Origin: Patescibacteria group bacterium
GTDB lineage: Bacteria; Patescibacteriota; JABMPQ01; JAQVVF01
Direction of reading: 5' to 3'
Assembly (NCBI GenBank): GCA_041662665.1
Contig: JBAZSC010000001.1
Location: 257,511-321,510 of the forward strand
Length of the DNA stretch: 64,000 nt
Shown: in pieces, positions 1-64,000 of the stretch
Position numbering within the stretch: the stretch's first letter is position 1
How the letters are laid out: each line of letters starts with the position of its first letter
The notes under the pieces: generated by a model
Told to the model about the DNA's origin: nothing
Database searches by the model: none
What the model saw: the letters and a program-made list of their open reading frames with translations, nothing else
Made by a program: the position numbers and the translations under genes

Positions 1-852
1 AATGTTAATTGCATTTTTGCTCTTCCGGAATCAAAATTGATTTTAACTCATATTAGAATACCAAAAAGTACAGACCCTAAAAATTTTTCGAAAACAATTT
101 TAGAAAAAGTTCAAGAAACAATTCCTTTTCAAGCAAAAGATCTTTATTTTGATTATAAAATTGTCCTAACTTATAAAGATTATTATGAAATTCTATTTAC
201 TGGTGTTCAGAAAGGAATTCTTGATGAATTTATAACATCTTTGCAGCAAGCTGGACTAAAAGTTTCAATCGTTGATTTTGAATCAGCCTGCCTTATTAGA
301 TCATTAATTGCAAATTGCAACATGAATGATGCGTATGCTATAATTGATATAGGTGGCAGAACAACAATTGCCACTATTTATGATTTTTGCAATATTAGAT
401 TTTCCGATAATATGCCAATTGCTGGCAATGAATTTACTCAAGCCATAATTTCTAAATGGAATTTATCATTTCAAGAAGCAGAAGAATTCAAAAAAACTTA
501 TGGATTAGATCCCATGGTCGAAGAAGGCAAAGTCATGCTTGTTTTGCAAGAACCAATGCAAGAATTAATTAATTCGATTAAAAAGGATATTAATTTTTAT
601 CAAGGAAAAACTGGCCGAAAAATATCTAAAATCATTCTTTGCGGTGGATCTTCTGACATGCCAAAAATTGTTGATTATTTCTATAAAAATTTAAATATTA
701 AAACAGAATTAGGAAATCCATTTTTAAAAATAAAAACGAATGAACAAATTAGTAGCAAAATAGATTACACAACAGTTGCTGGTTTAGCTTTACGAGGCTT
801 AGAAAAAAAGCCAATTGAATCAGGCATTAATTTATTAAAAAATATAAAATAA
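1..852 (+). CDS. pilM: Type IV pilus assembly protein PilM-like (actin-like ATPase fold); 5' end truncated by window edge
   Basis: Reading frame is open from position 1. Motifs IDIGGRTTIATIY and ILCGGSSDMPKIVDYF resemble the PilM/FtsA phosphate-binding loops. A pilin gene follows immediately. Confidence 0.55.
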   Translation, partial: NVNCIFALPESKLILTHIRIPKSTDPKNFSKTILEKVQETIPFQAKDLYFDYKIVLTYKDYYEILFTGVQKGILDEFITSLQQAGLKVSIVDFESACLIRSLIANCNMNDAYAIIDIGGRTTIATIYDFCNIRFSDNMPIAGNEFTQAIISKWNLSFQEAEEFKKTYGLDPMVEEGKVMLVLQEPMQELINSIKKDINFYQGKTGRKISKIILCGGSSDMPKIVDYFYKNLNIKTELGNPFLKIKTNEQISSKIDYTTVAGLALRGLEKKPIESGINLLKNIK

Positions 853-856
853 AAAA

Positions 857-1354
857 ATGAAAAAACCAACACAAAAAAGCCGTGTCCATCGGCAAGCAGG
901 ATTCACTCTTATCGAGTTAATCTTGGTAATTGCAATCATCATTATTATTGCAGCTGCAATTTTTGTTGCTCTTAATCCAGCAAAAAGATTAGGCGATGCT
1001 AATGATTCAAGAAGATGGAGTGATGTTAATCAAACTTTAAGCGCTGTACATCAATACGTTGTTGACAATAAAGGCGCATTTCCAAATTCAGGAACATGGA
1101 CATCAGGTGTGAATTTTGTATTAGGAACAGCTGGTTCAGGTTGCAATACAACTTGCACTGCTGTTGCAACTCAGGCAGCTTGTTTGAATCTTTCTGATCT
1201 AGTCACAAATAATTATATCGGTGCTATTCCAGCTGATCCAGTTACTGGCACAGCTGCAAATACGGATTATTATGTTTCTAGAAATCCTGGAGGAATTGTT
1301 ACGATTGGCGCTTGTGACCCATATAGCGCTTCTCCAATTAAGGTAATGAGATAA
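857..1354 (+). CDS. Type IV pilin / pseudopilin-like protein with prepilin N-terminal cleavage-methylation motif
   Basis: N-terminus KSRVHRQAGFTLIELILVIAIIIIIAAAIF is a class III signal (G|FTLIE followed by a hydrophobic helix). The C-terminal region has paired Cys (GSGCNTTCTAV...AACLN, GACDPYS). Confidence 0.7.
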   Translation: MKKPTQKSRVHRQAGFTLIELILVIAIIIIIAAAIFVALNPAKRLGDANDSRRWSDVNQTLSAVHQYVVDNKGAFPNSGTWTSGVNFVLGTAGSGCNTTCTAVATQAACLNLSDLVTNNYIGAIPADPVTGTAANTDYYVSRNPGGIVTIGACDPYSASPIKVMR

Positions 1355-1373
1355 TTATTTAATTTTAAAAAAA

Positions 1374-1835
1374 ATGGACAAAATATCAAAAAAAGAAAAA
1401 TTTCCGTTTAGCAAAATAATTATTGTTGCTTTTGTATTTGCAATTCTTGGACAAATTATTCACACAATTGGTGCAATAATTACAATGCCATATTATATTG
1501 ATCCTAAATACTTCAAAATTTGGTCAATCTTAATGATGCCTCATGAAGGACCGCCACCAATCAGTTTTACGATCATCTCTTTGGCATTTGGCCTTATAAA
1601 TGGATTAATTTTTGCTTCAATCTATTCCATTTTGAAAAAATGTCTACCAGGTAGTACCTTGGCAAAGAAAGGAATGTTTTTTGGACTATTAGTTTTTCTT
1701 TTGGCAGGAATTAGCATGTTTTTTACTTTAGCATTATTAATAAATTTGCCATTCGCGCTTTTAATCTATTGGGTCTTTGAATCTTTAATTTTCTACTTGG
1801 TCCTAGGATTAATAACAGCAAATATAATTAAATAG
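1374..1835 (+). CDS. hypothetical multi-pass membrane protein
   Basis: 153-aa ORF with about four hydrophobic helices, sitting tightly downstream of the pilin gene. No recognisable motif. Confidence 0.4.
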   Translation: MDKISKKEKFPFSKIIIVAFVFAILGQIIHTIGAIITMPYYIDPKYFKIWSILMMPHEGPPPISFTIISLAFGLINGLIFASIYSILKKCLPGSTLAKKGMFFGLLVFLLAGISMFFTLALLINLPFALLIYWVFESLIFYLVLGLITANIIK

Positions 1836-1948
1836 TCTTTAAGAAGTTTCAAATATAAGCTATACTTAAGTTGAAAATAAATTTATTAATAATTAAAAAT
1901 CAAGTCTGTTATAAATAATTTATTTTAACAGACGAGAGGAGGTGTACT

Positions 1949-2278
1949 ATGGAAGAAAACAAATCAAATGCTCCTATGGGAGATAGCAAAGACATTGAAG
2001 AAAACAAAATATTCGCTGTCTTGTCTTATTTAGGAGTTTTAGTAATCGTGCCATTATTGGCAAAAAAAGAAAGCAAATTTGCGATGTTTCATGCAAAGCA
2101 AGGTTTAATTTTGTTGATCGGTTGGGTAATCTCATGGCTTTTATCATTCGTTTTTATCGGTTTCATTCTCGATGTCATAATGATTGTCTTCAGTATTTGG
2201 GGAATCGTAAATGCTGCAACTGGAAAATATGCAAAATTGCCAGTGATTGGTGATTTGGCTGAAAAATTCAAATTCTAA
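1949..2278 (+). CDS. small membrane protein, DUF4870-like
   Basis: GAGGAGG lies 7 nt upstream of the ATG. Motif FAVLSYLGVLVIVPLL...FHAKQGLIL is typical of the DUF4870 family. Confidence 0.5.
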   Translation: MEENKSNAPMGDSKDIEENKIFAVLSYLGVLVIVPLLAKKESKFAMFHAKQGLILLIGWVISWLLSFVFIGFILDVIMIVFSIWGIVNAATGKYAKLPVIGDLAEKFKF

Positions 2279-2337
2279 CCGTACTCGAATACTTTTTCGA
2301 ATAACATCGAATTATTTTTCGAATTACATTTAAATCT

Positions 2338-2367
2338 GGGCGAGGTGCTAAAGCCTCGCCCTATTTA
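2338..2367 (+). terminator. rho-independent terminator-like hairpin (GGGCGAGG-tgctaaag-CCTCGCCC followed by a T-rich tract)
   Basis: Perfect 8-bp GC stem followed by tattt, located 60 nt after the stop of the 1949-2278 ORF. Confidence 0.55.
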
Positions 2368-2394
2368 AAATCAAACAAAACTAGTTTAAATAAC

Positions 2395-2433
2395 TTCTGC
2401 GTTTTCTGCGTTCGATTCTGCGTTATTTTGCGA
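2395..2433. repeat. CTGCGTT-unit repeat (family A), half-element with three direct CTGCGTT units
   Basis: cttCTGCGTTttCTGCGTTcgattCTGCGTTattttgcg. The same units recur at 22068, 32553, 34712 and 60618. Confidence 0.7.
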
Positions 2434-2486
2434 AATAAACAGAATGGAATGCGCAAAACATATAAAATATACTTAACTATAAATTT

Positions 2487-3905
2487 ATGATAAAACGTAC
2501 TAAAATAGTTTGTACTATTGGTCCAGCAAGCGAGGATCAAAATATATTAGAAAAAATGGTAATTTCAGGTTTGGATGTTGCCAGGCTTAACTTTTCTCAT
2601 GGAACTCATGGAAATCATTTGCAATTAATTAGTAAAATCAGAACTTTATCAAAAAAACATAATAAGCCAATTGCAATTATTCAAGATTTGCAAGGTCCAA
2701 GAGTCCGAATTGGTTTATTGAAAGAAGAAGGCATTAAATTATGTCATAGCAAAGAAATAATTTTATCATGCCAAAAAGATGCGAAATTTGTAGAAGGCGA
2801 GATAAATATAATTCCAGTTACGCATCAAAATTTATGCTCTGATGTTAAAGTTGGTCAAACTATTTTACTTGATGATGGTCAAATAATTTTAAAAGTAAAA
2901 AAAATCGAAAATCAAAATATCCATTGCTTAATTGAAAGTAATGACTGCAAACTTGTTTCGCACAAAGGCATTAATGTGCCGGAAAGCAAGCTTTCTGTGC
3001 CAACTTTGACAGAAAAAGACAAACAAGATTTGCAATTTGGGATAGAAAATAATGTTGATTTTGTTGCCTTATCTTTTGTTAGAGAATCATCTGATGTTTT
3101 AGGAGCCAAAAAAATAATTGGCGATCATAATATCAAAATAATTTCTAAAATAGAAAAAAGAGAAGCTATCAAAAATTTTGACGAGATTTTAGAAGCAAGC
3201 GATGCCATCATGGTTGCCAGAGGCGATTTAGGTATTGAAATGCCAGCTGAAGAAGTTCCAATTTTACAGAAAAAAATAATTGATAAATGTCTAAAAGCAG
3301 CTAAGCCTGTAATTGTCGCAACTCAGATGCTAGATTCAATGATTAGAAATCCAAGACCAACCAGAGCCGAAGTTTCTGATGTTGCTAATGCAGTAATTGA
3401 TCATGCTGATGCAGTTATGCTTTCTGGAGAGTCAGCTTCTGGAAAATATCCTATTCAGGCAGTTGAAACAATGAACAAAATAATTTTGGAAACAGAAAAA
3501 TCACATTATGATGATTTGGTTTTCAAAGATTCAATCAAAAAAATTCCGATAGATTCCGCAATTTCCGAAGTCGCCAATATTCTAGCAAAAAGCGTTGATG
3601 CCAAATTAATTTTAGCTGCGTCATTATCTGGCGATACTGGCAGAATAATTTCTCGCTATCGTCCAGAATTGCCAATTTTTGTTGCAACAGATTCAGAAAA
3701 AGTTCAGCGTCAAGTCAACCTTTCTTGGGGCACTTTTCCATTTATAATTAAGACTTGCAAAACTGTTGAAGAATTAATTGAAGTTTCAATTAATCATATC
3801 AAAGAAAATAAGATTGTCATTGTAAAAGACAAAATAATAATCATCGCTGGCGAGCCTGTTGGCAAGTCAGGCGTGAACTTAGTTGAGATTAAAGAGATTG
3901 AATAA
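2487..3905 (+). CDS. pyk: pyruvate kinase
   Basis: 472 aa. N-terminus MIKRTKIVCTIGPAS...LNFSHG and the downstream MVARGDLGIEMP motif are canonical pyruvate kinase signatures. Confidence 0.9.
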   Translation: MIKRTKIVCTIGPASEDQNILEKMVISGLDVARLNFSHGTHGNHLQLISKIRTLSKKHNKPIAIIQDLQGPRVRIGLLKEEGIKLCHSKEIILSCQKDAKFVEGEINIIPVTHQNLCSDVKVGQTILLDDGQIILKVKKIENQNIHCLIESNDCKLVSHKGINVPESKLSVPTLTEKDKQDLQFGIENNVDFVALSFVRESSDVLGAKKIIGDHNIKIISKIEKREAIKNFDEILEASDAIMVARGDLGIEMPAEEVPILQKKIIDKCLKAAKPVIVATQMLDSMIRNPRPTRAEVSDVANAVIDHADAVMLSGESASGKYPIQAVETMNKIILETEKSHYDDLVFKDSIKKIPIDSAISEVANILAKSVDAKLILAASLSGDTGRIISRYRPELPIFVATDSEKVQRQVNLSWGTFPFIIKTCKTVEELIEVSINHIKENKIVIVKDKIIIIAGEPVGKSGVNLVEIKEIE

Positions 3906-3973
3906 GTCTAAAGTCTAAAATCTTAAATTAAAAATAAAGTCAAAAATTAGAAATAAAATCTAAAATAAAAAAT

Positions 3974-4349
3974 ATGACCGAAGAAAATAAATCTTTTGGC
4001 GAGAAAATGAAAGTAAGGATTTATAATCTTATTCTAAAAATTATTAAATTTACGGAATCTTTGCCCAAAAATGATGAAGTCTGTAGAGTAGCAATAAATC
4101 AATTGATCAGAAGTGGGACAAGCATTTGCGCTAATTATGTAGAAGCTACAGCCGGAACAAGTAAAAAAGATTTTTCCAATTTTTAAAGCTATTCATTAAA
4201 ATCAGCAAATGAATCAAATTTTGGCTAGCTTTATTAAGAGATACGAAAAAAGGAAACAAAAAAACAATTGAAGAATTACTAAAAGAATTAATTGAAATTT
4301 CTAATATCTTAGGAGCGAGTATTGGCACAATGAAAATGAAAAAGAAATA
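3974..4349 (+). pseudogene. four-helix-bundle protein gene (TIGR02436-like, 23S-IVS-type) interrupted by an in-frame TAA
   Basis: Frame 3974 reads ...ICANYVEATAGTSKKDFSNF then TAA at 4184-4186. The same frame continues as SYSLKSANESNFWLALLRDTKK...ILGASIGTMKMKKK. Family members have Leu at the stop position, so a TTA to TAA change is likely. Confidence 0.5.
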
Positions 4350-4422
4350 ATTATTTTTAACTTTTAACTTTACTTTTAATTTTTAATTCTATTTTAGACT
4401 TTAGACTTTAGACTAAAAACTT

Positions 4423-6783
4423 ATGCAACATATTCTTTGGTTCAACGAAATTAATATCAAAAATGTCAACGAGGTTGGCGGTAAAAACGCATCATTGGGC
4501 GAAATGTACCAAAATTTAACTAAGCAAGGAGTCAGAATTCCAAATGGCTTTGCAATCACAGCTGATGCTTATTGGTATTTTTTAGAGTCTGCCAAAATCA
4601 AAGACAAAATTAAAGAAATATTAAAAAATTTTTCCAAAAAAGATTTAGTTGCAAAAGGCACTTTAATTCGAGGCACGATTTTGAATGCTGATTTTCCAAA
4701 AGATTTAAAACAAGAAATAATTTCTGCTTACAAAAAATTAAGTTCCGAATCAAAAAAAGAAAATGTTGATGTTGCAGTTAGATCAAGCGCAACTGCTGAA
4801 GACGCGCCAGATGCTTCTTTTGCTGGACAGCAAGAATCATATCTCAATATTAAAGGTGAAAAAGAATTATTATTAGCCTGCAAAAGATGTATTTCATCTT
4901 TATTTACCGACCGCTCAATTTCATATCGCTTAGATAAAAAAATCAGTTTATTTAATGTTGCCTTGTCAGTTGGCGTTCAAAAAATGGTTCGTTCTGACAA
5001 AGCAAGTGCTGGCGTTATGTTTACTTTAGATCCAGAATCAGGTTTTAAAAATGTTATTGTAATAAATGGAGCTTTTGGATTAGGTGAAAACGTAGTTAAA
5101 GGCCGAGTCATTCCAGATGAATTTTGCGTCCACAAAGAATTATTGAAAAAAGGTTTCAAGCCAATCGTTGGAAAAACTTTAGGCAAAAAAGAAAAAACTT
5201 TAATTTATACCGACAATCCAAATTCACCAACAATAAACATTAAACTTAGCGATGAAAAAAGAAACATTTTTGTTTTAAATGACAAAGAAATTTTGGAATT
5301 AGCAAAATTCGGTTTGGCAATTGATGAGCATTACAAAAGACCAATGGATATCGAATGGGCAAAAGATGGCAATAATAATAAATTATATATCGTTCAAGCT
5401 CGTCCAGAAACAATTCACAAAAAAGAAAATGAAAAAGTTTTTAACGAATATTATTTAGCTAAAAAAGGCAAAGTCTTATTAGAAGGCGCTGCCATTGGTT
5501 CAAAGATAGGTCAAGGAAAAGTCCAATTAATTTTAGATGTCAAAAATATTGAAGAATTTAAAGAGGGCGAAATTTTAGTTACAACAAGCACTGATCCTGA
5601 TTGGGAGCCAGTAATGCGCAAAGCCAAAGCAATTATTACAGATACTGGTGGCAGGACATGTCATGCAGCAATCGTTTCACGCGAATTAGGAATTCCATGT
5701 ATTGTTGGTACTAACAAAGCCACAGAAATCTTGAAAGATAATCAAGAAATCACAGTCAGTTGTGCTGAAGGGGAGATTGGAAAGATTTATCAAGGATTAT
5801 TAGAAATAAAAACTCGTAAAATAGATTTAACAAATTTAAAAAAACCAAAGACAAAAATAATGATGAATGTCGGCGTGCCATTAGAGGCATTTGCGCTAAC
5901 TTCAATTCCAAATGATGGCATTGGTTTGGCTCGAGAAGAATTTATAATCGCTAATTCTATAAAAATTCATCCTAAAGCATTATTAAATTTTTCAACTTTG
6001 AAAGATAAAGATGCGAAAGAAAAAATAGCCGAAATTACAAAAAATTATAAAAATAAGTCAAAATTTTTTATTGATCATTTAGCTTGGGATATGGGCAGAA
6101 TTGCTGCAGCATTTTATCCAAATGATGTTATTGTTCGAACTTCAGATTTTAAGACTAATGAATACGCACAACTTTTAGGCGGAAAAGAATTTGAACCAAA
6201 AGAATCAAATCCAATGATTGGCTGGCGTGGAGCATCTCGCTATTATGATGAAAAATATAAAGATGCATTTGTTATGGAATGCGAGGCTTTAAAAAAATTG
6301 CGTGAAGAAATGGGATTTAGTAATGTAAAAATAATGATTCCTTTTTGCCGGACAGTAGATGAAGGCAAAAAAGTTTTAGCAATAATGAAAGAACATGGAC
6401 TAGAACGAGGTAAAAATAAATTAGAAGTTTACGTTATGGTTGAGATTCCATCTAACGTAATTCTAGCAGATCAATTTGCCAAAATTTTTGATGGTTTTTC
6501 AATTGGCACCAATGATTTAACTCAATTAACTTTAGGAGTTGATCGCGATTCTTCACTAGTTGCCCATGTTTATGACGAAAGAAATGAGGCTGTCAAAACT
6601 TTAGTTAAACAAGTGATCAAAGTTGCTCATGAAAATAAAATAAAAATTGGCATCTGTGGTGATGCGCCATCTACATTTCCAGATTTTGCTCAATTTTTAA
6701 TTGATAATAAAATTGATTCAATATCATTGTCGCCAGATGCAGTTTTTAAAACTACTTTAGAAATCCAGAAAAAAGAAAAATAA
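4423..6783 (+). CDS. ppsA: phosphoenolpyruvate synthase (pyruvate, water dikinase)
   Basis: 786 aa. N-terminus WFNEINIKNVNEVGGKNASLGEM is the PpsA ATP-grasp start. The phosphohistidine region GGRTCHAAIVSRELGIPCIVG and the C-terminal PEP-utilising domain are present. Confidence 0.9.
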   Translation: MQHILWFNEINIKNVNEVGGKNASLGEMYQNLTKQGVRIPNGFAITADAYWYFLESAKIKDKIKEILKNFSKKDLVAKGTLIRGTILNADFPKDLKQEIISAYKKLSSESKKENVDVAVRSSATAEDAPDASFAGQQESYLNIKGEKELLLACKRCISSLFTDRSISYRLDKKISLFNVALSVGVQKMVRSDKASAGVMFTLDPESGFKNVIVINGAFGLGENVVKGRVIPDEFCVHKELLKKGFKPIVGKTLGKKEKTLIYTDNPNSPTINIKLSDEKRNIFVLNDKEILELAKFGLAIDEHYKRPMDIEWAKDGNNNKLYIVQARPETIHKKENEKVFNEYYLAKKGKVLLEGAAIGSKIGQGKVQLILDVKNIEEFKEGEILVTTSTDPDWEPVMRKAKAIITDTGGRTCHAAIVSRELGIPCIVGTNKATEILKDNQEITVSCAEGEIGKIYQGLLEIKTRKIDLTNLKKPKTKIMMNVGVPLEAFALTSIPNDGIGLAREEFIIANSIKIHPKALLNFSTLKDKDAKEKIAEITKNYKNKSKFFIDHLAWDMGRIAAAFYPNDVIVRTSDFKTNEYAQLLGGKEFEPKESNPMIGWRGASRYYDEKYKDAFVMECEALKKLREEMGFSNVKIMIPFCRTVDEGKKVLAIMKEHGLERGKNKLEVYVMVEIPSNVILADQFAKIFDGFSIGTNDLTQLTLGVDRDSSLVAHVYDERNEAVKTLVKQVIKVAHENKIKIGICGDAPSTFPDFAQFLIDNKIDSISLSPDAVFKTTLEIQKKEK

Positions 6784-6868
6784 TATAAATATAATATATT
6801 GTTTTGATTAAGTCAGGTTTAATACTTGACTTAATTTAATTAATATATTAATATATTTTTATTGGTTT

Positions 6869-7125
6869 GCACCTTTCCCGGAGCCAGCAAGAGGCTCCAT
6901 CACCAGGAGGAAAAGCAGAATGGCAGCTGAGACCAAGACCCCGTCCTACGACTTCGTTCCCGCAACCTCCGCCAACGGTGGTCGGATCTTCGCAGTGGTC
7001 GAGACCACCAAGATCGCTACCCCCCATGAAGGAGGTTCGGACAAGCCGGAGAACGTGAGGCCCTGCAAGAGCAGGACGATTCACGGGCGGGGCAAGAAGC
7101 AGTAAGCTTCAGCTCTAGATTAATT
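6869..7125. other. GC-anomalous island (about 60% GC in a 30% GC context); candidate structured RNA or acquired micro-gene
   Basis: Every frame on both strands is open (ORFs 6848-7084, 6867-7058, 6920-7105, 7017-7253). AGGAGG at 6905-6910 sits 9 nt before the ATG at 6920 of a 61-codon ORF with GC-rich third positions. Local hairpins include GGAGCC/GGCTCC and GGTGGTC/GACCACC. Confidence 0.4.
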
Positions 7126-7245
7126 GTTTTTTGTAAAATACACGTTCTTTTTTTAACCATATAGTCCGATTCGTCGGGCTCTTTTTTTGGCCTCACTCGA
7201 ATGCTTTTTCGAATATTTCGAATGCCATAGTATTGTAATTTATCA

Positions 7246-7270
7246 TTTTTCATTTATAATTTAGTTATTC
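7246..7270 (+). promoter_or_regulatory. conserved 24-nt tRNA-associated motif ATTTTTCATTTATAATTTAGTTATT (contains a perfect TATAAT); copy 1
   Basis: Sits 6 nt upstream of tRNA-Ser(GGA). An identical 24-mer is at 12185-12211 and a close variant at 8215-8243. Confidence 0.5.
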
Positions 7271-7275
7271 GCAAT

Positions 7276-7360
7276 GGAGAGGTCGCATAGTGGCCTAGTG
7301 CGCAGGCTTGGAAAGCTTGTATATCGAAAGATATCGAGGGTTCGACTCCCTCCCTCTCCG
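7276..7360 (+). tRNA. tRNA-Ser (anticodon GGA)
   Basis: Manual fold: acceptor GGAGAGG/CCTCTCC, anticodon stem CAGGC/GCTTG with loop TTGGAAA, long variable arm, T-arm GAGGG-TTCGACT-CCCTC, discriminator G. CCA is not encoded. Confidence 0.85.
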
Positions 7361-7495
7361 TCTTCGCCCGCCGAAGCTTTAGCAAAAGCGAAGGCGGGAA
7401 AGATGAGTATTTAAATTAATATCTGTTTTTTTATAATTCTTGGGCGGGCTTCGACGGACAAAGTCCGCTTCTACTGATGCTTTAGCGAAGGTGGA
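7361..7495 (+). repeat. tRNA-Ser 3'-flank unit with GCTTTAGC-type hairpins (family B); copy 1
   Basis: The flank contains CCCGCCgaaGCTTTagcAAAGCgaaGGCGGG, then atatctgttttttt, then GGCGGGCTTCGACGGACAAAGTCCG. A near-identical block follows the second tRNA-Ser at 8336-8450. Confidence 0.7.
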
Positions 7496-7528
7496 TTCAA
7501 TAATAAAAATTATAGAATTTTAAAAGTT

Positions 7529-8158
7529 ATGTTTAGCAATACAAAAACAAAGATTAAAGAATTATCGTCTTATAATTTTTTTGCTACATTAATTGTTGTT
7601 AATGTAGTTTTTATTTTTCTTGGACTAATTTTTTATAATGGCAATTTTAATTTTTGGTCATATCCGTTTAGTTATCTCAGCGATGTCAAAACAGTTGACG
7701 GAATACAAAATAATATATCATCAATTATTTACAGTTTTGAGATGTTTACTAGTGGAATGATAATGATCAGCTTATTTTACAAATTCTACAAAAATAATTA
7801 TAGAAAAAAAGATCTTTTTATTCTAATATTTACATTTCTATGTTCTTCAGGTTTTTTGATTGCATGTTTTAGTCCAGATGATTCTCGGCAATATCTTCAT
7901 ATCTTTGGTTCAGCTCTAGTTGTAGCTTCACTTTGGCTAATTGCTACAAAATATTTATTTAATTTAAAAAAAGATTTAAAACAATTCAAGTATTATTTTT
8001 GGCAGACAATTTTGCAATTTTCCGTTTTTTCTTATGGTCTGACATATTTATTCAGAATCGAACCTCTTGCAACAATCTTGCAAAAATTTGCCTTTCTTGG
8101 GCTTGGCCTAGCTTTACTTTATGCTACTTATTTTGAAAAAAAGTTAAAAAATAAATAA
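7529..8158 (+). CDS. hypothetical membrane protein (about 6 TM helices)
   Basis: 209-aa ORF lying between the two tRNA-Ser units. Hydrophobic segments throughout and no motif recognised. Confidence 0.4.
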   Translation: MFSNTKTKIKELSSYNFFATLIVVNVVFIFLGLIFYNGNFNFWSYPFSYLSDVKTVDGIQNNISSIIYSFEMFTSGMIMISLFYKFYKNNYRKKDLFILIFTFLCSSGFLIACFSPDDSRQYLHIFGSALVVASLWLIATKYLFNLKKDLKQFKYYFWQTILQFSVFSYGLTYLFRIEPLATILQKFAFLGLGLALLYATYFEKKLKNK

Positions 8159-8214
8159 ACTCTTGAAAAATCGATTATACTAAGGTACCATTGACTTAGT
8201 CGAGAAGTTAATTT

Positions 8215-8243
8215 TGTTATTTTTCATTTAGTTATTTAAAATT
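8215..8243 (+). promoter_or_regulatory. tRNA-associated motif, variant copy (tgttaTTTTTCATTTAGTTATTtaaaatt)
   Basis: Sits 6 nt upstream of tRNA-Ser(TGA) and shares TTTTTCATTTA..TTAGTTATT with copies 1 and 3. Confidence 0.45.
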
Positions 8244-8248
8244 ATTCT

Positions 8249-8335
8249 GGAGAGGTGCCTGAGCGGCCGAAAGGACTAGTCTTGAAAACTAGCGCAGCCT
8301 CACGGTTGCCGTGGGTTCGAATCCCACCCTCTCCG
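8249..8335 (+). tRNA. tRNA-Ser (anticodon TGA)
   Basis: Acceptor GGAGAGG/CCTCTCC, anticodon stem CTAGT/ACTAG with loop CTTGAAA, long variable arm, T-arm GTGGG-TTCGAAT-CCCAC. It is a paralog of the tRNA at 7276. Confidence 0.85.
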
Positions 8336-8450
8336 TCTTCGCCCGCCGTAGCTTTAGCAAAAGCGAAGGCGGGATAGCTAAGTAAAAAAGTCAATATCTG
8401 TTTTTTTGTATTTCACAGGCGGGCTTCGACGGACAAAGTCCGTTTTTTGG
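8336..8450 (+). repeat. tRNA-Ser 3'-flank unit (family B); copy 2
   Basis: tcttcGCCCGCCgtaGCTTTAGCaaaagcgaaGGCGGG ... GGCGGGCTTCGACGGACAAAGTCCG. It is collinear with 7361-7495. Confidence 0.7.
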
Positions 8451-8461
8451 AGGGTGAAATA

Positions 8462-8709
8462 ATGCATTATGTTTATATTTTAGAAACGAAATTTAACAAA
8501 TTGTATATTGGATGTACTTCAGATATTAAAAAAGATTAATCCGGCATCAAAATGGTCACGTAATAGCAACAAAGAATCTCAGACCAATAAAATTAATAAG
8601 TTATATTGTTTTAAAAAATAAATATACAGCCTTTAAGCTTGAAAAATATTTTAAATCTGGATCCGGTAGAGCATTTATAAGAAAACATTTTTTTTATGAA
8701 AATCATTAA
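8462..8709 (+). pseudogene. small GIY-YIG nuclease family gene with a -1 frame break inside an A6 run
   Basis: Frame 1 reads MHYVYILETKFNKLYIGCTSDIKK then stops. After the A-run at 8528-8533, frame 2 continues RLIRHQNGHVIATKNLRPIKLISY...FKSGSGRAFIRKH. Together these give the GIY-(10)-YIG...R..H.N architecture. Confidence 0.55.
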
Positions 8710-8953
8710 AAAAGCATGGCCAGATTTATTTAAACAAGTCAAAGCTGGTAATAAAAATTTTGATCTTCGGCTTGCTGATTTTAAAATTAAAAAAGGCGAT
8801 ACCTTAATTTTAAAAGAATATAATCCAAAGACAAAAAAATATACTGGCAAAGAAATTTCCAAAAAAGTAAAATTCATTTTAAAAACAAAAGACATCAAAT
8901 TTTGGACTCAAAAAGAAATTAAAAAACATGGTTTTCAAATAATTTCATTTTAA
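8696..8953 (+). CDS. DUF3850 / ASCH-like small protein
   Basis: 85 aa. KAWPDLFKQVKAGNKNFDLRLADFKIKKGDTLILKEY matches the DUF3850 pattern (E.IKSGKKTFE.R.ND..F..GD.L.L.E). Confidence 0.5.
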   Translation: MKIIKKAWPDLFKQVKAGNKNFDLRLADFKIKKGDTLILKEYNPKTKKYTGKEISKKVKFILKTKDIKFWTQKEIKKHGFQIISF

Positions 8954-8979
8954 AAATAAAAATAATTAACAAAAAAATT

Positions 8980-9717
8980 ATGTTAAAAAACAAAACCGCT
9001 ATTGTAACTGGCGCTGGCCAAGGAATTGGCAAGGGAATAGCTTTGGCATTAGCAAAAGAAGGCTGTAATGTTGTCGTTTCAGACATTAATCAAGAAACTT
9101 GCGAACAAGTTGTTGCAGAAATCGTAAAATTAGGAGTCCAATCTATTGCCATAAAATGTGATGTTTCAAAAAAGGCAGAAGTTGATAATCTTGCAAAAGT
9201 TGCTTCTGAAAAATTTAATCAAATCAATATTTTAGTTAACAATGCTGGTATTTTTCCGTCTATACCATTTGCCAAAATGACTGAAGCTGATTGGGACAAA
9301 GTGATAGACATTAATTTAAAGAGCATGTTTTTAACTTCCCAAGCAATATCTTCAGAAATGCCAGAAGGTGGAAAAATAGTTGATATTTCGTCGATCGCAT
9401 CAATTGTTGGTTTTGAAGGATTAGTCCATTATTGTGCTTCGAAAGGTGGAGTGAATGGTATGATTAGAGCCTTAGCTCTTGAACTAGCTCCAAAAAAAAT
9501 CAATGTTAATGCTGTTGCGCCAGGTATGATTAAAACTCCAGGAGCGACACAAGTAATGGATGAAAAAGCCCTGGCGCAAATGATTGCCATGGTTCCTCAA
9601 AAAAGAATTGGAACACCTGAAGATATTGCTAATGCAGTTGTCTTTTTAGCTTCTGATAAATCAGATTATATCACTGGCCAAGTAATTGTTGTCGATGGTG
9701 GCTGGACATTAAGATAA
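8980..9717 (+). CDS. SDR-family NAD(P)-dependent oxidoreductase (FabG-like)
   Basis: Cofactor motif TGAGQGIGKG at the N-terminus, NNAG motif, and YCASKGG (catalytic Y..K). Length 245 aa. Confidence 0.8.
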   Translation: MLKNKTAIVTGAGQGIGKGIALALAKEGCNVVVSDINQETCEQVVAEIVKLGVQSIAIKCDVSKKAEVDNLAKVASEKFNQINILVNNAGIFPSIPFAKMTEADWDKVIDINLKSMFLTSQAISSEMPEGGKIVDISSIASIVGFEGLVHYCASKGGVNGMIRALALELAPKKINVNAVAPGMIKTPGATQVMDEKALAQMIAMVPQKRIGTPEDIANAVVFLASDKSDYITGQVIVVDGGWTLR

Positions 9718-9720
9718 TTA

Positions 9721-11046
9721 TTGTATTTCATGTCTCACAAAGAAAAAGTTTTAGATATCATAAAACAACTTAAAAATCTTAAATCGCAAAATCAGCCAAT
9801 CTCTTTTTCAAAAAAAACAGTTTCTCATTTTGTTCCATTGGCTCATACAAAAAAAGAAAAGCTTCCAAAGATAAATTTAAAATCTTTGGATTCTTTAATT
9901 AAAATTGATCCTCAAAAAAATATTGGAGTTGCTGAACCAGGCCTAACATTTTCGGAATTACTTAAAGAATCTTTGAAGCATAATTTAATTCCGGCAGTTG
10001 TTCCAGAATTAAAAACAATTACATTAGGTGGCGCAATTTCTGGTTGTTCAATAGAATCAATGTCTTACAGATATGGCGGTTTTCATGATAGCTGTTTAGA
10101 ATATGAAATAATTACAAGCAACGGTGAAATTGTCACTTGTTCAAAAGAAAAAAACCAAGATATTTTTGACATGATTCATGGATCTTATGGAACATTAGGA
10201 ATAATTTCAAAAATAAAGTTTAAACTTTTACCTGCAAAACCATTCGTCCATTTAACTTATAAAAAATATAATAATTTTAAAAAGTTTTGGTCTGTTTTAC
10301 AAAAATATTGCCAAGAAAAACAATATGATTTTATTGACGGCATAATTTATAACAAAAATTTATTTATTTTATGTTTAGGTAATATGGTAGATGAGGCGCC
10401 ATATACTTCAAGGTACGATTGGTTAAAAATATTTTATAAATCAGTTGTCAAAAAAGAGGAAGATTATTTCAAAATTTACGATTATTTTTACCGTTACGAT
10501 GCTGATTGCCATTGGTTATCAAAAAAAATTCCGTTAATGGAAACACTTTTTGGCAGATTGTTTTTTGGAAAATTTGTTCTAGGTTCAACAAATTTAATAA
10601 AATTATCTAAAAAATTTGGTCCAAAAATTAATAAAGGCAAAAATCCAGATGTTGTAGTTGATGTCTTTATTCCTCATAATAATTTTCCAAAATTTTACGA
10701 TTGGTATAAAACAGATTTTGATTTTTTTCCATTATGGATTGTGCCATACAAAGCTCCAAAAATTTATCCTTGGATTTCAGATGATCTAGCTAGTAAAAAT
10801 GATGATGCTTTTTTCATTGATGCTGCAATTTATGGCAAGGAAAATAATGAAAAAAATATTAATTATGCTAAAATATTAGAGGACAAAGTTTTTGAACTTA
10901 ATGGCATCAAGACTTTAATTTCACAAAATTATTATTCCAAAGACAGATTTTGGGAAATCTATAATCAAGAAAATTTTAATAAAGTTAAACAAAAAACGGA
11001 TCCAAATAATTTGTTTAATGGTCTATATTTAAAGATGGTGAAATAA
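9721..11046 (+). CDS. FAD-binding (PCMH-type) oxidase, DprE1/alditol-oxidase-like
   Basis: FAD-binding domain signatures GGAISGCSIESMSYRYGGFHDS and GSYGTLGIISKIKFKL. Length 441 aa, immediately after an SDR gene. Confidence 0.6.
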   Translation: MYFMSHKEKVLDIIKQLKNLKSQNQPISFSKKTVSHFVPLAHTKKEKLPKINLKSLDSLIKIDPQKNIGVAEPGLTFSELLKESLKHNLIPAVVPELKTITLGGAISGCSIESMSYRYGGFHDSCLEYEIITSNGEIVTCSKEKNQDIFDMIHGSYGTLGIISKIKFKLLPAKPFVHLTYKKYNNFKKFWSVLQKYCQEKQYDFIDGIIYNKNLFILCLGNMVDEAPYTSRYDWLKIFYKSVVKKEEDYFKIYDYFYRYDADCHWLSKKIPLMETLFGRLFFGKFVLGSTNLIKLSKKFGPKINKGKNPDVVVDVFIPHNNFPKFYDWYKTDFDFFPLWIVPYKAPKIYPWISDDLASKNDDAFFIDAAIYGKENNEKNINYAKILEDKVFELNGIKTLISQNYYSKDRFWEIYNQENFNKVKQKTDPNNLFNGLYLKMVK

Positions 11047-11051
11047 ATTTT

Positions 11052-11909
11052 ATGACAAATCCTGAAATAATAAAAGAACAGCCTGAAGAAACAAAAGAAT
11101 TTCATTTCGAGGATTTGGCTAAAATTGAAGTAGCTATGACATCTTTATCTTCACAGCTCAAAGAAAAAATTGATAATCAAGAATATGATACATTGATAAG
11201 TGATGAAGTTGGCGGCAGAATTCCAACTTTAGTGTTAAGAAAGATAATAAAAACAGTAAATCCTTATCAAGATCTAAAAACTTATTTTTTGGCCAGTGGA
11301 CAGCTATATTTTCCTAGGCAAGGACAAATGAACTATTATGAACTACAAAAAAAATTACAAATAATTGCTGGTAAAACAAAAAGAACATTATTAGTTACAC
11401 AGTTTGTTTTTCATGGAACAACAATTAAAAAAATGGTCACAGCTTTAAAAGATTCTGGAATTGAAAATCTAGATGTTGCTGCAGTTGAATCAACCGGTTT
11501 TGAATACCAGGATAAAATAAAAGAAGTTCTTGGTCCAAATAATCAATATGTTGTTGGCGAAGTAGGTGGCAGATCAAACCTTCATGAAAAACATGAAAGA
11601 TTTGCTGGAGTCAGAAAAACAAAGAAATATTCCACATTTCCTAAAAAAGCAAACGATGTATTTCAAGAGGAGGGGAGAGAAATTTCAGAAGAAGAATTTA
11701 ATGAAATTTTTGGCATAAAAAAAGATGACTCAGGAAAAATAATTATAGAAAAAACATCTAATACAGAGAAAATTAAAACATATGAAAGAAGAAAACATGA
11801 GCCACTTTCAGAAGAAGAAAAACAAAAAATTCAGCAAGATATTAATTTTGCCAGAGAAGATGTTGATTTGTTGGCTGGTAATATTGTAAAAAAAGTTTGG
11901 AAAAAATAA
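11052..11909 (+). CDS. hypothetical protein with phosphoribosyltransferase-like (PRTase type I) motif
   Basis: TLLVTQFVFHGTTIKKMVTALKDSG resembles the PRPP-binding loop (hhhVDDvhaTGgT) in a degenerate form. The C-terminal tail is acidic and K-rich. Confidence 0.35.
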   Translation: MTNPEIIKEQPEETKEFHFEDLAKIEVAMTSLSSQLKEKIDNQEYDTLISDEVGGRIPTLVLRKIIKTVNPYQDLKTYFLASGQLYFPRQGQMNYYELQKKLQIIAGKTKRTLLVTQFVFHGTTIKKMVTALKDSGIENLDVAAVESTGFEYQDKIKEVLGPNNQYVVGEVGGRSNLHEKHERFAGVRKTKKYSTFPKKANDVFQEEGREISEEEFNEIFGIKKDDSGKIIIEKTSNTEKIKTYERRKHEPLSEEEKQKIQQDINFAREDVDLLAGNIVKKVWKK

Positions 11910-11920
11910 TTAAGAAATAA

Positions 11921-11952
11921 AAAAATCTGTCAAATAATCGGCAGATTTTTTA
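11921..11952 (+). terminator. terminator-like hairpin (AAAATCTG-loop-CAGATTTTTT)
   Basis: A-T rich 8-bp stem plus T-tract, 12 nt after the stop of the 11052-11909 ORF. It could also terminate the convergent tRNA transcript. Confidence 0.45.
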
Positions 11953-11975
11953 TTTAAAATAATTTTTTTAACAAA

Positions 11976-12049
11976 CGGACTCGACCGGATTCGAACCGGC
12001 GATCTTCGCCGTGACAGGGCGACGTGTTGGGCCTCTACACCACGAGTCC
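11976..12049 (-). tRNA. tRNA-Asp (anticodon GTC)
   Basis: Reverse complement folds as GGACTCG-TG-GTGTAGAGGCCCAACAC-G-TCGCC-CTGTCAC-GGCGA-AGATC-GCCGG-TTCGAAT-CCGGT-CGAGTCC-G. Confidence 0.85.
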
Positions 12050-12060
12050 ATGTTTTATAA

Positions 12061-12134
12061 TAGCAGGGGACGGATTCGAACCGTCGACCGCCACTTTATG
12101 AGTGTGGTGCTCTAACCAACTGAGCTACCCTGCC
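12061..12134 (-). tRNA. tRNA-Met (anticodon CAT); elongator type, or possibly lysidine-modified tRNA-Ile2
   Basis: Reverse complement GGCAGGG-TA-GCTCAGTTGGTTAGAGC...CTCATAA...GACGG-TTCGAAT-CCGTC-CCCTGCT-A. There is a 31/39 A-A mismatch at the loop base. CAT alone cannot separate Met from Ile2. Confidence 0.75.
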
Positions 12135-12184
12135 CAAAAAAATAACAAAATTATAAATTAAAAATAACAAAATTTAGAATCGTA

Positions 12185-12211
12185 AATTTTTCATTTATAA
12201 TTTAGTTATTT
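12185..12211 (+). promoter_or_regulatory. tRNA-associated 24-nt motif, copy 3 (identical to copy 1)
   Basis: ATTTTTCATTTATAATTTAGTTATT lies immediately 3' of the minus-strand initiator tRNA and points toward it on the + strand. This argues against a simple promoter role for this copy. Confidence 0.4.
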
Positions 12212-12222
12212 CTAATTCAATA

Positions 12223-12296
12223 TTGCGGGGGGCGGATTTGAACCGCCGACCTTCAGGTTATGAGCCTGACGAGCTTCCAAGCTGCTCTACCCCGCG
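12223..12296 (-). tRNA. initiator tRNA-fMet (anticodon CAT)
   Basis: Reverse complement CGCGGGGTAGAGCAGCTTGGAAGCTCGTCAGGCTCATAACCTGAAGGTCGGCGGTTCAAATCCGCCCCCCGCAA. It has a C1:A72 mismatch, a TTCAAAT T-loop and near-identity to E. coli tRNA-fMet. Confidence 0.9.
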
Positions 12297-12360
12297 CCGT
12301 GTCCGCCGATTTATCTGCCGAAGCTTTAGCATAGGCAGAAGCTTTAGCGAAGGCGGAATA
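12297..12360. repeat. family B repeat block (two GAAGCTTTAGC units with GGCGG/CCGCC stems)
   Basis: gtgTCCGCCgatttatctgccGAAGCTTTAGCataggcaGAAGCTTTAGCgaaGGCGGAatac. Confidence 0.6.
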
Positions 12361-12405
12361 CATATATTATATATTAAACAAATAAAAAAGCAAGTTAAGT
12401 ACTTG

Positions 12406-14007
12406 CTATAGGTGCGATCGCTTGATCATGGCGTATCTCTCCATTGCTTCAACCAAGATAACAGGCAACAACTCCAGATGATCCATCCAAATGTATTCAG
12501 AAGTTCCATGAATATTCTGTGCTCCATTCCACATGTTTGGTCCAGGCAAATCTGGCAAATCCATATTCGCTATGCCAACATCTGTACCACCTCGAGCATC
12601 AAATTCTTTCATGATCATATCAAACATTGCCATCGCTTCACGCAATGGCTCCAGTACCCAAGGATGAGCCTGAATTGCATACTTGATATTTCGGTAATAC
12701 TTTTTCTTGTTAGTCAAAACTTCCAAAAGTCCAGAAAAATGATCATTTGTTTTCAGATCATCTGCCAGTTTACAGAGCAGTGCTACTAGCTGTTCAGCTT
12801 CCTCTTCATCAAATGTCCTTGGAATAGAATTCACCACAACCTTTTCCGGATTTTCCATCTTCACGCTATCAACCCAGCAAAATGACTGCTTATCCTTGCT
12901 CCTCCATGGCGGTACTGTATTATGGTGAACTGCCGACACGTAATAACACGCAGCAAGCAAAGCAGGCCAGACTTGAAATTCTTTCTCGCCAGAATATTCC
13001 GAAATAATATATTCAAGACCAACATTCAAAGCATCAGCTTCTCGCGTAAAGCTCTTCAACAAATTAACACTAATGCATGCTTTGTCAAAGAAAATATCAA
13101 CTTCAGATTTCACAGTTGACAAACTCTTGATCTGAATATAGAAACCAAGCTTTTTTGTGTCCAATACTTTTCTGACAAAATGCGACGCTGCATACTTGGC
13201 ATCAGCCAGATTACCGCCATCTAGTCCAGGATGAGCGCTTCTTCCAGTAAAGACCAAAGACATCTTTGTATTAACTCTGTCTTTGCTAACTTTAATGCCT
13301 TTGCTTTCAAAAGTTGCTGTTACCTTATTGCCGATGAAACAACCAACATCAACGATCGGTGGTTTTCCGCCATCAACTGTCAACAAAACATCGCGGTGGC
13401 GATCGGGCAACATGTTCGCATTGAATATGCCTTGCTCTTCATCAGGAAAGAAAAGAAGCTCAATTGGTCCATGCGGATGCTCTTCTTCATCGCTCAACAA
13501 TCTGGCAACTGCTTCCATAATTCCAGCCAATCCAGCTTTACAGTCAGCACCAAGCAAAGAGTCTCCACTACTTGTGATGATTCGCTGACCAAAACGATGC
13601 TCTCGATTCTTGCCATCGTCAAACAATACAACCTTTTTGCCTGTCTCTGGATCTGCGAGTGGGAGCTCAATTGGCTTGCCATCAAATCGATGAATCAACG
13701 GCTTGACATCTCCAGAAGCATCTGGAGCAGTATCAAAGTGTGCTGACAAAGTTACAACAACAGCAGCATTAAAACCAGGTGTTGCTGGAATCAAACAATC
13801 CAAAATACAAGTATCACTCAAATGCGGCTTCAGACCCATTGCTTCCAATTCAGATTTGACGAGTCTTGCCAATGTCCATTGTCCTTCGCTTGATGGTGAA
13901 GTTTCTGATTCGCAAGATTGAGTATTAATTCGAACACAGTCCAAAAAACGATTTACAACCGGTGACCACATTCCAAACATCGGATCTCTTTCGTCAACTT
14001 CGATCAT
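12406..14007 (-). CDS. M20-family metallopeptidase, peptidase T (tripeptidase)-like; GC-elevated gene
   Basis: HFDTAPDASGDV, SLLGADCKAGLAGIMEA, LLFFPDEEQG and FDARGGTDVG...NIHGTSEYI match PepT/M20B metal-binding blocks. GC is about 45% against a 30% background. GAGGAGGAAGAGAG lies immediately upstream of the ATG, with the hairpin ACGCTCCTA-AGG-TAGGAGCGT upstream of that. Confidence 0.6.
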   Translation of the reverse strand: MIEVDERDPMFGMWSPVVNRFLDCVRINTQSCESETSPSSEGQWTLARLVKSELEAMGLKPHLSDTCILDCLIPATPGFNAAVVVTLSAHFDTAPDASGDVKPLIHRFDGKPIELPLADPETGKKVVLFDDGKNREHRFGQRIITSSGDSLLGADCKAGLAGIMEAVARLLSDEEEHPHGPIELLFFPDEEQGIFNANMLPDRHRDVLLTVDGGKPPIVDVGCFIGNKVTATFESKGIKVSKDRVNTKMSLVFTGRSAHPGLDGGNLADAKYAASHFVRKVLDTKKLGFYIQIKSLSTVKSEVDIFFDKACISVNLLKSFTREADALNVGLEYIISEYSGEKEFQVWPALLAACYYVSAVHHNTVPPWRSKDKQSFCWVDSVKMENPEKVVVNSIPRTFDEEEAEQLVALLCKLADDLKTNDHFSGLLEVLTNKKKYYRNIKYAIQAHPWVLEPLREAMAMFDMIMKEFDARGGTDVGIANMDLPDLPGPNMWNGAQNIHGTSEYIWMDHLELLPVILVEAMERYAMIKRSHL

Positions 14008-14490
14008 CTCTCTTCCTCCTCTCTCGTTGTGACAAAGAACAACGCTCCTACCTTAGGAGCGTTATATCAGAATATAATTAAATTATAATTTCGTCAACTT
14101 ATTTCGGTCCCAAAAAATATTTCAGCAATGGCAAAAAAGCATAAAAAATAAATGCTATAATTGCGACCATAATTAAATAAACTCTTAAAATTTTTGCTTC
14201 TTCTAACATTTGACCCAAAGACTAATTACATAAATCAACGTAAACAACAAAATAATTGTTGAACAGGCAAAAGTTAATAATAATTTTTCAGTAATGTCCA
14301 TAACTTTAGTGATTAGTAAATAAGTAATCAGTAACTAGTAGATATCTATATTATAAATAATATTTAAAAAGATGGCAACCTTTTAAAGATAGTTAATATT
14401 TGTTAAAATAAACGAGTAGCAAGTAGAAAGCAGTATGTAGCTGGCAACTTTCTACTTTCTACATTCTACTCGCTACTAATAACAAAAATC

Positions 14491-15735
14491 ATGTTAACAT
14501 TTTTAATCATTCTTACTTCCATCCTAACCTTAATTTGCTCAGGCCTTGCTTATTATCTTATTAAGATTAATAAAAAGCTAGCGGAGCCAGAAAGCAATGA
14601 AAATGACAAAATCTTGCATGAGCGAATTGATAATTTAAATCAATATGTTTCTCAAAATTTAAATCAAACTAACAAATCAATTTCCGAAAATTTAAATCAA
14701 GTCACAAAAACAATGCTTGCTCAAATTAGTTCTCAAACTAGTCAGCTAAATGCCAGGTTAAATGATCAGACAGGTCAGCTTAATGAAAGATTAAAAGAAA
14801 ATAGCGAGCTAATCCAAAAATCTCAAGGCAATGTTGGCTCGCGTCTTGATAATGCTGCCAAAGTTGTAAGTTCTGTTCAATCAAAATTAGCCCAAATGGA
14901 AGAATCCAACAAAAAGATTTTTGAAGTTGGCAAAGATATTAGGGGATTGCAAGAAATTTTGAAAGCTCCAAAATTAAGAGGCTCTTTGGGAGAATTATTT
15001 TTGGGCGATTTATTATCTCAGACTTTTTCTAAAAATCATTATCAAGAACAATACATGTTTAAATCTGGTGAAAAAGTTGATGCTGTTATCAAATTAAAAG
15101 ATAATATGCTTGTTCCAATTGATGCTAAATTTCCTTTAGAAAATTTTCACAAAATGATTAATTTAGCCAAGAATGATCAAGAGAGAAAACAATATAAAAA
15201 AATGTTTAAAGATGATGTCAAAAAACATATTACTGCAATTTCCAAAAAATATATTTTACCTGATGAAGGCACAATTGATTATGCTTTGATGTATATTCCA
15301 GCAGAAAATGTTTATTATGAAACAATAATCAGAGACGAAGATGAAAATAATTTAGTTAATTTTGCTTATACGAAAAAAGTTTTTCCAGTCTCACCAAATT
15401 CATTATATATTTATGTCCAAGCAATTTTGCTTGGCTTAAAAGGCATGCAAATTGAAGAAGGAGCTAAAGAAATTTTGCATAATTTAAAAAGACTGCAAGG
15501 CGATTTTTCAAGATTTGGCGAGGAATTCAAAGTCTTAGGCAGTCACTTAAATAATGCAACAAAAAAATATAATGAAAGTGATAAAAGATTAGGCAAGTTT
15601 AATGATAAATTAGCTGAGATAAATTATGATGTTACAAACAAACCAGAAAAATTAGTTGAAACAAAAGCTTTGCCAATCAAACCAGAAGTTGCAGTACCTG
15701 TCAGTACACAAGAAAGTATAAATTTATATAATTAA
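14491..15735 (+). CDS. rmuC: DNA recombination protein RmuC-like
   Basis: N-terminal TM helix, then a long coiled-coil. Motif LKAPKLRGSLGELFLGDLL resembles the RmuC nuclease-fold core. Length 414 aa. Confidence 0.6.
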   Translation: MLTFLIILTSILTLICSGLAYYLIKINKKLAEPESNENDKILHERIDNLNQYVSQNLNQTNKSISENLNQVTKTMLAQISSQTSQLNARLNDQTGQLNERLKENSELIQKSQGNVGSRLDNAAKVVSSVQSKLAQMEESNKKIFEVGKDIRGLQEILKAPKLRGSLGELFLGDLLSQTFSKNHYQEQYMFKSGEKVDAVIKLKDNMLVPIDAKFPLENFHKMINLAKNDQERKQYKKMFKDDVKKHITAISKKYILPDEGTIDYALMYIPAENVYYETIIRDEDENNLVNFAYTKKVFPVSPNSLYIYVQAILLGLKGMQIEEGAKEILHNLKRLQGDFSRFGEEFKVLGSHLNNATKKYNESDKRLGKFNDKLAEINYDVTNKPEKLVETKALPIKPEVAVPVSTQESINLYN

Positions 15736-15736
15736 A

Positions 15737-16384
15737 ATGATCACTGCAATAATTTTTGACATGAATGGGGTAATAATAAATGATGAAGCCATTCATGAAT
15801 TAGCTTTTAAAGAAGTTTGTAAAAAATACAATATTATTTTAACGTCTCAAGGCTACAAGGATTTATGCATGGGCAAAACTGATGAGCAAGGTTTTATTGA
15901 AATAATTAAAAAATACAAATTAGATAATGTTAAAATAAGTAATTTAGTTGAACAAAAATCAACAAAATATTTAGAATTAATTCCAAAAAATATCAAAAGT
16001 TATCCAGGAGTTATTGATCTAATAAAAAAACTTCATAAAAAATTTATTTTAGCTTTAGCATCTAGTTCTAGTCGCCAAGAAATTGAAATGGTTTTGAATT
16101 ATTTTAAAATTAAAAAATTATTTAAAATAATTATTAGCGCTGATGATATTTCAAAAAGCAAGCCAGACCCAGAACCTTATCTTTTAACTACCAAAAAAAT
16201 TAACCAAAAACCAGAAAATTGTTTAGTTATTGAAGATTCAAAAAGTGGAATAATGTCAGCAAAAAGAGCTGGTATGAAATGTATTGCCATAACAACAACA
16301 CATAATGAAAAAGAATTAGTCGGTGCTGATGTTATCATAAATAAATTTTCAGAAATTACCGAAAAAATGATTCAAAATGTTTAA
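15737..16384 (+). CDS. HAD-superfamily hydrolase (subfamily IA, beta-phosphoglucomutase-like)
   Basis: DxD motif I IIFDMNGVII, motif II ALASSSS, and motif III-IV K...EDSKSG. Confidence 0.7.
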   Translation: MITAIIFDMNGVIINDEAIHELAFKEVCKKYNIILTSQGYKDLCMGKTDEQGFIEIIKKYKLDNVKISNLVEQKSTKYLELIPKNIKSYPGVIDLIKKLHKKFILALASSSSRQEIEMVLNYFKIKKLFKIIISADDISKSKPDPEPYLLTTKKINQKPENCLVIEDSKSGIMSAKRAGMKCIAITTTHNEKELVGADVIINKFSEITEKMIQNV

Positions 16385-16396
16385 AAAATAGCAATT

Positions 16397-16489
16397 TCTA
16401 CCCAGCTTTAGCTGAGGGGTGTTGGAGCTTTAGCTCCAGCGAACGAATAGGGCTAAAGCCCTGCGACCCCTTGGCTAAAGCCAGGTAGA
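16397..16489. mobile_element. MITE-like element (93 bp) with about 21-bp terminal inverted repeats; copy 1
   Basis: TIRs TCTACCCAGCTTTAGCTGAGG ... CCTTGGCTAAAGCCAGGTAGA. The interior is made of GGAGC-ttta-GCTCC and GGGC-taaa-GCCC hairpins. A second copy with the same TIRs and a different interior is at 49927-50033. Confidence 0.55.
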
Positions 16490-16505
16490 AAATAAATAAA
16501 ATCTT

Positions 16506-17324
16506 ATGCCCGAAAAACCACAAATAGAATTACAAGATATTCAACAAAATCCTGAACAAAAATCTGAAACAGGTTTAGAAATTGTAAAAACTCCAGAATC
16601 AGAACAATTTGTTGAACATGTCAATGAAATTCATGAAGCAGTACAACGTGATAGGAAAGTTACATATGGCCAAGTTGCAGATTTAAGAAAAGATTTAGAA
16701 GGATTTAAATTAGATGTTTGTGGCGAGCAAATGACTTTGGCAGAAATCAGAGAAATTCCAGATTTCGGATATAATTATGAAATTTGGAAATCTATAATGG
16801 AAGGAAATATTTTTTTACATAACCAAGTTACTGGTCTTATTCCTAACGTAACTCGAAAGTTAGTTGATGAAAATAATAAAAAAAACGAAAAGATCAGTAA
16901 TCAGGATGATTGGAAAGCTTTATATTTTGATTCTTTAAAAAAAATTTCACCTAAGATAGCAAAGGAATTTAGAAGTCTTAAGTCAGGAATCTATTTGAGT
17001 ACATTTACAGAACTTTCCGATGAAGTTATATTCGAGTTGTCCCATTCAGCTAGTTTATTTATTTCTTTAAGTCATCTAGTATCATTATCTGATCAGCAAG
17101 CAGAATATTTGTCTCAATTTCAAGGTAGGCTCAATTTAAACGGTGTCAATTCTTTATCGGACAATGCTGCGCGATTTATCGGGCAACGTGGTTCTTATAC
17201 TTGGTTAGATAGTCTAGTCCATATCTCTGATAATGGATTGAAATTTTTAGGTAAAGGGAGAATCGATCTATCTCCAGAGTTGGGAAAAAGATTAAAGAAA
17301 TTAAAAGCTGAACAAAATGCTTAA
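16506..17324 (+). CDS. paralog family P (conserved about 95-aa N-domain plus RI-type LRR-like about 25-aa repeats), member 1
   Basis: N-domain PEKPQIELQDIQQ..ETGLEIVKTPESEQFVEH.NEIHEA....K.TYGQVADLRKDLE is shared by five genes. C-terminal repeats follow L..L.SLSD..A..LS...G.L.LN...SLSD.AA. Confidence 0.6.
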   Translation: MPEKPQIELQDIQQNPEQKSETGLEIVKTPESEQFVEHVNEIHEAVQRDRKVTYGQVADLRKDLEGFKLDVCGEQMTLAEIREIPDFGYNYEIWKSIMEGNIFLHNQVTGLIPNVTRKLVDENNKKNEKISNQDDWKALYFDSLKKISPKIAKEFRSLKSGIYLSTFTELSDEVIFELSHSASLFISLSHLVSLSDQQAEYLSQFQGRLNLNGVNSLSDNAARFIGQRGSYTWLDSLVHISDNGLKFLGKGRIDLSPELGKRLKKLKAEQNA

Positions 17325-17375
17325 AGATTTTAACTTACAATAACGCCAAGCCGTCATAAAAAATAAATTAAAATT

Positions 17376-18239
17376 ATGTCCGAAAAACCACCAATAGAAT
17401 TAAAAGATATCGCCCAAGAATCAGAACCAAAATCTGAAACAGGTTTAGAAATTGTTGAAACTCCAGCATCAAAACAATTTGTTGAACATGCCAATGAAAT
17501 TCATGAAGCAATAGAACATGATAAAAAAATTACATATGGCCAAGTTGCAGATTTAAGAAAAGATTTAGAGCAATTTAAATTTGATGTATGTGGTGAGCAA
17601 ATGACTATTGCAGAAATAAAACAAATACCAGATTTTCAACATAATTATGAAATTTGGAAAAAAATAATGTCTGGAGAATTAATTAGTCGATGGAGCCAAA
17701 ATGAAGAAGATCTTACTTATCTTTTGCCAAAGGTGGCACAAGTTCTAGTTGAAGAATATAATAAAAAAAATGAAGAAACTTTCAAAATACATGATTATGG
17801 CGTTGAAGATCTTATGGACTTAAAGCTAAGCAACATCAAAAGAATCACTCCTGATACAATAAAAAATTTTAAAGATTTTAAAGCTAATATTTTTTTAGAT
17901 GGTTTGACCGAAATATCTGACGAATCAATGCTCGAATTATCAAAATCTTCAAGTTACCTTATTTCATTATCAAGCTTAACGTCTTTATCGGACAAACAAG
18001 CAGAATATTTATCTCAATTCAATGGCGGTAGATTATACTTAAATAGTATAAAATCACTTTCAGATTATGCTGCAAATAAATTTGCGCACAGCAAAGTTAC
18101 GTACGTATTATTAAGAGGTGTAGAAACTATTTCCGATTCTGCTCTTTTGCAGTTAGAAGGAACAAAAGTTGTTCTATCTGATACACAAAAAGAAAGGCTA
18201 AAAAGTTTAAAAGCCAAACAAAATGCTTCAAGATCTTAA
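17376..18239 (+). CDS. paralog family P, member 2
   Basis: About 85% nucleotide identity to member 1 over the first 300 nt. The same LRR-like C-terminal repeats are present. Confidence 0.6.
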   Translation: MSEKPPIELKDIAQESEPKSETGLEIVETPASKQFVEHANEIHEAIEHDKKITYGQVADLRKDLEQFKFDVCGEQMTIAEIKQIPDFQHNYEIWKKIMSGELISRWSQNEEDLTYLLPKVAQVLVEEYNKKNEETFKIHDYGVEDLMDLKLSNIKRITPDTIKNFKDFKANIFLDGLTEISDESMLELSKSSSYLISLSSLTSLSDKQAEYLSQFNGGRLYLNSIKSLSDYAANKFAHSKVTYVLLRGVETISDSALLQLEGTKVVLSDTQKERLKSLKAKQNASRS

Positions 18240-18282
18240 TCTAGAACAAACGCCAAGCCGTCATAAAAAATAAATTAAAACT

Positions 18283-18921
18283 ATGCCAGAACAACCATCG
18301 CAAGTAGAATTAAAAGATATTCAACAAACGAAAGAAACAGAATCTGAAACAGGTTTAGAAATTGTTAAAACTCCTGAATCAGAACAATTTGTTGAACATG
18401 CCAATGAAATTCATGAAGCAATGCAAGCTGATGGGAAAATAACTGCTGGCCAAGTTGCAGATTTAAGAAAAGATTTAGAAGGATTAAAATATGATTTTTA
18501 CGGAGAACAATTATCAATTGCCGAAATCAGGCAAATCCCAGATCTTCAACATAATTTAAAAATTTGGCAAGAAATTTCTAATGGAAAATTTCGTAATTAT
18601 AAGGAATTAACTTATTTAACTCCAGAAATTGCTCAGAAAATTGTTTATCCCGCCTCAATCAAAAGAGTCGGTCACGCACCTATTCCACTTATCGATTTTC
18701 CACCCAGAGATTTATATTTAAACAACTTAAAAACATTATCTGTCGAATCGGCAAGGATATTGTTGAGGAGATTGTCAACAGGTGATCGAATACTTTCTCT
18801 TCAAGGTTTAGTAGATTTCCCTGAAGAAGAATTAGGATTATTAGATGATCCAAATATTCATTTGTCCCGAGAGCTTACATTAAAGTTGATTGAAAAAAAA
18901 GAAGAGATGGGTTTAATTTAA
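18283..18921 (+). CDS. paralog family P, member 3 (shorter, divergent C-terminus)
   Basis: Shares the N-domain with members 1 and 2. The stop lies 3 nt before the helicase ATG. Confidence 0.55.
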   Translation: MPEQPSQVELKDIQQTKETESETGLEIVKTPESEQFVEHANEIHEAMQADGKITAGQVADLRKDLEGLKYDFYGEQLSIAEIRQIPDLQHNLKIWQEISNGKFRNYKELTYLTPEIAQKIVYPASIKRVGHAPIPLIDFPPRDLYLNNLKTLSVESARILLRRLSTGDRILSLQGLVDFPEEELGLLDDPNIHLSRELTLKLIEKKEEMGLI

Positions 18922-18924
18922 AAT

Positions 18925-21900
18925 ATGTTAAAAGATCTTAATACAGAACAACTCCAAGCCGTCAAACACGAAACAGGTCCACTACTTATCGTTGCCGGCG
19001 CTGGCACAGGAAAAACAACAGCCATTACTAAAAAATTGGCTTATTTAATTTTGGAAAAAAAAGTAAAGCCAGAAAATATTTTAGCGTTAACTTTTACTGA
19101 AAAAGCAGCTGCTGAAATGGAGGAGCGAGTAGACAAATTAATGCCTTATGGTTATACAGATTTATGGATTGAAACCTTTCATGGTTTTTGTGATCGAATT
19201 TTAAAAGATAACGCCTTAGATGTTGGCTTAGACCCAAATTACAAATTATTAACTTCTGCAGAACAATGGATGTTCATCAAATCCAAAATTTTTGATTTTG
19301 ATTTGAAATATTATAGACCATTAGGCAATCCTAATTCATTTATTTCAGAATTAATCAAACATTTTTCTCGCGCTAAAGATGAAAATATCTTGCCAGAAGA
19401 TTATTTGAAATTCGTCAAAAAACTATCCGCCTCCGCTCCTGCGGGAGCTTCGGCGGACAAAGAAACCATAGACAAAATGTCAGAAGTTGCCAAATCTTAC
19501 AAAAAATATCAAGAATTAATGGTCGCCGAAAGTCAGATGGATTTTGGTGATTTAATTATTGAAACATTAAAATTATTTAAAAAAAGAAAAAATATTCTAA
19601 AAAAATATCAAAAACAATTCCAATATATTCTAGTTGATGAATTTCAAGATACTAATTTTGCCCAATATCAATTATTGCAACTTTTAGCACCGCCACAAAA
19701 TAATTTAACTGTTGTCGGCGATGATGACCAATGCCTGCCTCCTGATTCCAAAATTGAAACAAAAACTGGAATAAAGAAAATAAATAAAATAAAAAAAGGA
19801 GAATTAGTTTTATCAGCAGTGGGCAAGGGACATACCTCTTATTATCAAGTTAATAAAGTTATCAAAAATAAAAAAAATGCTCGTTTCCTAAATATTTCAA
19901 CAAAAAATGGAAATAAAATTACAATTACTGATAATCACAAAATGTTTTGCTTTGTACCTTTAAAATCAGATAAAAAATATTACTATGTTTATTTAATGGA
20001 AAAAAGAAATTTAGGATATAGGCTTGGCATAACTAACGATTTAGCGACGCGATTAAGATTAGAACGAGGGGCTGATCGAATTATTGGTATTAAGTCCTTT
20101 AAATCAGAAATTGAAGCAAGATATTATGAAACATTGCTTTCATTAAAATATCAAATTCCTTTAACCTGTTTTTGTTTCCGTCCTGGAGTTTTTATGAATA
20201 AGGAACTGTTAGAAAAACTTTACCAAGAATTTGATACTTATAAAAATGCGGAAAGATTAGCCAAAGATTTAAAAATTGATTTATCAGCTCATCATTTTGC
20301 GTTAGATGCAGTTAATCGCGGTAGCAGTTTAAGAATAAAAATCATAATTGAACAGTGTTACCGTAAACATGTTAGCAAAGTCAGAAGAGGCATCCTTTTT
20401 GGACCCAAAATCAGTCATTCTGTAATAGTAGAAACATCGGACAAGAAAACTATTGAAACACTAAAGAAAAATGGTTTTAATTTAAGAAAAGCAAGAAAAA
20501 ATGGTTTTAGGTTTAAATATACAGATCAAGATTTTCAAAAAGTTGGACAAATCGCTTTAAAATTAGAAAAAATTACAGGCGGTATTTTAGAAACCAGATT
20601 TGAAGTTGGCGCATTAAATATTAAACACCGAAAAGCCTTGATGATGCCAGCCAAAAATTTGCTTGTTGGACATTTTTTACCTGTATTAAAAAAAGACAAT
20701 AAAGAAATTATTTATGATGAAATAATTGATATCAAAGAAAAAAATAAGACTAGCAATGTCTATGATTTAGAAATCGAAAAAACACATAATTTCATTGCTG
20801 ATAATATTGTTGTGCATAATTCTATCTATAAATTTCGCGGCGCTTCTGTTAGCAATATTTTGCAATTCCAAAAAGATTTTCCCAAAAGCAAAAAAATAGT
20901 TTTGACAGAAAATTATCGATCAGTTCAGCCAATTCTCGATTTAGCATATAATTCAATTCAATTAAATAATCCAGATCGGTTAGAAGCAAAATATAAAATC
21001 AATAAAAAATTAAAATCACAAATTAAATCTAAAAGCGATTTAGCAATCAATCATATCCATAAGGCAACATATGAGCAAGAAGCAGTTGATGTCATCAAAA
21101 ATATTATTAATCTAAAACAAAAAGATAAATCAACTTGGTCAGATTTTGCAATTCTAGTGCGCGCAAATTCTTCTGCTGAAATATTCATCAATCTTTTATC
21201 TTCAAAAAAAATTCCATATCAATTCATTGCATCTCGCGGACTTTATTCTCGCCCAGAAATTATGGATTTAATTTCGTATTTGCGTGTTGTTGCAAATTTT
21301 TATGATAATATTAATTTTTATCGCGTTTTAAGTTTGCCAATTTTTAAATTAAATTCAGAAGATATAATTAGACTTGTTGCCTATAGCCGTCGTAAAAATT
21401 TAAGCATTTTTGATTTAGCTTGCACACCAAGTCGAATTGTCGGACTGAATAAAGATAGTGTTGAAAAATTTAAAGTTGTTGTTGAACTAGTTAAAAAACA
21501 TGCAAAACTTAGTTTGGAAAAAAATGCCGCTGAAGTTTTGTTAGACTTTTTAAAAACATCCGGTTATTTAAAATATTTGCAAACCAATAAAGATTTAGAA
21601 GCAGAAAAAAAGATTTTGAATATCTCATTATTTTTCAAAAGAATCCAAGAATTGCAGGAAAATAAAAAATTAACTGTTCCAGAATTTATTGATCAATTAG
21701 ATTTGATGATTGAAGCAGGCGAGGATCCATCGCCAATCCAATTAGATGAAGGCCCAGATTCAATCAAAATTTTGACTATCCATTCTTCAAAAGGATTAGA
21801 ATTTGATAATGTTTTTGTCGTCAATATGGTTGAAGGAAAATTTCCATCTCGAAACAGAAAAGATTTAATTGAATTGCCAGAAAAATTAATTAAAGAGCAA

Positions 21901-22902
21901 TTGCCAGATTCAAATTCCAATATTCAAGAAGAAAGAAGACTATTTTATGTAGCAATGACTCGTGCAAAGAAAAGGTTATTTTTTACATCTGCCAATGATT
22001 ATGGCGGAAAAAGAAAAAAGAAAATTTCTAGATTTTTAGTTGAAATTAAAAAACATTTTGATAAAAATTCCGCGTTTTCTGCGTTAGATTCTGCGTGTTT
22101 CCGCGATAACAATATTTTAACGCAGAATAACGCTGAACCTAACGCAGAAAACGCGAAAAAGAAAATAAGATATTCTTTACCAAGTAAATTTTCATACACT
22201 CAGCTTAAAGCATTTGAAACTTGTCCGCATCAATACCGTTTCCGCCATATTATTGGTTTGCCAAGTTCAGGCGCTTCTTCTCAAAGTTATGGAAAAACAA
22301 TGCATGCAGTTTTGCAAAACTTTTTCGCTGATTTGCAAAAAGGAAAAAGTCCGACAGAAAAAGATTTATTAAGTTATTATGACAGTTTTTGGATCGATGA
22401 TTTTTATCAAGACAAAAAGCACGAACAAAAAAGATTTGAAGAAGGCAAGAAAGCTTTGCAAGAATTTTACAAAATAAATAATAAAAATTTAAAAGCGCCG
22501 TTATTTTTAGAAAAAGGCTTTAACCTAAGAATTAAAGACACATGTCTAAAAGGCCAGATTGATCGCATTGATAAATTAGATGATGGCACAGTTGAGATCG
22601 TTGATTATAAAACAGGCAAATTGCCAAAGAATGAAAAGGAAGTAGAGAAAAATGAGCAATTATTGATTTATTCTTATGCCTGCCAAAAAGTATTAAATTT
22701 AAAACCATCAAAACTAAGCCTTTATTTTATTGACCAAAACAAAAAATATTCTGCTAAACAAAATTCAATTAAAGAAGAAAAGATAATTCAAAAAGTCCAA
22801 GAACTAATTGCTAAAATTAAAGAATCAGAATTTATTGCCAAGCCAGGCTTTGCATGCAAATTTTGTGACTATAAGGATATCTGTGAACATGCTAAACATT
22901 GA
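18925..22902 (+). CDS. UvrD/PcrA-type SF1 helicase fused to a C-terminal RecB/Cas4-like PD-(D/E)xK nuclease with Cys cluster; intein-containing
   Basis: Walker A GAGTGKTT, motif III VVGDDDQ|...|SIYKFRGA split by the intein, and TENYRS. The C-terminal CPHQYRF...IDRIDKL...IVDYKTGK...CKFCDYKDICEH is an AddB/Cas4-like nuclease with four Cys. Confidence 0.8.
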   Translation: MLKDLNTEQLQAVKHETGPLLIVAGAGTGKTTAITKKLAYLILEKKVKPENILALTFTEKAAAEMEERVDKLMPYGYTDLWIETFHGFCDRILKDNALDVGLDPNYKLLTSAEQWMFIKSKIFDFDLKYYRPLGNPNSFISELIKHFSRAKDENILPEDYLKFVKKLSASAPAGASADKETIDKMSEVAKSYKKYQELMVAESQMDFGDLIIETLKLFKKRKNILKKYQKQFQYILVDEFQDTNFAQYQLLQLLAPPQNNLTVVGDDDQCLPPDSKIETKTGIKKINKIKKGELVLSAVGKGHTSYYQVNKVIKNKKNARFLNISTKNGNKITITDNHKMFCFVPLKSDKKYYYVYLMEKRNLGYRLGITNDLATRLRLERGADRIIGIKSFKSEIEARYYETLLSLKYQIPLTCFCFRPGVFMNKELLEKLYQEFDTYKNAERLAKDLKIDLSAHHFALDAVNRGSSLRIKIIIEQCYRKHVSKVRRGILFGPKISHSVIVETSDKKTIETLKKNGFNLRKARKNGFRFKYTDQDFQKVGQIALKLEKITGGILETRFEVGALNIKHRKALMMPAKNLLVGHFLPVLKKDNKEIIYDEIIDIKEKNKTSNVYDLEIEKTHNFIADNIVVHNSIYKFRGASVSNILQFQKDFPKSKKIVLTENYRSVQPILDLAYNSIQLNNPDRLEAKYKINKKLKSQIKSKSDLAINHIHKATYEQEAVDVIKNIINLKQKDKSTWSDFAILVRANSSAEIFINLLSSKKIPYQFIASRGLYSRPEIMDLISYLRVVANFYDNINFYRVLSLPIFKLNSEDIIRLVAYSRRKNLSIFDLACTPSRIVGLNKDSVEKFKVVVELVKKHAKLSLEKNAAEVLLDFLKTSGYLKYLQTNKDLEAEKKILNISLFFKRIQELQENKKLTVPEFIDQLDLMIEAGEDPSPIQLDEGPDSIKILTIHSSKGLEFDNVFVVNMVEGKFPSRNRKDLIELPEKLIKEQLPDSNSNIQEERRLFYVAMTRAKKRLFFTSANDYGGKRKKKISRFLVEIKKHFDKNSAFSALDSACFRDNNILTQNNAEPNAENAKKKIRYSLPSKFSYTQLKAFETCPHQYRFRHIIGLPSSGASSQSYGKTMHAVLQNFFADLQKGKSPTEKDLLSYYDSFWIDDFYQDKKHEQKRFEEGKKALQEFYKINNKNLKAPLFLEKGFNLRIKDTCLKGQIDRIDKLDDGTVEIVDYKTGKLPKNEKEVEKNEQLLIYSYACQKVLNLKPSKLSLYFIDQNKKYSAKQNSIKEEKIIQKVQELIAKIKESEFIAKPGFACKFCDYKDICEHAKH
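19426..19462 (+). repeat. family B nested-hairpin repeat inserted in-frame in the helicase CDS
   Basis: TCCGCCtccGCTCCtgcgGGAGCttcGGCGGAcaaag encodes SASAPAGASADKE. It is architecturally identical to the intergenic 27905-27941 CCCGCCttcGCTCCtcgtcatttGGAGCtacGGCGGG. Confidence 0.55.
19732..20820 (+). mobile_element. intein (363 aa) inserted in helicase motif III, with putative homing-endonuclease domain
   Basis: Begins with Cys (CLPPDSKIETKTG) right after VVGDDDQ and ends VVHN before S of SIYKFRGA, so excision restores the canonical VGDDDQSIYKFRGA. The internal YYYVYLMEKRNLGYRLGITNDLATRL is GIY-YIG-like. Confidence 0.75.
22068..22158 (+). repeat. CTGCGTT-unit palindromic repeat (family A) inserted in-frame in the helicase CDS
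   Basis: ccgCGTTttCTGCGTTagattCTGCGTgtttccgcg...AACGCAGAAtaacgctgaacctAACGCAGAAAACGcg. It translates in-frame as SAFSALDSACFRDNNILTQNNAEPNAENAKK, lying between the helicase and nuclease parts. Confidence 0.65.
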
Positions 22903-23037
22903 TTTTCGTCAGTAGACAATTCCAATTTTTTTCGTTATAATAGCAATAGATATTCGGATATTATGATATTCGGAAATTGTTTTGATATCGACAATATCCG
23001 CAATATCTCAATTTCCGAATATCTTAAATATTAAATA

Positions 23038-23415
23038 ATGACACTTCGTTCTTATCTCCTCGGCATGTTTCTATCCACAATCGTCTGCTGGCTTGCTTTC
23101 GGTCTGATTTTGTATTATGTTAATCCATTCAATACTGGAGCATTAGGATTGATTGCTTTTTATATCAGCTTGTTTTTTGCAAGTATTGGAACTTTAACTA
23201 TTGCAGGTTTTTATTTGCGTGTCTGGTTTTCCAAAAACGAAATTTTATTCGCTCATGTCAATCCATCTTTTCGTCAAGCAATTTTATTGTCAATCATTTT
23301 AGTCGGCTCATTAGTTTTGCAAGCGTTTAGATTATTAACTTGGTGGGATGGTGCATTATTTGTTTTAAGTATTGTGCTAATAGAATTTTATTTTATATCG
23401 CGCAATACTGCTTAA
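23038..23415 (+). CDS. hypothetical membrane protein (4 TM helices)
   Basis: 125-aa hydrophobic ORF preceded by an AT-rich inverted repeat (ATTCGGAAATTG...CAATTTCCGAAT). No motif recognised. Confidence 0.4.
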   Translation: MTLRSYLLGMFLSTIVCWLAFGLILYYVNPFNTGALGLIAFYISLFFASIGTLTIAGFYLRVWFSKNEILFAHVNPSFRQAILLSIILVGSLVLQAFRLLTWWDGALFVLSIVLIEFYFISRNTA

Positions 23416-23431
23416 GTTTATTTTTAAAAAT

Positions 23432-23824
23432 ATGGACAATGAATATGGTCAATCTATAGAGGAAACAGTATTGGAAAAAGAAAAACCAACTGAAAAAGAA
23501 TGGGAAGATTATAAAACAGAAATTGAAAATTTTAGAGGACAGATTTATCAAAAAGCTGAAGAAGTTTTAGGAAATGACGATGGTGGTGATTGGGTTTTTC
23601 GCAAAGTGCAGGATTTTACATATGATGTTTCAGCAAATATCCCAAACTATCGTTTCTTTATTGCTTTTCATGGGTTGATTGGTAGTGGCGTCAGTATTGA
23701 AAAAGTTCCGTTTTTAGATTTGCCATCGCCATACAATGTTAAAGATTTTTGCAACAAACTTTTACTTGAGCTTGATGACAAAGAAAGTTGCCAAAAATAT
23801 TTGCGTGAAAGAAAAGAAAAATAA
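23432..23824 (+). CDS. hypothetical protein
   Basis: 130-aa ORF packed tightly after the previous gene. No motif recognised. Confidence 0.35.
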   Translation: MDNEYGQSIEETVLEKEKPTEKEWEDYKTEIENFRGQIYQKAEEVLGNDDGGDWVFRKVQDFTYDVSANIPNYRFFIAFHGLIGSGVSIEKVPFLDLPSPYNVKDFCNKLLLELDDKESCQKYLRERKEK

Positions 23825-23881
23825 AGAATTATATATATTAGCATTAAGTTAAAATTCATTAATTAGTAATACATAAAAATT

Positions 23882-24127
23882 ATGTCATTTGACGAAAAAG
23901 GACCTAGCGCACAAGAAGTAGAACCAAAGAAAAAATTTATGGTTAGAGCTGAAATGGAGGCTTGGGGAAAAGATGGTTCCGCAATTGACGATTTATGGCG
24001 AGAAGTTAATATAGAGGTTGAAGCAGAAGATGACGATGATATTGATGACGAAATCGTAGACAAGCTTTTTGACATGGATTTTGGAAACGCAAAACCGACA
24101 GGACGTTTTGAAAAAACTGAAATTTAA
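23882..24127 (+). CDS. hypothetical small acidic protein
   Basis: 81 aa with a poly-D/E stretch (EAEDDDDIDDEIVD). No motif recognised. Confidence 0.3.
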   Translation: MSFDEKGPSAQEVEPKKKFMVRAEMEAWGKDGSAIDDLWREVNIEVEAEDDDDIDDEIVDKLFDMDFGNAKPTGRFEKTEI

Positions 24128-24150
24128 TTAAAACTTATTTGTGAAAATAT

Positions 24151-25173
24151 ATGAACATAACAGAATTAAAACAGCAAGCCTTAACTGAAATCCAAAACGC
24201 AAATTCAACACAACTGGTTGAGCAAATTAGAATTAAATTTTTAGGCCGAAAATCTGGTTTGCTTACAAAAATAATTCAAACCTTGCCAACATTAAATGTT
24301 GATCAAAGAAAAAAACTTGGTTCGCAAAGCAATCAAGTTAAGCATGAAATAAATCAGGCTTTGAATAATAAAATTATTGCTTTGAAATCAAAAAGCCATC
24401 AAACTGGCGAATTTTTTGACACAACCTTGCCAGGCATCAGACCAGAGATCGGACATTTGCATCCTATTACATTAGTTTCGCGCGAAGTTGAAGAAATTTT
24501 TAAATCAATGGGCTTCGAAGTCCATGAAGGTGCTGAACTAGTTACTGATTATTATAATTTTGAATCATTAAATATTCCCAAAGATCATCCAGCACGAGAT
24601 TCACAAGATACTTTTTTTGTCAATTTTAAACCTGAAGAAAAATATGTCATGCGTACCCAAACATCTGCAATGCAAGTGAAGATTATGGAAAATAGAAAAC
24701 CTCCTCTCAAAATAGTAGTCCCAGGACGCTGTTTTCGAAATGAATCAACTGATGCATCTCATGAACATACTTTTTATCAATGCGAAGGTTTTATCGTTTC
24801 TGAAAAAATTTCTGTCGCTAATTTAATTTGTACTCTAAAAGAATTTCTAAAAGCCTATTTCAAAAAAAATGATGTTAAAGTAAGACTCCGTCCAGGATAT
24901 TTTCCTTTTGTTGAACCAGGCTTTGAGCTTGATTTTCAATGTGCAATTTGTGGTGGTAAAGGCTGTCCTGTCTGCAAACAAACTGGCTGGGTAGAATTAA
25001 TTCCTTGTGGCATGATTCATCAGAAAGTTTTTCAATTTGCAGGTTATCCAAAAAACAAATATACAGGTTTTGCTTTTTGTATAGGTTTAACAAGATTAGC
25101 GATGATGAAATATGGAATTAATGATATCAGATTATTTATGGCTGGTGATTTAAGATTTATAAATCAATTTTAA
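24151..25173 (+). CDS. pheS: phenylalanine--tRNA ligase alpha subunit
   Basis: FDTTLPGIRPEIGHLHPIT...FFVNFKPEEKYVMRTQTS and class II motif 3 GFAFCIGLTRLAM. Confidence 0.9.
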   Translation: MNITELKQQALTEIQNANSTQLVEQIRIKFLGRKSGLLTKIIQTLPTLNVDQRKKLGSQSNQVKHEINQALNNKIIALKSKSHQTGEFFDTTLPGIRPEIGHLHPITLVSREVEEIFKSMGFEVHEGAELVTDYYNFESLNIPKDHPARDSQDTFFVNFKPEEKYVMRTQTSAMQVKIMENRKPPLKIVVPGRCFRNESTDASHEHTFYQCEGFIVSEKISVANLICTLKEFLKAYFKKNDVKVRLRPGYFPFVEPGFELDFQCAICGGKGCPVCKQTGWVELIPCGMIHQKVFQFAGYPKNKYTGFAFCIGLTRLAMMKYGINDIRLFMAGDLRFINQF

Positions 25174-25174
25174 A

Positions 25175-25555
25175 ATGCAAAAATATAATGGGAAAATTTT
25201 TACAGGAATTGGTGATTTTTCAAAAAAAATGTCTGGCATACCAGGATTAATGCAGGCGTATGAAAAAAAATTAGGAATTAAACTCTATCCTGGTACCTTG
25301 AACGTTAAAATTGAAAAGCCTTTTTCCTTCCCCAAAAAAAGAATGAGGTTGGAAAAAGAAGAATATAAAGGTAAAGTATCAATAAATATTTTACCTTGCA
25401 AAATAAATGGCGTAAAAGCCTTTATTTTAAGAACTGATAAAAACGAAGAAGAAAAAGGAATTTATCCTAAAACAGTTTTAGAAATTGCTAGTGGTTTTCG
25501 ATTACGGGATAAATTAAATATTAAAGATGGCGATGAAGTAATAATAGAAATATAA
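25175..25555 (+). CDS. archaeal-type CTP-dependent riboflavin kinase-like (DUF120/RibK) protein
   Basis: 126 aa. GIGDFSKKMSGIPG...LGIKLYPGTLNVKIEK...LNIKDGDEVIIEI parallels MJ0056-type RibK (G.G.G...PYPGTLN...LKDGD.V.I). Inserted between pheS and pheT. Confidence 0.5.
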   Translation: MQKYNGKIFTGIGDFSKKMSGIPGLMQAYEKKLGIKLYPGTLNVKIEKPFSFPKKRMRLEKEEYKGKVSINILPCKINGVKAFILRTDKNEEEKGIYPKTVLEIASGFRLRDKLNIKDGDEVIIEI

Positions 25556-25568
25556 TTTTATAACGATT

Positions 25569-27902
25569 ATGAAAATATCTGTTAATTGGCTAAAAGACTA
25601 TGTTAAGATTTCTGATCCACAAAAAACTGGAGATGATTTAACTATGTCCATTGCTGAAGTAGAAGAAATCGAAGATCTTTCTCAAAAATTTTATGGCATA
25701 ATCATTGGCGAAGTTATTGAAAAAAAGAAGCATCCAAATGCAGATCGTTTGAATTTAGCAAAAGTAAATATAGGCAAAGAAATTTTAGACATTGTTTGTG
25801 GCGCTCCAAATTTGGAAGAAGGCCAAAAAGTTCCAGTTGCTGTCATTGGCACAAAATTACAAAATGGCATGGTTATCAAACCAGTTGCCATCAGAGGCCA
25901 AAAATCTTTTGGCATGATTTGCTCTGAAGAAGAATTGGGCTTAGCCAAAAAATCAGAAGGCATTTTAGCTTTGGACAAAGGCGCAAAAGTCGGTGAGGAA
26001 TTCAGCAAATACCAGAATTTAGACGATATTATTTTTAATATTGATAACAAATCATTAACTCATCGATCTGACTTATTTTGCCATATTGGTATTGCCAGAG
26101 AAATTGCAGCAGCAGAATCGAAAAAATTATCTTTGCCAAAATTACCAAAAATAAAAAAAGTTAACAAAAAAATTGCAGTTGAAATCAAAGACAAAAATCT
26201 TTGTTTTCGCTACATGGCAATTAAATTAGACGATATTAAAATAGGGGAATCGCCATTGTGGATGCAATCAAGACTAACTTCAGCAGGCATGCGACCAATT
26301 AACAATATTGTTGATATTACTAATTATGTCATGTTGGAATTCGGCCAGCCATTACATGCTTTTGATGCTGATAAAATTGGCGATAAAATTGTAGTTCGCA
26401 AAGCCAAGAAAGGCGAGAGCTTAAAAACAATTGATGCCAAAGTTAGACAGTTAGATTCTGAAATGTTAATTATCGCAGATTCCAAAAAACCAATTGCAGT
26501 TGCTGGTGTAATGGGAGGATTTGATTCTGAAGTTTCCAAAAATACTAAATCAATAATTTTAGAATCAGCTAATTTTTATGCTTATTCAATAAGACAAACA
26601 GCCAGAAAATTAGGTTTGCATTCTGAAGCTGCAACAAGATTTGAAAAAAATATTGCCCCAGAATTAGCTTCTTATGCAATGCTTCGAGCTGTCCAATTAT
26701 TCCAAGAAATTTGTAAAGCTAAAATCGCAAGTTCAGTCAGCGATGTTTATTCCTCAAAACACAAAGCAATCAAAATTAAATTGGATCCAGAAAAAGCAGA
26801 TGAATTTTTAGGCGAGAAGATTCCTTTATCAAAAATCAAATCAATTTTAAAATCATTGGAATTCAAAATTACTGGCACAAAGAATTTAATTGTTGAAGTG
26901 CCATATTTCAGAATGGATATTCATAATCAAGAAGATCTATTTGAAGAAATCGCCAGAATTTATGGTTATGACAATATCAAGCCTCAAGCTTTAATCCAAA
27001 TATTAGAACCAGTTGCCAATTTAGCAGATTTGAAATTAGGAAATAATGCCCGAGATATTTTAGCTGGTTTTGGTTTTTCTGAAACTTACAATTATTCTTT
27101 TGTCTCGCAGAATTTATTGCAAAAATCAGGATTTAATTTTACGCAAAATATAAAAGTCTTGAATCCGCAATCAAAAGATCTGCAATATTTGCGTACTTCG
27201 CTTTTACCAGGTTTATTAGAAAATGTTCGCTTAAATTCCAAAAGATTTGAAAGCATTAAAATTTTTGAAATCGGCCATGTTTATCAAGATATCGAAAAAA
27301 AATATTTATCTGGAATAATTAGCGGTAAAAAAGAAAAAATATTTTATAATCTAAAAGGTGTTTTAGAAGGCTTGTTAATAAAATTAAATATTACTTGCCA
27401 ATTTGCCCAATTAGAAGAAACACCAAAATATTTAATTAACGGCAAATCAATCGAAATAAAGCAAGGACAAAAAATAATTGGCAAAATGGGATTAATTAAT
27501 CAAAACAATCTTGATCAAATGGGAATCAAAAAAATAAAAGTTGCTTTCTTTGAATTAGATATTAATGAATTAGTTGATGCATCAAAAAAAGACAAGAAAT
27601 TTCAGGCTATTCCAAAATTTCCAGAAGTTACGTTAGATCTTGCATTTATCTTAGATAAAACAATTCCTGCAGCAACAATTGAAAGAGAAATTTTAAAAGC
27701 TGGTCATCCATTATTGATAAAAGCAAAATTATTCGATGTCTATACTGGCAAGCCATTACAGTCAAATGAAAGAAATTTAGCCTATCATCTAATTTATCAA
27801 GATCCAAACAAAACTTTGCAGGATCAAGAAGTCAAAATAATTCAACAAAAAATTATCAATCAGCTTAGCCAGAAATTCCAAGCCAAGGTCAGAAAACAAT
27901 AA
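25569..27902 (+). CDS. pheT: phenylalanine--tRNA ligase beta subunit
   Basis: 777 aa. N-terminus MKISVNWLKDYV, tRNA-binding domain GIIIGEVIEKKKHPNADRLNLAKVNIG, plus B3/4, B5 and FDX-ACB regions. Confidence 0.9.
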   Translation: MKISVNWLKDYVKISDPQKTGDDLTMSIAEVEEIEDLSQKFYGIIIGEVIEKKKHPNADRLNLAKVNIGKEILDIVCGAPNLEEGQKVPVAVIGTKLQNGMVIKPVAIRGQKSFGMICSEEELGLAKKSEGILALDKGAKVGEEFSKYQNLDDIIFNIDNKSLTHRSDLFCHIGIAREIAAAESKKLSLPKLPKIKKVNKKIAVEIKDKNLCFRYMAIKLDDIKIGESPLWMQSRLTSAGMRPINNIVDITNYVMLEFGQPLHAFDADKIGDKIVVRKAKKGESLKTIDAKVRQLDSEMLIIADSKKPIAVAGVMGGFDSEVSKNTKSIILESANFYAYSIRQTARKLGLHSEAATRFEKNIAPELASYAMLRAVQLFQEICKAKIASSVSDVYSSKHKAIKIKLDPEKADEFLGEKIPLSKIKSILKSLEFKITGTKNLIVEVPYFRMDIHNQEDLFEEIARIYGYDNIKPQALIQILEPVANLADLKLGNNARDILAGFGFSETYNYSFVSQNLLQKSGFNFTQNIKVLNPQSKDLQYLRTSLLPGLLENVRLNSKRFESIKIFEIGHVYQDIEKKYLSGIISGKKEKIFYNLKGVLEGLLIKLNITCQFAQLEETPKYLINGKSIEIKQGQKIIGKMGLINQNNLDQMGIKKIKVAFFELDINELVDASKKDKKFQAIPKFPEVTLDLAFILDKTIPAATIEREILKAGHPLLIKAKLFDVYTGKPLQSNERNLAYHLIYQDPNKTLQDQEVKIIQQKIINQLSQKFQAKVRKQ

Positions 27903-27978
27903 AACCCGCCTTCGCTCCTCGTCATTTGGAGCTACGGCGGGCAGGCAAAAAAAACAAGACCTAAAAAGTCTTGTTTTG
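27903..27978. terminator. family B nested hairpin followed by a bidirectional terminator hairpin
   Basis: CCCGCCttcGCTCCtcgtcatttGGAGCtacGGCGGG, then CAAGACctaaaaaGTCTTGtttt, sitting between convergent pheT and the DHH-like gene. Confidence 0.5.
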
Positions 27979-28066
27979 TATTAGAAAAAGTATTCGCTGT
28001 ATTCGAAAATTTATTAGAGTGAGACCAAAAAAAAGACCGACGTAAATCGGTCAAAAAAGGTGCAAC

Positions 28067-29689
28067 TTATTCTGTCACTGCAATTGATGGAATTTCATCA
28101 GATCCGCGATCTGAAGTCATCTGGAAAAAGATCATCATTGCGAGCGATTGCTTGTCAGAGGTCAGGCTGTGGTAGAATTCACGCCAAGCCTTGCCTTGCT
28201 GTGAAGCATTTCGCATCTCAATGATTTCTTCAATCTGTGTTTGCAATTCTTGCTTTCCGGAAAGCATCTGATTGATGAACGTATCACGACGCTCTTCAAT
28301 CAAATCTTCGACTACAGAAGCAAGATAATCAAAATCCACAACATTCGAATCAACATGAAGACAAAAATCTCGATCGTCAGTATAGACCTCGAGCTCAATC
28401 TCGGGATAATGAGCTCTGATCCTAGCGACGATTTCTGCAGTATCCAAAAGGTCAACGCTCTGGAAGCCGGTGTTATAGATCACGAGCTGATTACGCTCTT
28501 TGTGACCAGTAACAACGAAATCCACGCGCTTTTTTCCAATTGGATACAAATCATTTGGTTCAATGTAAGGAGGCTTGCTGAAAAAGAATCTTGCAGTCTG
28601 TCCATTTACTCTGGACTGACTGAAATCTCCAACAAAATAGCTGATGCCATAACGGTTTACATAGCGACCCTTCTGCGATTCATTCAAGTTATAGCCAAAC
28701 ATTTCTCGAACTGAAAAGAAAGCTTCGATGCAGTAAAAAGCAGCTTGAACAGATTCTGCATAGAAGGCATGATCTCTTGAGCCGCCTGGTGTTACGCGAT
28801 AATTCATCCCTCGCATCAGGTTAGTGATGCCATAGAGATTATTCATCTCGTAATGAGGCCTGCCATCAAAAGGTCTGCCGTTGTCTTTTGCATCAATGAA
28901 ATCAGTCATGATTTGGATATGCTCGAAATTCGGAAGCTTAGTCAAGCGATCATTGTGAGCTCTGAATACCAGTCCAGTTGCAGACCAAGGCTGGTAGTAG
29001 AAAACTCTTCTGCCCTTCTGAAATTCTTCAGTACTGTAAGGGATATATTCATCTCCAATGCCCTTGCAGATAACAAGAGTCTGATCATCATATTCAGGGA
29101 AATGTCCATCATCATCTACGAATTCAACAAATACTTTGTCACGATCGAAAGAGAAAAGTTTGAAACTTTCGATCATTTTGTTCTTTACTGCAGACAGTCG
29201 CTTTGTTCTCAATGAGTTATCATTCAAAACAAAAACAACTCTCTTTGCATCTTCATTTGTTACTGTCTTAAGATTGGCATGATGATCATAATGAAACACT
29301 CTTTGTCCAGCCTTGAACTTTTCAGCAGTCCATGGGTCGAACTTGCATCCTGTATCAAGGTTAATGATCATTACGCGCGATCTTTTGACCGTGTTTCGAG
29401 CTACTGAAATTTCTGACTTTCCATCTGATTCTTCTTCATCATCAACATATGAAAGAAAACGTCCGAGTCCTGCATGGAAAAATCCATATTCAGTGTATGT
29501 CTCTCCGTTTTTCACAAACAACAAAATAATTCTAGCATCCATATTCGACAAACCAAAAGCTCGGCAAAACATGTCAAATGCACCTGCAACATCTCGATCT
29601 GGTGAGACATGTCCAACGAGAAGAATGAAATCCAAATGCAAATAATAAAACAAGTCTTTCAGTGCCATCTCGTCCTCCTTTGGATTCAA
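28067..29689 (-). CDS. DHH-family phosphoesterase-like protein with long uncharacterised C-terminal region; GC-elevated gene
   Basis: N-terminal motifs HLDFILLVGHVSPDRDVAGAFDM (DHH motif I, with PDRD in place of PDGD), VMIINLD and VFHYDHHAN (DHH motif III). A possible degenerate DHHA1 GGSRDH is present. GC is about 45%. AAAGGAGGACGAG lies immediately before the ATG. Confidence 0.45.
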   Translation of the reverse strand: MNPKEDEMALKDLFYYLHLDFILLVGHVSPDRDVAGAFDMFCRAFGLSNMDARIILLFVKNGETYTEYGFFHAGLGRFLSYVDDEEESDGKSEISVARNTVKRSRVMIINLDTGCKFDPWTAEKFKAGQRVFHYDHHANLKTVTNEDAKRVVFVLNDNSLRTKRLSAVKNKMIESFKLFSFDRDKVFVEFVDDDGHFPEYDDQTLVICKGIGDEYIPYSTEEFQKGRRVFYYQPWSATGLVFRAHNDRLTKLPNFEHIQIMTDFIDAKDNGRPFDGRPHYEMNNLYGITNLMRGMNYRVTPGGSRDHAFYAESVQAAFYCIEAFFSVREMFGYNLNESQKGRYVNRYGISYFVGDFSQSRVNGQTARFFFSKPPYIEPNDLYPIGKKRVDFVVTGHKERNQLVIYNTGFQSVDLLDTAEIVARIRAHYPEIELEVYTDDRDFCLHVDSNVVDFDYLASVVEDLIEERRDTFINQMLSGKQELQTQIEEIIEMRNASQQGKAWREFYHSLTSDKQSLAMMIFFQMTSDRGSDEIPSIAVTE

Positions 29690-29905
29690 AAATTGAGGGT
29701 ACGGTCCTGTCCCTTCGAACGTATTATATTAGCATATCTTTTTTATTTTGTCAATGAAATGCTGATGATTTGTCTCAAATAAGCCAAAATGAGAATTTAA
29801 TATTAATAATATTTATGCACAATTTGAGAGACCATTCTTGCAGAATTTATATATATTTGCTATACTTAAATTGTTTAGAAAACACATATTTTTTGTATTA
29901 AATTT

Positions 29906-31966
29906 ATGGCTATAAAGAAAGACACCAAAAAAAACGCTCCTAAAAATCCATCAGAAAGCTATGGAGCTTCTTCAATTACAGTTTTAAAAGGCCTTGATCC
30001 TGTCCGCAAACGTCCAGGTATGTATATTGGCGGTACTGGCATTGAAGGCCTTCATCATTTAATTTGGGAAGTTGTAGATAACTCAATTGATGAAGCTATG
30101 GCTGGATATTGTAAAAATATTAAAGTTACTTTATTCGAAGGTAACAAAGTTACAGTTTATGATGATGGCCGTGGTATTCCAGTCGAAATTCACAAAGCTA
30201 CCAAGAAATCAACACTTGAAACTGTCTTGACTGTTTTGCACGCTGGTGGAAAATTCGGTGGTGGCGGTTATAAAGTTTCTGGTGGCTTGCATGGTGTTGG
30301 TGTTTCTGTTGTTAATGCATTATCACAATATTTGAAAGCTGAAGTTACAAGAGATGGTTATCTTTGGGAGCAAGAATATAAACGAGGCAAGGCACAAGGA
30401 AAAATTAAAAAAGTAAAAAAAGCTTCTGGCACTGGCACAGCAATTACTTTTGATCCAGATCCAGAAATTTTTCCAAAGATAGAATTTGATTGGAAAACAA
30501 TTGTTACTCATTTGCGCCAACAAGCTTATTTAACAAAAGGCGTCAAAATTTCCATCACTGATGAAAGAAAAGGACATGAATTAGCGCCAAATATTCCACG
30601 CGCTCTGACTTTTTATTTTGAAGGTGGAATTTTATCATATGTAAAATTTTTAAATCGCACTGAAAAAGTAGTTCATCCAAATCCTTTTTATATTGAAAAA
30701 GCAAAAGGCGATTGTTTGGTAGAAGTAGCGTTGCAATATACTGAAGAGATCAAAGGTATTGAAATGACTTTCGCCAATAATATTTATACTCCAGAAGGTG
30801 GTACTCATCTGATGGGTTTCAGAACTGCTCTAACTCGTGTTATTAATGATTATGCTCGAAAAAATGGTTACCTCAAAGAAAAAGAAGACAATTTAACTGG
30901 TGATGATGTTCGTGAAGGACAGACAGCAGTTGTTTCTCTAAAACTTCCAGAGCCTCAATTTGAAGGCCAAACAAAAGCAAAATTAGGCAATTCCGAAATT
31001 AGGCCAATTGTTAGTTCAATTGTTTATGAATATTTCTCTCAATTCTTAGAAGAGCATCCGCAAGATGCGCGAGCTATTATGGCAAAAACTTTGCTAGCTT
31101 GCAAAGCCAGACTCGCTGCTAAAGCTGCCAAAGAAACAGTAATTAGAAAAGGCATTATGGAAGGTCTGACTTTGCCAGGAAAATTAGCCGATTGTTCATC
31201 AAGAAAACCAGAAGAATCTGAATTATACATTGTTGAGGGCGACTCCGCTGGTGGTTCTGCCAAACAAGGTCGTGATCGAAATTTCCAAGCCATTCTTCCT
31301 CTTCGCGGTAAAATTTTAAATGTCGAAAGAGCAAGAATTGACAAAATGCTAGGTTCAAAAGAAATCAAAGCTTTGATTATTGCTATGGGTATGGGAGTTG
31401 GTGAAGAAAAAGAAATTGAAAAAATGCGTTATCACAGAATAATTATCATGACTGATGCTGATGTTGATGGCGCTCACATCAGAACTTTGCTATTAACTTT
31501 TTTCTATCGCTATTATGCAGAAATAATCGAAAAAGGCTATCTTTATATTGCTCAACCGCCATTATATCGAGTTGAAAAGAATAAAAAAGTCGATTATGCC
31601 TATACTGATCAAGATAAAGAAAGAATCTTAAAAGAAATTGAAAAAACATCTGTTGCCAAAAAAACTAAAAAAAGCAAAATAGAAAAAGCTGGATTTACTG
31701 TTAAAGAATTGGAAACAGGTGAAGAAAATGGTGAAGAAAAAGTCGCTGGCGTTAATATTCAGCGTTACAAAGGTTTGGGTGAAATGAATCCTGAACAATT
31801 ATGGGAAACAACAATGGATCCAAAAAATCGCGTTATGCTTCAAGTTAAAGTAGAGGACGCAGCAAAAGCTGATGAAACTTTTGATATTTTGATGGGCAAT
31901 GAAGTTGAGCCTCGCAAACGTTTTATTCAAACTCATGCTGCCAAAGTTAAAAATTTGGATATCTAA
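29906..31966 (+). CDS. gyrB: DNA gyrase subunit B (type IIA topoisomerase ATPase subunit)
   Basis: GHKL ATPase motifs LHHLIWEVVDNSIDEAMAG and GGLHGVGVSVVNALS. Toprim EGDSAGG and PLRGKILNVE, then C-terminal QRYKGLGEM. Confidence 0.88.
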   Translation: MAIKKDTKKNAPKNPSESYGASSITVLKGLDPVRKRPGMYIGGTGIEGLHHLIWEVVDNSIDEAMAGYCKNIKVTLFEGNKVTVYDDGRGIPVEIHKATKKSTLETVLTVLHAGGKFGGGGYKVSGGLHGVGVSVVNALSQYLKAEVTRDGYLWEQEYKRGKAQGKIKKVKKASGTGTAITFDPDPEIFPKIEFDWKTIVTHLRQQAYLTKGVKISITDERKGHELAPNIPRALTFYFEGGILSYVKFLNRTEKVVHPNPFYIEKAKGDCLVEVALQYTEEIKGIEMTFANNIYTPEGGTHLMGFRTALTRVINDYARKNGYLKEKEDNLTGDDVREGQTAVVSLKLPEPQFEGQTKAKLGNSEIRPIVSSIVYEYFSQFLEEHPQDARAIMAKTLLACKARLAAKAAKETVIRKGIMEGLTLPGKLADCSSRKPEESELYIVEGDSAGGSAKQGRDRNFQAILPLRGKILNVERARIDKMLGSKEIKALIIAMGMGVGEEKEIEKMRYHRIIIMTDADVDGAHIRTLLLTFFYRYYAEIIEKGYLYIAQPPLYRVEKNKKVDYAYTDQDKERILKEIEKTSVAKKTKKSKIEKAGFTVKELETGEENGEEKVAGVNIQRYKGLGEMNPEQLWETTMDPKNRVMLQVKVEDAAKADETFDILMGNEVEPRKRFIQTHAAKVKNLDI

Positions 31967-32035
31967 ATTTAGGTACTTAGTTTCTCAGGCACTTAGGGAT
32001 TTTAAAACAATAAAAAAAGAGAGACAATTCTCTCT

Positions 32036-32380
32036 CTACCAATATAGTACAATTATCAAAGTATCAGAATCACCAAAGGTTTCAGGAATATCAAGCACTC
32101 CAGTGATCAGAAGATAGCATTTTTCTTCTTGAAAACCATCAATGTCATGCCAACAACAAACTCTGTTCGAAAAGCTCTCATCAGAAAAACAACCAATTGC
32201 GCATTCAGAATCATCTTCTAGATTTCCAGACCAAGCCTGCATTTCAAAAACGGGAAATTGTCCACAAGCACTTTCCATTTCATCTTCATCTTTATCAAAC
32301 ATTGCTTCAGAATTGTTAACAAAAGAACAAACCATCAAAATGCACATCACTGAAATCACCAAGAGCCCTGTTTTCCTCAT
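32036..32380 (-). CDS. small secreted Cys-rich acidic protein (signal peptide plus 6 Cys)
   Basis: N-terminus MRKTGLLVISVMCILMVCSFVNNSEA is a signal peptide. The mature part is D/E-rich with CG..C.IGC...CC.H...C. GAGGAGGAGGAAAAA lies immediately upstream of the ATG. GC is about 40%. Confidence 0.45.
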   Translation of the reverse strand: MRKTGLLVISVMCILMVCSFVNNSEAMFDKDEDEMESACGQFPVFEMQAWSGNLEDDSECAIGCFSDESFSNRVCCWHDIDGFQEEKCYLLITGVLDIPETFGDSDTLIIVLYW

Positions 32381-32552
32381 TTTTTCCTCCTCCTCAAGGT
32401 GCTACAGAAAAAATATCATTGTTTTTGATTTTTGTCAATATCATCCCAAAAAATAAAAAACTCTTGACAATCTAATTATTTATTAATATAATGGAACTAA
32501 TAAATAGTGGTTCCAGCCGCTGTTTTTTTAAACATAAATTACTGATTGGAAA

Positions 32553-32645
32553 TCTTTCTGCGTTTTCCGCGTTGGATTCCGCATTTTCCGCGTTAAAAAC
32601 TTTATCGCAGAAAAACGCAGAATTGAACGCAGAAAACGCGGAATA
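32553..32645. repeat. CTGCGTT-unit palindromic repeat (family A), intergenic copy
   Basis: tttCTGCGTTttccGCGTTggattccgcattttccGCGTTaaaaactttatcGCAGAAaAACGCAGAAttgAACGCAGAAAACGCGgaa. Confidence 0.7.
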
Positions 32646-32666
32646 AGAACAATCAAAAAAAATATT

Positions 32667-32864
32667 ATGAAGATCAAAGAAATTTTTCCAAAAGTTATCA
32701 ATTATTTTAAGGAATCCAGAGAAGAATTAAAAAAAGTTGTATGGCCAACTAGACAAGAATTATTTCGCCATACTTTAATCGTTATCGGCGTTTCACTTGT
32801 AACAGCTGCATTTTTGGGAGTTTTCGATTACGGATTTTCTAAATTATTGCAATTATTTATTTAA
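32667..32864 (+). CDS. secE: preprotein translocase subunit SecE
   Basis: 65 aa. EELKKVVWPTRQEL plus one C-terminal TM helix. Sits immediately upstream of nusG, the conserved gene order. Confidence 0.8.
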   Translation: MKIKEIFPKVINYFKESREELKKVVWPTRQELFRHTLIVIGVSLVTAAFLGVFDYGFSKLLQLFI

Positions 32865-32906
32865 TTTCTAGTTACTTATTACTAGTTACTAATTACTATA
32901 TTTTTT

Positions 32907-33452
32907 ATGCCAAAGCAAATAGGCCCAAAGGAAAGACAATGGTATGTTTTGCACACTTATTCTGGTTATGAAGAAAATGTCTCAGAAAATTTAAAACAGA
33001 GAATTGAGTCCATGAATATGCAGGACAAGATTTTTAATGTTTTAGTTCCAAAAGAAAAAAAGATCAAAATTAAGAATGGTAAAAGAAAAACAGTTGAAGA
33101 AAAAGTTTATCCTGGCTATGTTTTAGTTGAAATGATTGTAACTGATGAGTCATGGTATGTTGTAAGAAATACTCCGAATGTAACAGGCTTCATTGGTTCT
33201 GGCACAATTCCACTTCCTATTTCTGAAAAAGAATATGAATCATTGAAAAAGAGAATGGGAGTTGAAGAGCCAAAATTCAAGATTGATGTTGCAATTGGCG
33301 AGACTGTTAAAATCACTGATGGCCCATTCAAAGATTTTGATGGCAAAGTCAACAAAATTGATGAAGAAAAAGGAACAGTCAAAGTCCTTGTTAATATGTT
33401 TGGCAGAGAAACTCCAGTTGAATTAGACTTTTTGCAGATAAAGAAAATATAA
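32907..33452 (+). CDS. nusG: transcription termination/antitermination factor NusG
   Basis: NGN domain WYVLHTYSGYEENV and KOW motif GETVKITDGPFKDFDGKV. Confidence 0.9.
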   Translation: MPKQIGPKERQWYVLHTYSGYEENVSENLKQRIESMNMQDKIFNVLVPKEKKIKIKNGKRKTVEEKVYPGYVLVEMIVTDESWYVVRNTPNVTGFIGSGTIPLPISEKEYESLKKRMGVEEPKFKIDVAIGETVKITDGPFKDFDGKVNKIDEEKGTVKVLVNMFGRETPVELDFLQIKKI

Positions 33453-33460
33453 ACAAAAAA

Positions 33461-33570
33461 GAATCTGGAATCTAGAATCTCGAATCTAGAATAGAATTTA
33501 GAATGTGAAATATTCTAAATTCTACATTCTTTATTCATTCTAGATTCTAAATTCAAGATTCCAGATTCTC
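33461..33570. repeat. long AT-rich perfect-ish palindrome (GAATCTAGAAT / ATTCTAGATTC arms)
   Basis: aatctggaatctagaatctcgaatctagaatagaatttagaatgtgaaatattc | taaattctacattctttattcattctagattctaaattcaagattccagattc. Confidence 0.7.
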
Positions 33571-33586
33571 GTATTAAAATAATAAA

Positions 33587-34126
33587 ATGTTAATTATCCA
33601 AGCTCTATATTTTATTCTGCCAGCCGGAATAGCCAACATGGCTCCAGTTTTCGCGAAGAAGATTAATTTTTTAAATATACCTGTTGATTTCGGTCAAAGT
33701 TTTCGCGGTCAAAGAATTTTTGGTGATCACAAAACTTGGCGAGGATATTTTGCTGCAATTCTAGTTGGTGTTATCATCGCCGGTATCCAAGCATATCTAT
33801 ATTTCAATTTCGAATTCTTTCAATCCTTGACAATCTTCCCATTTCGGGCGTATAATTTTATACTATTCGGTTTTTTATCAGCTTTAGGTGCAATGGTTGG
33901 GGATACAGTTAAAAGTTTTTTCAAACGTCAAGCACATGTACAGCCTGGACAAAAATTTGTTCCTTGGGATCAAATTGATTTCATCCTCGGCGCATTAATC
34001 TTTATCTCATTCTATTTTCGACCAAATTGGTTAGTCTATGTCATTTTATTAATCCTAGTTCCATTCTTCCATATCTTAATTAATAGAATTGGATTCTGGT
34101 TAGGAATACATAAGACGAAGTGGTAA
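33587..34126 (+). CDS. CDP-archaeol synthase family (CarS/DUF46-like) membrane protein
   Basis: 179 aa, multi-TM. GDHKTWRGYF matches the CarS G.NKTWEG motif. It lies between nusG and rplK. Confidence 0.5.
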   Translation: MLIIQALYFILPAGIANMAPVFAKKINFLNIPVDFGQSFRGQRIFGDHKTWRGYFAAILVGVIIAGIQAYLYFNFEFFQSLTIFPFRAYNFILFGFLSALGAMVGDTVKSFFKRQAHVQPGQKFVPWDQIDFILGALIFISFYFRPNWLVYVILLILVPFFHILINRIGFWLGIHKTKW

Positions 34127-34284
34127 ATGTAATACGAATTTACGAAATTAATTTGCGACCTTAGAAGCAAATTAATGCTAATATAGCGAAAATACGAATC
34201 GACGTATTCGCATATTCGCAGATTGGCATAAATTCGTAGATTCGTATTATATATAAATTATTAACTAAGTATTAAACAATATTT

Positions 34285-34707
34285 ATGGCAAAAATCAAGA
34301 CAGTGATCAAACTTCAAATTCCAGCTGCAAAAGCAAATCCAGCTCCTCCAATTGGTCCAGCATTAGGCCAACATGGTTTGAATATTCAGGAATTTTGTAC
34401 AAAATTTAATGCTGCAACAAAAGACAAAGCTGGAGATATTATTCCAGTAGAAATTACTGTTTACGAAGATCGAACTTACGATTTTATTTTAAAAACTCCT
34501 CCAGCAGCTGAATTATTAAAAAAAGCTGCAAAAATTAAAAAAGGTTCAGGAACTCCAAATAAACAAAAAGTTGGAGTAGTCACAAAAGCTCAATTGCAAG
34601 AAATTGCAAAAGTAAAAATGCCTGACCTAAATACTGATAATGTTGAACAAGCAATGAAAATCATTGAAGGTACAGCAAAAAATATGGGACTTACCATTAA
34701 AGGTTAG
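34285..34707 (+). CDS. rplK: 50S ribosomal protein L11
   Basis: [34 protein letters not shown] is the canonical uL11 N-terminus. Confidence 0.92.
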
Positions 34708-34711
34708 TTTT

Positions 34712-34808
34712 TCTTTCTGCGTTTTTCTGCGTAAGTTTTTGCGTGATTCTGCGTTCAAGATTTTAACGCAGAGATACGCAGAATTTGACGCAGAAGACGC
34801 AGAATTAA
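34712..34808. repeat. CTGCGTT-unit palindromic repeat (family A), intergenic copy
   Basis: tttCTGCGTTtttCTGCGTaagtttttGCGTgattCTGCGTTcaagattttAACGCAGAgatACGCAGAAtttgACGCAGAAgACGCAGAAtt. Confidence 0.7.
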
Positions 34809-34831
34809 TATAAACGTCAATCAAAAATAAA

Positions 34832-35419
34832 ATGTTTATCAAAGAAATAAAAAAGTATTCTGATAATATTTTACCGCTTAAGTTTTATAAATTCTTAGAG
34901 CGAATAGGGTTGTCTCCAAACAAGCTTACCCTTATCGCTCTTTTTTTTAAGATTTTAGTACTATATTTTTTTTATAATGGACAAATCGTTTTAGGCGGAA
35001 TTTTCATCGTCTGTGATTATCTTTTTGATTATATGGATGGCACAATGGCAAGACGTTTAGACAAAGTTACGCCATTTGGTACTTTTTATGATACTGTTTT
35101 AGATAGATTTTTTCGAACTGCAGGCTGGCCATTATCTTTGGCATTTGGTAATATAATTACCTTCAAAATTGCTGCATTAGTAGTTGCCTTCAATTTACTC
35201 TTGATTTTTTCATCTAGCGTGGTAGAATCATATAAGTTGCGTCATTTCCCATACATGCTAAATGTATTTTACTTAATTCCTTATGGCGCATTGTTAAATC
35301 AAGTTGAGTTATTTGCTACATTAGAAGCTATTGTTGCCTTTATCTTACTTATTTTTAACACTATTACAATAATCGTTTTAAATTTTAATTATAATAGTGG
35401 AAGCTTGAAAAAGCGTTAA
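34832..35419 (+). CDS. CDP-alcohol phosphatidyltransferase family protein
   Basis: Signature D-x2-DG-x2-AR-x8-G-x3-D-x3-D is present as DYMDGTMARRLDKVTPFGTFYDTVLD. Multi-TM protein lying between rplK and rplA. Confidence 0.7.
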   Translation: MFIKEIKKYSDNILPLKFYKFLERIGLSPNKLTLIALFFKILVLYFFYNGQIVLGGIFIVCDYLFDYMDGTMARRLDKVTPFGTFYDTVLDRFFRTAGWPLSLAFGNIITFKIAALVVAFNLLLIFSSSVVESYKLRHFPYMLNVFYLIPYGALLNQVELFATLEAIVAFILLIFNTITIIVLNFNYNSGSLKKR

Positions 35420-35491
35420 AACCACACACTTTAAGTTAATTAATTAATCTTTATTTATAAAATTAATTAAGAAATCTTAAAGCAAATCACA

Positions 35492-36319
35492 ATGGCAAAA
35501 GAAAAAGAAATCAAAGAGAAAAAAGTTAAAGAAGTTGAGGATAAGAAAGAAGCTAAGGAAGAAAAAACTGCAACCACAAAAGCACCAAAAGAAGAAGAAA
35601 AGACACCAAAGAAAGTAAAGAAAGTTGTTAAAAAACAACCTCGCAAAAGAAGCAAGAGGTATTTAGCTTTGAAAAAAGAAGTTAAAAATCAACGCTATTC
35701 TGTAGAAGAAGCAATTGAATTAGCTAAAAAAACTTCAACAACAAAATTTGATGGTTCAATCGAAGTTCATGTTAGATTAGGAATTGATATCGGAAAATCT
35801 GATCAAATGGTCAGAGGATCAGTAAAATTTCCAAATCCAACAGGCAGAAAAATCAGAATTGCAGCATTTGTTGAAGAACAAAATCAAAAAGCAGCTAAAG
35901 AAGCTGGTGCAGAAGTAGTTGGTGGCGAAGAATTAATTAAACAAATTAAAGAAACAAAGAAATGCGATTTTGATGTTGCAGTAGCTGAACCAAAGATGAT
36001 GCCAAAATTAGGCCAAATTGCTAAAATTTTGGGTCCAAAAGGTTTAATGCCAACACCAAAAAATCAAACTGTTTCTATAACTCCAGATAAAACAATTAAA
36101 GAATTAATGGGCGGAAAAACAGCTTTCAAAAATGATGCAAATGGCATTATTCATATTATGATTGGCAAGGCTTCATTTGATTCCAAAAAATTAGTTGATA
36201 ACTTGAATATCTTTATTGAAGAATTAAAAAAATTAAAACCAGAAAAAGTTAAAGGTGATTTTATAAAAAGACTTACAGTTTGTTCCACAATGGGACCTGG
36301 TGTAAAAGTCAGAGTTTAA
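35492..36319 (+). CDS. rplA: 50S ribosomal protein L1 with about 50-aa K/E-rich N-terminal extension
   Basis: RYSVEEAIELAKK...FDGSIEVHVRLGIDIGKSDQMVRGSVKFPNPTGRKIRIAAF is the uL1 core. The N-terminal extension is lysine/glutamate-rich. Confidence 0.9.
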   Translation: MAKEKEIKEKKVKEVEDKKEAKEEKTATTKAPKEEEKTPKKVKKVVKKQPRKRSKRYLALKKEVKNQRYSVEEAIELAKKTSTTKFDGSIEVHVRLGIDIGKSDQMVRGSVKFPNPTGRKIRIAAFVEEQNQKAAKEAGAEVVGGEELIKQIKETKKCDFDVAVAEPKMMPKLGQIAKILGPKGLMPTPKNQTVSITPDKTIKELMGGKTAFKNDANGIIHIMIGKASFDSKKLVDNLNIFIEELKKLKPEKVKGDFIKRLTVCSTMGPGVKVRV

Positions 36320-36346
36320 TAAAATTAAATCAAAATTTAGTATAAA

Positions 36347-36375
36347 TAAAAAAAGGCTAGCAATAGCCTTTTTGG
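36347..36375. terminator. bidirectional rho-independent terminator (AGGCTA-gcaa-TAGCCT flanked by A/T runs)
   Basis: aaaaaAGGCTAgcaaTAGCCTtttt sits between convergent rplA and the HD-domain gene. Confidence 0.7.
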
Positions 36376-36388
36376 TTAAAGTGCGTTT

Positions 36389-36967
36389 TTAATGTAAGTC
36401 AGCAAGAAATTCTTGAATCGGTTCAAACATAATTTTCAAGCCCTTGAATTCTTCCAAAAATGGTTGAATCTTTTTATATTCTGTCCATAGCGGTTTATAG
36501 AATAAAACATTTCCAGCATCAATCTCTCTTAAACAATAATACAATCTTACAAAAAGTTCACTTGCTCTAAACAGTCGACTTTCGATAGAAGATCCTTTTT
36601 GAATATCATATAGACTTAGCAGTTTTCCTTGAAAATCGATCGGCAAGAATACAACCATTTCTTGGAACTTAACTTTTTCAAGTCTTTCATCTTCTTCTGT
36701 CTTATAAGGCTCTTGAATATCTCCAAAATCATCTGCAGCTTCTCCAAAATCATGGATAGTTGCTAAGTCTGAAAGTATTTCGCCATCAAATTCAATTTCT
36801 GAATCATATTTCCTTACCATCATTTTTACAAGTTGGACAATGACCAAAAGCTTGAGTGTATGTTGAGCAACATTCTCTGGAAATAGACGAGGATCCTTCT
36901 TCCATCTTTGTTCGTCTTGTAAGCCTTGCGCGATTTTCACTAAGCCTTCTTCGATCCGGTGCGGCAT
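36389..36967 (-). CDS. HD-domain 5'-deoxynucleotidase YfbR-like protein
   Basis: ENVAQHTLKLLVIV...LATIHDFGEAADDFGD...RASELFVRLYYCLREIDAGN parallels YfbR (ENVSEHSLQVAMVA...MYHDASEVLTGD...[20 protein letters not shown]). AAAGGAGGAAAGGAAG lies immediately upstream of the ATG. Confidence 0.6.
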   Translation of the reverse strand: MPHRIEEGLVKIAQGLQDEQRWKKDPRLFPENVAQHTLKLLVIVQLVKMMVRKYDSEIEFDGEILSDLATIHDFGEAADDFGDIQEPYKTEEDERLEKVKFQEMVVFLPIDFQGKLLSLYDIQKGSSIESRLFRASELFVRLYYCLREIDAGNVLFYKPLWTEYKKIQPFLEEFKGLKIMFEPIQEFLADLH

Positions 36968-37150
36968 CTTCCTTTCCTCCTTTTCCCTCTTGTTTTTTTC
37001 TTAATTTTTTTTTAAAATATAAAGAACACCTAAATTCCTTTTTCATCAAAATAAATGAACAATCATTTCAAATTAACATTTTTTCGAAAACATATCAACA
37101 ATATTTTTAAATATTTTTCACTTTTAGTTTTTCATTTTTAATTTTAAAAT

Positions 37151-38590
37151 ATGCCAAGTAAAAACAGTTGTCAAATCTATGCGTTAGAAGGATTATCGCC
37201 AGAAGTACGAGCCGTCACTTTTGCCAAGTGCTCGCGTTCAGACAAATCTTTTAGAGAAATTGCTGCCGGTTTAACTGCCGAAAATTCTTCAAAGTTTCAT
37301 GAAAAATGGGTTGTTGGTTATGGCCATTCTTCAGTAGCTGAACACGCGCCAATTTCAATTGCCATGGAAAATATTTCTCTTTTAGCAGTTGAAGCAATTG
37401 AATCAAATAGACTAGCATCATATACTGAAAAATCTTCTCGTTACCAAATTTACGACGAAGATAGAGTTTATTATCCATCTGAATTTAAAGCTGATAAAAC
37501 AGTTGATAAATTATTTAGAGATACAATAAAATTGCAATTTGCTTTGTACAAAAAAAGTGCAAAGCCAGTCCAAGAAATTATCTTTAAAGAAAATCCAAAA
37601 GAAAAAGACGAAGACCAAAAAGGTTACGAAGCTAGAGTTCGTTCCAAATGGATTGATATGTGCCGTTATCTTTTGCCAAATGCTTGTTTTGCAAATTTAG
37701 GCATGACTGCAAATGCAAGAACTTTTGAAAATGCTTTAATGAAATGGTTTTCGAATCCTCTGTCAGAAGTTCAAGATATTGCCAAGCAAGTCAAAAAAGA
37801 AGCCTTGAGAATTACTCCAACATTAGTTAAATATGCTGATCCAAATCAATATTTAATTGATTCCTATAAAATTTTACCTAAAAAAGTAAAAACAATTTTA
37901 GGTGCTGAAAAAAAATATTTAGGCAAAGAAACTTTAGTTGAATTAGTTGATTTTGATAAAGATGTCGAGAATAAAGTTTTAGCTGCAGTTATTTATCAAT
38001 TCTCAAATATTCCATACAAAAAAGCTTATCAAAAAGCAAGAAGTTTAAAGAGAGCAGACAAAGAAAAATTGCTTGATAATATTTTAAAAAGAATCGGCAG
38101 GCATGACAAGCCATTACGAGCAGTTGAACTACCATATTTCACTTTTGATTGTCTAATCGATCAAGGCGCTTACTTTGATTTAAAGAGAAATAGAATTATG
38201 ACTCAGCTTCCTCAATCTGTCACAACAAAACATGGCTATTTTATTCCAAGAGCAATGATTTTAGCAGGTCTTGAAAAAGAGTACAAAGAAGTCATGGAGA
38301 AAACAGACAAAGCCTTTAAAACAATTTCGAAAAAATTTCCAAATGAAGCAGGCTATATTGCAACCAAATCTTTTGCCCGCAGATTTTTAATGAAAATGAA
38401 TTTGCGTGAATTATATTATTTTTGCTATTATCGCGGCGCAAATCCAGGTGGTCATGTTTCTTACCGTTTTGTTGGCACAAAAATGTATGAAATAACAAAC
38501 AAAAAATTTCCGACATTAATGAAATATTTGCCATTTATTTTTGATATGAATAGCAAAGAATTAAATAAATATTTTGAATATATTGATTAA
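37151..38590 (+). CDS. ThyX-like flavin-dependent thymidylate synthase homolog, unusually long (479 aa) with variant catalytic motif
   Basis: GYGHSSVAEHAPISIA...ESNRLASYTEKSSRYQ aligns to the ThyX signature RHR-x7-S-x-RY, but here it reads SNR-x7-S-S-RY. A second half shows ThyX-like ...NARTFENALMKW. tmk follows. Confidence 0.5.
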   Translation: MPSKNSCQIYALEGLSPEVRAVTFAKCSRSDKSFREIAAGLTAENSSKFHEKWVVGYGHSSVAEHAPISIAMENISLLAVEAIESNRLASYTEKSSRYQIYDEDRVYYPSEFKADKTVDKLFRDTIKLQFALYKKSAKPVQEIIFKENPKEKDEDQKGYEARVRSKWIDMCRYLLPNACFANLGMTANARTFENALMKWFSNPLSEVQDIAKQVKKEALRITPTLVKYADPNQYLIDSYKILPKKVKTILGAEKKYLGKETLVELVDFDKDVENKVLAAVIYQFSNIPYKKAYQKARSLKRADKEKLLDNILKRIGRHDKPLRAVELPYFTFDCLIDQGAYFDLKRNRIMTQLPQSVTTKHGYFIPRAMILAGLEKEYKEVMEKTDKAFKTISKKFPNEAGYIATKSFARRFLMKMNLRELYYFCYYRGANPGGHVSYRFVGTKMYEITNKKFPTLMKYLPFIFDMNSKELNKYFEYID

Positions 38591-38595
38591 AAATT

Positions 38596-39228
38596 ATGAA
38601 CAAAAATAGCTTCATTACTAATCCGTACAAAGGTCTATTTATCGCTTTTGAAGGATTGGACGGTTCTGGCCTTTCGACCCAAGCCGATTTATTGAATAAA
38701 TATTTAAACAAACAAGGCTATAAAAGTTTTGCGACAAAAGAGCCGACAAATAATATTATCGGCGGTTTGATTCGTGGTTTATTAACCCATATTTGGAAAG
38801 CGAGTAATGAATGTTCGCAACTTTTATTTACTGCAGATCGTGCTTTGCACTTAGAAAAAGAAATCATTCCAGCCTTAAAAAAGAAAAATATTATTATTAC
38901 TGATCGCTATTTTTTTTCAACTGTTGCATTTGGTTCATTAAATATCAGAGATTTAGATTGGCTTGTTTCATTAAATCAGCATTTCATTTTGCCAGATATT
39001 ATTTTCTTAATTAAAGTTCCGCCAAAAGAATGTGTCAAAAGAATTAAATCATCTAGATTCAGCAAGGAATTATTTGAGGAAGAAATTAAGCTAAAAAAAA
39101 TCTGGCGAACATATAACAAATTAGCCAAGATATTTCCTAATATTTATGTTATTGATGGAAATAGAGACAAGAAAGAAGTTTTTAAGGATGTTTTTGATAT
39201 AGTGGTTAAAAAGCTGAAAAAGAAGTAG
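38596..39228 (+). CDS. tmk: thymidylate kinase
   Basis: P-loop FIAFEGLDGSGLSTQ, DRY motif ITDRYFFS, and a lid region. Length 210 aa. Confidence 0.88.
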   Translation: MNKNSFITNPYKGLFIAFEGLDGSGLSTQADLLNKYLNKQGYKSFATKEPTNNIIGGLIRGLLTHIWKASNECSQLLFTADRALHLEKEIIPALKKKNIIITDRYFFSTVAFGSLNIRDLDWLVSLNQHFILPDIIFLIKVPPKECVKRIKSSRFSKELFEEEIKLKKIWRTYNKLAKIFPNIYVIDGNRDKKEVFKDVFDIVVKKLKKK

Positions 39229-39257
39229 TTCGTTATTTTTTGTTATGTTATAATTTA

Positions 39258-39388
39258 TGTAGAATCATGAATTATGAATTATGAATCATGATTAGAATAA
39301 TGAATTAAGAATCCTGAATTCATTATTCTTTATTCTAAATTCAAATCATAATTCATAATTCATAATTCTTGATTCATAATTCACATTC
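39258..39388. repeat. long AT-rich palindrome (ATGAATTATGAAT / ATTCATAATTCAT arms)
   Basis: tgtagaatcatgaattatgaattatgaatcatgattagaataatgaattaagaatcctgaattcattattctttattctaaattcaaatcataattcataattcataattcttgattcataattcacattcta. Confidence 0.7.
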
Positions 39389-39392
39389 TAAA

Positions 39393-40886
39393 ATGCCCAA
39401 ACTTGAAACCATAATCGGCTTGGAAATCCACGTTCAGCTCAAAACAAAATCAAAAATGTTTTGTAGTTGTGATAATAATGCTGAAAACGCAAAACCAAAT
39501 ACCTTAGTTTGCCCAGTTTGTATGGCCCATCCTGGTACATTGCCAGTGATTAATCGCCAAGCAGTTGAATGGACAGTTATGACTGGTCTTGCTTTGAATT
39601 GTGAAATTCCAGAAAATTCAAAATTTGATCGTAAGAATTATTTTTATCCAGATCTTCCAAAGGGTTATCAAATTTCACAATATGACGAGCCATTATGCTT
39701 GGCCGGATATTTTGATATCTTAGTTAACGGTCAAAACAAAAGAATTAATTTAGAAAGAATACATTTAGAAGAAGACGCTGGAAAATTAACTCATTCCAAA
39801 AGCTTAGGTGCAAGTTTAGTTGACTACAATCGAGCTAGCACTCCATTAATGGAAATTGTAACTAAGCCAGATTTTAGAAGTCCATTAGAAGCAAAAATAT
39901 TTTTGCAAGAACTTCGCAATTTAGTTCGCTATATTAATGTTTCCAATGCTGATATGGAAAAAGGTCATATGCGTTGTGATGCCAATATTTCTTTAAGACC
40001 AGAAGGAACAACAGAACTGTCAGCTAAAACAGAATTAAAAAATATGAATTCATTCAAGGCTGTAGAAAAAGCTTTGACATATGAAGTCAATCGCCAGACC
40101 AAGCTTTGGCAAGAAAATAATCCGCCAAAATTTTCCACAACTAGACTTTGGAATGACGATCAAGGAATAACATCAGAAATGAGAACTAAAGAAGCTTCGC
40201 ATGATTATCGCTATTTTCCAGAGCCAGATTTACCACCATTGCAATTGGATAAAAAATGGATCGATGATTTGAAACAAAAGTTGCCAGAGCTTCCACAAGC
40301 AAAAAAAGTAAGATTTATCAATCAATTTGGCTTGTCAGAAAAAGAAGTTGATTTGTTAATTTCAAATCGTTTGATTTCGGAATATTTTGAAAATGTTTTG
40401 ACAGAGGCTAGAGAATGGGTAGATGATTTGAAACAAAAAGATGACAATTCAGAAAAGACTTACAAAGAATTAGTTAAGCTGGTTTCAAATTGGCTGACTT
40501 CAAAATTGTTTGCATTATTAAATTCTGAAAAAATTTCTATTTCAAATTGCAAAATAACTCCAGAAAATTTCGCAGAATTATGTGCAATGATTTATACTAA
40601 CAAAATTTCTTCTACTGCTGGCCAGCAAATTTTAAAAATAATGTTTGATAAAGGTTCAGATCCTTCCCAAGTTGCAAATGAGCAAAATCTTGGTCAAGTT
40701 TCAGATGAAAAAGAATTGGATATTATTTTAGACAAATTAATATCTGAAAATCCAAAGCCAGTTGCTGATTTTAAGGCAGGCAACAAAAATGCTTTGCAAT
40801 TCTTTATCGGCTTAGCAATGAAAGAAACAAAAGGCAAGGCAAATCCAAAAATAGTCATGGATATGTTGAAGAAAAAGTTGTCTTGA
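39393..40886 (+). CDS. gatB: Asp-tRNA(Asn)/Glu-tRNA(Gln) amidotransferase subunit B
   Basis: MPKLETIIGLEIHVQLKTKSKMFCSC and CPVCMAHPGTLPV are the canonical GatB start. The ORF-track start at 39369 lies inside the upstream palindrome, so the second Met is preferred. Confidence 0.88.
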   Translation: MPKLETIIGLEIHVQLKTKSKMFCSCDNNAENAKPNTLVCPVCMAHPGTLPVINRQAVEWTVMTGLALNCEIPENSKFDRKNYFYPDLPKGYQISQYDEPLCLAGYFDILVNGQNKRINLERIHLEEDAGKLTHSKSLGASLVDYNRASTPLMEIVTKPDFRSPLEAKIFLQELRNLVRYINVSNADMEKGHMRCDANISLRPEGTTELSAKTELKNMNSFKAVEKALTYEVNRQTKLWQENNPPKFSTTRLWNDDQGITSEMRTKEASHDYRYFPEPDLPPLQLDKKWIDDLKQKLPELPQAKKVRFINQFGLSEKEVDLLISNRLISEYFENVLTEAREWVDDLKQKDDNSEKTYKELVKLVSNWLTSKLFALLNSEKISISNCKITPENFAELCAMIYTNKISSTAGQQILKIMFDKGSDPSQVANEQNLGQVSDEKELDIILDKLISENPKPVADFKAGNKNALQFFIGLAMKETKGKANPKIVMDMLKKKLS

Positions 40887-40984
40887 TATAATTTTAAGAA
40901 TGTATTATCCTGTTAATAATGACAAACAGACGAATCCGTACAACTTATTTTTTTAAAGGGGTCATGTTTTAATTTTCTACTAAG

Positions 40985-41006
40985 TCCGCATAACAGCGGA
41001 TTTTTT
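40985..41006 (+). terminator. rho-independent terminator after gatB (TCCGC-ataaca-GCGGA-TTTTTT)
   Basis: Hairpin plus T6, about 100 nt after the gatB stop. Confidence 0.6.
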
Positions 41007-41104
41007 GATACACGCGCACCTTAGACAAACCGCCTACGCTCTGCGGAGCTTCCACCTTCGCTTACGCTTCGGTGGACAAGTCGGCGGTCGAGGGAGGAAA
41101 AGGG

Positions 41105-42121
41105 ATGACAGTAGCTCTCGAGAGAGTTAGTCTCGATGGACATGAACAGCATGGACAGACAAATTGGTGGCAGAGCTATACAGTAACTTTCGATTTGCTT
41201 TGCAAAGAATTTGGTCAAGAAAATCTTCCTGCTGGTTTGCCTCCAAGAATTTTTGTTGTTGACAGTGAAGCTGGACGCAGATTTTTGACTGGCCGTCATC
41301 TTTGGGGTTGGCGCAAGATTAAGCTGATTAAGGAAGTTACTCGTTCTTTGGTTCAGCCATTGGTTGATATTTTCAAAGAATCAAATGGCGAAGTAACACA
41401 GTTTGTTCCATTGAGCGGCGCTGATCCAATGAAAATCGGAAAGGCTTTGCATCATGCTTTGATTTATCCATTCACTGTTGCGCCAATGGCAACAGCATAT
41501 ATTGAAGCAGATCGAAAAGAACAGAAAGATGGTAGCTTCAAAGCAAGGGTCAGAAAACCTTTGAAGAAATTCCCGAAACATCCAGTCGCAGTCATTGTTG
41601 ACACATGTTGCGCCTCTGGTTCTACTCTTCAAGAAACTGTCCGAAGAATTATTGACTGGTACAAGACTGATAAGAAGCCATTGCGCAAGATTATTTTCTT
41701 TACTGCCTGCGGATCACTGGAAGCGCTTCAAGGAATCTGGGCATATTGTCAAAGAAGATGCATCGAATTCATTCCAGTTTTTTCTGTTGGTCTTCATCGA
41801 GTATTTGATGAACCTGGAGTTCTTGGCAAGAGATTTACTGATCTTTCGCCAATTTCGGAAACTGCAATAATGCCTGCCTCATTCATTCCATCAGCAAATG
41901 TTTATTTTCAAGAGAAACCAATGTGTGCTGTTGGCGATGTTGGGGACAGCTTGAGTATGAAATTCGAACTTTATCTTTTTGAAACACTTCGCGAGCTTGC
42001 AATCTTAAAAATGGACTTGAACCGTTCTCCTTGGTGTGAAATGAGAAGTCAAATCCCAACAACTGTTTACTTAAAATTGCAGTCTGAACATATTGGAGAA
42101 TTTTTGTACTATCGTCATTGA
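41105..42121 (+). CDS. hypothetical PRTase-fold protein (PRPP-binding loop motif); GC-elevated gene with GC-rich leader
   Basis: VAVIVDTCCASGSTLQETV matches the type I phosphoribosyltransferase PRPP loop. GC is about 48%. GAGGGAGGAAAAGGG precedes the ATG at 41105, preferred over the ORF-track start at 41072. An 80-nt GC-rich leader carries the hairpin CCACCttcgcttacgcttcGGTGG. Confidence 0.45.
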   Translation: MTVALERVSLDGHEQHGQTNWWQSYTVTFDLLCKEFGQENLPAGLPPRIFVVDSEAGRRFLTGRHLWGWRKIKLIKEVTRSLVQPLVDIFKESNGEVTQFVPLSGADPMKIGKALHHALIYPFTVAPMATAYIEADRKEQKDGSFKARVRKPLKKFPKHPVAVIVDTCCASGSTLQETVRRIIDWYKTDKKPLRKIIFFTACGSLEALQGIWAYCQRRCIEFIPVFSVGLHRVFDEPGVLGKRFTDLSPISETAIMPASFIPSANVYFQEKPMCAVGDVGDSLSMKFELYLFETLRELAILKMDLNRSPWCEMRSQIPTTVYLKLQSEHIGEFLYYRH

Positions 42122-42206
42122 TCTTTGTTTGAAACACAAAACCGACTCTCGTCGGTTTTTTCTTTGTCCGCCGTAGCTTTAGCGGAGGCGGATTCTTTGT
42201 AACTAT

Positions 42207-42264
42207 TCTACCTTGCCCATGGCAAGGGTCATGAGTTTATTCTACCTCTGCCATGGGCAGAGTA
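42207..42264. repeat. GCCCATGGCAAGG palindrome-pair repeat (family C), intergenic copy
   Basis: ctaCCTTGCCCATGGCAAGGgtcatgagtttattctaCCTCTGCCATGGGCAGAGtag. A homologous copy lies in-frame inside miaB at 45138-45196. Confidence 0.65.
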
Positions 42265-42267
42265 GAA

Positions 42268-43215
42268 CTATTTCAAAAATTCTTTCACTAATTTATTCGC
42301 TTCACTATATTTTTCAATCCATTTTATTTTCTCATCTCTTTTAAACCAGCTTTCCTGTCGTCTCGCATATTGATGCGTATGGTATTTGATTTGTTGAATA
42401 ATTTCTGTTAAGACTTTTTCATCTTTAATTTTATTCAATTTTCCTTTGAACTCACCATAGCCAATTCCAGTCATTGCTGGTAGTCTCCAGGAATATTTTT
42501 TATTCAATTTTTTAACTTCTCTAATCAAGCCATCATCAATCATTTGGTCAACTCTTTTATCAATTCTTTTATATAGTTTTTCGCGATCTACTTTTATTCC
42601 AATTTGTAAAAAATTATATTTTGGTTCTCCTTTTTTTTGAAAAGAAGAAAAAGGTTTGCCTGTCTTAATGCAAACTTCGAGAGCTCGAATAATTCTTCTT
42701 TTATTTTGTCTTTGCACAAAGCTAGCAGATTTTGGATCTAATTTTATTAATCTTGCCCATAATTTTTCGATATCAATTTTTTCAAATTTTTTACGCAATT
42801 TAAAATCTGGAGGTACTTCTGGGATTGACAAGTTGTCAACTATAGCTTGAATATATAATCCAGTTCCACCAACTATTATTGGCAACTTTTTTCGTCTCAA
42901 AATATCATTAATAATTTCCTCAGCTTGTTTTTTGAATTCTGCAACAGAAAAGTCTTGATCTGGCTTAATTATATCTATCATGTAATGAGCAATATTTTCA
43001 CTATAAACAATCTTTTGTTTTCGATCGGCAATATTTTTGACTTTAGATTTTAGACTTTTAACCTTAGCAGTACCCACATCCATGCCAATATAAAACTGTC
43101 TTGAATCACAAGAAATTATTTCGCCATTATATTTTTTTGCAAATTTAATACCCATTCCGGATTTACCGGAAGCAGTCGGACCTAAGATAACGATAACTTT
43201 TGATAGTATTGACAT
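42268..43215 (-). CDS. miaA: tRNA dimethylallyltransferase
   Basis: MSILSKVIVILGPTASGKSGMGIKFAKKYNGEIISCDSRQFYIGMDVGTAK is the MiaA P-loop start. The ORF-track start at 43434 adds 73 non-conserved residues overlapping the divergent gene, so the ATG at 43215 is preferred. Confidence 0.85.
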   Translation of the reverse strand: MSILSKVIVILGPTASGKSGMGIKFAKKYNGEIISCDSRQFYIGMDVGTAKVKSLKSKVKNIADRKQKIVYSENIAHYMIDIIKPDQDFSVAEFKKQAEEIINDILRRKKLPIIVGGTGLYIQAIVDNLSIPEVPPDFKLRKKFEKIDIEKLWARLIKLDPKSASFVQRQNKRRIIRALEVCIKTGKPFSSFQKKGEPKYNFLQIGIKVDREKLYKRIDKRVDQMIDDGLIREVKKLNKKYSWRLPAMTGIGYGEFKGKLNKIKDEKVLTEIIQQIKYHTHQYARRQESWFKRDEKIKWIEKYSEANKLVKEFLK

Positions 43216-43275
43216 AATAATTGTAAAATGGTAGTTTGTATAGAAAGAAAATGCCTTAAAGGAAGGAGGAGAAGG

Positions 43276-43569
43276 ATGTCCATTTCCGAATTCATAATCC
43301 TGCTCATTATAGGTATTGTAGGTTGCTGTGTTATCTTTCTCGTAATGGTTGCAGTAATTATTGTACTTTTCGATCATGTTTTGCCCAAGTACGATAATTG
43401 GCGAGATAGAAGAGAAGCTCAAAGAAGAGCTCACAGAATTATTAGCTTAATAGGTATTTTTGTAAAGGAAGATGCTGAAGAAGATGTTTTACTAGCAAAA
43501 CGCAAACGAGTATTGGAAAATAGTTCGAAATTAGCTGATGCGAAGCAAAAAAGTAATATGTTAAACTAA
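43276..43569 (+). CDS. small hydrophobic membrane protein (SD-driven accessory gene)
   Basis: GGAAGGAGGAGAAGG precedes the ATG at 43276. Sequence MSISEFIILLIIGIVGCCVIFLVMVAVIIVLF, then a basic tail. Antisense to the miaB-miaA operon. Confidence 0.4.
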   Translation: MSISEFIILLIIGIVGCCVIFLVMVAVIIVLFDHVLPKYDNWRDRREAQRRAHRIISLIGIFVKEDAEEDVLLAKRKRVLENSSKLADAKQKSNMLN

Positions 43570-43615
43570 ATAATTAAGAATTCGATTTCGTACATTTTTT
43601 ACTAGACTTTTCTGT

Positions 43616-43646
43616 CTAGTTTTTTATTTCTCCTTCCAAAATCAAG
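43616..43646. repeat. 31-bp direct repeat, copy 1 (duplicate of the 3' end of miaB), preceded by terminator-like hairpin CTAGAC-ttttct-GTCTAG
   Basis: CTAGTTTTTTATTTCTCCTTCCAAAATCAAG matches 44198-44229 (CTAGTTTTTTATTTCTCCTTCCAAAATCCAAG) at 30/31 positions. Confidence 0.7.
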
Positions 43647-43749
43647 TTAAATATTAACAAATTTATAATGACTTTTGGTAAGCTGTTTGACATAAATTAT
43701 TTAACAGGATAATATTTAATATCGTACCCTTAGAAAAAGGAGGAGAAAA

Positions 43750-44163
43750 ATGAATTCAATAATTTTTTCTAGTGTTGTTGTTATAATATTTATTACGATC
43801 ATCTTGGTTTTGATTTTAGCATACAAAGGTAAAATCAATAAATTGAATCTTGATAATTATTATCTGTCTGAAATATGCAGACTCAATAGAACATTACTTG
43901 AAACAGCAAGACTTGAAACAAACAAAGAAGAAAAAACAAAGCAACAATTAGAAATAATTAAGAAATTTGCAAGCAAATTTGGAAGAGAAATTGCAAAAGC
44001 AGAATATTCTTATCGAAGACTTGAAGATTTGTTAACCTTTGCTTTAGAATTATGTGAAGAATTGCAAGAAATTGAAGAAAAGGAAAAAATAACAAATTTG
44101 ATCCAATACTTACAAGACATCAGAGTTGCAGTAAAAACTAAAGAGAGAGAAGGACGTTTTTAA
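43750..44163 (+). CDS. small membrane / coiled-coil protein carried on the DR-flanked cassette
   Basis: AAAGGAGGAGAAAA lies immediately upstream of the ATG. One N-terminal TM helix (IIFSSVVVIIFITIILVLILAY), then a helical, charged C-terminus. Confidence 0.45.
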   Translation: MNSIIFSSVVVIIFITIILVLILAYKGKINKLNLDNYYLSEICRLNRTLLETARLETNKEEKTKQQLEIIKKFASKFGREIAKAEYSYRRLEDLLTFALELCEELQEIEEKEKITNLIQYLQDIRVAVKTKEREGRF

Positions 44164-44197
44164 CAAAGTTTTAATAGCACCCTCAACTAGCATTAAG

Positions 44198-44229
44198 CTA
44201 GTTTTTTATTTCTCCTTCCAAAATCCAAG
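44198..44229. repeat. 31-bp direct repeat, copy 2 (the genuine last 10 codons plus stop of miaB, on the minus strand)
   Basis: The reverse complement encodes AWILEGEIKN*. It is also preceded by a hairpin (CTAGC-attaa-GCTAG). Confidence 0.7.
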
Positions 44230-45529
44230 CTAGAGATTTAGTAATCTTTGCTTTCACAATTTGTCCAATCAAATCTTTATCACTTTCAAATTTAACTAGC
44301 TTAAAAGTTTTTGTTCTGCCAAGATTTTTCTTTTCAACCAAAATATCAACAGTCTTTCCTAAATATTTTTTATTATTATTTAAAGCAGTTTTTCTCAAAA
44401 TATCATTCAAATAATTTTCTCGTCTTTTCTTTTCAGTCATTAAAACATTATCTTTCATTTTAAAAGAAATTGTTCCAGGTCTTGGTGAATATTTAGCTAA
44501 AAAAGCCATGTCGTATTTTACTTCTTTAAACAATTTACAAGTATCTAAAAATTGTTTTTTAGTTTCGCCTGGAAAACCAACAATAATATCCGTTGACAAA
44601 CAAACATCAGATAAATTCTTTTTTATCAATTTAACAAGCTTTAAATATTTTGCATGTGTATATTTTCTGTTCATCTTTTCCAAAATCAGATCATTTCCAG
44701 CTTGAGCAGGCAAGTGAATATAATGGCAGACTTTTTTGCAACTTTTTATTGTCTTAATTAACTTAAGACTCATATCTTTAGGATGTGATGTTACAAACCA
44801 AATCCAATAGTCATTTTCAATTAAATTCAACAATTTTAAAAGTGTTGCGAAATCACAATATTTTCCGAATTTAATTTTGGGATATTCGGATATTAAGATA
44901 TTAGATATTGTACCTTTATAACTGTTTACGTTCTGTCCTAATAAAGTAATCGCGTTGTAGCCATGTTTTAATAAAAATTTAACTTCGTCTAGAATTTCAT
45001 TGACTGGCCTAGATACTTCTCGTCCTCTTGAATATGGCACAACACAATATGAACAAAAATTATTACAGCCAGTCATAATCGGAACATAGGCATGAAATTT
45101 ACTTGAATAATTAGGATTAATTTTGAAATAGTTAGTTTCTACTTTGCCCATGGCAAAGGTTCGTTTCTTACGCGACCCCTGCCACGGGCAGGGTAGAATG
45201 CTTGGCCATTTTTTCAAATCCTTAATATCCAAAACAAAATCAGCAAAATTTTCAAATCTCTTTTTTTCTTTAACAGCAGAACATCCAGTTATAATTGCAA
45301 CTTGTTTATTCTTGCGAGCCAATTTCAAAGTTGAAATCGCTCTATTTTCCGCAGCCTGTCTAACTGAACATGAATTAACAATTACAAAATCAGCCAAATT
45401 TTCGCAATATACTTTCTTAAATTTTGCATTCAACAAAACAGACTCGATTCTTTCTGAATCAGAAATATTCATTTGACATCCAAATGTTTTAATAAAAAAT
45501 TTATTTTTCATATCCAAATAATTTACCAT
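44198..45529 (-). CDS. miaB: MiaB/RimO-family radical-SAM methylthiotransferase (tRNA 2-methylthio-adenosine synthase-like)
   Basis: MTTase N-domain FFIKTFGCQMNISDSERI, radical-SAM CxxxCxxC as TGCNNFCSYCVVP, and a TRAM-like C-terminus. Sits upstream of miaA on the same strand. Confidence 0.82.
   Translation of the reverse strand: MVNYLDMKNKFFIKTFGCQMNISDSERIESVLLNAKFKKVYCENLADFVIVNSCSVRQAAENRAISTLKLARKNKQVAIITGCSAVKEKKRFENFADFVLDIKDLKKWPSILPCPWQGSRKKRTFAMGKVETNYFKINPNYSSKFHAYVPIMTGCNNFCSYCVVPYSRGREVSRPVNEILDEVKFLLKHGYNAITLLGQNVNSYKGTISNILISEYPKIKFGKYCDFATLLKLLNLIENDYWIWFVTSHPKDMSLKLIKTIKSCKKVCHYIHLPAQAGNDLILEKMNRKYTHAKYLKLVKLIKKNLSDVCLSTDIIVGFPGETKKQFLDTCKLFKEVKYDMAFLAKYSPRPGTISFKMKDNVLMTEKKRRENYLNDILRKTALNNNKKYLGKTVDILVEKKNLGRTKTFKLVKFESDKDLIGQIVKAKITKSLAWILEGEIKN
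45138..45196 (-). repeat. family C palindrome-pair repeat inserted in-frame in the miaB inter-domain linker
   Basis: The + strand reads tctaCTTTGCCCATGGCAAAGGttcgtttcttacgcgacCCCTGCCACGGGCAGGGtagaa. In miaB it encodes ...LPCPWQGSRKKRTFAMGKVE..., lying between the MTTase and radical-SAM domains. Confidence 0.6.
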
Positions 45530-45607
45530 GAATTTTAAGTCTTGACAAGATAAGTTAAATATAATAATCTAATTTATTGCTCTTTCCAACCCAGAGGAGG
45601 GAAGAAG

Positions 45608-46168
45608 ATGAGAGAGATGTCTATTGTAAGATTGGATAGCTTTCCTGAACTTGCAGAAATCAAGAAAATGATAAATGAAGCTGACAAAAAATTCCGAAAT
45701 TGGCTTCTTTATGTTGTATTGTTCCTTCTTGTTATTTCTTACATTACATTTATCAATTTTGATTTTGGAATGTTTACGTCTGCTAATTTCACTATCTTTT
45801 TCCTTCTGTTGATAGCGTCCATGATTTTAGTGGTTCAGAAATTCGAACATGTTATGGCCAGAAATTCCATTTTGCGTCCTCGTTCTGATTTTGAAAAATA
45901 CTGCATTTTGATTTGTCAATATGCAAAAATTGTAAATGGACAAATCACTGAATTCAACACTTTGTTTTCTAATCTAAGAGAAGATCCGCATGGTACTGAC
46001 ATAAAAGATCATTATCATAGTGATAAGCTTGAAGTTGCGACAATCCTAGCAGAAAAGAAACGCTTTTTGGAAAATATTCTCAGCAATTTAGGCAAAGAAA
46101 AATCAAATCCAACTACTCTTCTAGTTGCAATTGCAATTATTGCAGAAAGAATCAAAAAGGAAAAGTAA
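45608..46168 (+). CDS. 2-TM small membrane protein, family M member (SD-driven)
   Basis: AGAGGAGGGAAGAAG lies immediately upstream of the ATG. Two TM helices, then a conserved block ARNSILRPRSDFEKYCILICQYAKIVNGQITEFN. Followed by terminator AGACCAtaattTGGTCTttttttt. Confidence 0.5.
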   Translation: MREMSIVRLDSFPELAEIKKMINEADKKFRNWLLYVVLFLLVISYITFINFDFGMFTSANFTIFFLLLIASMILVVQKFEHVMARNSILRPRSDFEKYCILICQYAKIVNGQITEFNTLFSNLREDPHGTDIKDHYHSDKLEVATILAEKKRFLENILSNLGKEKSNPTTLLVAIAIIAERIKKEK

Positions 46169-46285
46169 GCTAAAGCAAACGTACTTTTAGACCATAATTT
46201 GGTCTTTTTTTATTTCATCTTGCAAATTAATTCAAAACATCTTATCATAATACGTCGCACTCTACAATCAAAGGAGGAGGAGAAA

Positions 46286-47002
46286 ATGCCAAATCAACGA
46301 TCCGGTATTGAAATTTGTCAAGTACGCAATTTATGGGAATTAACAATATTCAAATTCGATCAAGATGATTTGAAAAAAATTGATAAAAAGATTAAGTTAG
46401 TTAAAGATGATGTCTCAAGAAAAGTATTTTTCATTACTTGTGTGATTTTAGTAATGTGCCTTGGCGGAATATTCATCCAGCCTAATGAAATATTGAAAAT
46501 CATTTCAGTCATTTTTGGCATTATTGATCTCATTGTCCTAATTTTTCATTTCTGTTTTGAAATTGAAAATATGCTTGCTAAGAATTATATTTCAAAGCCA
46601 AAAGATGCTTATGCAAAATATTGCCTTCAACTTTATCAATTGATCGTAATTATTAATAAGCAAATTACGAGATATAATCTTGCCGTTAGAAATATGATTA
46701 TGATCAGATCTAGCGAAGGCGAAAGTATTTACGATGAAAATCTCTACAAACTCAAAAAGAAGCTATCAAAAAAAATAGAAAGGATTTCCATTATTGTTGA
46801 ATCTTTGCCTGAAATCAAAAGAACAATCATCGATCAAGAATCGAGTGCCTTAATTGCCGAACTTAGTCATCTTGCAATTTCAGAAGTAGACCAAGCCAAT
46901 CCACTTTTATCATGTCCAATTAGTCCAGAAGGCTTAGAAGAAGAGATTGAGCGAGAAGAGGAAGTTCTGGCAAGTTTTCAAGAACCTAATCAAAACCAAT
47001 AA
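46286..47002 (+). CDS. 2-TM small membrane protein, family M paralog
   Basis: AAAGGAGGAGGAGAAA precedes the ATG at 46286. The block AKNYISKPKDAYAKYCLQLYQLIVIINKQITRYN is paralogous to the previous gene. Followed by terminator AGACCAtttcGGTCTtttttt. Confidence 0.5.
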   Translation: MPNQRSGIEICQVRNLWELTIFKFDQDDLKKIDKKIKLVKDDVSRKVFFITCVILVMCLGGIFIQPNEILKIISVIFGIIDLIVLIFHFCFEIENMLAKNYISKPKDAYAKYCLQLYQLIVIINKQITRYNLAVRNMIMIRSSEGESIYDENLYKLKKKLSKKIERISIIVESLPEIKRTIIDQESSALIAELSHLAISEVDQANPLLSCPISPEGLEEEIEREEEVLASFQEPNQNQ

Positions 47003-47181
47003 CGTACTTTCAAGACCATTTCGGTCTTTTTTTAATTATCAACAGTTTATTTGTTTTTAAAGCCGATTTATTGTATAATAAATTAAAGTTTATAAATATT
47101 TAAAATAAAAATACAAGCTTAAAAAAGTATATCTAGAAATTATATATTTTTAGATGATCTTAATTTAAGTTTTTAAACAAA

Positions 47182-48018
47182 ATGGCAAACGGAGTACCTC
47201 CAACAAATTTACCAACAGACGATCAAAACAAAACAACAAATGAACCACCAAAAAGAGAATTCAAACCATCTCAAGACAGAGTGCAGAATTTTCGTCAGCA
47301 AATGGGCAGAATAAATCCAGATCCAGGAATGCCAAATCGTCCAACGCCTCCAGCTCCACCAAAGCCACCAACACCGCCAGCACCACGTCCACAAGCACCA
47401 AGACCACAGCCTCCTATGCCTCCAAAGTCTCAGCCTCCAGTTCCTCAATTTAAACCAAAAGCGCCTACACCTGCACCGATGCCTCCAAAACCTCAACCTC
47501 AACCTCAGCCGATGACCAAACCTCAAGCTCCGATGCAACCAAAATCACCAGAAATGCCACAACATGCTGATGGACCATCAATTGAGCAAGTAGAGAAAAA
47601 GAATTTAGTCGTTAAAATTATAATTTTAATTCTTGTTGTTGCTGCTTTAGCTGGATTAGTTTTAGGTGGAGTTTTCGCCTACAACAAATGGCTTAATCCA
47701 TCTTCAAAAACAAACACTAATATTGTAGTTAATACTAATCAGCAAGTTGTACCGGAAAATGTGATCATAAAAGAGCAGATTAAAATTAAAGATACTGATG
47801 GTGATACAATGACTGATGAATGGGAAATAAAATATGGATTAGATCCAAACGATCCAGCAGATGCTCAAAAAGATAATGATAAAGACAAGCTAATAAATAT
47901 TGAAGAATTTAAATACAAAACAAATCCAAATAGTCAAGATACAGATGGTGACACATTCAGCGATTATGTTGAGATCCAAAAAGGTTTTAATCCAAATGGA
48001 CAAGGCAAACTTAAATAA
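47182..48018 (+). CDS. membrane-anchored Pro-rich surface protein with Ca-binding thrombospondin-type-3-like repeats
   Basis: PTPPAPPKPPTPPAPRPQAPRPQPPMPP tract, one TM helix, then DTDGDTMTDEWE..GLDPNDPAD..DNDKD and DTDGDTFSDYVE (DxDxDG repeats). Confidence 0.5.
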   Translation: MANGVPPTNLPTDDQNKTTNEPPKREFKPSQDRVQNFRQQMGRINPDPGMPNRPTPPAPPKPPTPPAPRPQAPRPQPPMPPKSQPPVPQFKPKAPTPAPMPPKPQPQPQPMTKPQAPMQPKSPEMPQHADGPSIEQVEKKNLVVKIIILILVVAALAGLVLGGVFAYNKWLNPSSKTNTNIVVNTNQQVVPENVIIKEQIKIKDTDGDTMTDEWEIKYGLDPNDPADAQKDNDKDKLINIEEFKYKTNPNSQDTDGDTFSDYVEIQKGFNPNGQGKLK

Positions 48019-48023
48019 TATAT

Positions 48024-48551
48024 ATGCAAAATTCTGGATTTCACAAATCAGCACCACCAATCAATATTCCTACTAATCAAAAACCAAATCTAGAATTTAA
48101 ATATCTGGAAACTGATAACAACAAGAAGCATCCCATTCTTGTTGTTTTACTTATCTTATTCTTCATTGCAATTTTAGTCGTTGCTTTCATTATTGCTTAT
48201 GATTTTTTTCAAAAAAATGAGCAAGCAAATTTAACTGCAGATTTATCAAATCAAGATATTGATGGTGATGGATTAACAACAATTGAGGAGCTAAAAAATG
48301 ACACTGATCAAAATCAATATGATTCAGATTTTGACAAAATGTCGGACGGCTGGGAAGTCAGAAACAATCTCAATCCAAAAGATTATCTTGATGCTACAAA
48401 AGATAATGATCAAGATGGATTAACAAATTTACAAGAATTGCAATATAATTCAAATCCAAATAATAAAGATACTGATAATGATGGCGTAAAAGACGGTGAT
48501 GAAGTTGCAAATAATTTAAACCCAAATGGTGATGGTAAAATCATTAAATAA
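48024..48551 (+). CDS. membrane-anchored protein with thrombospondin-type-3-like DxDxDG repeats (paralog of previous)
   Basis: TM helix ILVVLLILFFIAILVVAFIIAY, then DIDGDGLTTIEELKND, DNDQDGLTNLQELQYN and DTDNDGVKDGDE. Confidence 0.5.
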   Translation: MQNSGFHKSAPPINIPTNQKPNLEFKYLETDNNKKHPILVVLLILFFIAILVVAFIIAYDFFQKNEQANLTADLSNQDIDGDGLTTIEELKNDTDQNQYDSDFDKMSDGWEVRNNLNPKDYLDATKDNDQDGLTNLQELQYNSNPNNKDTDNDGVKDGDEVANNLNPNGDGKIIK

Positions 48552-49923
48552 AAATAAATTTTACTTTTTTGAAGCTATTTTAATTTTAGGATTAGCAATA
48601 TTTTTGCCAAAAATTTCTTTTGCAAAAATTCCATTCAATATTTTAGTTAGTACTGGTTTTGGAGTTAATCCACAATTGCACGAATTTTCAAATACTGGAA
48701 AAATTTCTAGCTATCTATCTGATCTCAAAAATTTACCAAGCAACAATAAAGGCATTAATTTAGCTTCCGGCGATGTTGATGGCGATGCTGTTGATGAAAT
48801 TATTGTTTCACAACGAGCCGGCGGAATTCCGCAAGTTTTTGTTTTTGAAAAAAATGGCAAATTAAAAATGGTTTTCAAACCTTATCCCTCAAATTCACAA
48901 ACTGGAATTAATATTGCAACAGGTGACGTTGATAAAGATGGCAAAGATGAAATAGTTACTGTTCCAGCTGAAGGCGGAGTTGCTTTAGTCAAAATTTATC
49001 GTTTTAACAAAAAACAAGAAATTATTAAAGAATTTAAAGCCTTTAGCAATGATAGCTGTGGAGCATCAGTTGCTGCTGGAGATATTGATCATGATGATAA
49101 AGATGAAATAATTGTTGGCAATGGTCCGAAATGTTCGCCAAAAATTCGTGTTTATGAATCAAATGGCGCAAGATTGCCTTTAGAATTTTATGCTTTTAAT
49201 CCAAATTTTCTAGGCGGAATAGATGTCGCAGCTGGCGATGTTGATAAAGATGGAATTGATGAAATCGGTACTTGCCAATCGCAACAACAAGCTTGGTGCA
49301 AGATTTATAAATACAAAAATAATACGCCTTTAATTGGATCCTGGCTAGCTTATAATAATTTTGAAGTTGGTGCCAGAATTGATTTCGCTGATTTAGATTC
49401 TGATGGACGAGACGAGGTTCTTACTGGAACAGCCCATGGCACTCCGCAAGTTCGTTTTTTTGAAGCATCTGGTTCGCCAATTAATATAAATTTTTATCCA
49501 TTTCCAAAAAATTATAATTCAGGAATTGATGTTGCGCCATTTTTTGCCAATAAAAAATCTCAAGAAAAAGTTATTTATGTTGAAGATGGAGATAGCGTTT
49601 ATCTAACAGATGGCCGAGAAATGCGCTATATTGGAGTCAATACACCAGAAGTTGGCAAGAAATTTTATGAAGAAGCAATTAATTTAAATAAAAGATTAGT
49701 CGAAAATAAAAATGTAATTTTAGAATATGATGTTGATCGCGAAGACCATATCGGCAGAGATTTAGCCTATGTTCATGTCGGCAAGAAATTCATCAATAAA
49801 ATTTTAGTTTCAAAAGGTTTAGCTAAAGTAGACACTTTCAAGCCAAATGTTAAATATAGATCAGTATTTAAAAAAGCCCAAGCAAGGGCTCAAAGAATGC
49901 ATCGAGGGATGTGGAGGAGGTGA
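48526..49923 (+). CDS. secreted FG-GAP/VCBS-like repeat protein fused to C-terminal staphylococcal-nuclease (SNase/thermonuclease) domain
   Basis: Signal peptide, then repeated G(D)VD.DG.DEI(IV) units (six or more). The C-terminal DGDSVYLTDGREMRYIGVNTPE...GRDLAYVHV...ARAQRMHRGMW matches the SNase fold. Confidence 0.6.
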   Translation: MVMVKSLNKNKFYFFEAILILGLAIFLPKISFAKIPFNILVSTGFGVNPQLHEFSNTGKISSYLSDLKNLPSNNKGINLASGDVDGDAVDEIIVSQRAGGIPQVFVFEKNGKLKMVFKPYPSNSQTGINIATGDVDKDGKDEIVTVPAEGGVALVKIYRFNKKQEIIKEFKAFSNDSCGASVAAGDIDHDDKDEIIVGNGPKCSPKIRVYESNGARLPLEFYAFNPNFLGGIDVAAGDVDKDGIDEIGTCQSQQQAWCKIYKYKNNTPLIGSWLAYNNFEVGARIDFADLDSDGRDEVLTGTAHGTPQVRFFEASGSPININFYPFPKNYNSGIDVAPFFANKKSQEKVIYVEDGDSVYLTDGREMRYIGVNTPEVGKKFYEEAINLNKRLVENKNVILEYDVDREDHIGRDLAYVHVGKKFINKILVSKGLAKVDTFKPNVKYRSVFKKAQARAQRMHRGMWRR

Positions 49924-49926
49924 AGT

Positions 49927-50033
49927 TTCTACTCAGCTTTAGCTGAGGTTGTGCAACTTTAGTTGCAGTTTAGAACAGCTTTAAACGCACTAAAACTAAA
50001 GTTTTACGAACCCTTGGCTAAAGCTAGGTAGAA
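49927..50033. mobile_element. MITE-like element, copy 2 (same TIRs as 16397-16489, different interior)
   Basis: TTTCTACTCAGCTTTAGCTGAGG ... CCTTGGCTAAAGCTAGGTAGAAA. The interior has GCAACtttaGTTGC and AACAGCTTTAAACgcactaaaactAAAGTTTT hairpins. It overlaps the last 3 codons of folC. Confidence 0.55.
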
Positions 50034-51280
50034 ATCAAAAGTGTTTTATAAGCAGATATAGAATAAATTGATCCGCAAATCAAAATAGGTAGTTTATTTT
50101 TTAAAGCCAATTCCTTGGCTTTTTTGATTGCCAAATTCAATTCCATAATCTGTCCATTTTTATAATATTTTTTTAGCTGTTCTGGTTCAAACATCATATC
50201 AAGATCTAGTTTTGGAAAAATAATCTCTGAAATTATTGGTTTTAAAATTTTTAAATTTTGTTTTGCATCTTTAGTTATCTTAGCAGAAAACAAAACGATC
50301 GCTTTTTTATATTTTAAATCTTTGAAAGTTTTAACTAAAGTTTTAAATCCTCCAGGATTATGAGCAGAATCGATGATAATGGGAAATGGGAAATGAGAAG
50401 TGGGAGGTGTGATCTGAAAACGCATCTGCCATTTTACCTCAAGAAATCCTTTTTTAATTGCGTCTTCAGAAATTTTATACTTTTTTTGCAATTCTTTTAT
50501 TGCCGAGAAAACAATTCCAGCATTTCGCATTTGATGTTCGCCAAGTAACGAAAGCTTATAAATTTTACTTATTTTACCGCTTTTTACTAGTCTCGCTTTT
50601 TTATTTTTGCAAACTTTTTTAATAACATTTAAAGCAGTACCAGAATTAGAAGTAACAACAATAGAATTTTCTTTTATAATTCCAGCTTTTTCTTTAGAAA
50701 TTTTTGCAATTGTATTTCCTAGATATTCTTTATGATCAATTGAAATGTCGGTTATTGCTTCAATGCCTAAATTTAAAACATTTGTCGCATCAAGTCTGCC
50801 ACCCAAACCAACTTCAAAAATAACAAAATCAACTTTCTCTTCTTTAAAATATAAAATAGCAATGCAAGTTAAAATCTCAAACCAAGTTGGCTGATCATTA
50901 ATTTCTTTTTTAACTTGCAAAACATATGGCTTAATTCTTTCAAAATATTTCGCCAATTCTTTTTCTGAAATATCAATATAATCAATTCTAATTCTTTCAG
51001 TCATTTTGAAAATATGTGGAGAAGTAAAAAGACCGCATTTATAGTGAGCTTGAGTTAAAATGCTTTGCAAACTTGCAGAAACAGATCCCTTGCCATTTGT
51101 TCCAGCCACATGCACACCTTTTAAATCTTTTTCTGGATTGCCTAATAATTCCAACAATTTTTCAACTCTTTTCAAATTTAACCAAGTCCTCTTTTTTGGA
51201 GGAGTATCAAAAAGTTTTTCGTATTTTAATAAAATATTTTTCATAAACCTAAAAATAGCATAAAGCGATGATGTTGACAA
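50024..51280 (-). CDS. folC: Mur-ligase family protein, folylpolyglutamate synthase/dihydrofolate synthase-like
   Basis: GTNGKGSVSA P-loop. The MurC/FolC central-domain architecture is present. Length 418 aa. Confidence 0.65.
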   Translation of the reverse strand: MSTSSLYAIFRFMKNILLKYEKLFDTPPKKRTWLNLKRVEKLLELLGNPEKDLKGVHVAGTNGKGSVSASLQSILTQAHYKCGLFTSPHIFKMTERIRIDYIDISEKELAKYFERIKPYVLQVKKEINDQPTWFEILTCIAILYFKEEKVDFVIFEVGLGGRLDATNVLNLGIEAITDISIDHKEYLGNTIAKISKEKAGIIKENSIVVTSNSGTALNVIKKVCKNKKARLVKSGKISKIYKLSLLGEHQMRNAGIVFSAIKELQKKYKISEDAIKKGFLEVKWQMRFQITPPTSHFPFPIIIDSAHNPGGFKTLVKTFKDLKYKKAIVLFSAKITKDAKQNLKILKPIISEIIFPKLDLDMMFEPEQLKKYYKNGQIMELNLAIKKAKELALKNKLPILICGSIYSISAYKTLLIST

Positions 51281-51341
51281 GACATTTAATTTATGATAGA
51301 CTCAAAAGCTAGCTAAGCGCAGCTGGAGGAGGAGGAAGGAC

Positions 51342-51959
51342 ATGAATCGAAGAGAGATTGAAATCGCCAGAGCAAGTTTTTCAGATGACTGTAGAAGAAT
51401 TCGAGAAAATACTATCAAGCCAATTCCTCTGCATTGGAAAACTGATGAAATCGTCAAGAACTATCAACGGTTTCCTTGGTTGCCATCTTGCCTTAGTTTT
51501 TCTGCTATCTGTTTTTCAATCGCAGTATTTGTGTTTGGTGACAGCACATTTGCATTATTGATTACTGCCATATCGCTAATACTTGGGATAGTTGCTTTGA
51601 CAAATGCTTTCTCCGGCTATTGCAAGAATTGGAAGCTCACACCGGAAATAAAGTTTCATCTTGAACTTGCTGAAAAAGTTGCGCAATTGAATGCTAAAAT
51701 TGAAAGGCATAATACACTGTATCTTCGGTCTTTGCACAATCCAGAAATGCAAACAAATCTAGCAATTATCAAAGGTGACATCCTGAAAGCCCAAGAAAGG
51801 ATGTCTCGAATATACCAAGCAGTACCGCTTGTTAATGAAGCAAACGCACTATCTGCGCTTGACGACCCAACGGCAATTCCTGCTCAGGAAATTCAAGCTC
51901 TTCAAGATGATCTGGAAAGAACTCGACTCTTGCTTGAAGCTTACGACGAATTAAGATAG
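51342..51959 (+). CDS. 2-TM small membrane protein with C-terminal coiled-coil (SD-driven, GC-elevated)
   Basis: GGAGGAGGAGGAAGGAC lies immediately upstream of the ATG. Two TM helices at residues about 45-95, then a helical C-terminus. It has the same architecture as 45608 and 46286. Followed by hairpin GTAGCGACAGGGCAGTGCCCTGTCGCTAC. Confidence 0.45.
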   Translation: MNRREIEIARASFSDDCRRIRENTIKPIPLHWKTDEIVKNYQRFPWLPSCLSFSAICFSIAVFVFGDSTFALLITAISLILGIVALTNAFSGYCKNWKLTPEIKFHLELAEKVAQLNAKIERHNTLYLRSLHNPEMQTNLAIIKGDILKAQERMSRIYQAVPLVNEANALSALDDPTAIPAQEIQALQDDLERTRLLLEAYDELR

Positions 51960-52144
51960 CGATTGTACATTCTTAAGGTTCTCATAGAGCCTTTTTTTAT
52001 TTCTCAAATTTTATCAGTAGCGACAGGGCAGTGCCCTGTCGCTACGTGTTATAAATCAAAAAACCAGCATTATTTTTTGCTGGTTTTATGTTCAAAAAGT
52101 TTCGAAACTCGGTTTTTCTTAAAACCGAGTTTCTTGAGAATGTA

Positions 52145-52843
52145 TTATGCCCATTTTCTAAAAAAATCTTTATTAAAACTATATCTTTTTGAAATCCTTA
52201 ATCCTGATAAATCAATCTTTTTAGATAGCAAATAATTTAATCCAGTATTAAAAATTGTATAGCTTGCCCAAATACCAGAAGCAAACAAACCTCGTTCAAC
52301 TGCAACAACAGGAATCAACGCAATCCAAACTGATGCTGGAAGATTGAATGCGTACAAAAATGCAACTGATCCAACAGCATGAGCAGTAAAAGTTGAGCCT
52401 AAGCTTTTTAAAATTAATCTATCAGCTTTAAAAGCACAGGCAATAGGAATCAACCAATACAATGCAAAAAACCAAGCTTGTCTTCCTTCTGGTTTCAACC
52501 AAAAAAGAATCATGCAAATAACTGGAATAGAAATTCTGAAAAGTTTGCTGTCTTTTTTAATTCCAAAATAAATCGCTGCAAATACCATTGGAAATAATCT
52601 AATTATATTTGTCACATCAAAAGCTTGATGATGGAATATAGTGTTAAACAATTTTACTGCCAGAACAGAAATCGCTGCAGGAATTGCTCCTAAAAATCCT
52701 CCAGACATTGGAGCAAAAAAATCAAAACCAGTGAATGCTTGTGAAGATCCCATTATTTTCGTAAAAGGAAATTGCAACAAAATATAGCCGATAATTGTGA
52801 ATAGCGTTACGAACACGATTTTTCTAAATACATTTGATTTCAT
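52145..52843 (-). CDS. hypothetical membrane protein (6 TM; ECF-S-component-like topology)
   Basis: 232-aa hydrophobic ORF. No diagnostic motif. Confidence 0.35.
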   Translation of the reverse strand: MKSNVFRKIVFVTLFTIIGYILLQFPFTKIMGSSQAFTGFDFFAPMSGGFLGAIPAAISVLAVKLFNTIFHHQAFDVTNIIRLFPMVFAAIYFGIKKDSKLFRISIPVICMILFWLKPEGRQAWFFALYWLIPIACAFKADRLILKSLGSTFTAHAVGSVAFLYAFNLPASVWIALIPVVAVERGLFASGIWASYTIFNTGLNYLLSKKIDLSGLRISKRYSFNKDFFRKWA

Positions 52844-52926
52844 AAAAAAAATATTAGATATTAAGAAATTCGGATATTCGGAAATTAACTATTAATTTAG
52901 TAAGTCATTTGTTTGTTATTTTAGTA

Positions 52927-54672
52927 TTATAAACTTCGTTCCAAAATCTCTTTCTTAACTTTTTCGATAAAATCTGTTAGCGGGAAATTTTCAACTTTTC
53001 CGTCTCTCATTCTAATTGGCAATTCTTCCGATTTTTCTTCACGTTCGCCGAAAACAATTGTATAAGGCACCTTTTGTTTTCTTGATCCGGCGATTTTCTT
53101 GCCAACACTTTCTTCGCGATTATCAACTTCTACTCTTATGCCTTGTTTTTTAAATTTATCTGCTAATTCATTAGCTTTATCTCCAAATTTTTCCGAAACA
53201 GACAAAATAGAAACTTGGACAGGAGAAAGCCAGACCGGAAGATTACCATTAAGATGCTCAAGAAGGATCATAATCATTCTTTCTGTAGAACCAAGGATCG
53301 CTCTATGAAGCATCACTGGTTGACTTTTTTTACCTTCCTTATCCGTATATGTTAATCCAAATCGTGCAGGCATAACAAAATCAATCTGAACAGTTGATAA
53401 TTGCCATTCTCTACCAAGTGAATCAGTCGCCATCAAATCCATTTTTGGCGCATAAAAAGCCGCTTCACCAGGTCCATCAAAATAATCTATTTTATTTCTT
53501 TTCATAATCTCTACTGCCCATTTTTCAACTCGATCCCAGACTTTAGGATCGCCCAAGTATTTTTCGGGATGTTTTGGATCTCGAGTAGAAAGTCTATATC
53601 GATATTTTAATCCCAAAGTTTCCATCACTTTTTTAATCAAGCCTAATGCTTTATCTATTTCTTCATCAACTTGATCTTCGCGACAAAAAATATGTAAGTC
53701 ATCTTGGGAAAAGGATCTTACTCTAGCTAAACCGTTAAGTTCGCCTGGTTTCTCATCACGATAGAGCATAGCAAAATCAGAATAACGCAAAGGAAGATCT
53801 TTGTAAGAACGCTGTTGGCTTGCATATATTTGTGTATGTTGCGGGCAATTCATTGGCTTAAGAAAAAATTCATCATCTGTGTAATGAGAATGTACTGTAA
53901 ACATATCATTTTTGTATTTATCGTAATGGCCAGATATTTTGAAAAGCTCAGCTTTAGCAATTTGTGGAGTCCATACTTGTGTATAACCAAGCTGTATTTG
54001 TTCTTCCTCTATATAATCATTCAAAAGTTTCCTAATAATTGTTCCTTTTGGAGTATATAAAGGCATGCCACTCCCAATAAGATCAGAAAAAGTGAACAAA
54101 TCCATTTCTTTTCCTAATTTTCGATGATCTCTTTTTTCAGCTTCAGCTTTTTGAGCTTCATATTTTCTTAATTCTTTTGCATCAGAAAATGCTAAGCCAT
54201 AAATTCTTTGCAGCATTTTATTTTTTTCATCGCCTCGCCAATATGCGCCAGCAACACGTTCCAATTTAAAACTTTTCGGATTAATTTCAGACGTATTTTT
54301 TACATGAGGTCCTTTGCATAAATTTTCAAACCAATCTGATTTGTAAAAGCTGACATCTTTTTCGCCAGATTTTTTTAGATCATTAATCAATTCAGTCTTA
54401 TATGGATCATCTTTATAAATTTTCAAAGCTTCATCAAATGACATTTGATGCTGAACAAAAGTCATTTTTTGCTTAATTAATTCTTGCATTCTTTTTTCTA
54501 TCCATTCAAAATCTTTTTCAGAAAATTTTTCAGGCAAATCATAATCTTGATAAAAGCCATTTTCAATAGTTGGCCCAACGCCAAGTTTCGCTTTTGGATA
54601 TTTTTCCAAAATCGCCATAGTCATTAAATGGGATAAAGAATGTCTAATTTTTTGTATTTGATTATTTTCCAT
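52927..54672 (-). CDS. thrS: threonine--tRNA ligase
   Basis: Class II core FHRAILGSTERMIMILLEH, zinc-site motif CPQHTQIY, editing-domain remnants, and the C-terminal anticodon-binding domain. Confidence 0.88.
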   Translation of the reverse strand: MENNQIQKIRHSLSHLMTMAILEKYPKAKLGVGPTIENGFYQDYDLPEKFSEKDFEWIEKRMQELIKQKMTFVQHQMSFDEALKIYKDDPYKTELINDLKKSGEKDVSFYKSDWFENLCKGPHVKNTSEINPKSFKLERVAGAYWRGDEKNKMLQRIYGLAFSDAKELRKYEAQKAEAEKRDHRKLGKEMDLFTFSDLIGSGMPLYTPKGTIIRKLLNDYIEEEQIQLGYTQVWTPQIAKAELFKISGHYDKYKNDMFTVHSHYTDDEFFLKPMNCPQHTQIYASQQRSYKDLPLRYSDFAMLYRDEKPGELNGLARVRSFSQDDLHIFCREDQVDEEIDKALGLIKKVMETLGLKYRYRLSTRDPKHPEKYLGDPKVWDRVEKWAVEIMKRNKIDYFDGPGEAAFYAPKMDLMATDSLGREWQLSTVQIDFVMPARFGLTYTDKEGKKSQPVMLHRAILGSTERMIMILLEHLNGNLPVWLSPVQVSILSVSEKFGDKANELADKFKKQGIRVEVDNREESVGKKIAGSRKQKVPYTIVFGEREEKSEELPIRMRDGKVENFPLTDFIEKVKKEILERSL

Positions 54673-54912
54673 AAGTTTATTTAAGTTTTATAATTATACG
54701 TCTAGATTAGCATTATTACAAGATAAATTCAAATTATTAAGTTTGTTAAAAGCCAAATAATTTGCTAAAATAAACAAAAGACAAAAATAACATCGTCATC
54801 CTGAGCCGAAGCGAAGGATCCCATTAATGAGCAAATATTCATGGGATTCTTCACTGATTAAATTTATTAATATTAATAAATTTAATCAGAATGACACTTA
54901 TTTAAAACAAAA

Positions 54913-55485
54913 ATGAGACCAGAACAACCAATTCAAGAAAATCTAGCTGATATTAAAGAGCCTTCAAAGCAAACAGAAGGCGGTCTTGAAATTGCAAAAA
55001 CGCCTGAATCAAAAACAGTTGTAGATTTAGCCAATGAATTTCATGAAGCAATACAAAATGATTCACCAATTACTTATGGGAAAGTTGAAGATTTTAGAGA
55101 AGCTTTAGGAAAAATGAAATTTAATATTGATGGAGAATTAATGACAATAGAGGAAGCCAGAAAAATTCCCAATCTAAAAGAAAACCTAAAAATAATGAAA
55201 GAAATTGAAGCTGGAAATTTCAATAATATTTACAAGCTTACTTATTTAACAGATAGAATCGCCGAATCTCTAAGTCGTTCTCAAAATGACCTTCGCTTAA
55301 ATCGCCTGACATCATTATCTGATCTATCTGCTGCATCTCTAAGTCATCATCAAGGTAATCTTTATCTTAATAGTCTCAACTCCATCTCAAACAAAGCCGC
55401 AAAATTTTTAAGCCATCATCGAGGCAACGTTTACGCGAATGATGAAATTACACAGCAAATAAACAAATTTAAAGTTAGAAAATAA
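54913..55485 (+). CDS. paralog family P, member 4
   Basis: N-domain RPEQPIQENLADIKEPSKQTEGGLEIAKTPES. Its first 85 nt are 100% identical to the start of member 5. LRR-like tail LTSLSDLSAASLSHHQGNLYLNSLNSISNKAAKFL. Confidence 0.55.
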   Translation: MRPEQPIQENLADIKEPSKQTEGGLEIAKTPESKTVVDLANEFHEAIQNDSPITYGKVEDFREALGKMKFNIDGELMTIEEARKIPNLKENLKIMKEIEAGNFNNIYKLTYLTDRIAESLSRSQNDLRLNRLTSLSDLSAASLSHHQGNLYLNSLNSISNKAAKFLSHHRGNVYANDEITQQINKFKVRK

Positions 55486-56651
55486 TGCCAAATCCAGAAC
55501 AACCAATTCAAGAAAATCTAGCTGATATTAAAGAGCCTTCAAAGCAAACAGAAGGCGGTCTTGAAATTGCCAAAACAGAAGCTTCAGAAAGAGTTGTTAA
55601 AACTGCCGATCAAATTCATAATGCAATGGAAGCAAATGAACCAGTCTATAAAAAAACAGTTGATGAACTAAGAGAGGCATTATCAAAGCTTGAGTATAAT
55701 TTTTATGGCGAAAAAATGACGTTGCAAGAGATAAAAGAGATTCAAGAACAAAATAAAGAAGCTTGGGAAATGATTACAACTGGAAGAAATTTCAATGTTT
55801 GGCTGCTAAATCGCATCCTAACATTTCTGACTCCTGATGTTGCTAAACGCTTAGTAGAAAGAATGAAGCCAAATCAAAATTCATTATTATATCTTGATAG
55901 CTTAAAAAGTATCTCTACAAAAGTCGCCCAAGAATTAATAAAACATGAAGGTCCATTATATCTAGATGGAGTAGAAGAAATGTCTCTTGATGTCTTAAAA
56001 AGCTTATGTCAAAAAGAACACAAAACAGGATTAAGTCTAGGACTAAAATCTATATCTAAAGAGCAAGCCGAAGTTATCAAAAATTACAAAGGTCCAATTA
56101 GCTTAACAAAGCTTACAGAAATGGATTCTGCTTCTGCGCATGAACTAGGCGAATTACAAGGTTATTCATTAAGATTAGGTTTAGAAAGCTTGCCTCCAGA
56201 TGTCGCGCAAGAATTAGCAAATTTTAAAAGCGATGAAAGCAATTCTTACAAAAAATTATCTTTTATTTCATTGCAATATATTTCTCCAGAATCTGCCCAA
56301 AAATTTGATTCTTACGTTCAAGAATTAAATTTTGTCACAATGGAAAAAATAGATTTAGAAACAGCAAAAGGATTTAGAAATTTTTCCGGCACATTGGAAT
56401 TTGGTGATTTTATAGAATTTGACGATGAAACAGCCAAAGCTCTTTCAGAAAGCGATGCAGATTTAGGATTGAATATTTTAAAAGAAATTTCTCTACAAGC
56501 TTTACGATATTTTGCCAGCCGACAGAAAAAAGTTTATTTAACTGGCTTAGAAGCAGAGAATCTAACACCAGAACATTTGCGCATTATTGCCAATTCCGAA
56601 AATATTGTAGTTGATAATGAAATCAAAGAATTAGCAGCCAAACATAAATAA
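55485..56651 (+). CDS. paralog family P, member 5 (longest LRR-like repeat region)
   Basis: TAATG stop/start overlap with member 4. It carries more than 8 repeats of L.L..L.SIS...A..L....G.L.L. Confidence 0.55.
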   Translation: MPNPEQPIQENLADIKEPSKQTEGGLEIAKTEASERVVKTADQIHNAMEANEPVYKKTVDELREALSKLEYNFYGEKMTLQEIKEIQEQNKEAWEMITTGRNFNVWLLNRILTFLTPDVAKRLVERMKPNQNSLLYLDSLKSISTKVAQELIKHEGPLYLDGVEEMSLDVLKSLCQKEHKTGLSLGLKSISKEQAEVIKNYKGPISLTKLTEMDSASAHELGELQGYSLRLGLESLPPDVAQELANFKSDESNSYKKLSFISLQYISPESAQKFDSYVQELNFVTMEKIDLETAKGFRNFSGTLEFGDFIEFDDETAKALSESDADLGLNILKEISLQALRYFASRQKKVYLTGLEAENLTPEHLRIIANSENIVVDNEIKELAAKHK

Positions 56652-56677
56652 TTTTATATATTAAATTTTTTAAAACT

Positions 56678-58567
56678 ATGGCAACAGAACAAGGACCAAA
56701 ACCAGAACAAAAAGAAATTGATCGAAACAAAGAATTAACGCCAGATGAATTAAGACAAGGATTAAGCGATCTTAAAACAGAATTTTGCACAAAATTAGGC
56801 GAGGAGCTTGGCATGCAACTAACTTTGCCAGCTGGAACAAAAATTGGTGAATTAGATCTTAGTGGTAAAACTTTAGCTGAACTTTTTGATAGCTTAATGC
56901 GACCATTGGAAACTTATGAGCCTCCAATAATCAGAGAAGAACAACAAGAAGTGCAAGAAAAACCAACCGAAATTCCAGAATGGCTAATTGGCCATGAAGA
57001 TTTAATCTGGAAGGGAACACATGATAATCCAAGATGGCAAGCTAAAGCAACACAATCTGGCAGTGAAGTCAGTGTTACATACAAAAGACGCAATAAAGAA
57101 TACAAACCAGGAAAAACAAAAGAAGAACAAGGAAAGGCATTAGAACCAGTTGAAAATACTTTTACACTAAAAGAATGGAAAGTCGCCAAACAAATTTTTG
57201 ATGGCTATGATGATTTAATGAAGCGTTATGAACAAGGTGATAGAGAAGCAAGAAAAGAATTCTTAGCAATTTTACGAGAAGAAAATAAATTTAGACGAGG
57301 TAGTGGTGAAACGCCAGCAATTTTAGCGCAAAAAGTTGAAGATGCTGTTAATACAACTGCTGAAACAACCAGAGGTTTTAGGCGCGATTCAATAGATCAA
57401 GAAGCATTAACTCAAAAAATTGCGGAATTATTAAGTCAATTAGTCGTTTTAAATGCTACCAGAGGCGAAGGTAAAGAACGTGTACCTGTCGTAAAAAAAA
57501 GCATTAAAGAATTTCCAACGTTTATATTAGGACTAGAAAAAATAGCAAAAGCTTTAGATACTCAACTAAAAAGCAATAAAGGTCTGACATTAATAATTGG
57601 CGAGGCTGGAACTGGAAAAAATGAGGCTGCAAGTCATTTAGCTGGAAATACAAATCGACCATATTTTTGGTTTCCTTGCGCTCGCGGTATGGAGTCAATT
57701 GAATTAGTTGTCCATTATGAATTTGATTCTAAAGAAGGTACAAAAAAATTCTTAACAGATCTTGCAGAAGGTGTCCAAACTCCAGGCGCAATTGTTATGA
57801 TTGATGAAGCCAATGCTTTGAAACAAGAAGTTCAAGCCATGTTTCATGGTTTAGGCGATGAAAACAGAAGCTTGAATTATGACGGCGTCCATATTCCTGT
57901 TGCTGAAGGCGTTGTTATAATTATTGCTGTCAATCCTGCAACTTATGGTTCAGCTGGAAATATTGGCCAAGCATTACTTTCTAGAACTAGAGGTCAAGCA
58001 GTGGTTATGGAATATCCAGCTTTGAGAAAAGGTGAATTTCAGAAAAATAAAAATAAATGGTCAGATGCTGTTTTGGCGCAAAAAGAAGGAGAAGATAATA
58101 CTTTGCGTGATTATGCTTGTGATGAAGTCCAAGTTACTCGCAGTCAATTTAATGAGCTAGCAGAACTTTCAGATTCAGAATTTGCTTTGCTTTGGGATGT
58201 CGTAATTAATGAAACAACTCAAGGTCAAAAAGTTACAGATCTAGAAAAAGATGAAAAATTAAAATATTTATTAAGTGAAAATCTAAAAGAGCATACTACT
58301 AAATTGCTAAGAGATCTTCGCGATATTGAAAGAATTGCTGATACTTGGCGAAAATATTATGAAAAAAGGGCAGGCGGAATGGATATCATTGGTGTCAGCA
58401 TGCGTGATACAATTGCAGTTGCCAAAGAATACAAGGACACCGGCGATGTTCGCAAGGCTTATCTAGAAGTTATGGATGATTTTAGAAAGAATCCAATCGA
58501 AGGATTAGATGTAACTTTAAAAGCTTTGGAAGAATTGATTGAAAAGACTTTGGGAGAACAAGCTTAA
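56678..58567 (+). CDS. MoxR/AAA_5-type AAA+ ATPase with about 290-aa N-terminal extension
   Basis: Walker A GEAGTGKN, Walker B IVMIDEAN and sensor-2-like LLSRTRGQAVVMEYP. It pairs with a downstream vWA protein. Confidence 0.6.
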   Translation: MATEQGPKPEQKEIDRNKELTPDELRQGLSDLKTEFCTKLGEELGMQLTLPAGTKIGELDLSGKTLAELFDSLMRPLETYEPPIIREEQQEVQEKPTEIPEWLIGHEDLIWKGTHDNPRWQAKATQSGSEVSVTYKRRNKEYKPGKTKEEQGKALEPVENTFTLKEWKVAKQIFDGYDDLMKRYEQGDREARKEFLAILREENKFRRGSGETPAILAQKVEDAVNTTAETTRGFRRDSIDQEALTQKIAELLSQLVVLNATRGEGKERVPVVKKSIKEFPTFILGLEKIAKALDTQLKSNKGLTLIIGEAGTGKNEAASHLAGNTNRPYFWFPCARGMESIELVVHYEFDSKEGTKKFLTDLAEGVQTPGAIVMIDEANALKQEVQAMFHGLGDENRSLNYDGVHIPVAEGVVIIIAVNPATYGSAGNIGQALLSRTRGQAVVMEYPALRKGEFQKNKNKWSDAVLAQKEGEDNTLRDYACDEVQVTRSQFNELAELSDSEFALLWDVVINETTQGQKVTDLEKDEKLKYLLSENLKEHTTKLLRDLRDIERIADTWRKYYEKRAGGMDIIGVSMRDTIAVAKEYKDTGDVRKAYLEVMDDFRKNPIEGLDVTLKALEELIEKTLGEQA

Positions 58568-58569
58568 AT

Positions 58570-58652
58570 CAGTTTCAAAGTTATAAAGTTATAAAGTTCT
58601 TAAAGCTATGACGACTTTATGAACTTTATTAACTTTACAAACTTTATAACTT
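58570..58652. repeat. AT-rich palindrome (AAGTTATAAAGTT / AACTTTATAACTT arms)
   Basis: cagtttcaaagttataaagttataaagttcttaaagctatgacgactttatgaactttattaactttacaaactttataacttaat. Confidence 0.6.
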
Positions 58653-58659
58653 AATCTTT

Positions 58660-60591
58660 ATGTCATATTTAAACCCATTTGAAAGAGTACCACAATTTCA
58701 AGAGCTTGGCGATCCTGATTTATTTCGCCAAGAAATAGCAGAGCGTGCCAAAACAGCAACTCCAGAAGAAACAGAAAGATTATTATCAAATCTTGAAAGA
58801 TATTCTCAAGCTCCAGACCGAAATATTGAGCTTTATACAGATCCAAATTTAGATACTTTTTGTTGCGCCGAAGTGCCAGCACAAAAAGTTATACAGTCAG
58901 GAGAAATAGTTGATGATCCTGCAAAAAAGACATATTTAATTGGCGTACCATTTATTTATGCAGCCGGCAAAGCACCAGAAAAATTTTTACGTGGTGAAAT
59001 TTTACATGAACGTGGACACGCTGAATTCTCGCAATTTAGTATGTTTGAAAGATTAAGAAAATTAGCAAGGCAAGAAGGGTATGATGAAGGAGAAATAATG
59101 AGTGGAATAAATTGTGCTGAAGATCCAAGAATGGAGAGACTAGTTGGCGGACCATTGCATCCAAATGAACGAGAGCAAATGTTTGAAAAAAATCGTCAGT
59201 TAATTATTCCAAGTATTGCCAAGGGTTTAGATGAAATGCAACCAGCTGAACAATTTAAATTTATTTTGAAACTAGAAGGTCTATGGAATATTTATGGTAA
59301 AGATTTAAAGGATACTCCAAAGCCTTGGTCAATTGACAAATTACATCCAGATGTTGCCAAAGAATTTAAAGCAGTTGAATCTTCTTTGAGGAAAATAACT
59401 GGCGATGCAACAAATCCAGCAATGAAAGTCATGGCATTAGTTGAAAAAACTTTTGTTGATAATATTTGGCAAGCTCAAAAAAGATTACTTGATAAATATC
59501 CGCCAAAAAAAGAAGAAGGAAAAACAGGCAAAGGCCAAGGAAAAGGACAGCCAGGACAAGGCGAGCCTCAACCAGGCGAGCCAACAGAGCCGTTAGATCC
59601 AACTAATACTGACAATTGGCCACCAGAATTAAAAAAAATTATTGAAAAATTCAAGAATGAACATCAAAAGAAGCTAGAACAAAAAGCTGATCAAGCAAAA
59701 GCTGATGCAGAAAAAGGTAAAGAAAATGCTGAAAATTTAGCACAAGAAAAACATGAGCTTTTGAAAACTCGCGATCAATTTGATACTCCAGAAATGCGTG
59801 AAAGATATAATACTTTAAGCGCAGAAGTTAGTCCAATTACCGGACAATTAAAAAGATCATTTAAAAGATTTGTCCCAAAAGTTACAGAACCAGGACTTGA
59901 ATGGGGCAGAAAAGGCGGACGTTATTCAGAACGAAGAAGAATCATGCGAGCAGGATCAGGTCATGAAAAGCCAATGGGCAAAAGAGAGCATCCAGAAGAA
60001 ACAGCTCTTGCTTTACAATTATTAGTCGATGTTAGCGGTTCAATGTACGGACAAAATAAAGAAAGAATTAAAAATGCGATCAAAGCTTGCATTGCAATTA
60101 GTGAAGCTGCAAAAGACAATAATATCGTAATTGAGATTTTAGCTAATGATGAAAAAAATGTTTCAAATGATATTAGATATCAGATCAAAGGTTTTAATGA
60201 GCCTTATGATGGCAGAACAAAATCAAGAATAGTACAAATGATGGAAGCTTTTGGCGGAGATAATAAAGATGCCGACGCAATCATGGCAGCAGTTCCAAGA
60301 ATACGTAAAAGAATTCAAACATTGCGCGCTGAAGCAGATCGAGTTGGCTCTTTGATTATTGATATAACTGATAGCACAACTCAGAGTCCTGATACAAGGG
60401 ATGCTGTTGAACAAGCAAGAAAATTTAGTCCAATGGAGGGAACAGCGATTACTCCAGAAGGTGAGATCCCAGGAATGGTTAAATTTCATTTTGGACCGCA
60501 GAGCATTATTCCAAGATCGCTTAATGAATTTCCAGACGCAATTCAGCAAATTCTAGAGCGACATGTTAGAAGATTGAGACCAAGACAATAA
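58660..60591 (+). CDS. vWA-domain (MIDAS) protein with N-terminal HExxH zincin-like motif and central low-complexity acidic linker (CobT/NorD-like partner of AAA+)
   Basis: C-terminal LLVDVSGSMYG (DxSxS MIDAS). N-terminal ILHERGHAEF (HExxH) with a downstream E. Central GKGQGKGQPGQGEPQPGEPTEP followed by a K/E-rich coiled-coil. Confidence 0.55.
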   Translation: MSYLNPFERVPQFQELGDPDLFRQEIAERAKTATPEETERLLSNLERYSQAPDRNIELYTDPNLDTFCCAEVPAQKVIQSGEIVDDPAKKTYLIGVPFIYAAGKAPEKFLRGEILHERGHAEFSQFSMFERLRKLARQEGYDEGEIMSGINCAEDPRMERLVGGPLHPNEREQMFEKNRQLIIPSIAKGLDEMQPAEQFKFILKLEGLWNIYGKDLKDTPKPWSIDKLHPDVAKEFKAVESSLRKITGDATNPAMKVMALVEKTFVDNIWQAQKRLLDKYPPKKEEGKTGKGQGKGQPGQGEPQPGEPTEPLDPTNTDNWPPELKKIIEKFKNEHQKKLEQKADQAKADAEKGKENAENLAQEKHELLKTRDQFDTPEMRERYNTLSAEVSPITGQLKRSFKRFVPKVTEPGLEWGRKGGRYSERRRIMRAGSGHEKPMGKREHPEETALALQLLVDVSGSMYGQNKERIKNAIKACIAISEAAKDNNIVIEILANDEKNVSNDIRYQIKGFNEPYDGRTKSRIVQMMEAFGGDNKDADAIMAAVPRIRKRIQTLRAEADRVGSLIIDITDSTTQSPDTRDAVEQARKFSPMEGTAITPEGEIPGMVKFHFGPQSIIPRSLNEFPDAIQQILERHVRRLRPRQ

Positions 60592-60617
60592 TTTACCATA
60601 ATAAAAAAGCTCCGTAT

Positions 60618-60690
60618 AATATTCCGCGTGTAATCCGTCGTATCCGCGTTTTTAACGCAGATTTAACGGATTGCACGCGGACATTATGGA
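60618..60690. repeat. CGCG/ACGC-unit palindromic repeat (family A variant)
   Basis: aatattCCGCGTgtaatCCGTcgtatCCGCGTttttAACGCAGAtttAACGGattgCACGCGGAcatt. Confidence 0.5.
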
Positions 60691-60694
60691 GCTT

Positions 60695-61822
60695 TTATTT
60701 TACTGTAATTTCAGTATTTCCAGACGGCACTGTCTTTTGCCAGAACGGCGAAAAATAAACTTCAACAGTTTCTATATCCTCTTTATATTTATTATAATAA
60801 GTTTTAACTTCATCATTATTAAATCCCGTAATTTTTTCTTTATCCAAAGCTTCTTTTGCTAAAACAGGTTTTAAAAAAGCTGAGCAATAAATTTTAAAAA
60901 CTGCTTGGTTTTTTTTAGGATCAATTTCAATAATTTCTGCTTTAAAATTTTCATCATCAAGTTCAGAAAATTCTTTTTCACCGATTATCTGATCTTTTAG
61001 TTTTGCAATTGCTAAATTTTCCAGCATTTCTTTATTTAAAATCACACCAGTTATTTTTAATTTTAAATCAGCCTTTAGACTATCCGCTTCAGTATTTGCA
61101 TCGACTGATGATTTGAAGCTAGAAATTTCTTTTTTAAATAATTGATCCCAGAGCTCTTCATTTTCTTTTTGCTCATTTTTTGTATCATCCAAAAATTTTG
61201 CAAATAAACTATCAGAAATTTTAACTCTTAAATTATTTAGATCTTCTTCAGAAACAATCTTGCCAGTTTTTTCTCCGCCAGTAAATTCTTGTTTATTTTC
61301 AGCATAAACCAAATTTTTCCATCCATCCCAAAGTTTTACAAAATTAAATTTAGTTGGCGCCAAATTTCCGGCAACTCCTTTTTGTGTTGCCACAATTTTC
61401 ATTTCTACTTTATCATTCGGTTTTAAAACCAATGGTCCTGTTGTCTTAAAAATTATATCCGAATCTACAGGCTTTAATTGCGAAGAAGCTAAAAGAGTTA
61501 AGCTTTTTGTTTGTTTATTATAAATTGTCACTTTGCCAGTAGCAAAATCATCAACTGTTTTGCTTTTGATTTCACTCGTTTCATCAGAACCAGAAATTTC
61601 TTTTTCAATAAACCTGCCGCTTACTGAAGTTGCATTAATTTTGTCTTTGCCAACTGCAATTTCAAAATTTGTCTCAATCTTTTCTTTTCTCAAATTCAAA
61701 ATTATTTTAGCTTTAGAAAAAGAAGTATAGAAAACAAAAATCAGAATCAAAAAACTAATAATTCCAAAAATAAATATTGCTTTGTATGGTGAACGCGATG
61801 GTCCAATTCTACCTAGATTCAT
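60695..61822 (-). CDS. hypothetical N-terminally membrane-anchored protein
   Basis: 375-aa ORF with TM helix AIFIFGIISFLILIFVFYTSF near the N-terminus. The rest is K/E-rich and soluble. No motif recognised. Confidence 0.35.
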   Translation of the reverse strand: MNLGRIGPSRSPYKAIFIFGIISFLILIFVFYTSFSKAKIILNLRKEKIETNFEIAVGKDKINATSVSGRFIEKEISGSDETSEIKSKTVDDFATGKVTIYNKQTKSLTLLASSQLKPVDSDIIFKTTGPLVLKPNDKVEMKIVATQKGVAGNLAPTKFNFVKLWDGWKNLVYAENKQEFTGGEKTGKIVSEEDLNNLRVKISDSLFAKFLDDTKNEQKENEELWDQLFKKEISSFKSSVDANTEADSLKADLKLKITGVILNKEMLENLAIAKLKDQIIGEKEFSELDDENFKAEIIEIDPKKNQAVFKIYCSAFLKPVLAKEALDKEKITGFNNDEVKTYYNKYKEDIETVEVYFSPFWQKTVPSGNTEITVK

Positions 61823-61834
61823 GAGCTTAAAAAA

Positions 61835-62329
61835 CTAAAAATTTAAAAATCTAAAAAAATTAAAAACGTTTACGCGACGGCGTCTTATTTTATATTTATG
61901 ATTTTTGACTTTAGATTTGACAACACTTGGCCAATTTTGTTTCAACCAGATTTTTGATTTCACAAAATATTCTTCTAAACCGCGTTTTGCCATTTCACTT
62001 CGTATAATTCCGCCTTTATGCGGATGGCGAAAAGACTGAGCAAGTGGGGAATTGAATCCATGCGCATAATGAACAAGTTCATGTATAATTGTGCCATCTA
62101 CAACAAATTGTGGAATTTTTTCATCTTTGAAATAAGAAGTCAAAGTAATAACAGTCTGATTATTTTTAGGATTTAATTTAATAGATCCCAACCTTGCTTT
62201 TGCTTTTCTTCCAAACAAAATAACAATCTCATTTTTAATCGGCACATCAGAAAAATGATTTTGTAAAAAAAATAAAAGTCTTTGTTTTAACCAATTATTA
62301 TCACGCATAATCGAGTTAACTAGTAACAA
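61835..62329 (-). CDS. DUF45/YgjP-family predicted metal-dependent hydrolase (HExxH)
   Basis: KARLGSIKLNPKNNQTVITL...IIHELVHYAHGFNS parallels YgjP (RWGSC....I.LN..L...P..L.DYVVVHELCHL..NHS). Confidence 0.55.
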   Translation of the reverse strand: MLLVNSIMRDNNWLKQRLLFFLQNHFSDVPIKNEIVILFGRKAKARLGSIKLNPKNNQTVITLTSYFKDEKIPQFVVDGTIIHELVHYAHGFNSPLAQSFRHPHKGGIIRSEMAKRGLEEYFVKSKIWLKQNWPSVVKSKVKNHKYKIRRRRVNVFNFFRFLNF

Positions 62330-62384
62330 GTAATTAGTAACTAGAAAACGACAGTTACTAGTTACAGGTTACTAGTTACCAATT

Positions 62385-64000
62385 TTACTTCGTCATTGTC
62401 ACGTTTCCACTACCTACAACCATCTCAATCTGGCTCAAAACTTTCGGATCGTACAAGATTTTTGATTTTGCTTTAATCTTTTTAAAACTTCCATCATGAT
62501 AAGGAATATTTAAAAAAACATCAGTTGATCCTAAATTATTTAAAATAATCGGTTTTAAATCTTCAATAATTTTGGAATTTGCGTTTTTTGGAATATTTAT
62601 TTCGATTGATTTTGGAATTTCCTCTTTTGCAACTTCAATATCTTTATCAGAAATAATTTTTACTTTGTCAGCCAAAATTTTAACCTCGCCATCTCGATCA
62701 TTGACCTTGCCATCAATCAAAACAACTTTTTCTTCCTGCCAAATCAGAGGATATTTTTTTAAAACAGATGGAAAAACAACAATCTCGCAACTGCCAGTCA
62801 TATCTTCAATTTCCACAAACAGCATTGGATCATTTTTTTTCGTAAATATTTTTTTAGTCTTTGCAATTACACCTCCAACCTTAATTTTTTGTTCATTCAT
62901 GCTGATATTCAGTTGATTTATTGGAATAGCAACAGCATTCAAATAATCTTTATATTCATCAACTGGATGCTCTGAAACATAAAGCCCAAGTAATTCCTTT
63001 TCCCATGCCAATCTCATTTTTTTTGTTGCAGGTTCTGCTTGATCTAATTTTAAATTGATAGTTGAAACTTCATTTTTTTTATTACCAAATAAATCTGTTT
63101 GACCAGAATCTAATTCCTTTTGAACTGATTTAGAAAAAGTTAAAATCTTATCAATATTTTGCAGGACTTGATTTCTCTCAATTAAAGAATCTAAAGCGCC
63201 AGCTTTTGCCAATGCCTCAATTGATTTTTTATTCAAATCTTTGTGTCGCACTCTTCTAACAAATTCAGTAAAGTCTTTAAATTTTCCAGCTTTCTTTCTT
63301 TCTTTATAAATTGCTTCTGCAATAGTTGCGCCAACATTTTTTATAGCATTAAAAGCAAATCTAATACATTTTCCACGCTCTTTTACTACACCAAAATTTG
63401 GAAAACTTTCATTAACATCAGGAGGCAAAACTTCTATTCCCATTTCTTCGCATTCAGTAATCTCAATTGCAATTCTATCCATATTCTGCTGATCAGAAGT
63501 CAGCAATGAAGCCATGAATTCAACTGGATAATGAGATTTTAAATAAGCAGTTCGATAACCAATCAAAGCATAGCAAGCAGCATGAGATCTATTAAAACCA
63601 TAGCCAGCAAAAGGCTCGATAAAAGCAAAAACTTTTCTGGCAACTTCTTCTGCAATTCCATTCGCAACACAACCCTTGATAAATTTATCCTTTTGCTCTT
63701 CCAATAATTTTTTTATTTTCTTGCCAACAGCTTTTCTCAAAACATCAGCTTCGCCTAAAGTAAAGCCAGCCAAGTCTCTCGCAATTTGCATCAATTGTTC
63801 CTGATATACAGCAATACCAAAAGTTTTATTTAAGATCGGTTCAAGCTTTGGATGTACATATTCAACTTGCTTTCTGCCATGTTTGCCATCAATGTAAGAA
63901 GGAATCCATTCCATTGGACCTGGACGATATAAAGCAACCATAGCAATTAAATCTTCAAAATTAGTTGGTTTTAACAATTTTAAATATCTTCTCATGCCCG
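62385..64000 (-). CDS. dnaE: DNA polymerase III alpha subunit, C-terminal portion (gene continues beyond window end)
   Basis: LIAMVALYRPGPMEWIPSYI and FNRSHAACYALIGYRTAYLKSHYP are finger/beta-binding regions. The OB-fold tail is present. The reading frame is open to position 64000. Confidence 0.8.
   Translation of the reverse strand, partial: GMRRYLKLLKPTNFEDLIAMVALYRPGPMEWIPSYIDGKHGRKQVEYVHPKLEPILNKTFGIAVYQEQLMQIARDLAGFTLGEADVLRKAVGKKIKKLLEEQKDKFIKGCVANGIAEEVARKVFAFIEPFAGYGFNRSHAACYALIGYRTAYLKSHYPVEFMASLLTSDQQNMDRIAIEITECEEMGIEVLPPDVNESFPNFGVVKERGKCIRFAFNAIKNVGATIAEAIYKERKKAGKFKDFTEFVRRVRHKDLNKKSIEALAKAGALDSLIERNQVLQNIDKILTFSKSVQKELDSGQTDLFGNKKNEVSTINLKLDQAEPATKKMRLAWEKELLGLYVSEHPVDEYKDYLNAVAIPINQLNISMNEQKIKVGGVIAKTKKIFTKKNDPMLFVEIEDMTGSCEIVVFPSVLKKYPLIWQEEKVVLIDGKVNDRDGEVKILADKVKIISDKDIEVAKEEIPKSIEINIPKNANSKIIEDLKPIILNNLGSTDVFLNIPYHDGSFKKIKAKSKILYDPKVLSQIEMVVGSGNVTMTK

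Follow-up and report, generated by a model that had tools for sequence, protein, structure and literature searches.

The miaB and miaA genes of the Patescibacteria genome studied here are co-oriented on the minus strand and split by two plus-strand genes, as originally described, the spacer measuring 982 bp. miaA is the former translationally coupled downstream partner of miaB, and between the two genes of the spacer lies a second copy of the end of miaB. The question raised by this arrangement is how the tail of a housekeeping gene came to be displaced into such a position, and whether the unit enclosed by the two copies is a mobile gene cassette that landed at the miaB stop codon, as the original prediction proposed. 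The locus was analysed within a stretch of 64 kb, hereafter the window, that forms part of a contig recorded as 645 kb. The positions of the features discussed are given in Table 1.

Table 1. Features of the miaB-miaA region, in window coordinates
Feature	Position	Strand	Description and basis
miaA	42268..43215	-	tRNA isopentenyltransferase, 315 aa; Pfam IPPT, E 9.9e-75
Gene 1	43276..43569	+	orphan, 97 aa, N-terminal TM helix, charged C-terminus; ORF and RBS
Gene 1 hairpin	43601..43630	+	intrinsic-terminator-like, ACTAGAC-TTTTCT-GTCTAGT and T-tract; terminator scan
Repeat copy A	43616..43646	-	non-coding; repeats the final 32 nt of miaB; first 28 nt exact
Unit between repeats	43647..44197	+	551 bp; promoter-like site, RBS, gene 2, 5' arm and loop of terminator 2
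Gene 2	43750..44163	+	orphan, 137 aa, N-terminal TM helix, four predicted helices
Gene 2 hairpin	44185..44213	+	intrinsic-terminator-like, AACTAGC-ATTAA-GCTAGTT and T-tract; terminator scan
Repeat copy B	44198..44229	-	true miaB 3' end, codons AWILEGEIKN and stop
miaB	44198..45529	-	radical-SAM methylthiotransferase, 443 aa; Pfam Radical_SAM, UPF0004, TRAM

The duplicated tail and the genes of the spacer

The 31-bp direct repeat that had been noticed at this locus is real. Its exact core, the 28-mer CTAGTTTTTTATTTCTCCTTCCAAAATC, occurs twice in the 64-kb window, at 43616-43643 and 44198-44225 (582 nt apart, start to start), and when one 1-nt gap (C/CC) is admitted the match extends to 31 of 32 nt, copy B corresponding to the last 10 codons of miaB plus the stop. 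The chance expectation for a repeat of this length is 0 (100 shuffles), and among the exact direct repeats of the window it ranks as the 7th-longest, all the longer ones lying in paralogous genes. The search for additional copies that might serve as att-like sites gave no third one in the 64-kb window with up to 3 mismatches allowed, and a 27-mer of the repeat had no exact match in the JGI metagenome or IMG/VR collections; a degenerate scan of metagenomes for WILEGEIKN followed by a stop was equally fruitless. The identity between the copies has a sharp edge, located exactly at the base that matches the miaB stop codon. Beyond both copies the sequences compare at shuffle level (Smith-Waterman, 150 nt per side, 10 versus 11.5 ± 1.8 and 11 versus 11.3 ± 2.0), and for the same reason a longer miaB pseudogene hidden upstream of copy A was rejected.

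Mis-assembly had been named as a finding that would refute the cassette proposal. The sequence comes from a metagenome-assembled genome and the spacer is a variable region, so that an assembler might have joined two strain variants of the spacer in tandem. Two further assemblies bear on this point. A Logan contig (L001, from SRR18595301) is 100% identical to positions 42164-52046 of the window and hence spans both copies, and a contig from ENA built by MEGAHIT at k141 (L093) is 100% identical to positions 42804-43753, covering copy A and 107 nt past the junction, into the gene 2 promoter. In de Bruijn assemblers a repeat shorter than k cannot make a loop in the graph; the 28-nt repeat is below both k=31 and k=141, hence no loop would form at those values. 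The three assemblies, possibly from related samples, agree base for base at the junction, and the structure is therefore taken as real; the artefact explanation is scarcely credible.

Both plus-strand ORFs of the spacer have a GGAGG-type RBS and an N-terminal hydrophobic helix, which agrees with their first description as small membrane-protein genes with strong ribosome-binding sites. Gene 1 is preceded by GGAAGGAGGAG at 43261-71, and initiation at another ATG further upstream, at 43228, would yield a product of 113 aa. Gene 2 has GGAGGAG at 43739-45 and a promoter-like site, TTGACA-17-TAATAT, at 43687-43715. The codon score of gene 1 is +0.18 bits/codon in frame, the other five frames being negative; that of gene 2 is +0.31 bits/codon and positive in the annotated frame only, and miaB scores +0.26. 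A GC content above that of the surroundings had also been attributed to both genes, and this holds, slightly, for gene 1 (0.344) but not for gene 2 (0.270), the values for miaB, miaA and the whole window being 0.290, 0.296 and 0.324. The GC and GC3 (0.19) of gene 2 are similar to those of neighbouring genes, and a compositional signal of foreign DNA in this gene was rejected because its codon usage and GC3 fit the host genes. Judged by these sequence properties, genes 1 and 2 look like real, native-style genes.

Neither gene has a detectable family. Gene 1 retrieved only itself from 5.8e9 protein clusters, and gene 2 only itself from 5.8e9 clusters plus 1.84e9 representatives, with no tblastn match in phage and plasmid collections. 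Pfam returned nothing above sub-threshold noise for either protein. The AF2 model of the gene 2 product is all-helical, a TM helix and four helices (pLDDT 60.6), and Foldseek found no fold match for it in the PDB (best E 1.5). A source copy of the 551-bp unit was sought in the window and in the related loci compared, and was rejected, there being no DNA or translated similarity. An Rfam scan of positions 41000-47500 gave only a spurious miRNA match, on a palindromic element.

Terminator-like hairpins predicted at the miaB tail

Each copy of the repeat had been described as preceded by its own short hairpin. This is right and can be sharpened, in that the repeat itself supplies the 3' arm of the hairpin together with the T-tract. 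Read on the plus strand, each copy opens with CTAGT, followed by TTTTTATTT; CTAGT (the first 4-5 nt of the copy) belongs to the 3' arm, and the next 10 nt are the T-tract. In hairpin 1 these elements come from copy A, and in hairpin 2 they come from the stop and last codons of miaB, while the 5' arms and loops differ between the two. The predicted RNA folds have energies of -9.0 kcal/mol (z -4.6) for hairpin 1, at 43601-43620, and -7.9 kcal/mol (z -3.5) for hairpin 2, at 44185-44203. Both show what is expected of an intrinsic terminator, namely a stable GC-containing hairpin, with a U-tract directly behind it, located past a stop codon. Neither hairpin is followed by a U-tract on the minus strand.

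On the strand opposite to miaB the tail reads as CTAG plus TTTTTTATTT, and each copy may act as the 3' arm and U-tract of a terminator that each antisense gene would complete with a 5' arm and loop of its own. Since the predicted terminators are one-directional, lacking a U-tract on the miaB strand, transcription could still read through from miaB to miaA. Terminators of convergent genes that overlap a coding 3' end have the same hairpin and U-tract, to which the stop and last codons of the convergent gene contribute. The present case differs from them in that the coding-derived half is duplicated and combined with another 5' arm for a second gene, the 3' end of a coding sequence being thereby reused as half of a predicted terminator.

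The miaB-miaA junction in related genomes

In species-level genomes MiaB relatives reach at most 52% identity; closer ones were obtained from a large protein collection (P0003 80%, P0004 79%, P0005 77%, P0006 57% and P0007 59%). The contigs of these relatives are syntenic with the window, with thrS, a Mur ligase gene, SNase/FG-GAP, miaB, miaA, gatB, tmk, thyX and L1. In three outgroup contigs (L086, L089 and L094) miaB and miaA overlap by 7 nt (ATGTTAA), within the sequence …GGA(A/T)GGAGAA(A/T)TATGTTAA, and in a fourth (L095) they are 58 nt apart. The miaB tail GGA(A/T)GGAGAA is conserved there and thus constitutes the Shine-Dalgarno sequence of miaA in those three genomes. The four outgroups with miaB and miaA contiguous indicate that the contiguous operon is ancestral and the split derived. 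What is missing from these empty sites is the whole 982-bp spacer, and not the 0.55-kb unit alone.

One contig (L083) represents the sister of the window genome, as judged from MiaB, which in both carries the same two in-frame insertions and ends in the derived sequence EIKN*. Its operon is also split, and its miaB ends in the same 35 nt as that of the window (…GCTTGGATTTTGGAAGGAGAAATAAAAAACTAG), followed by a CTAG hairpin of its own (-9.9 kcal/mol). The slot is occupied there by a pair of zinc-ribbon paralogues, 83 and 81 aa long (42% identity, E 2e-20), that are unrelated to genes 1 and 2 of the window, and it contains a single miaB tail, no second one having been found. The presence of the split in both sisters, with unrelated contents, implies that it existed in their common ancestor and that the content was replaced in at least one lineage. 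Exact-protein look-ups and scans of the collections revealed no genome with only gene 1 (an allele that would read ...GTCTAGTTTTTTATTTCTCCTTCCAAAATCCAAGCTAGAG) or only gene 2 beside miaB.

The comparison with the sister also gives an indication of age. miaB differs by 19.4% between the two genomes, and the two copies of the tail differ at 1 position of 32, so the duplication appears much younger than the separation of these lineages; this reading is weakened by short gene-conversion patches in the window genome, for example a stretch of 77 identical nt in paralogues that share 43% identity. Selection acting specially on the nucleotide sequence of the miaB tail was considered and rejected, since the miaB genes of the two sisters share 11 identical runs of at least 20 nt, one of them of 48 nt.

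The junction was also surveyed more widely. In all 72 Patescibacteria species loci with both genes, miaA lies downstream of miaB on the same strand. The gap between them does not exceed 35 nt in 31 species and measures 36-300 nt in another 16; the remaining 25 have gaps of more than 300 nt, and in these the longest ORF of 60 aa or more runs antisense in 19 cases and sense in 2, while 4 contain no such ORF. With antisense ORFs in 19 of the 25 long gaps, the junction can be regarded as a recurrent slot for antisense lineage-specific genes. Thus, an ancestrally coupled gene pair has been split repeatedly in Patescibacteria, almost always by genes of this type, which makes the junction a convenient site, simple to locate, for studies of gene turnover and of the origin of orphan genes in the phylum. 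The duplication of the tail is unique to the window genome among the loci checked: the 34 other Patescibacteria loci in which about 180 nt or more separate the two genes all lack a miaB-tail repeat of at least 12 nt.

Stacked genes in a slot of this kind could have arisen by tandem duplication of one unit comprising a promoter, an antisense gene, a terminator and 32 nt of miaB, followed by fast divergence, the tail being kept identical by terminator constraint or by gene conversion. Exactly the observed layout would result from a duplication that had one of its endpoints 32 nt within miaB, antisense genes are duplicated in the slot of the sister and, in this genome, on the other side of miaB, and patches of perfect identity inside diverged paralogues do exist here. 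Moreover, in both proteins further helices come after a TM helix, and the RBS regions of genes 1 and 2 are identical at 20 of 25 positions, although this likeness is mostly the common Shine-Dalgarno sequence and its score is at shuffle level. However, the gene 1 and gene 2 units have no detectable similarity in DNA or protein (Smith-Waterman 15 versus 14 ± 1.9 for shuffles; BLASTP E 24), whereas real tandem paralogues here and in the sister are still recognisable. An internal control is provided by tandem-duplicated genes of 186 and 238 aa in the window, whose products still match at E 2e-8 and whose terminator stems (AGACC/GGTCT) are homologous. The terminator requires only about 14 of the 28 non-coding nt, yet all 28 are perfectly conserved, and neutral DNA is not expected to survive longer than coding sequence. 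It is implausible that the 28-mer stayed perfect while the adjacent genes diverged past recognition, and the tandem duplication is considered an unlikely origin of the locus.

Origin of the displaced tail

Integrative elements and cis-mobilisable remnants target the 3' ends of genes and duplicate them as attL and attR. The proposal of a mobile cassette leans on this geometry: a cassette with a miaB-tail att would have joined the miaB 3' end by means of a recombinase acting in trans. Indeed, direct repeats of the target's 3' end flank the insert, the intact gene being at the proximal repeat and the displaced tail at the distal one. The copies do bracket gene 2, as had been stated, since it is held by the 551-bp unit between them, and this unit has a promoter-like site, an RBS and half a terminator of its own. 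The different content of the slot in the sister genome would also fit. On the other hand, the recommended look for an integrase or recombinase on the contig revealed no integrase, transposase or resolvase domain in the approximately 50 ORFs of the 64-kb window. The repeat exists as two copies only in 64 kb and was absent from the metagenome and viral collections, no tail duplication was seen in the 34 other long-gap loci, and gene 2 has no homologue in the collections searched and shows native codon usage. The 32-mer lacks convincing dyad symmetry (7/10 between A/T-rich ends). Compared with known elements that target gene 3' ends, the locus thus has the bracketing repeats and the intact target gene, but neither a recombinase nor further copies of site or cargo were found, and the insert measures only 0.55 kb and has a host-like composition. 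Besides, the layout is symmetric, gene 2 beside miaB or gene 1 plus the tail beside miaA fitting equally well as the newcomer, so that calling gene 2 the cassette is unjustified. Site-specific integration is accordingly judged decidedly improbable. From the original prediction, the derived character of the insertion and the duplicated tail as a young scar are retained, but mobility and site-specific integration are not.

Insertion sequences and MITEs are recognised by terminal inverted repeats and short (2-14 bp) target duplications; here the duplication is of 31-32 nt and no terminal inverted repeats have arms at 43647 and 44197. In integrons, the arrays beside intI and attI are made of cassettes whose ORF lacks a promoter and precedes an imperfect palindrome, attC. 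An integron cassette was rejected, as the unit has its own promoter-like site and RBS, the only hairpins are 7-bp terminator stems and no integrase was found. A dif/Xer-like site was rejected as well, the 28-mer having no 11-6-11 dyad. A bolder proposal would be that the miaB tail (CTAG, the T-tract and about 18 nt more) is dedicated to the docking of cassettes in a minimal exchange system of this clade. If that were true, a recombinase encoded elsewhere would swap or stack promoter-bearing orphan units at a terminator-embedded site, and the long gaps of the 25 species among 72, with their 19 antisense and 2 sense ORFs, would be its footprint. There is very little likelihood that this is so.

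A recombinase would not be required if a fragment from elsewhere in the same genome had been captured at a break inside the miaB tail with no homologous anchor, either at a staggered break with fill-in or by template switching, which would leave a long target duplication around it. The sharp-edged direct repeats flanking a unit of native composition would be produced in this way. Nevertheless, a stagger of 31-32 nt is unusually long, the source copy of the 551-bp unit is absent from the 64-kb window, and fragment capture leaves unexplained why the edge of the repeat coincides with the miaB stop codon and the base of the hairpin. We therefore hold it to be a rather unlikely explanation.

Very probably the locus is the genuine scar of a duplication that happened once, and not a cassette able to move by itself. 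As for the specific mechanism, that which we prefer, with about an even chance of being correct, is a homology-anchored illegitimate recombination that stacked two slot units, an event of the type called homology-facilitated illegitimate recombination (HFIR) or 'end-displacement'. The miaB-miaA junction would be, in this clade, a slot of fast turnover for lineage-specific antisense genes, and a single recent recombination would have stacked two unrelated orphan gene units in it. One end of the event would lie in, or be anchored by, conserved miaB sequence, and at the other end the DNA would have been joined illegitimately, 32 nt upstream of the stop of miaB. The partners may have been two slot alleles on sister DNA, or one of them may have been DNA taken up from a co-occurring strain. 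The outcome would be a displaced, non-coding miaB tail (copy A) between the units, with miaB intact.

Several observations are consistent with this anchored recombination. A displaced end of the anchor gene lies between two unrelated modules, with identity that finishes where the anchor gene does, and a relative has alternative slot content, the zinc-ribbon paralogues of the sister, next to an identical miaB tail. The edge of identity at the miaB stop is where alleles with different cassettes would lose homology, which fits the stacking of alleles, and the host-like codon usage of both genes is compatible with DNA donated by the same genome or by one very close to it. It counts against this mechanism that illegitimate joins are rare events. 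The donor allele was not found by exact-protein look-ups or collection scans, and the junction has no diagnostic microhomology, there being no parental sequences for comparison. Scars of illegitimate or anchored recombination that include a displaced gene end are already known, and this locus is another instance of them, which leaves the current understanding of mobile elements unchanged. The locus is a small evolutionary scar and shows how a streamlined genome (contig recorded as 645 kb) can gain an orphan gene beside a housekeeping gene that is left unbroken.

Displaced 3' ends have been described in other systems. In the arrays of Rhs, CDI and T6SS effector-immunity loci a new module at the anchor pushes the older module and a displaced 3' fragment downstream, and the stacked modules are mutually unrelated (PMC5361080). 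The present locus resembles them in the stacking and differs in that a tRNA-modification gene with a housekeeping role serves as the anchor, antisense genes for orphan membrane proteins take the place of toxin/immunity pairs, and there is a single displaced tail with no sign of repeated rounds. HFIR, with displaced 3' ends as its product, has been proposed for these T6SS, Rhs and CDI loci (PMC5361080; PMC3240628). In HFIR a conserved gene anchors one end of the incoming DNA and the other end joins illegitimately, so that non-homologous DNA is added and short duplications are possible, and the work on it concerns naturally transformable bacteria, namely Acinetobacter, S. pneumoniae and P. stutzeri (cited in PMC5361080). 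The case proposed here differs in that it would be read from a single scar, with no donor found. Patescibacteria as a phylum have type IV pili and conserved com genes, and Saccharibacteria have been shown to undergo natural transformation (PMC10633639). The window itself encodes PilM and a pilin-like protein.

The miaB-miaA junction across Patescibacteria

The miaB-miaA junction has repeatedly served as an insertion slot in Patescibacteria. The gap between the two genes exceeds 300 nt in 25 of the 72 species whose loci (L003-L082) carry both, and the longest open reading frame in these 25 gaps lies antisense in 19 cases and on the sense strand in 2. Several distant lineages keep between miaB and miaA a small, very basic peptide of about 46-60 amino acids, encoded on the sense strand and conserved in sequence (…KQQKREELLRKKKIKQKKGGTLAGQ…RAQTAKNY…), for which a Pfam search returned no match (coordinates are listed in the table). 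In the window, no recognisable Shine-Dalgarno sequence for miaA was found at 43216-43275 after the splitting of the operon, and the miaA ATG is overlapped only by a weak promoter-like site in that interval (TATACA-17-TATTAT). Expression of miaA may proceed from a leaderless transcript or by read-through from miaB.

Coordinates of repeats, peptides and tandem genes
Feature	Locus	Coordinates	Position or strand
Basic peptide	L050	7325-7465	sense
Basic peptide	L055	1732-1875	sense
Basic peptide	L006	7640-7792	sense
Basic peptide	L014	8377-8559	sense
Basic peptide	L060	8090-8311	sense
62-bp GC-rich palindromic element, copy 1	window	45137-45198	in frame within miaB
62-bp GC-rich palindromic element, copy 2	window	42206-42267	directly past miaA stop
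GC-rich repeat of a second kind, CCCTCTCCGTCTTCGCCCGCCG … AGCTTTAGCAAAAGCGAAGGCGGGA … GGCGGGCTTCGACGGACAAAGTCCG	window	7352-7467, 8327-8442	intergenic
CCGCCGTAGCTTTAGC hairpin, related to second repeat	window	42168-42183	downstream of miaA
Tandem paralogous membrane/helical proteins	window	45608-46168 and 46199-47002	right beside miaB
Group of three paralogues in tandem (272, 287 and 212 aa)	window	16506-18921

A palindromic element in miaB and after miaA

The palindromic element consists of TTCTACYTTGCCCATGGCAARGGT, 14 nt and an inverted copy of TTCTACYTTGCCCATGGCAARGGT, and its copy within miaB adds about 20 amino acids (PCPWQGSRKKRTFAMGKVET) to the miaB product between the UPF0004 and radical-SAM domains. 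Both sites are filled in the sister genome L083 (~8290-8370 and ~10830-10915), one of them with an additional hairpin nested inside, and both are empty in the outgroups L086 and L089. The element may be akin to the Rickettsia palindromic elements, which insert into coding sequences.

Paralogous genes and an intein

The products of the tandem genes beside miaB are 35% identical over a 46-aa core (E 2e-8). At 46189-46205 and 47012-47028 lie the homologous terminators of the two genes, each made of AGACC…GGTCT and a run of T. L083, L086 and L089 lack the second copy; hence the duplication arose in the lineage of the window. Elsewhere, two adjoining paralogous genes of 190 and 388 aa begin with the same 77 nt, an exact direct repeat (54919-54995 and 55494-55570, spacing 575), and are only 43% identical outside it. 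The repeat looks like either a patch of gene conversion or an N-terminus under constraint. Several perfectly identical patches of 25-40 nt are also common to the three tandem paralogues, the one tested against Pfam giving no match. Finally, a UvrD/AddA-type helicase-nuclease of 1325 aa (18925-22902) carries within its helicase N-terminal domain an intein with Intein_splicing and Hint domains, at residues ~268-632.

Follow-up and report, generated by a model that had tools for sequence, protein, structure and literature searches.

A MoxR-class ATPase and a CobT-like zincin-VWA adaptor linked to arrays of LRR-like proteins in CPR bacteria

Four neighbouring genes in a Patescibacteria contig are read here as a CPR-specific three-component system on the CobS/CobT (MoxR-VWA) design, which remodels, and probably cleaves, repeat proteins (P proteins) or cargo; the probability given to this reading is about 0.5. 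Data refer to a window of 64 kb, the whole stretch of DNA analyzed, and to the four ORFs at 54913-60591 within it, all confirmed on the + strand (190, 388, 629 and 643 aa). These encode, in order, P-family members 4 (54913-55485) and 5 (55485-56651), a MoxR-class AAA+ ATPase (56678-58567) and an adaptor featuring a VWA domain (58660-60591). The cluster is surrounded by the housekeeping genes thrS, folC-like and dnaE.

As proposed in a sequence-only reading of this DNA, the product of the third gene (629 aa) is an AAA+ ATPase of the MoxR class. Its core (aa 305-436, 57590-57985, + strand) matches Pfam AAA_5 with E=1.4e-14 and 54.7 bits, the gathering cut-off being 22, and PF07728 is present in all 56 full-length homologs. 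Walker A (GEAGTGKN, aa 308-315, 57599-57622) and Walker B (IVMIDEAN, aa 372-379, 57791-57814) are both present, as that reading had stated. Walker A carries Asn where Ser/Thr is canonical (GxxxxGK[ST]), a change near-invariant across homologs, and ATPase competence is therefore only putative. The segment NPATYGSAGN...LLSRTRGQ resides at 57932-57997, and a helical region occupies the C-terminus (aa 437-629). The N-terminal extension (aa 1-290, 56678-57547) is conserved across the 56 full-length homologs; its first residues had been thought to echo the N-terminus of P proteins, an impression sustained neither by blastp (no match) nor by hhalign (probability <1%). Among solved structures, the ATPase profile matches CbbQ (1.2e-11) and NorQ (5e-11), while no CobS match was obtained in the PDB search. 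The ATPase of the window does not match bpMoxR.

The adaptor starts with a zincin domain (M48/gluzincin-like, CobT_N-type; aa 1-283, 58660-59508, + strand). In the structure model its fold matches zincin peptidases, and has three strands and then eight helices, the topology described for the M48C-like N-domain of CobT in CobSTN (PDB 9uka; 10.64898/2026.07.21.739949). The HERGH motif spotted earlier (aa 116-120, 59005-59019) is part of this domain, lies on helix 107-123 of the model, and is invariant in the family. HExGH and NxxED (the latter within NCAEDPRMER, 59110-59139) are both invariant in the 23 CPR homologs, as well as in more distant relatives (14-23% identity), a range over which H116, E117, H120, N151, E154 and D155 all are unchanged; the reservation that HExxH might be missing from orthologs is thus lifted. 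E154 and D155 reside on helix 143-162, and the Glu is, according to the model, a candidate third zinc ligand. No Pfam or NCBIfam peptidase family matches the adaptor at E<=1. Conserved residues and modelled fold indicate that the zincin site is apparently intact, and the adaptor is a predicted protease.

The Gly/Pro/Glu low-complexity linker described earlier is found at aa 284-311 (59509-59592). It is disordered in the model (pLDDT <50 over aa 285-308), and its length varies among homologs. Long helices (aa 322-404) and a pre-VWA segment (aa 405-445) follow at 59593-59994, the segment being conserved but modelled with low pLDDT over aa 410-441; by analogy with CobT and NorD, we infer that they are a candidate shaft or finger, which would enter the AAA+ pore. 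The C-terminal vWA (59995-60591) carries the expected DVSGSM at aa 457-462 (60028-60045), and the assignment is backed by both family and model. VWA of the window adaptor alone is below the Pfam cut-off (E=0.016), and VWA_2 is matched in 20 of 23 adaptor homologs; in Foldseek searches the top match is the MIDAS of Rea1 (8e-9, over ~290 columns), NorD being matched at 1e-7. The MIDAS residues D457, S459, S461 and D571 are invariant down to distant relatives, N535 within the 23 CPR homologs.

Pfam CobT and CobT_C find no match in the window adaptor; CobT_C is weakly matched in 7 of 23 close homologs (best 2.4e-4), and distant relatives pass the CobT/CobT_C cut-off. A broader profile, which includes both the window adaptor and the distant relatives, matches CobT (9uka_G) at 1.3e-33, NorD at 5e-18 and Midasin at 3e-10, and the match to 9uka_G takes in the helical and pre-VWA region. 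As in CobS/CobT, an AAA_5/MoxR-class ATPase stands beside an adaptor of ~640 aa, and the domain order of the adaptor is that of CobT: an M48-like zincin N-domain, a disordered linker (30-90 aa), helices with a pre-VWA segment, and a VWA with a D-S-S-N-D MIDAS (D422, S424, S426, N518 and D546 in CobT). Whether the pair is simply CobS/CobT, a question left by the sequence-only reading, receives a divided answer. The adaptor has the architecture of CobT, but is not a cobaltochelatase ortholog, because no CobN was found in any of the loci examined, the catalytic motif is kept, and the third partner, CobN in CobSTN, belongs to another family, an array of LRR-like proteins. The CPR ATPase moreover features the N-extension of 290 aa, extra relative to CobS.

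Among solved structures, the ATPase core and the VWA domain are best matched by NorQ/NorD and CbbQ/CbbO, and the finger of NorD enters the pore of NorQ. The clients of these pairs are NOR and Rubisco, whereas neither gene was found in the ~35 CPR loci examined; to our knowledge, no zincin motif has been reported in NorD or CbbO. Rea1/Midasin similarly has an acidic or disordered linker before the MIDAS, and binds the constant N-terminal domain of its clients (the UBL domains of Ytm1 and Rsa4), but is a giant eukaryotic protein in which a single chain carries six AAA modules and no peptidase domain.

In CobSTN, CobT_N is an interaction surface which binds the CobS lid and CobN (10.64898/2026.07.21.739949). 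The CPR system might likewise be a pure remodeller or assembly chaperone, the zincin domain only docking, and P proteins being folded, assembled or metal-loaded with no proteolysis. The lack of matches to Pfam peptidase models, and the classical role of MoxR-VWA pairs as chaperones, are in line with this alternative. It is nonetheless unlikely, as a docking role accounts poorly for the invariance, at 14-23% identity, of HExGH, catalytic Glu included, and of NxxED. Cobaltochelatase CobT appears instead to have lost both motifs, although the alignment is weak, and shows RGLGDSMALR at the corresponding place.

P-family members 4 and 5 are paralogous (blastp E=1e-20 to 1e-36) to three genes forming a first array at 16506-18921 (16506-17324, 17376-18239 and 18283-18921, + strand), 36 kb from the ATPase/adaptor module. 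Each P protein combines a homogenised N-module with variable LRR-like repeats of 24 aa, about two in member 4 and about ten, of 23-24 aa, in member 5. The best autocorrelation lag is 23-24 aa (23 in member 5), with harmonics at 48 and 72, and the repeat unit (L.L..L..ItD.qA..La.f.G) fits the pattern of 20-30-aa tandem repeats whose core is of the LxxLxLxx(N/C/L)xL type. Pfam LRR families were matched by none of the 12 P members scanned, and member 5 has no Pfam match at all. Member 4 has neither a transmembrane segment nor a signal-peptide-like N-terminus, and neither an invariant acidic residue nor a cleavage motif was identified in the P N-module.

Members 4 and 5 had been described as starting with 85 identical nucleotides and overlapping by TAATG. 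The overlap is found at 55483-55487, and the repeat exists as well, but is shorter, the exact identity extending over 77 nt (54919-54995 and 55494-55570, + strand; 83 of 84 nt with one mismatch) and beginning 6 and 9 nt past the ATGs of members 4 and 5, respectively. A repeat of 77 nt is far beyond chance. Identity between the two genes is 93-100% across the first 30 codons, then falls abruptly to ~55%, a sharp drop which indicates gene conversion or chimeric duplication. Similarly, N-modules in the first array share 80-97% nt identity over ~90 codons, and ~50% thereafter. To judge from these sequences, gene conversion maintains the similarity of N-modules between neighbouring paralogs, the 77-nt identity being a probable instance, while the repeat regions diversify.

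The association of the ATPase/vWA module with LRR-like paralogs, seen in a single window by the sequence-only reading, is conserved across CPR loci, and hence far stronger than one window shows. In ~25 of ~35 CPR loci, P genes (1 to 8 or more) flank or separate the ATPase and adaptor genes on the same strand. Loci with all three components were found in Peribacteria, Paceibacterota, 'Saccharibacteria' and other MAGs, and in nearly all loci the VWA gene adjoins the ATPase gene, or is separated from it by P genes only. Arrays of weak P-like paralogs occupy the same position in three divergent loci (L030, L033 and L038). Against the notion that P proteins are clients of the pair, no P genes are detectable in three loci where the pair is present (L008, L019 and L037), and both the first array (16.5-18.9 kb) and the member P0139 sit away from the pair. 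The family is rare (12 loci in 185,579 species genomes), and the position of the cluster is patchy and shifts between genomes. Identity is 40-80% across deep CPR lineages. The arrangement had been regarded as not described before; this does not hold for the combination of a vWA with a metalloprotease motif, known from the 'CobT' proteins of phages and mobile elements and from Iyer et al. 2021, and foreshadowed by the M48C-like N-domain of true CobT, but does for the conserved link of the pair to repeat-protein arrays, which seems to be undescribed.

The varying copy number of P genes, the combination of constant N-modules and variable repeats, the rarity of the family and its shifting location are features that a conflict system, anti-phage or anti-host, may also display, with P proteins as sensors, the MoxR-VWA pair as NTP-dependent switch and the zincin as effector. 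The ternary vWA-MoxR-VMAP conflict systems are similarly composed of a MoxR ATPase, a vWA protein and a variable third partner, and occasionally include metallopeptidase effectors (Kaur et al. 2020, PMC7159879). The CPR cluster, however, has no VMAP domain or VMAP-like component, its adaptor is of the CobT type and not of the vWA type of ternary systems, and an LRR-like third partner is not described there. PADLOC models gave no significant match for any of the four proteins. The housekeeping neighbours also speak against a conflict role, which is improbable; so does the retention of the family across deep CPR lineages at the identity given above, pointing to purifying selection for a core function.

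Group 2.2 jumbo phages encode a MoxR-vWA pair, the vWA being fused to an N-terminal metallopeptidase, for which a role in structural-protein processing and virion assembly has been proposed (Iyer et al. 2021, PMC7824862). Outside CPR bacteria, the adaptor is most closely related to 'CobT' proteins of phages and mobile elements, which are paired with ATPases of ~600 aa annotated as 'CobS' (e.g. Roseobacter phage CRP-810 gp06/gp07) and share with the CPR pair the two-gene layout, the HExGH...NxxED signature and the VWA. Yet the sequences resemble each other very little: E-values are 4e-10 (pairwise) for the VWA region of the adaptor and 0.004 for its N-domain, and the ATPases cannot be aligned. 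The CPR family is encoded on chromosomes, and the phage loci are devoid of P-family arrays. That the cluster is what remains of a morphogenesis module from a phage or mobile element, P proteins being former structural proteins, is very unlikely: IMG/VR viral contigs yielded no relative, neither the window nor the CPR loci examined are flanked by an integrase or other phage genes, and across CPR lineages the cluster is vertically conserved. An ordinary metal-insertion ortholog (CobS/CobT, NorQ/NorD or CbbQ/CbbO), with its client elsewhere and P genes as unrelated neighbours, is hardly credible, notwithstanding the CobT-like architecture and MIDAS residues of the adaptor and the resemblance of the ATPase to CbbQ and NorQ. 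The window and ~35 related loci yielded no gene of CobN size or CobN-like sequence, and no gene for NOR or Rubisco was found in the loci (the genome of origin being represented by 64 kb only); 290 additional N-terminal residues are conserved in the ATPase, HExxH is kept, and in most loci, across lineages, P genes stand next to the genes of the pair or between them, which excludes chance.

A working scheme for the three-component system that remodels, and probably cleaves, P proteins or cargo can be drawn by analogy with CobSTN and NorQD. The ATPase would form a hexamer, with the pre-VWA segment of the adaptor inserted in the pore of the ring and the zincin domain docked on the ATPase lid. A P protein would take the place held by CobN or NOR, gripped by the zincin domain on one side and the MIDAS face on the other, probably via its constant N-module. 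ATP-driven twisting would remodel the P protein, and the zincin site may cut either the P protein itself, for maturation or turnover, or another protein that the LRR surface of the P protein has bound. A more speculative and rather doubtful extension is that P proteins are interchangeable substrate receptors, in a logic like that of F-box/LRR proteins, the N-module plugging into the AAA+/zincin core and the diversifying LRR surfaces each picking a target of their own.

MoxR-VWA pairs are widespread, and clients are known for few of them (NOR, Rubisco, CobN and LdcI). In this case comparative genomics singles out a family of candidate clients or partners, and the question of the target of the pair is therefore testable. 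A large, non-chelatase branch of CobT-like proteins from CPR bacteria, phages and mobile elements has kept the catalytic HExxH, and its members are routinely mis-annotated as cobaltochelatase subunits; the conservation pattern suggests that CobT may descend from, or be sister to, an ATP-coupled protease adaptor. If P proteins were indeed receptors, genome-reduced CPR bacteria would own an ATP-dependent protease or remodeller that can be programmed, and whose targets might be proteins of the host or of phages. Very few regulatory systems are known in CPR organisms, and a conserved and expanding LRR-like array with an ATPase of its own could plausibly take part in their interaction with hosts or in the control of their proteome.

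P-family genes 4 and 5 (P4, 190 aa; P5, 388 aa), the gene of a MoxR-class AAA+ ATPase (629 aa) and that of its VWA partner, an adaptor of CobT architecture (643 aa), lie at 54913-60591 on the + strand, all in one direction. P4 and P5 overlap, as the sequence-only reading had it, at a TAATG in which the P4 stop and the P5 start share an A. P5 and the ATPase gene are separated by 26 nt, the ATPase and VWA genes by 92 nt. No terminator-like site was found inside the cluster in a promoter/terminator scan, the counts of which are at shuffle level in this region and uninformative. Housekeeping genes flank the cluster: on its upstream side thrS and a Mur-ligase/FolC-like gene, encoded on the opposite strand, and on its downstream side dnaE.

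Other genes and composition features of the window deserve mention. At 47182-49923 (+), two proline-rich proteins with a transmembrane segment and calcium-binding repeats of the bacterial TSP3 type precede a 465-aa protein, likely a surface or secreted nuclease, in which FG-GAP repeats are joined to a staphylococcal-nuclease domain. A 164-aa basic protein encoded at 61835-62329 (-) carries a HELVH motif (IIHELVHYAHG), is SprT- or zincin-like in look, and has no Pfam match at E<=0.01. The GC content, ~31% overall, rises to 0.42 at 12000-14000 and to 0.39 at 28000-30000. A tRNA cluster (11975-12296) adjoins the raised-GC stretch, where spurious-looking ORFs overlap on both strands; both stretches are probably rRNA genes.

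Loci with related ATPase and VWA genes were collected by exact-protein look-ups, from 185,579 species genomes (12 loci) and from one metagenome scan (20 loci), and scored with HMMs for the AAA, P and VWA families, ~35 loci being left once duplicates were dropped. In ~25 of these, 1 to 8 or more P genes immediately adjoin the ATPase and VWA genes or separate them, all on one strand, so that the conservation of the neighbourhood across CPR genomes, raised earlier as a point to be checked, is confirmed. AAA-P(n)-VWA is the gene order seen most often; P(n)-AAA-VWA occurs in the window and in L009, its closest relative. Weakly P-like paralog arrays occupy the same position in the divergent loci L030, L033 and L038 (E=1e-4 to 1e-7, small database), and the pair is found alone, without detectable P genes, in L008, L019 and L037 only. 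In one contig, 12 unannotated genes (195-455 aa) upstream and 4 downstream of the VWA gene are probably P genes. The surrounding genes vary by genome (mur genes, pyruvate kinase, ychF, pheS, thrS), so the AAA, P and VWA families travel together. At locus L041 (1-8998), P genes and the adaptor gene on the + strand are followed by two P genes and the ATPase gene on the - strand; inversion within the cluster is thus tolerated.

Paralogy among the five P genes of the window is clear (E=1e-20 to 1e-36), and a sixth member was found in the same genome by database search. This protein (P0139, 281 aa, locus tag WC663_02415) is encoded outside both arrays, at a tag distance of ~150 genes from the module, so that P genes occur both inside and outside clusters. 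P proteins consist of an N-module of ~115 aa and a run of 23-24-residue units matching L.L..L..I(T/S)D.qA..La.f.G, with autocorrelation peaks at 24, 48 and 72. We read this consensus, which has no profile match, as a putative short leucine-rich repeat pattern of the CC/GALA type. Nothing significant was obtained for P proteins in Pfam, NCBIfam or PADLOC scans; neither hydrophobic segments nor signal-like N-termini were seen, and a search of the N-module for an invariant acidic residue or a cleavage motif yielded no invariant column. EF-hand Pfam domains occur in a 719-aa P-family relative (P0141), a hint that these repeats may be fused to other domains as well. The first P array is directly followed by the gene of a 1325-aa PcrA/UvrD-like helicase (18925-22902, +), split by an intein (about aa 270-633) and ending in a nuclease domain of the Cas4/AddB type.

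The 5' ends of P4 and P5, reported earlier to share 85 identical nucleotides, are exactly identical over 77 nt (54919-54995 and 55494-55570), and over 83/84 with one mismatch allowed. Nucleotide identity measured by ten codons is 93, 100 and 93, then falls to 57, 63, 53 and below. So abrupt an edge is what gene-conversion tracts or chimeric duplications usually leave, unlike a recent duplication that is uniform throughout. At 16506-18921, the three paralogs exhibit the same pattern on a larger scale, being 80-97% identical across ~90 codons, then ~50%. The P family is therefore made up by an N-module homogenised per genome and a divergent C-terminal part.

Pfam AAA_5 covers residues 305-436 of the ATPase (E=1.4e-14), and a profile of 22 homologs matches the solved structures of CbbQ (1.2e-11) and NorQ (5e-11). 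The Walker B and NP...SR(T) regions are conserved. The Ser/Thr of Walker A motifs normally coordinates Mg2+. Walker A (57599-57622, aa 308-315) reads GEAGTGKN, with Asn at the position where Ser/Thr is usual. The Lys-Asn ending recurs in nearly all of the 22 homologs aligned; one has GKT. In 56 homologs the 290-aa N-extension is conserved from end to end, W102, W120, R137, E166 and Y177 being among the invariant residues, and it matches nothing known. The supposed echo of the P-family N-terminus in this region found no support, as neither a blastp match nor an hhalign signal was obtained.

The 46 homologs of the adaptor (39-100% identity) are all from CPR sources. Invariant in a 23-homolog alignment are E113, H116, E117, G119 and H120 in the HExGH region, N151, E154, D155, R157, M158, E159 and R160 in NxxEDPRMER, and the MIDAS residues D457, S459, G460, S461 and M462. 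The AlphaFold2 model of the whole protein has a pLDDT of 85 and is disordered at aa 285-308 and 410-441, and a model of the N-domain by itself reaches 91.9; by structure comparison, the VWA part is nearest to Rea1/MDN1 MIDAS domains and NorD. The N-domain gave nothing significant in Pfam, NCBIfam or PADLOC scans. Searched against 1.84 billion representatives, its profile retrieved 19 close clusters only, and beyond these a tail of 600-870-aa proteins bearing CobT_C/VWA Pfam domains. These distant relatives, at 14-23% identity, retain H116, E117, H120, N151, E154, D155 and the MIDAS Asp/Ser. The ATPase/VWA identity of the module and the HExxH motif were thus correctly recognized from the sequence, and the motif proved robustly conserved. 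A CPR-only profile found in the PDB low-complexity coiled-coil matches and CobT at E=1.2 only; detection of CobT required a broader profile including the distant relatives, which matched cobaltochelatase subunit CobT (1.3e-33), NorD (5e-18) and Midasin (3e-10). In L009, labelled as a Saccharibacteria MAG and 79-81% identical to the window, the adaptor gene (9962-11914) is broken into two ORFs at about 10354-10358; pseudogenization, misassembly or stop recoding could account for this.

We take Pfam DUF2201_N/DUF2201 (metallopeptidase and VWA-like) to be possibly related to the adaptor; no match to these families was obtained, and literature searches on DUF2201 and on CobS/CobT/phage/metallopeptidase returned nothing relevant. 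CobT comprises an M48C-like N-domain (a three-stranded sheet, then eight helices), a disordered linker some 90 residues long, and a C-domain made of two helices and a 'shaft' followed by VWA, with MIDAS residues D422, S424, S426, N518 and D546 (CobSTN preprint, 10.64898/2026.07.21.739949). The adaptor model has the same order of elements and a corresponding MIDAS pattern (D457, S459, S461, N535, D571). In contrast, RGLGDSMALR apparently stands in CobT where CPR adaptors have RGEILHERGHA, a lead from a non-significant alignment.

The motif is retained in 'CobT' proteins of phage CRP-810 (HEAGH...NALED) and of a Kistimonas mobile element (HETGH...VEDPRMERL), both adjoined by an AAA_5 protein of ~600 aa. 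These ATPases align with the CPR ATPase at the P-loop region only, homology of the long N-extensions being possible. In the Kistimonas MAG (locus L020, 37-kb record, 5939-13908), the gene of a 598-aa AAA_5 protein and that of its 719-aa CobT/CobT_C partner, in which HETGH...EDPRMERL is intact and a very long Asp/Gly-rich linker is present, lie beside a phage-type integrase; this annotated-CobT-like pair is probably a mobile-element protease-adaptor pair. Only two matches, both weak and in the VWA region, came from 50,697 phage records searched by tblastn with the adaptor, and no relative was found in an IMG/VR scan. In jumbo phages, MoxR-vWA pairs with an N-terminal metallopeptidase have been described, and proteolytic processing during assembly has been proposed (Iyer et al. 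2021, PMC7824862). The VWA partner of a MoxR protein was therefore known to be fused to a metalloprotease-like domain, and this part of the arrangement earlier seen as undescribed has precedents.

The homology and the architecture of the pair are established, as is the conserved linkage of P genes to it. By analogy with CobSTN and NorQD, the ATPase would form a hexameric ring hosting the adaptor shaft in its pore, and a client would be gripped between N-domain and MIDAS. P proteins stand out as candidates for the place of client or third subunit, and their constant N-module, kept uniform through gene conversion, would fit a shared docking element. Rival explanations would see the system as a chaperone and nothing more, as a conflict system in which LRR proteins are the sensors, as a canonical chelatase or as a phage remnant. 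Strict retention of the catalytic motif in very distant relatives, together with its apparent loss in CobT, the only branch known as non-proteolytic, favours a real peptidase activity of the adaptor, which may serve P maturation or turnover, or cleavage of what P proteins bind. The most interesting point, understated in the sequence-only reading, is that P arrays are a conserved third component: what looks new is the neighbourhood, P arrays with the pair, not the metalloprotease-VWA fusion.
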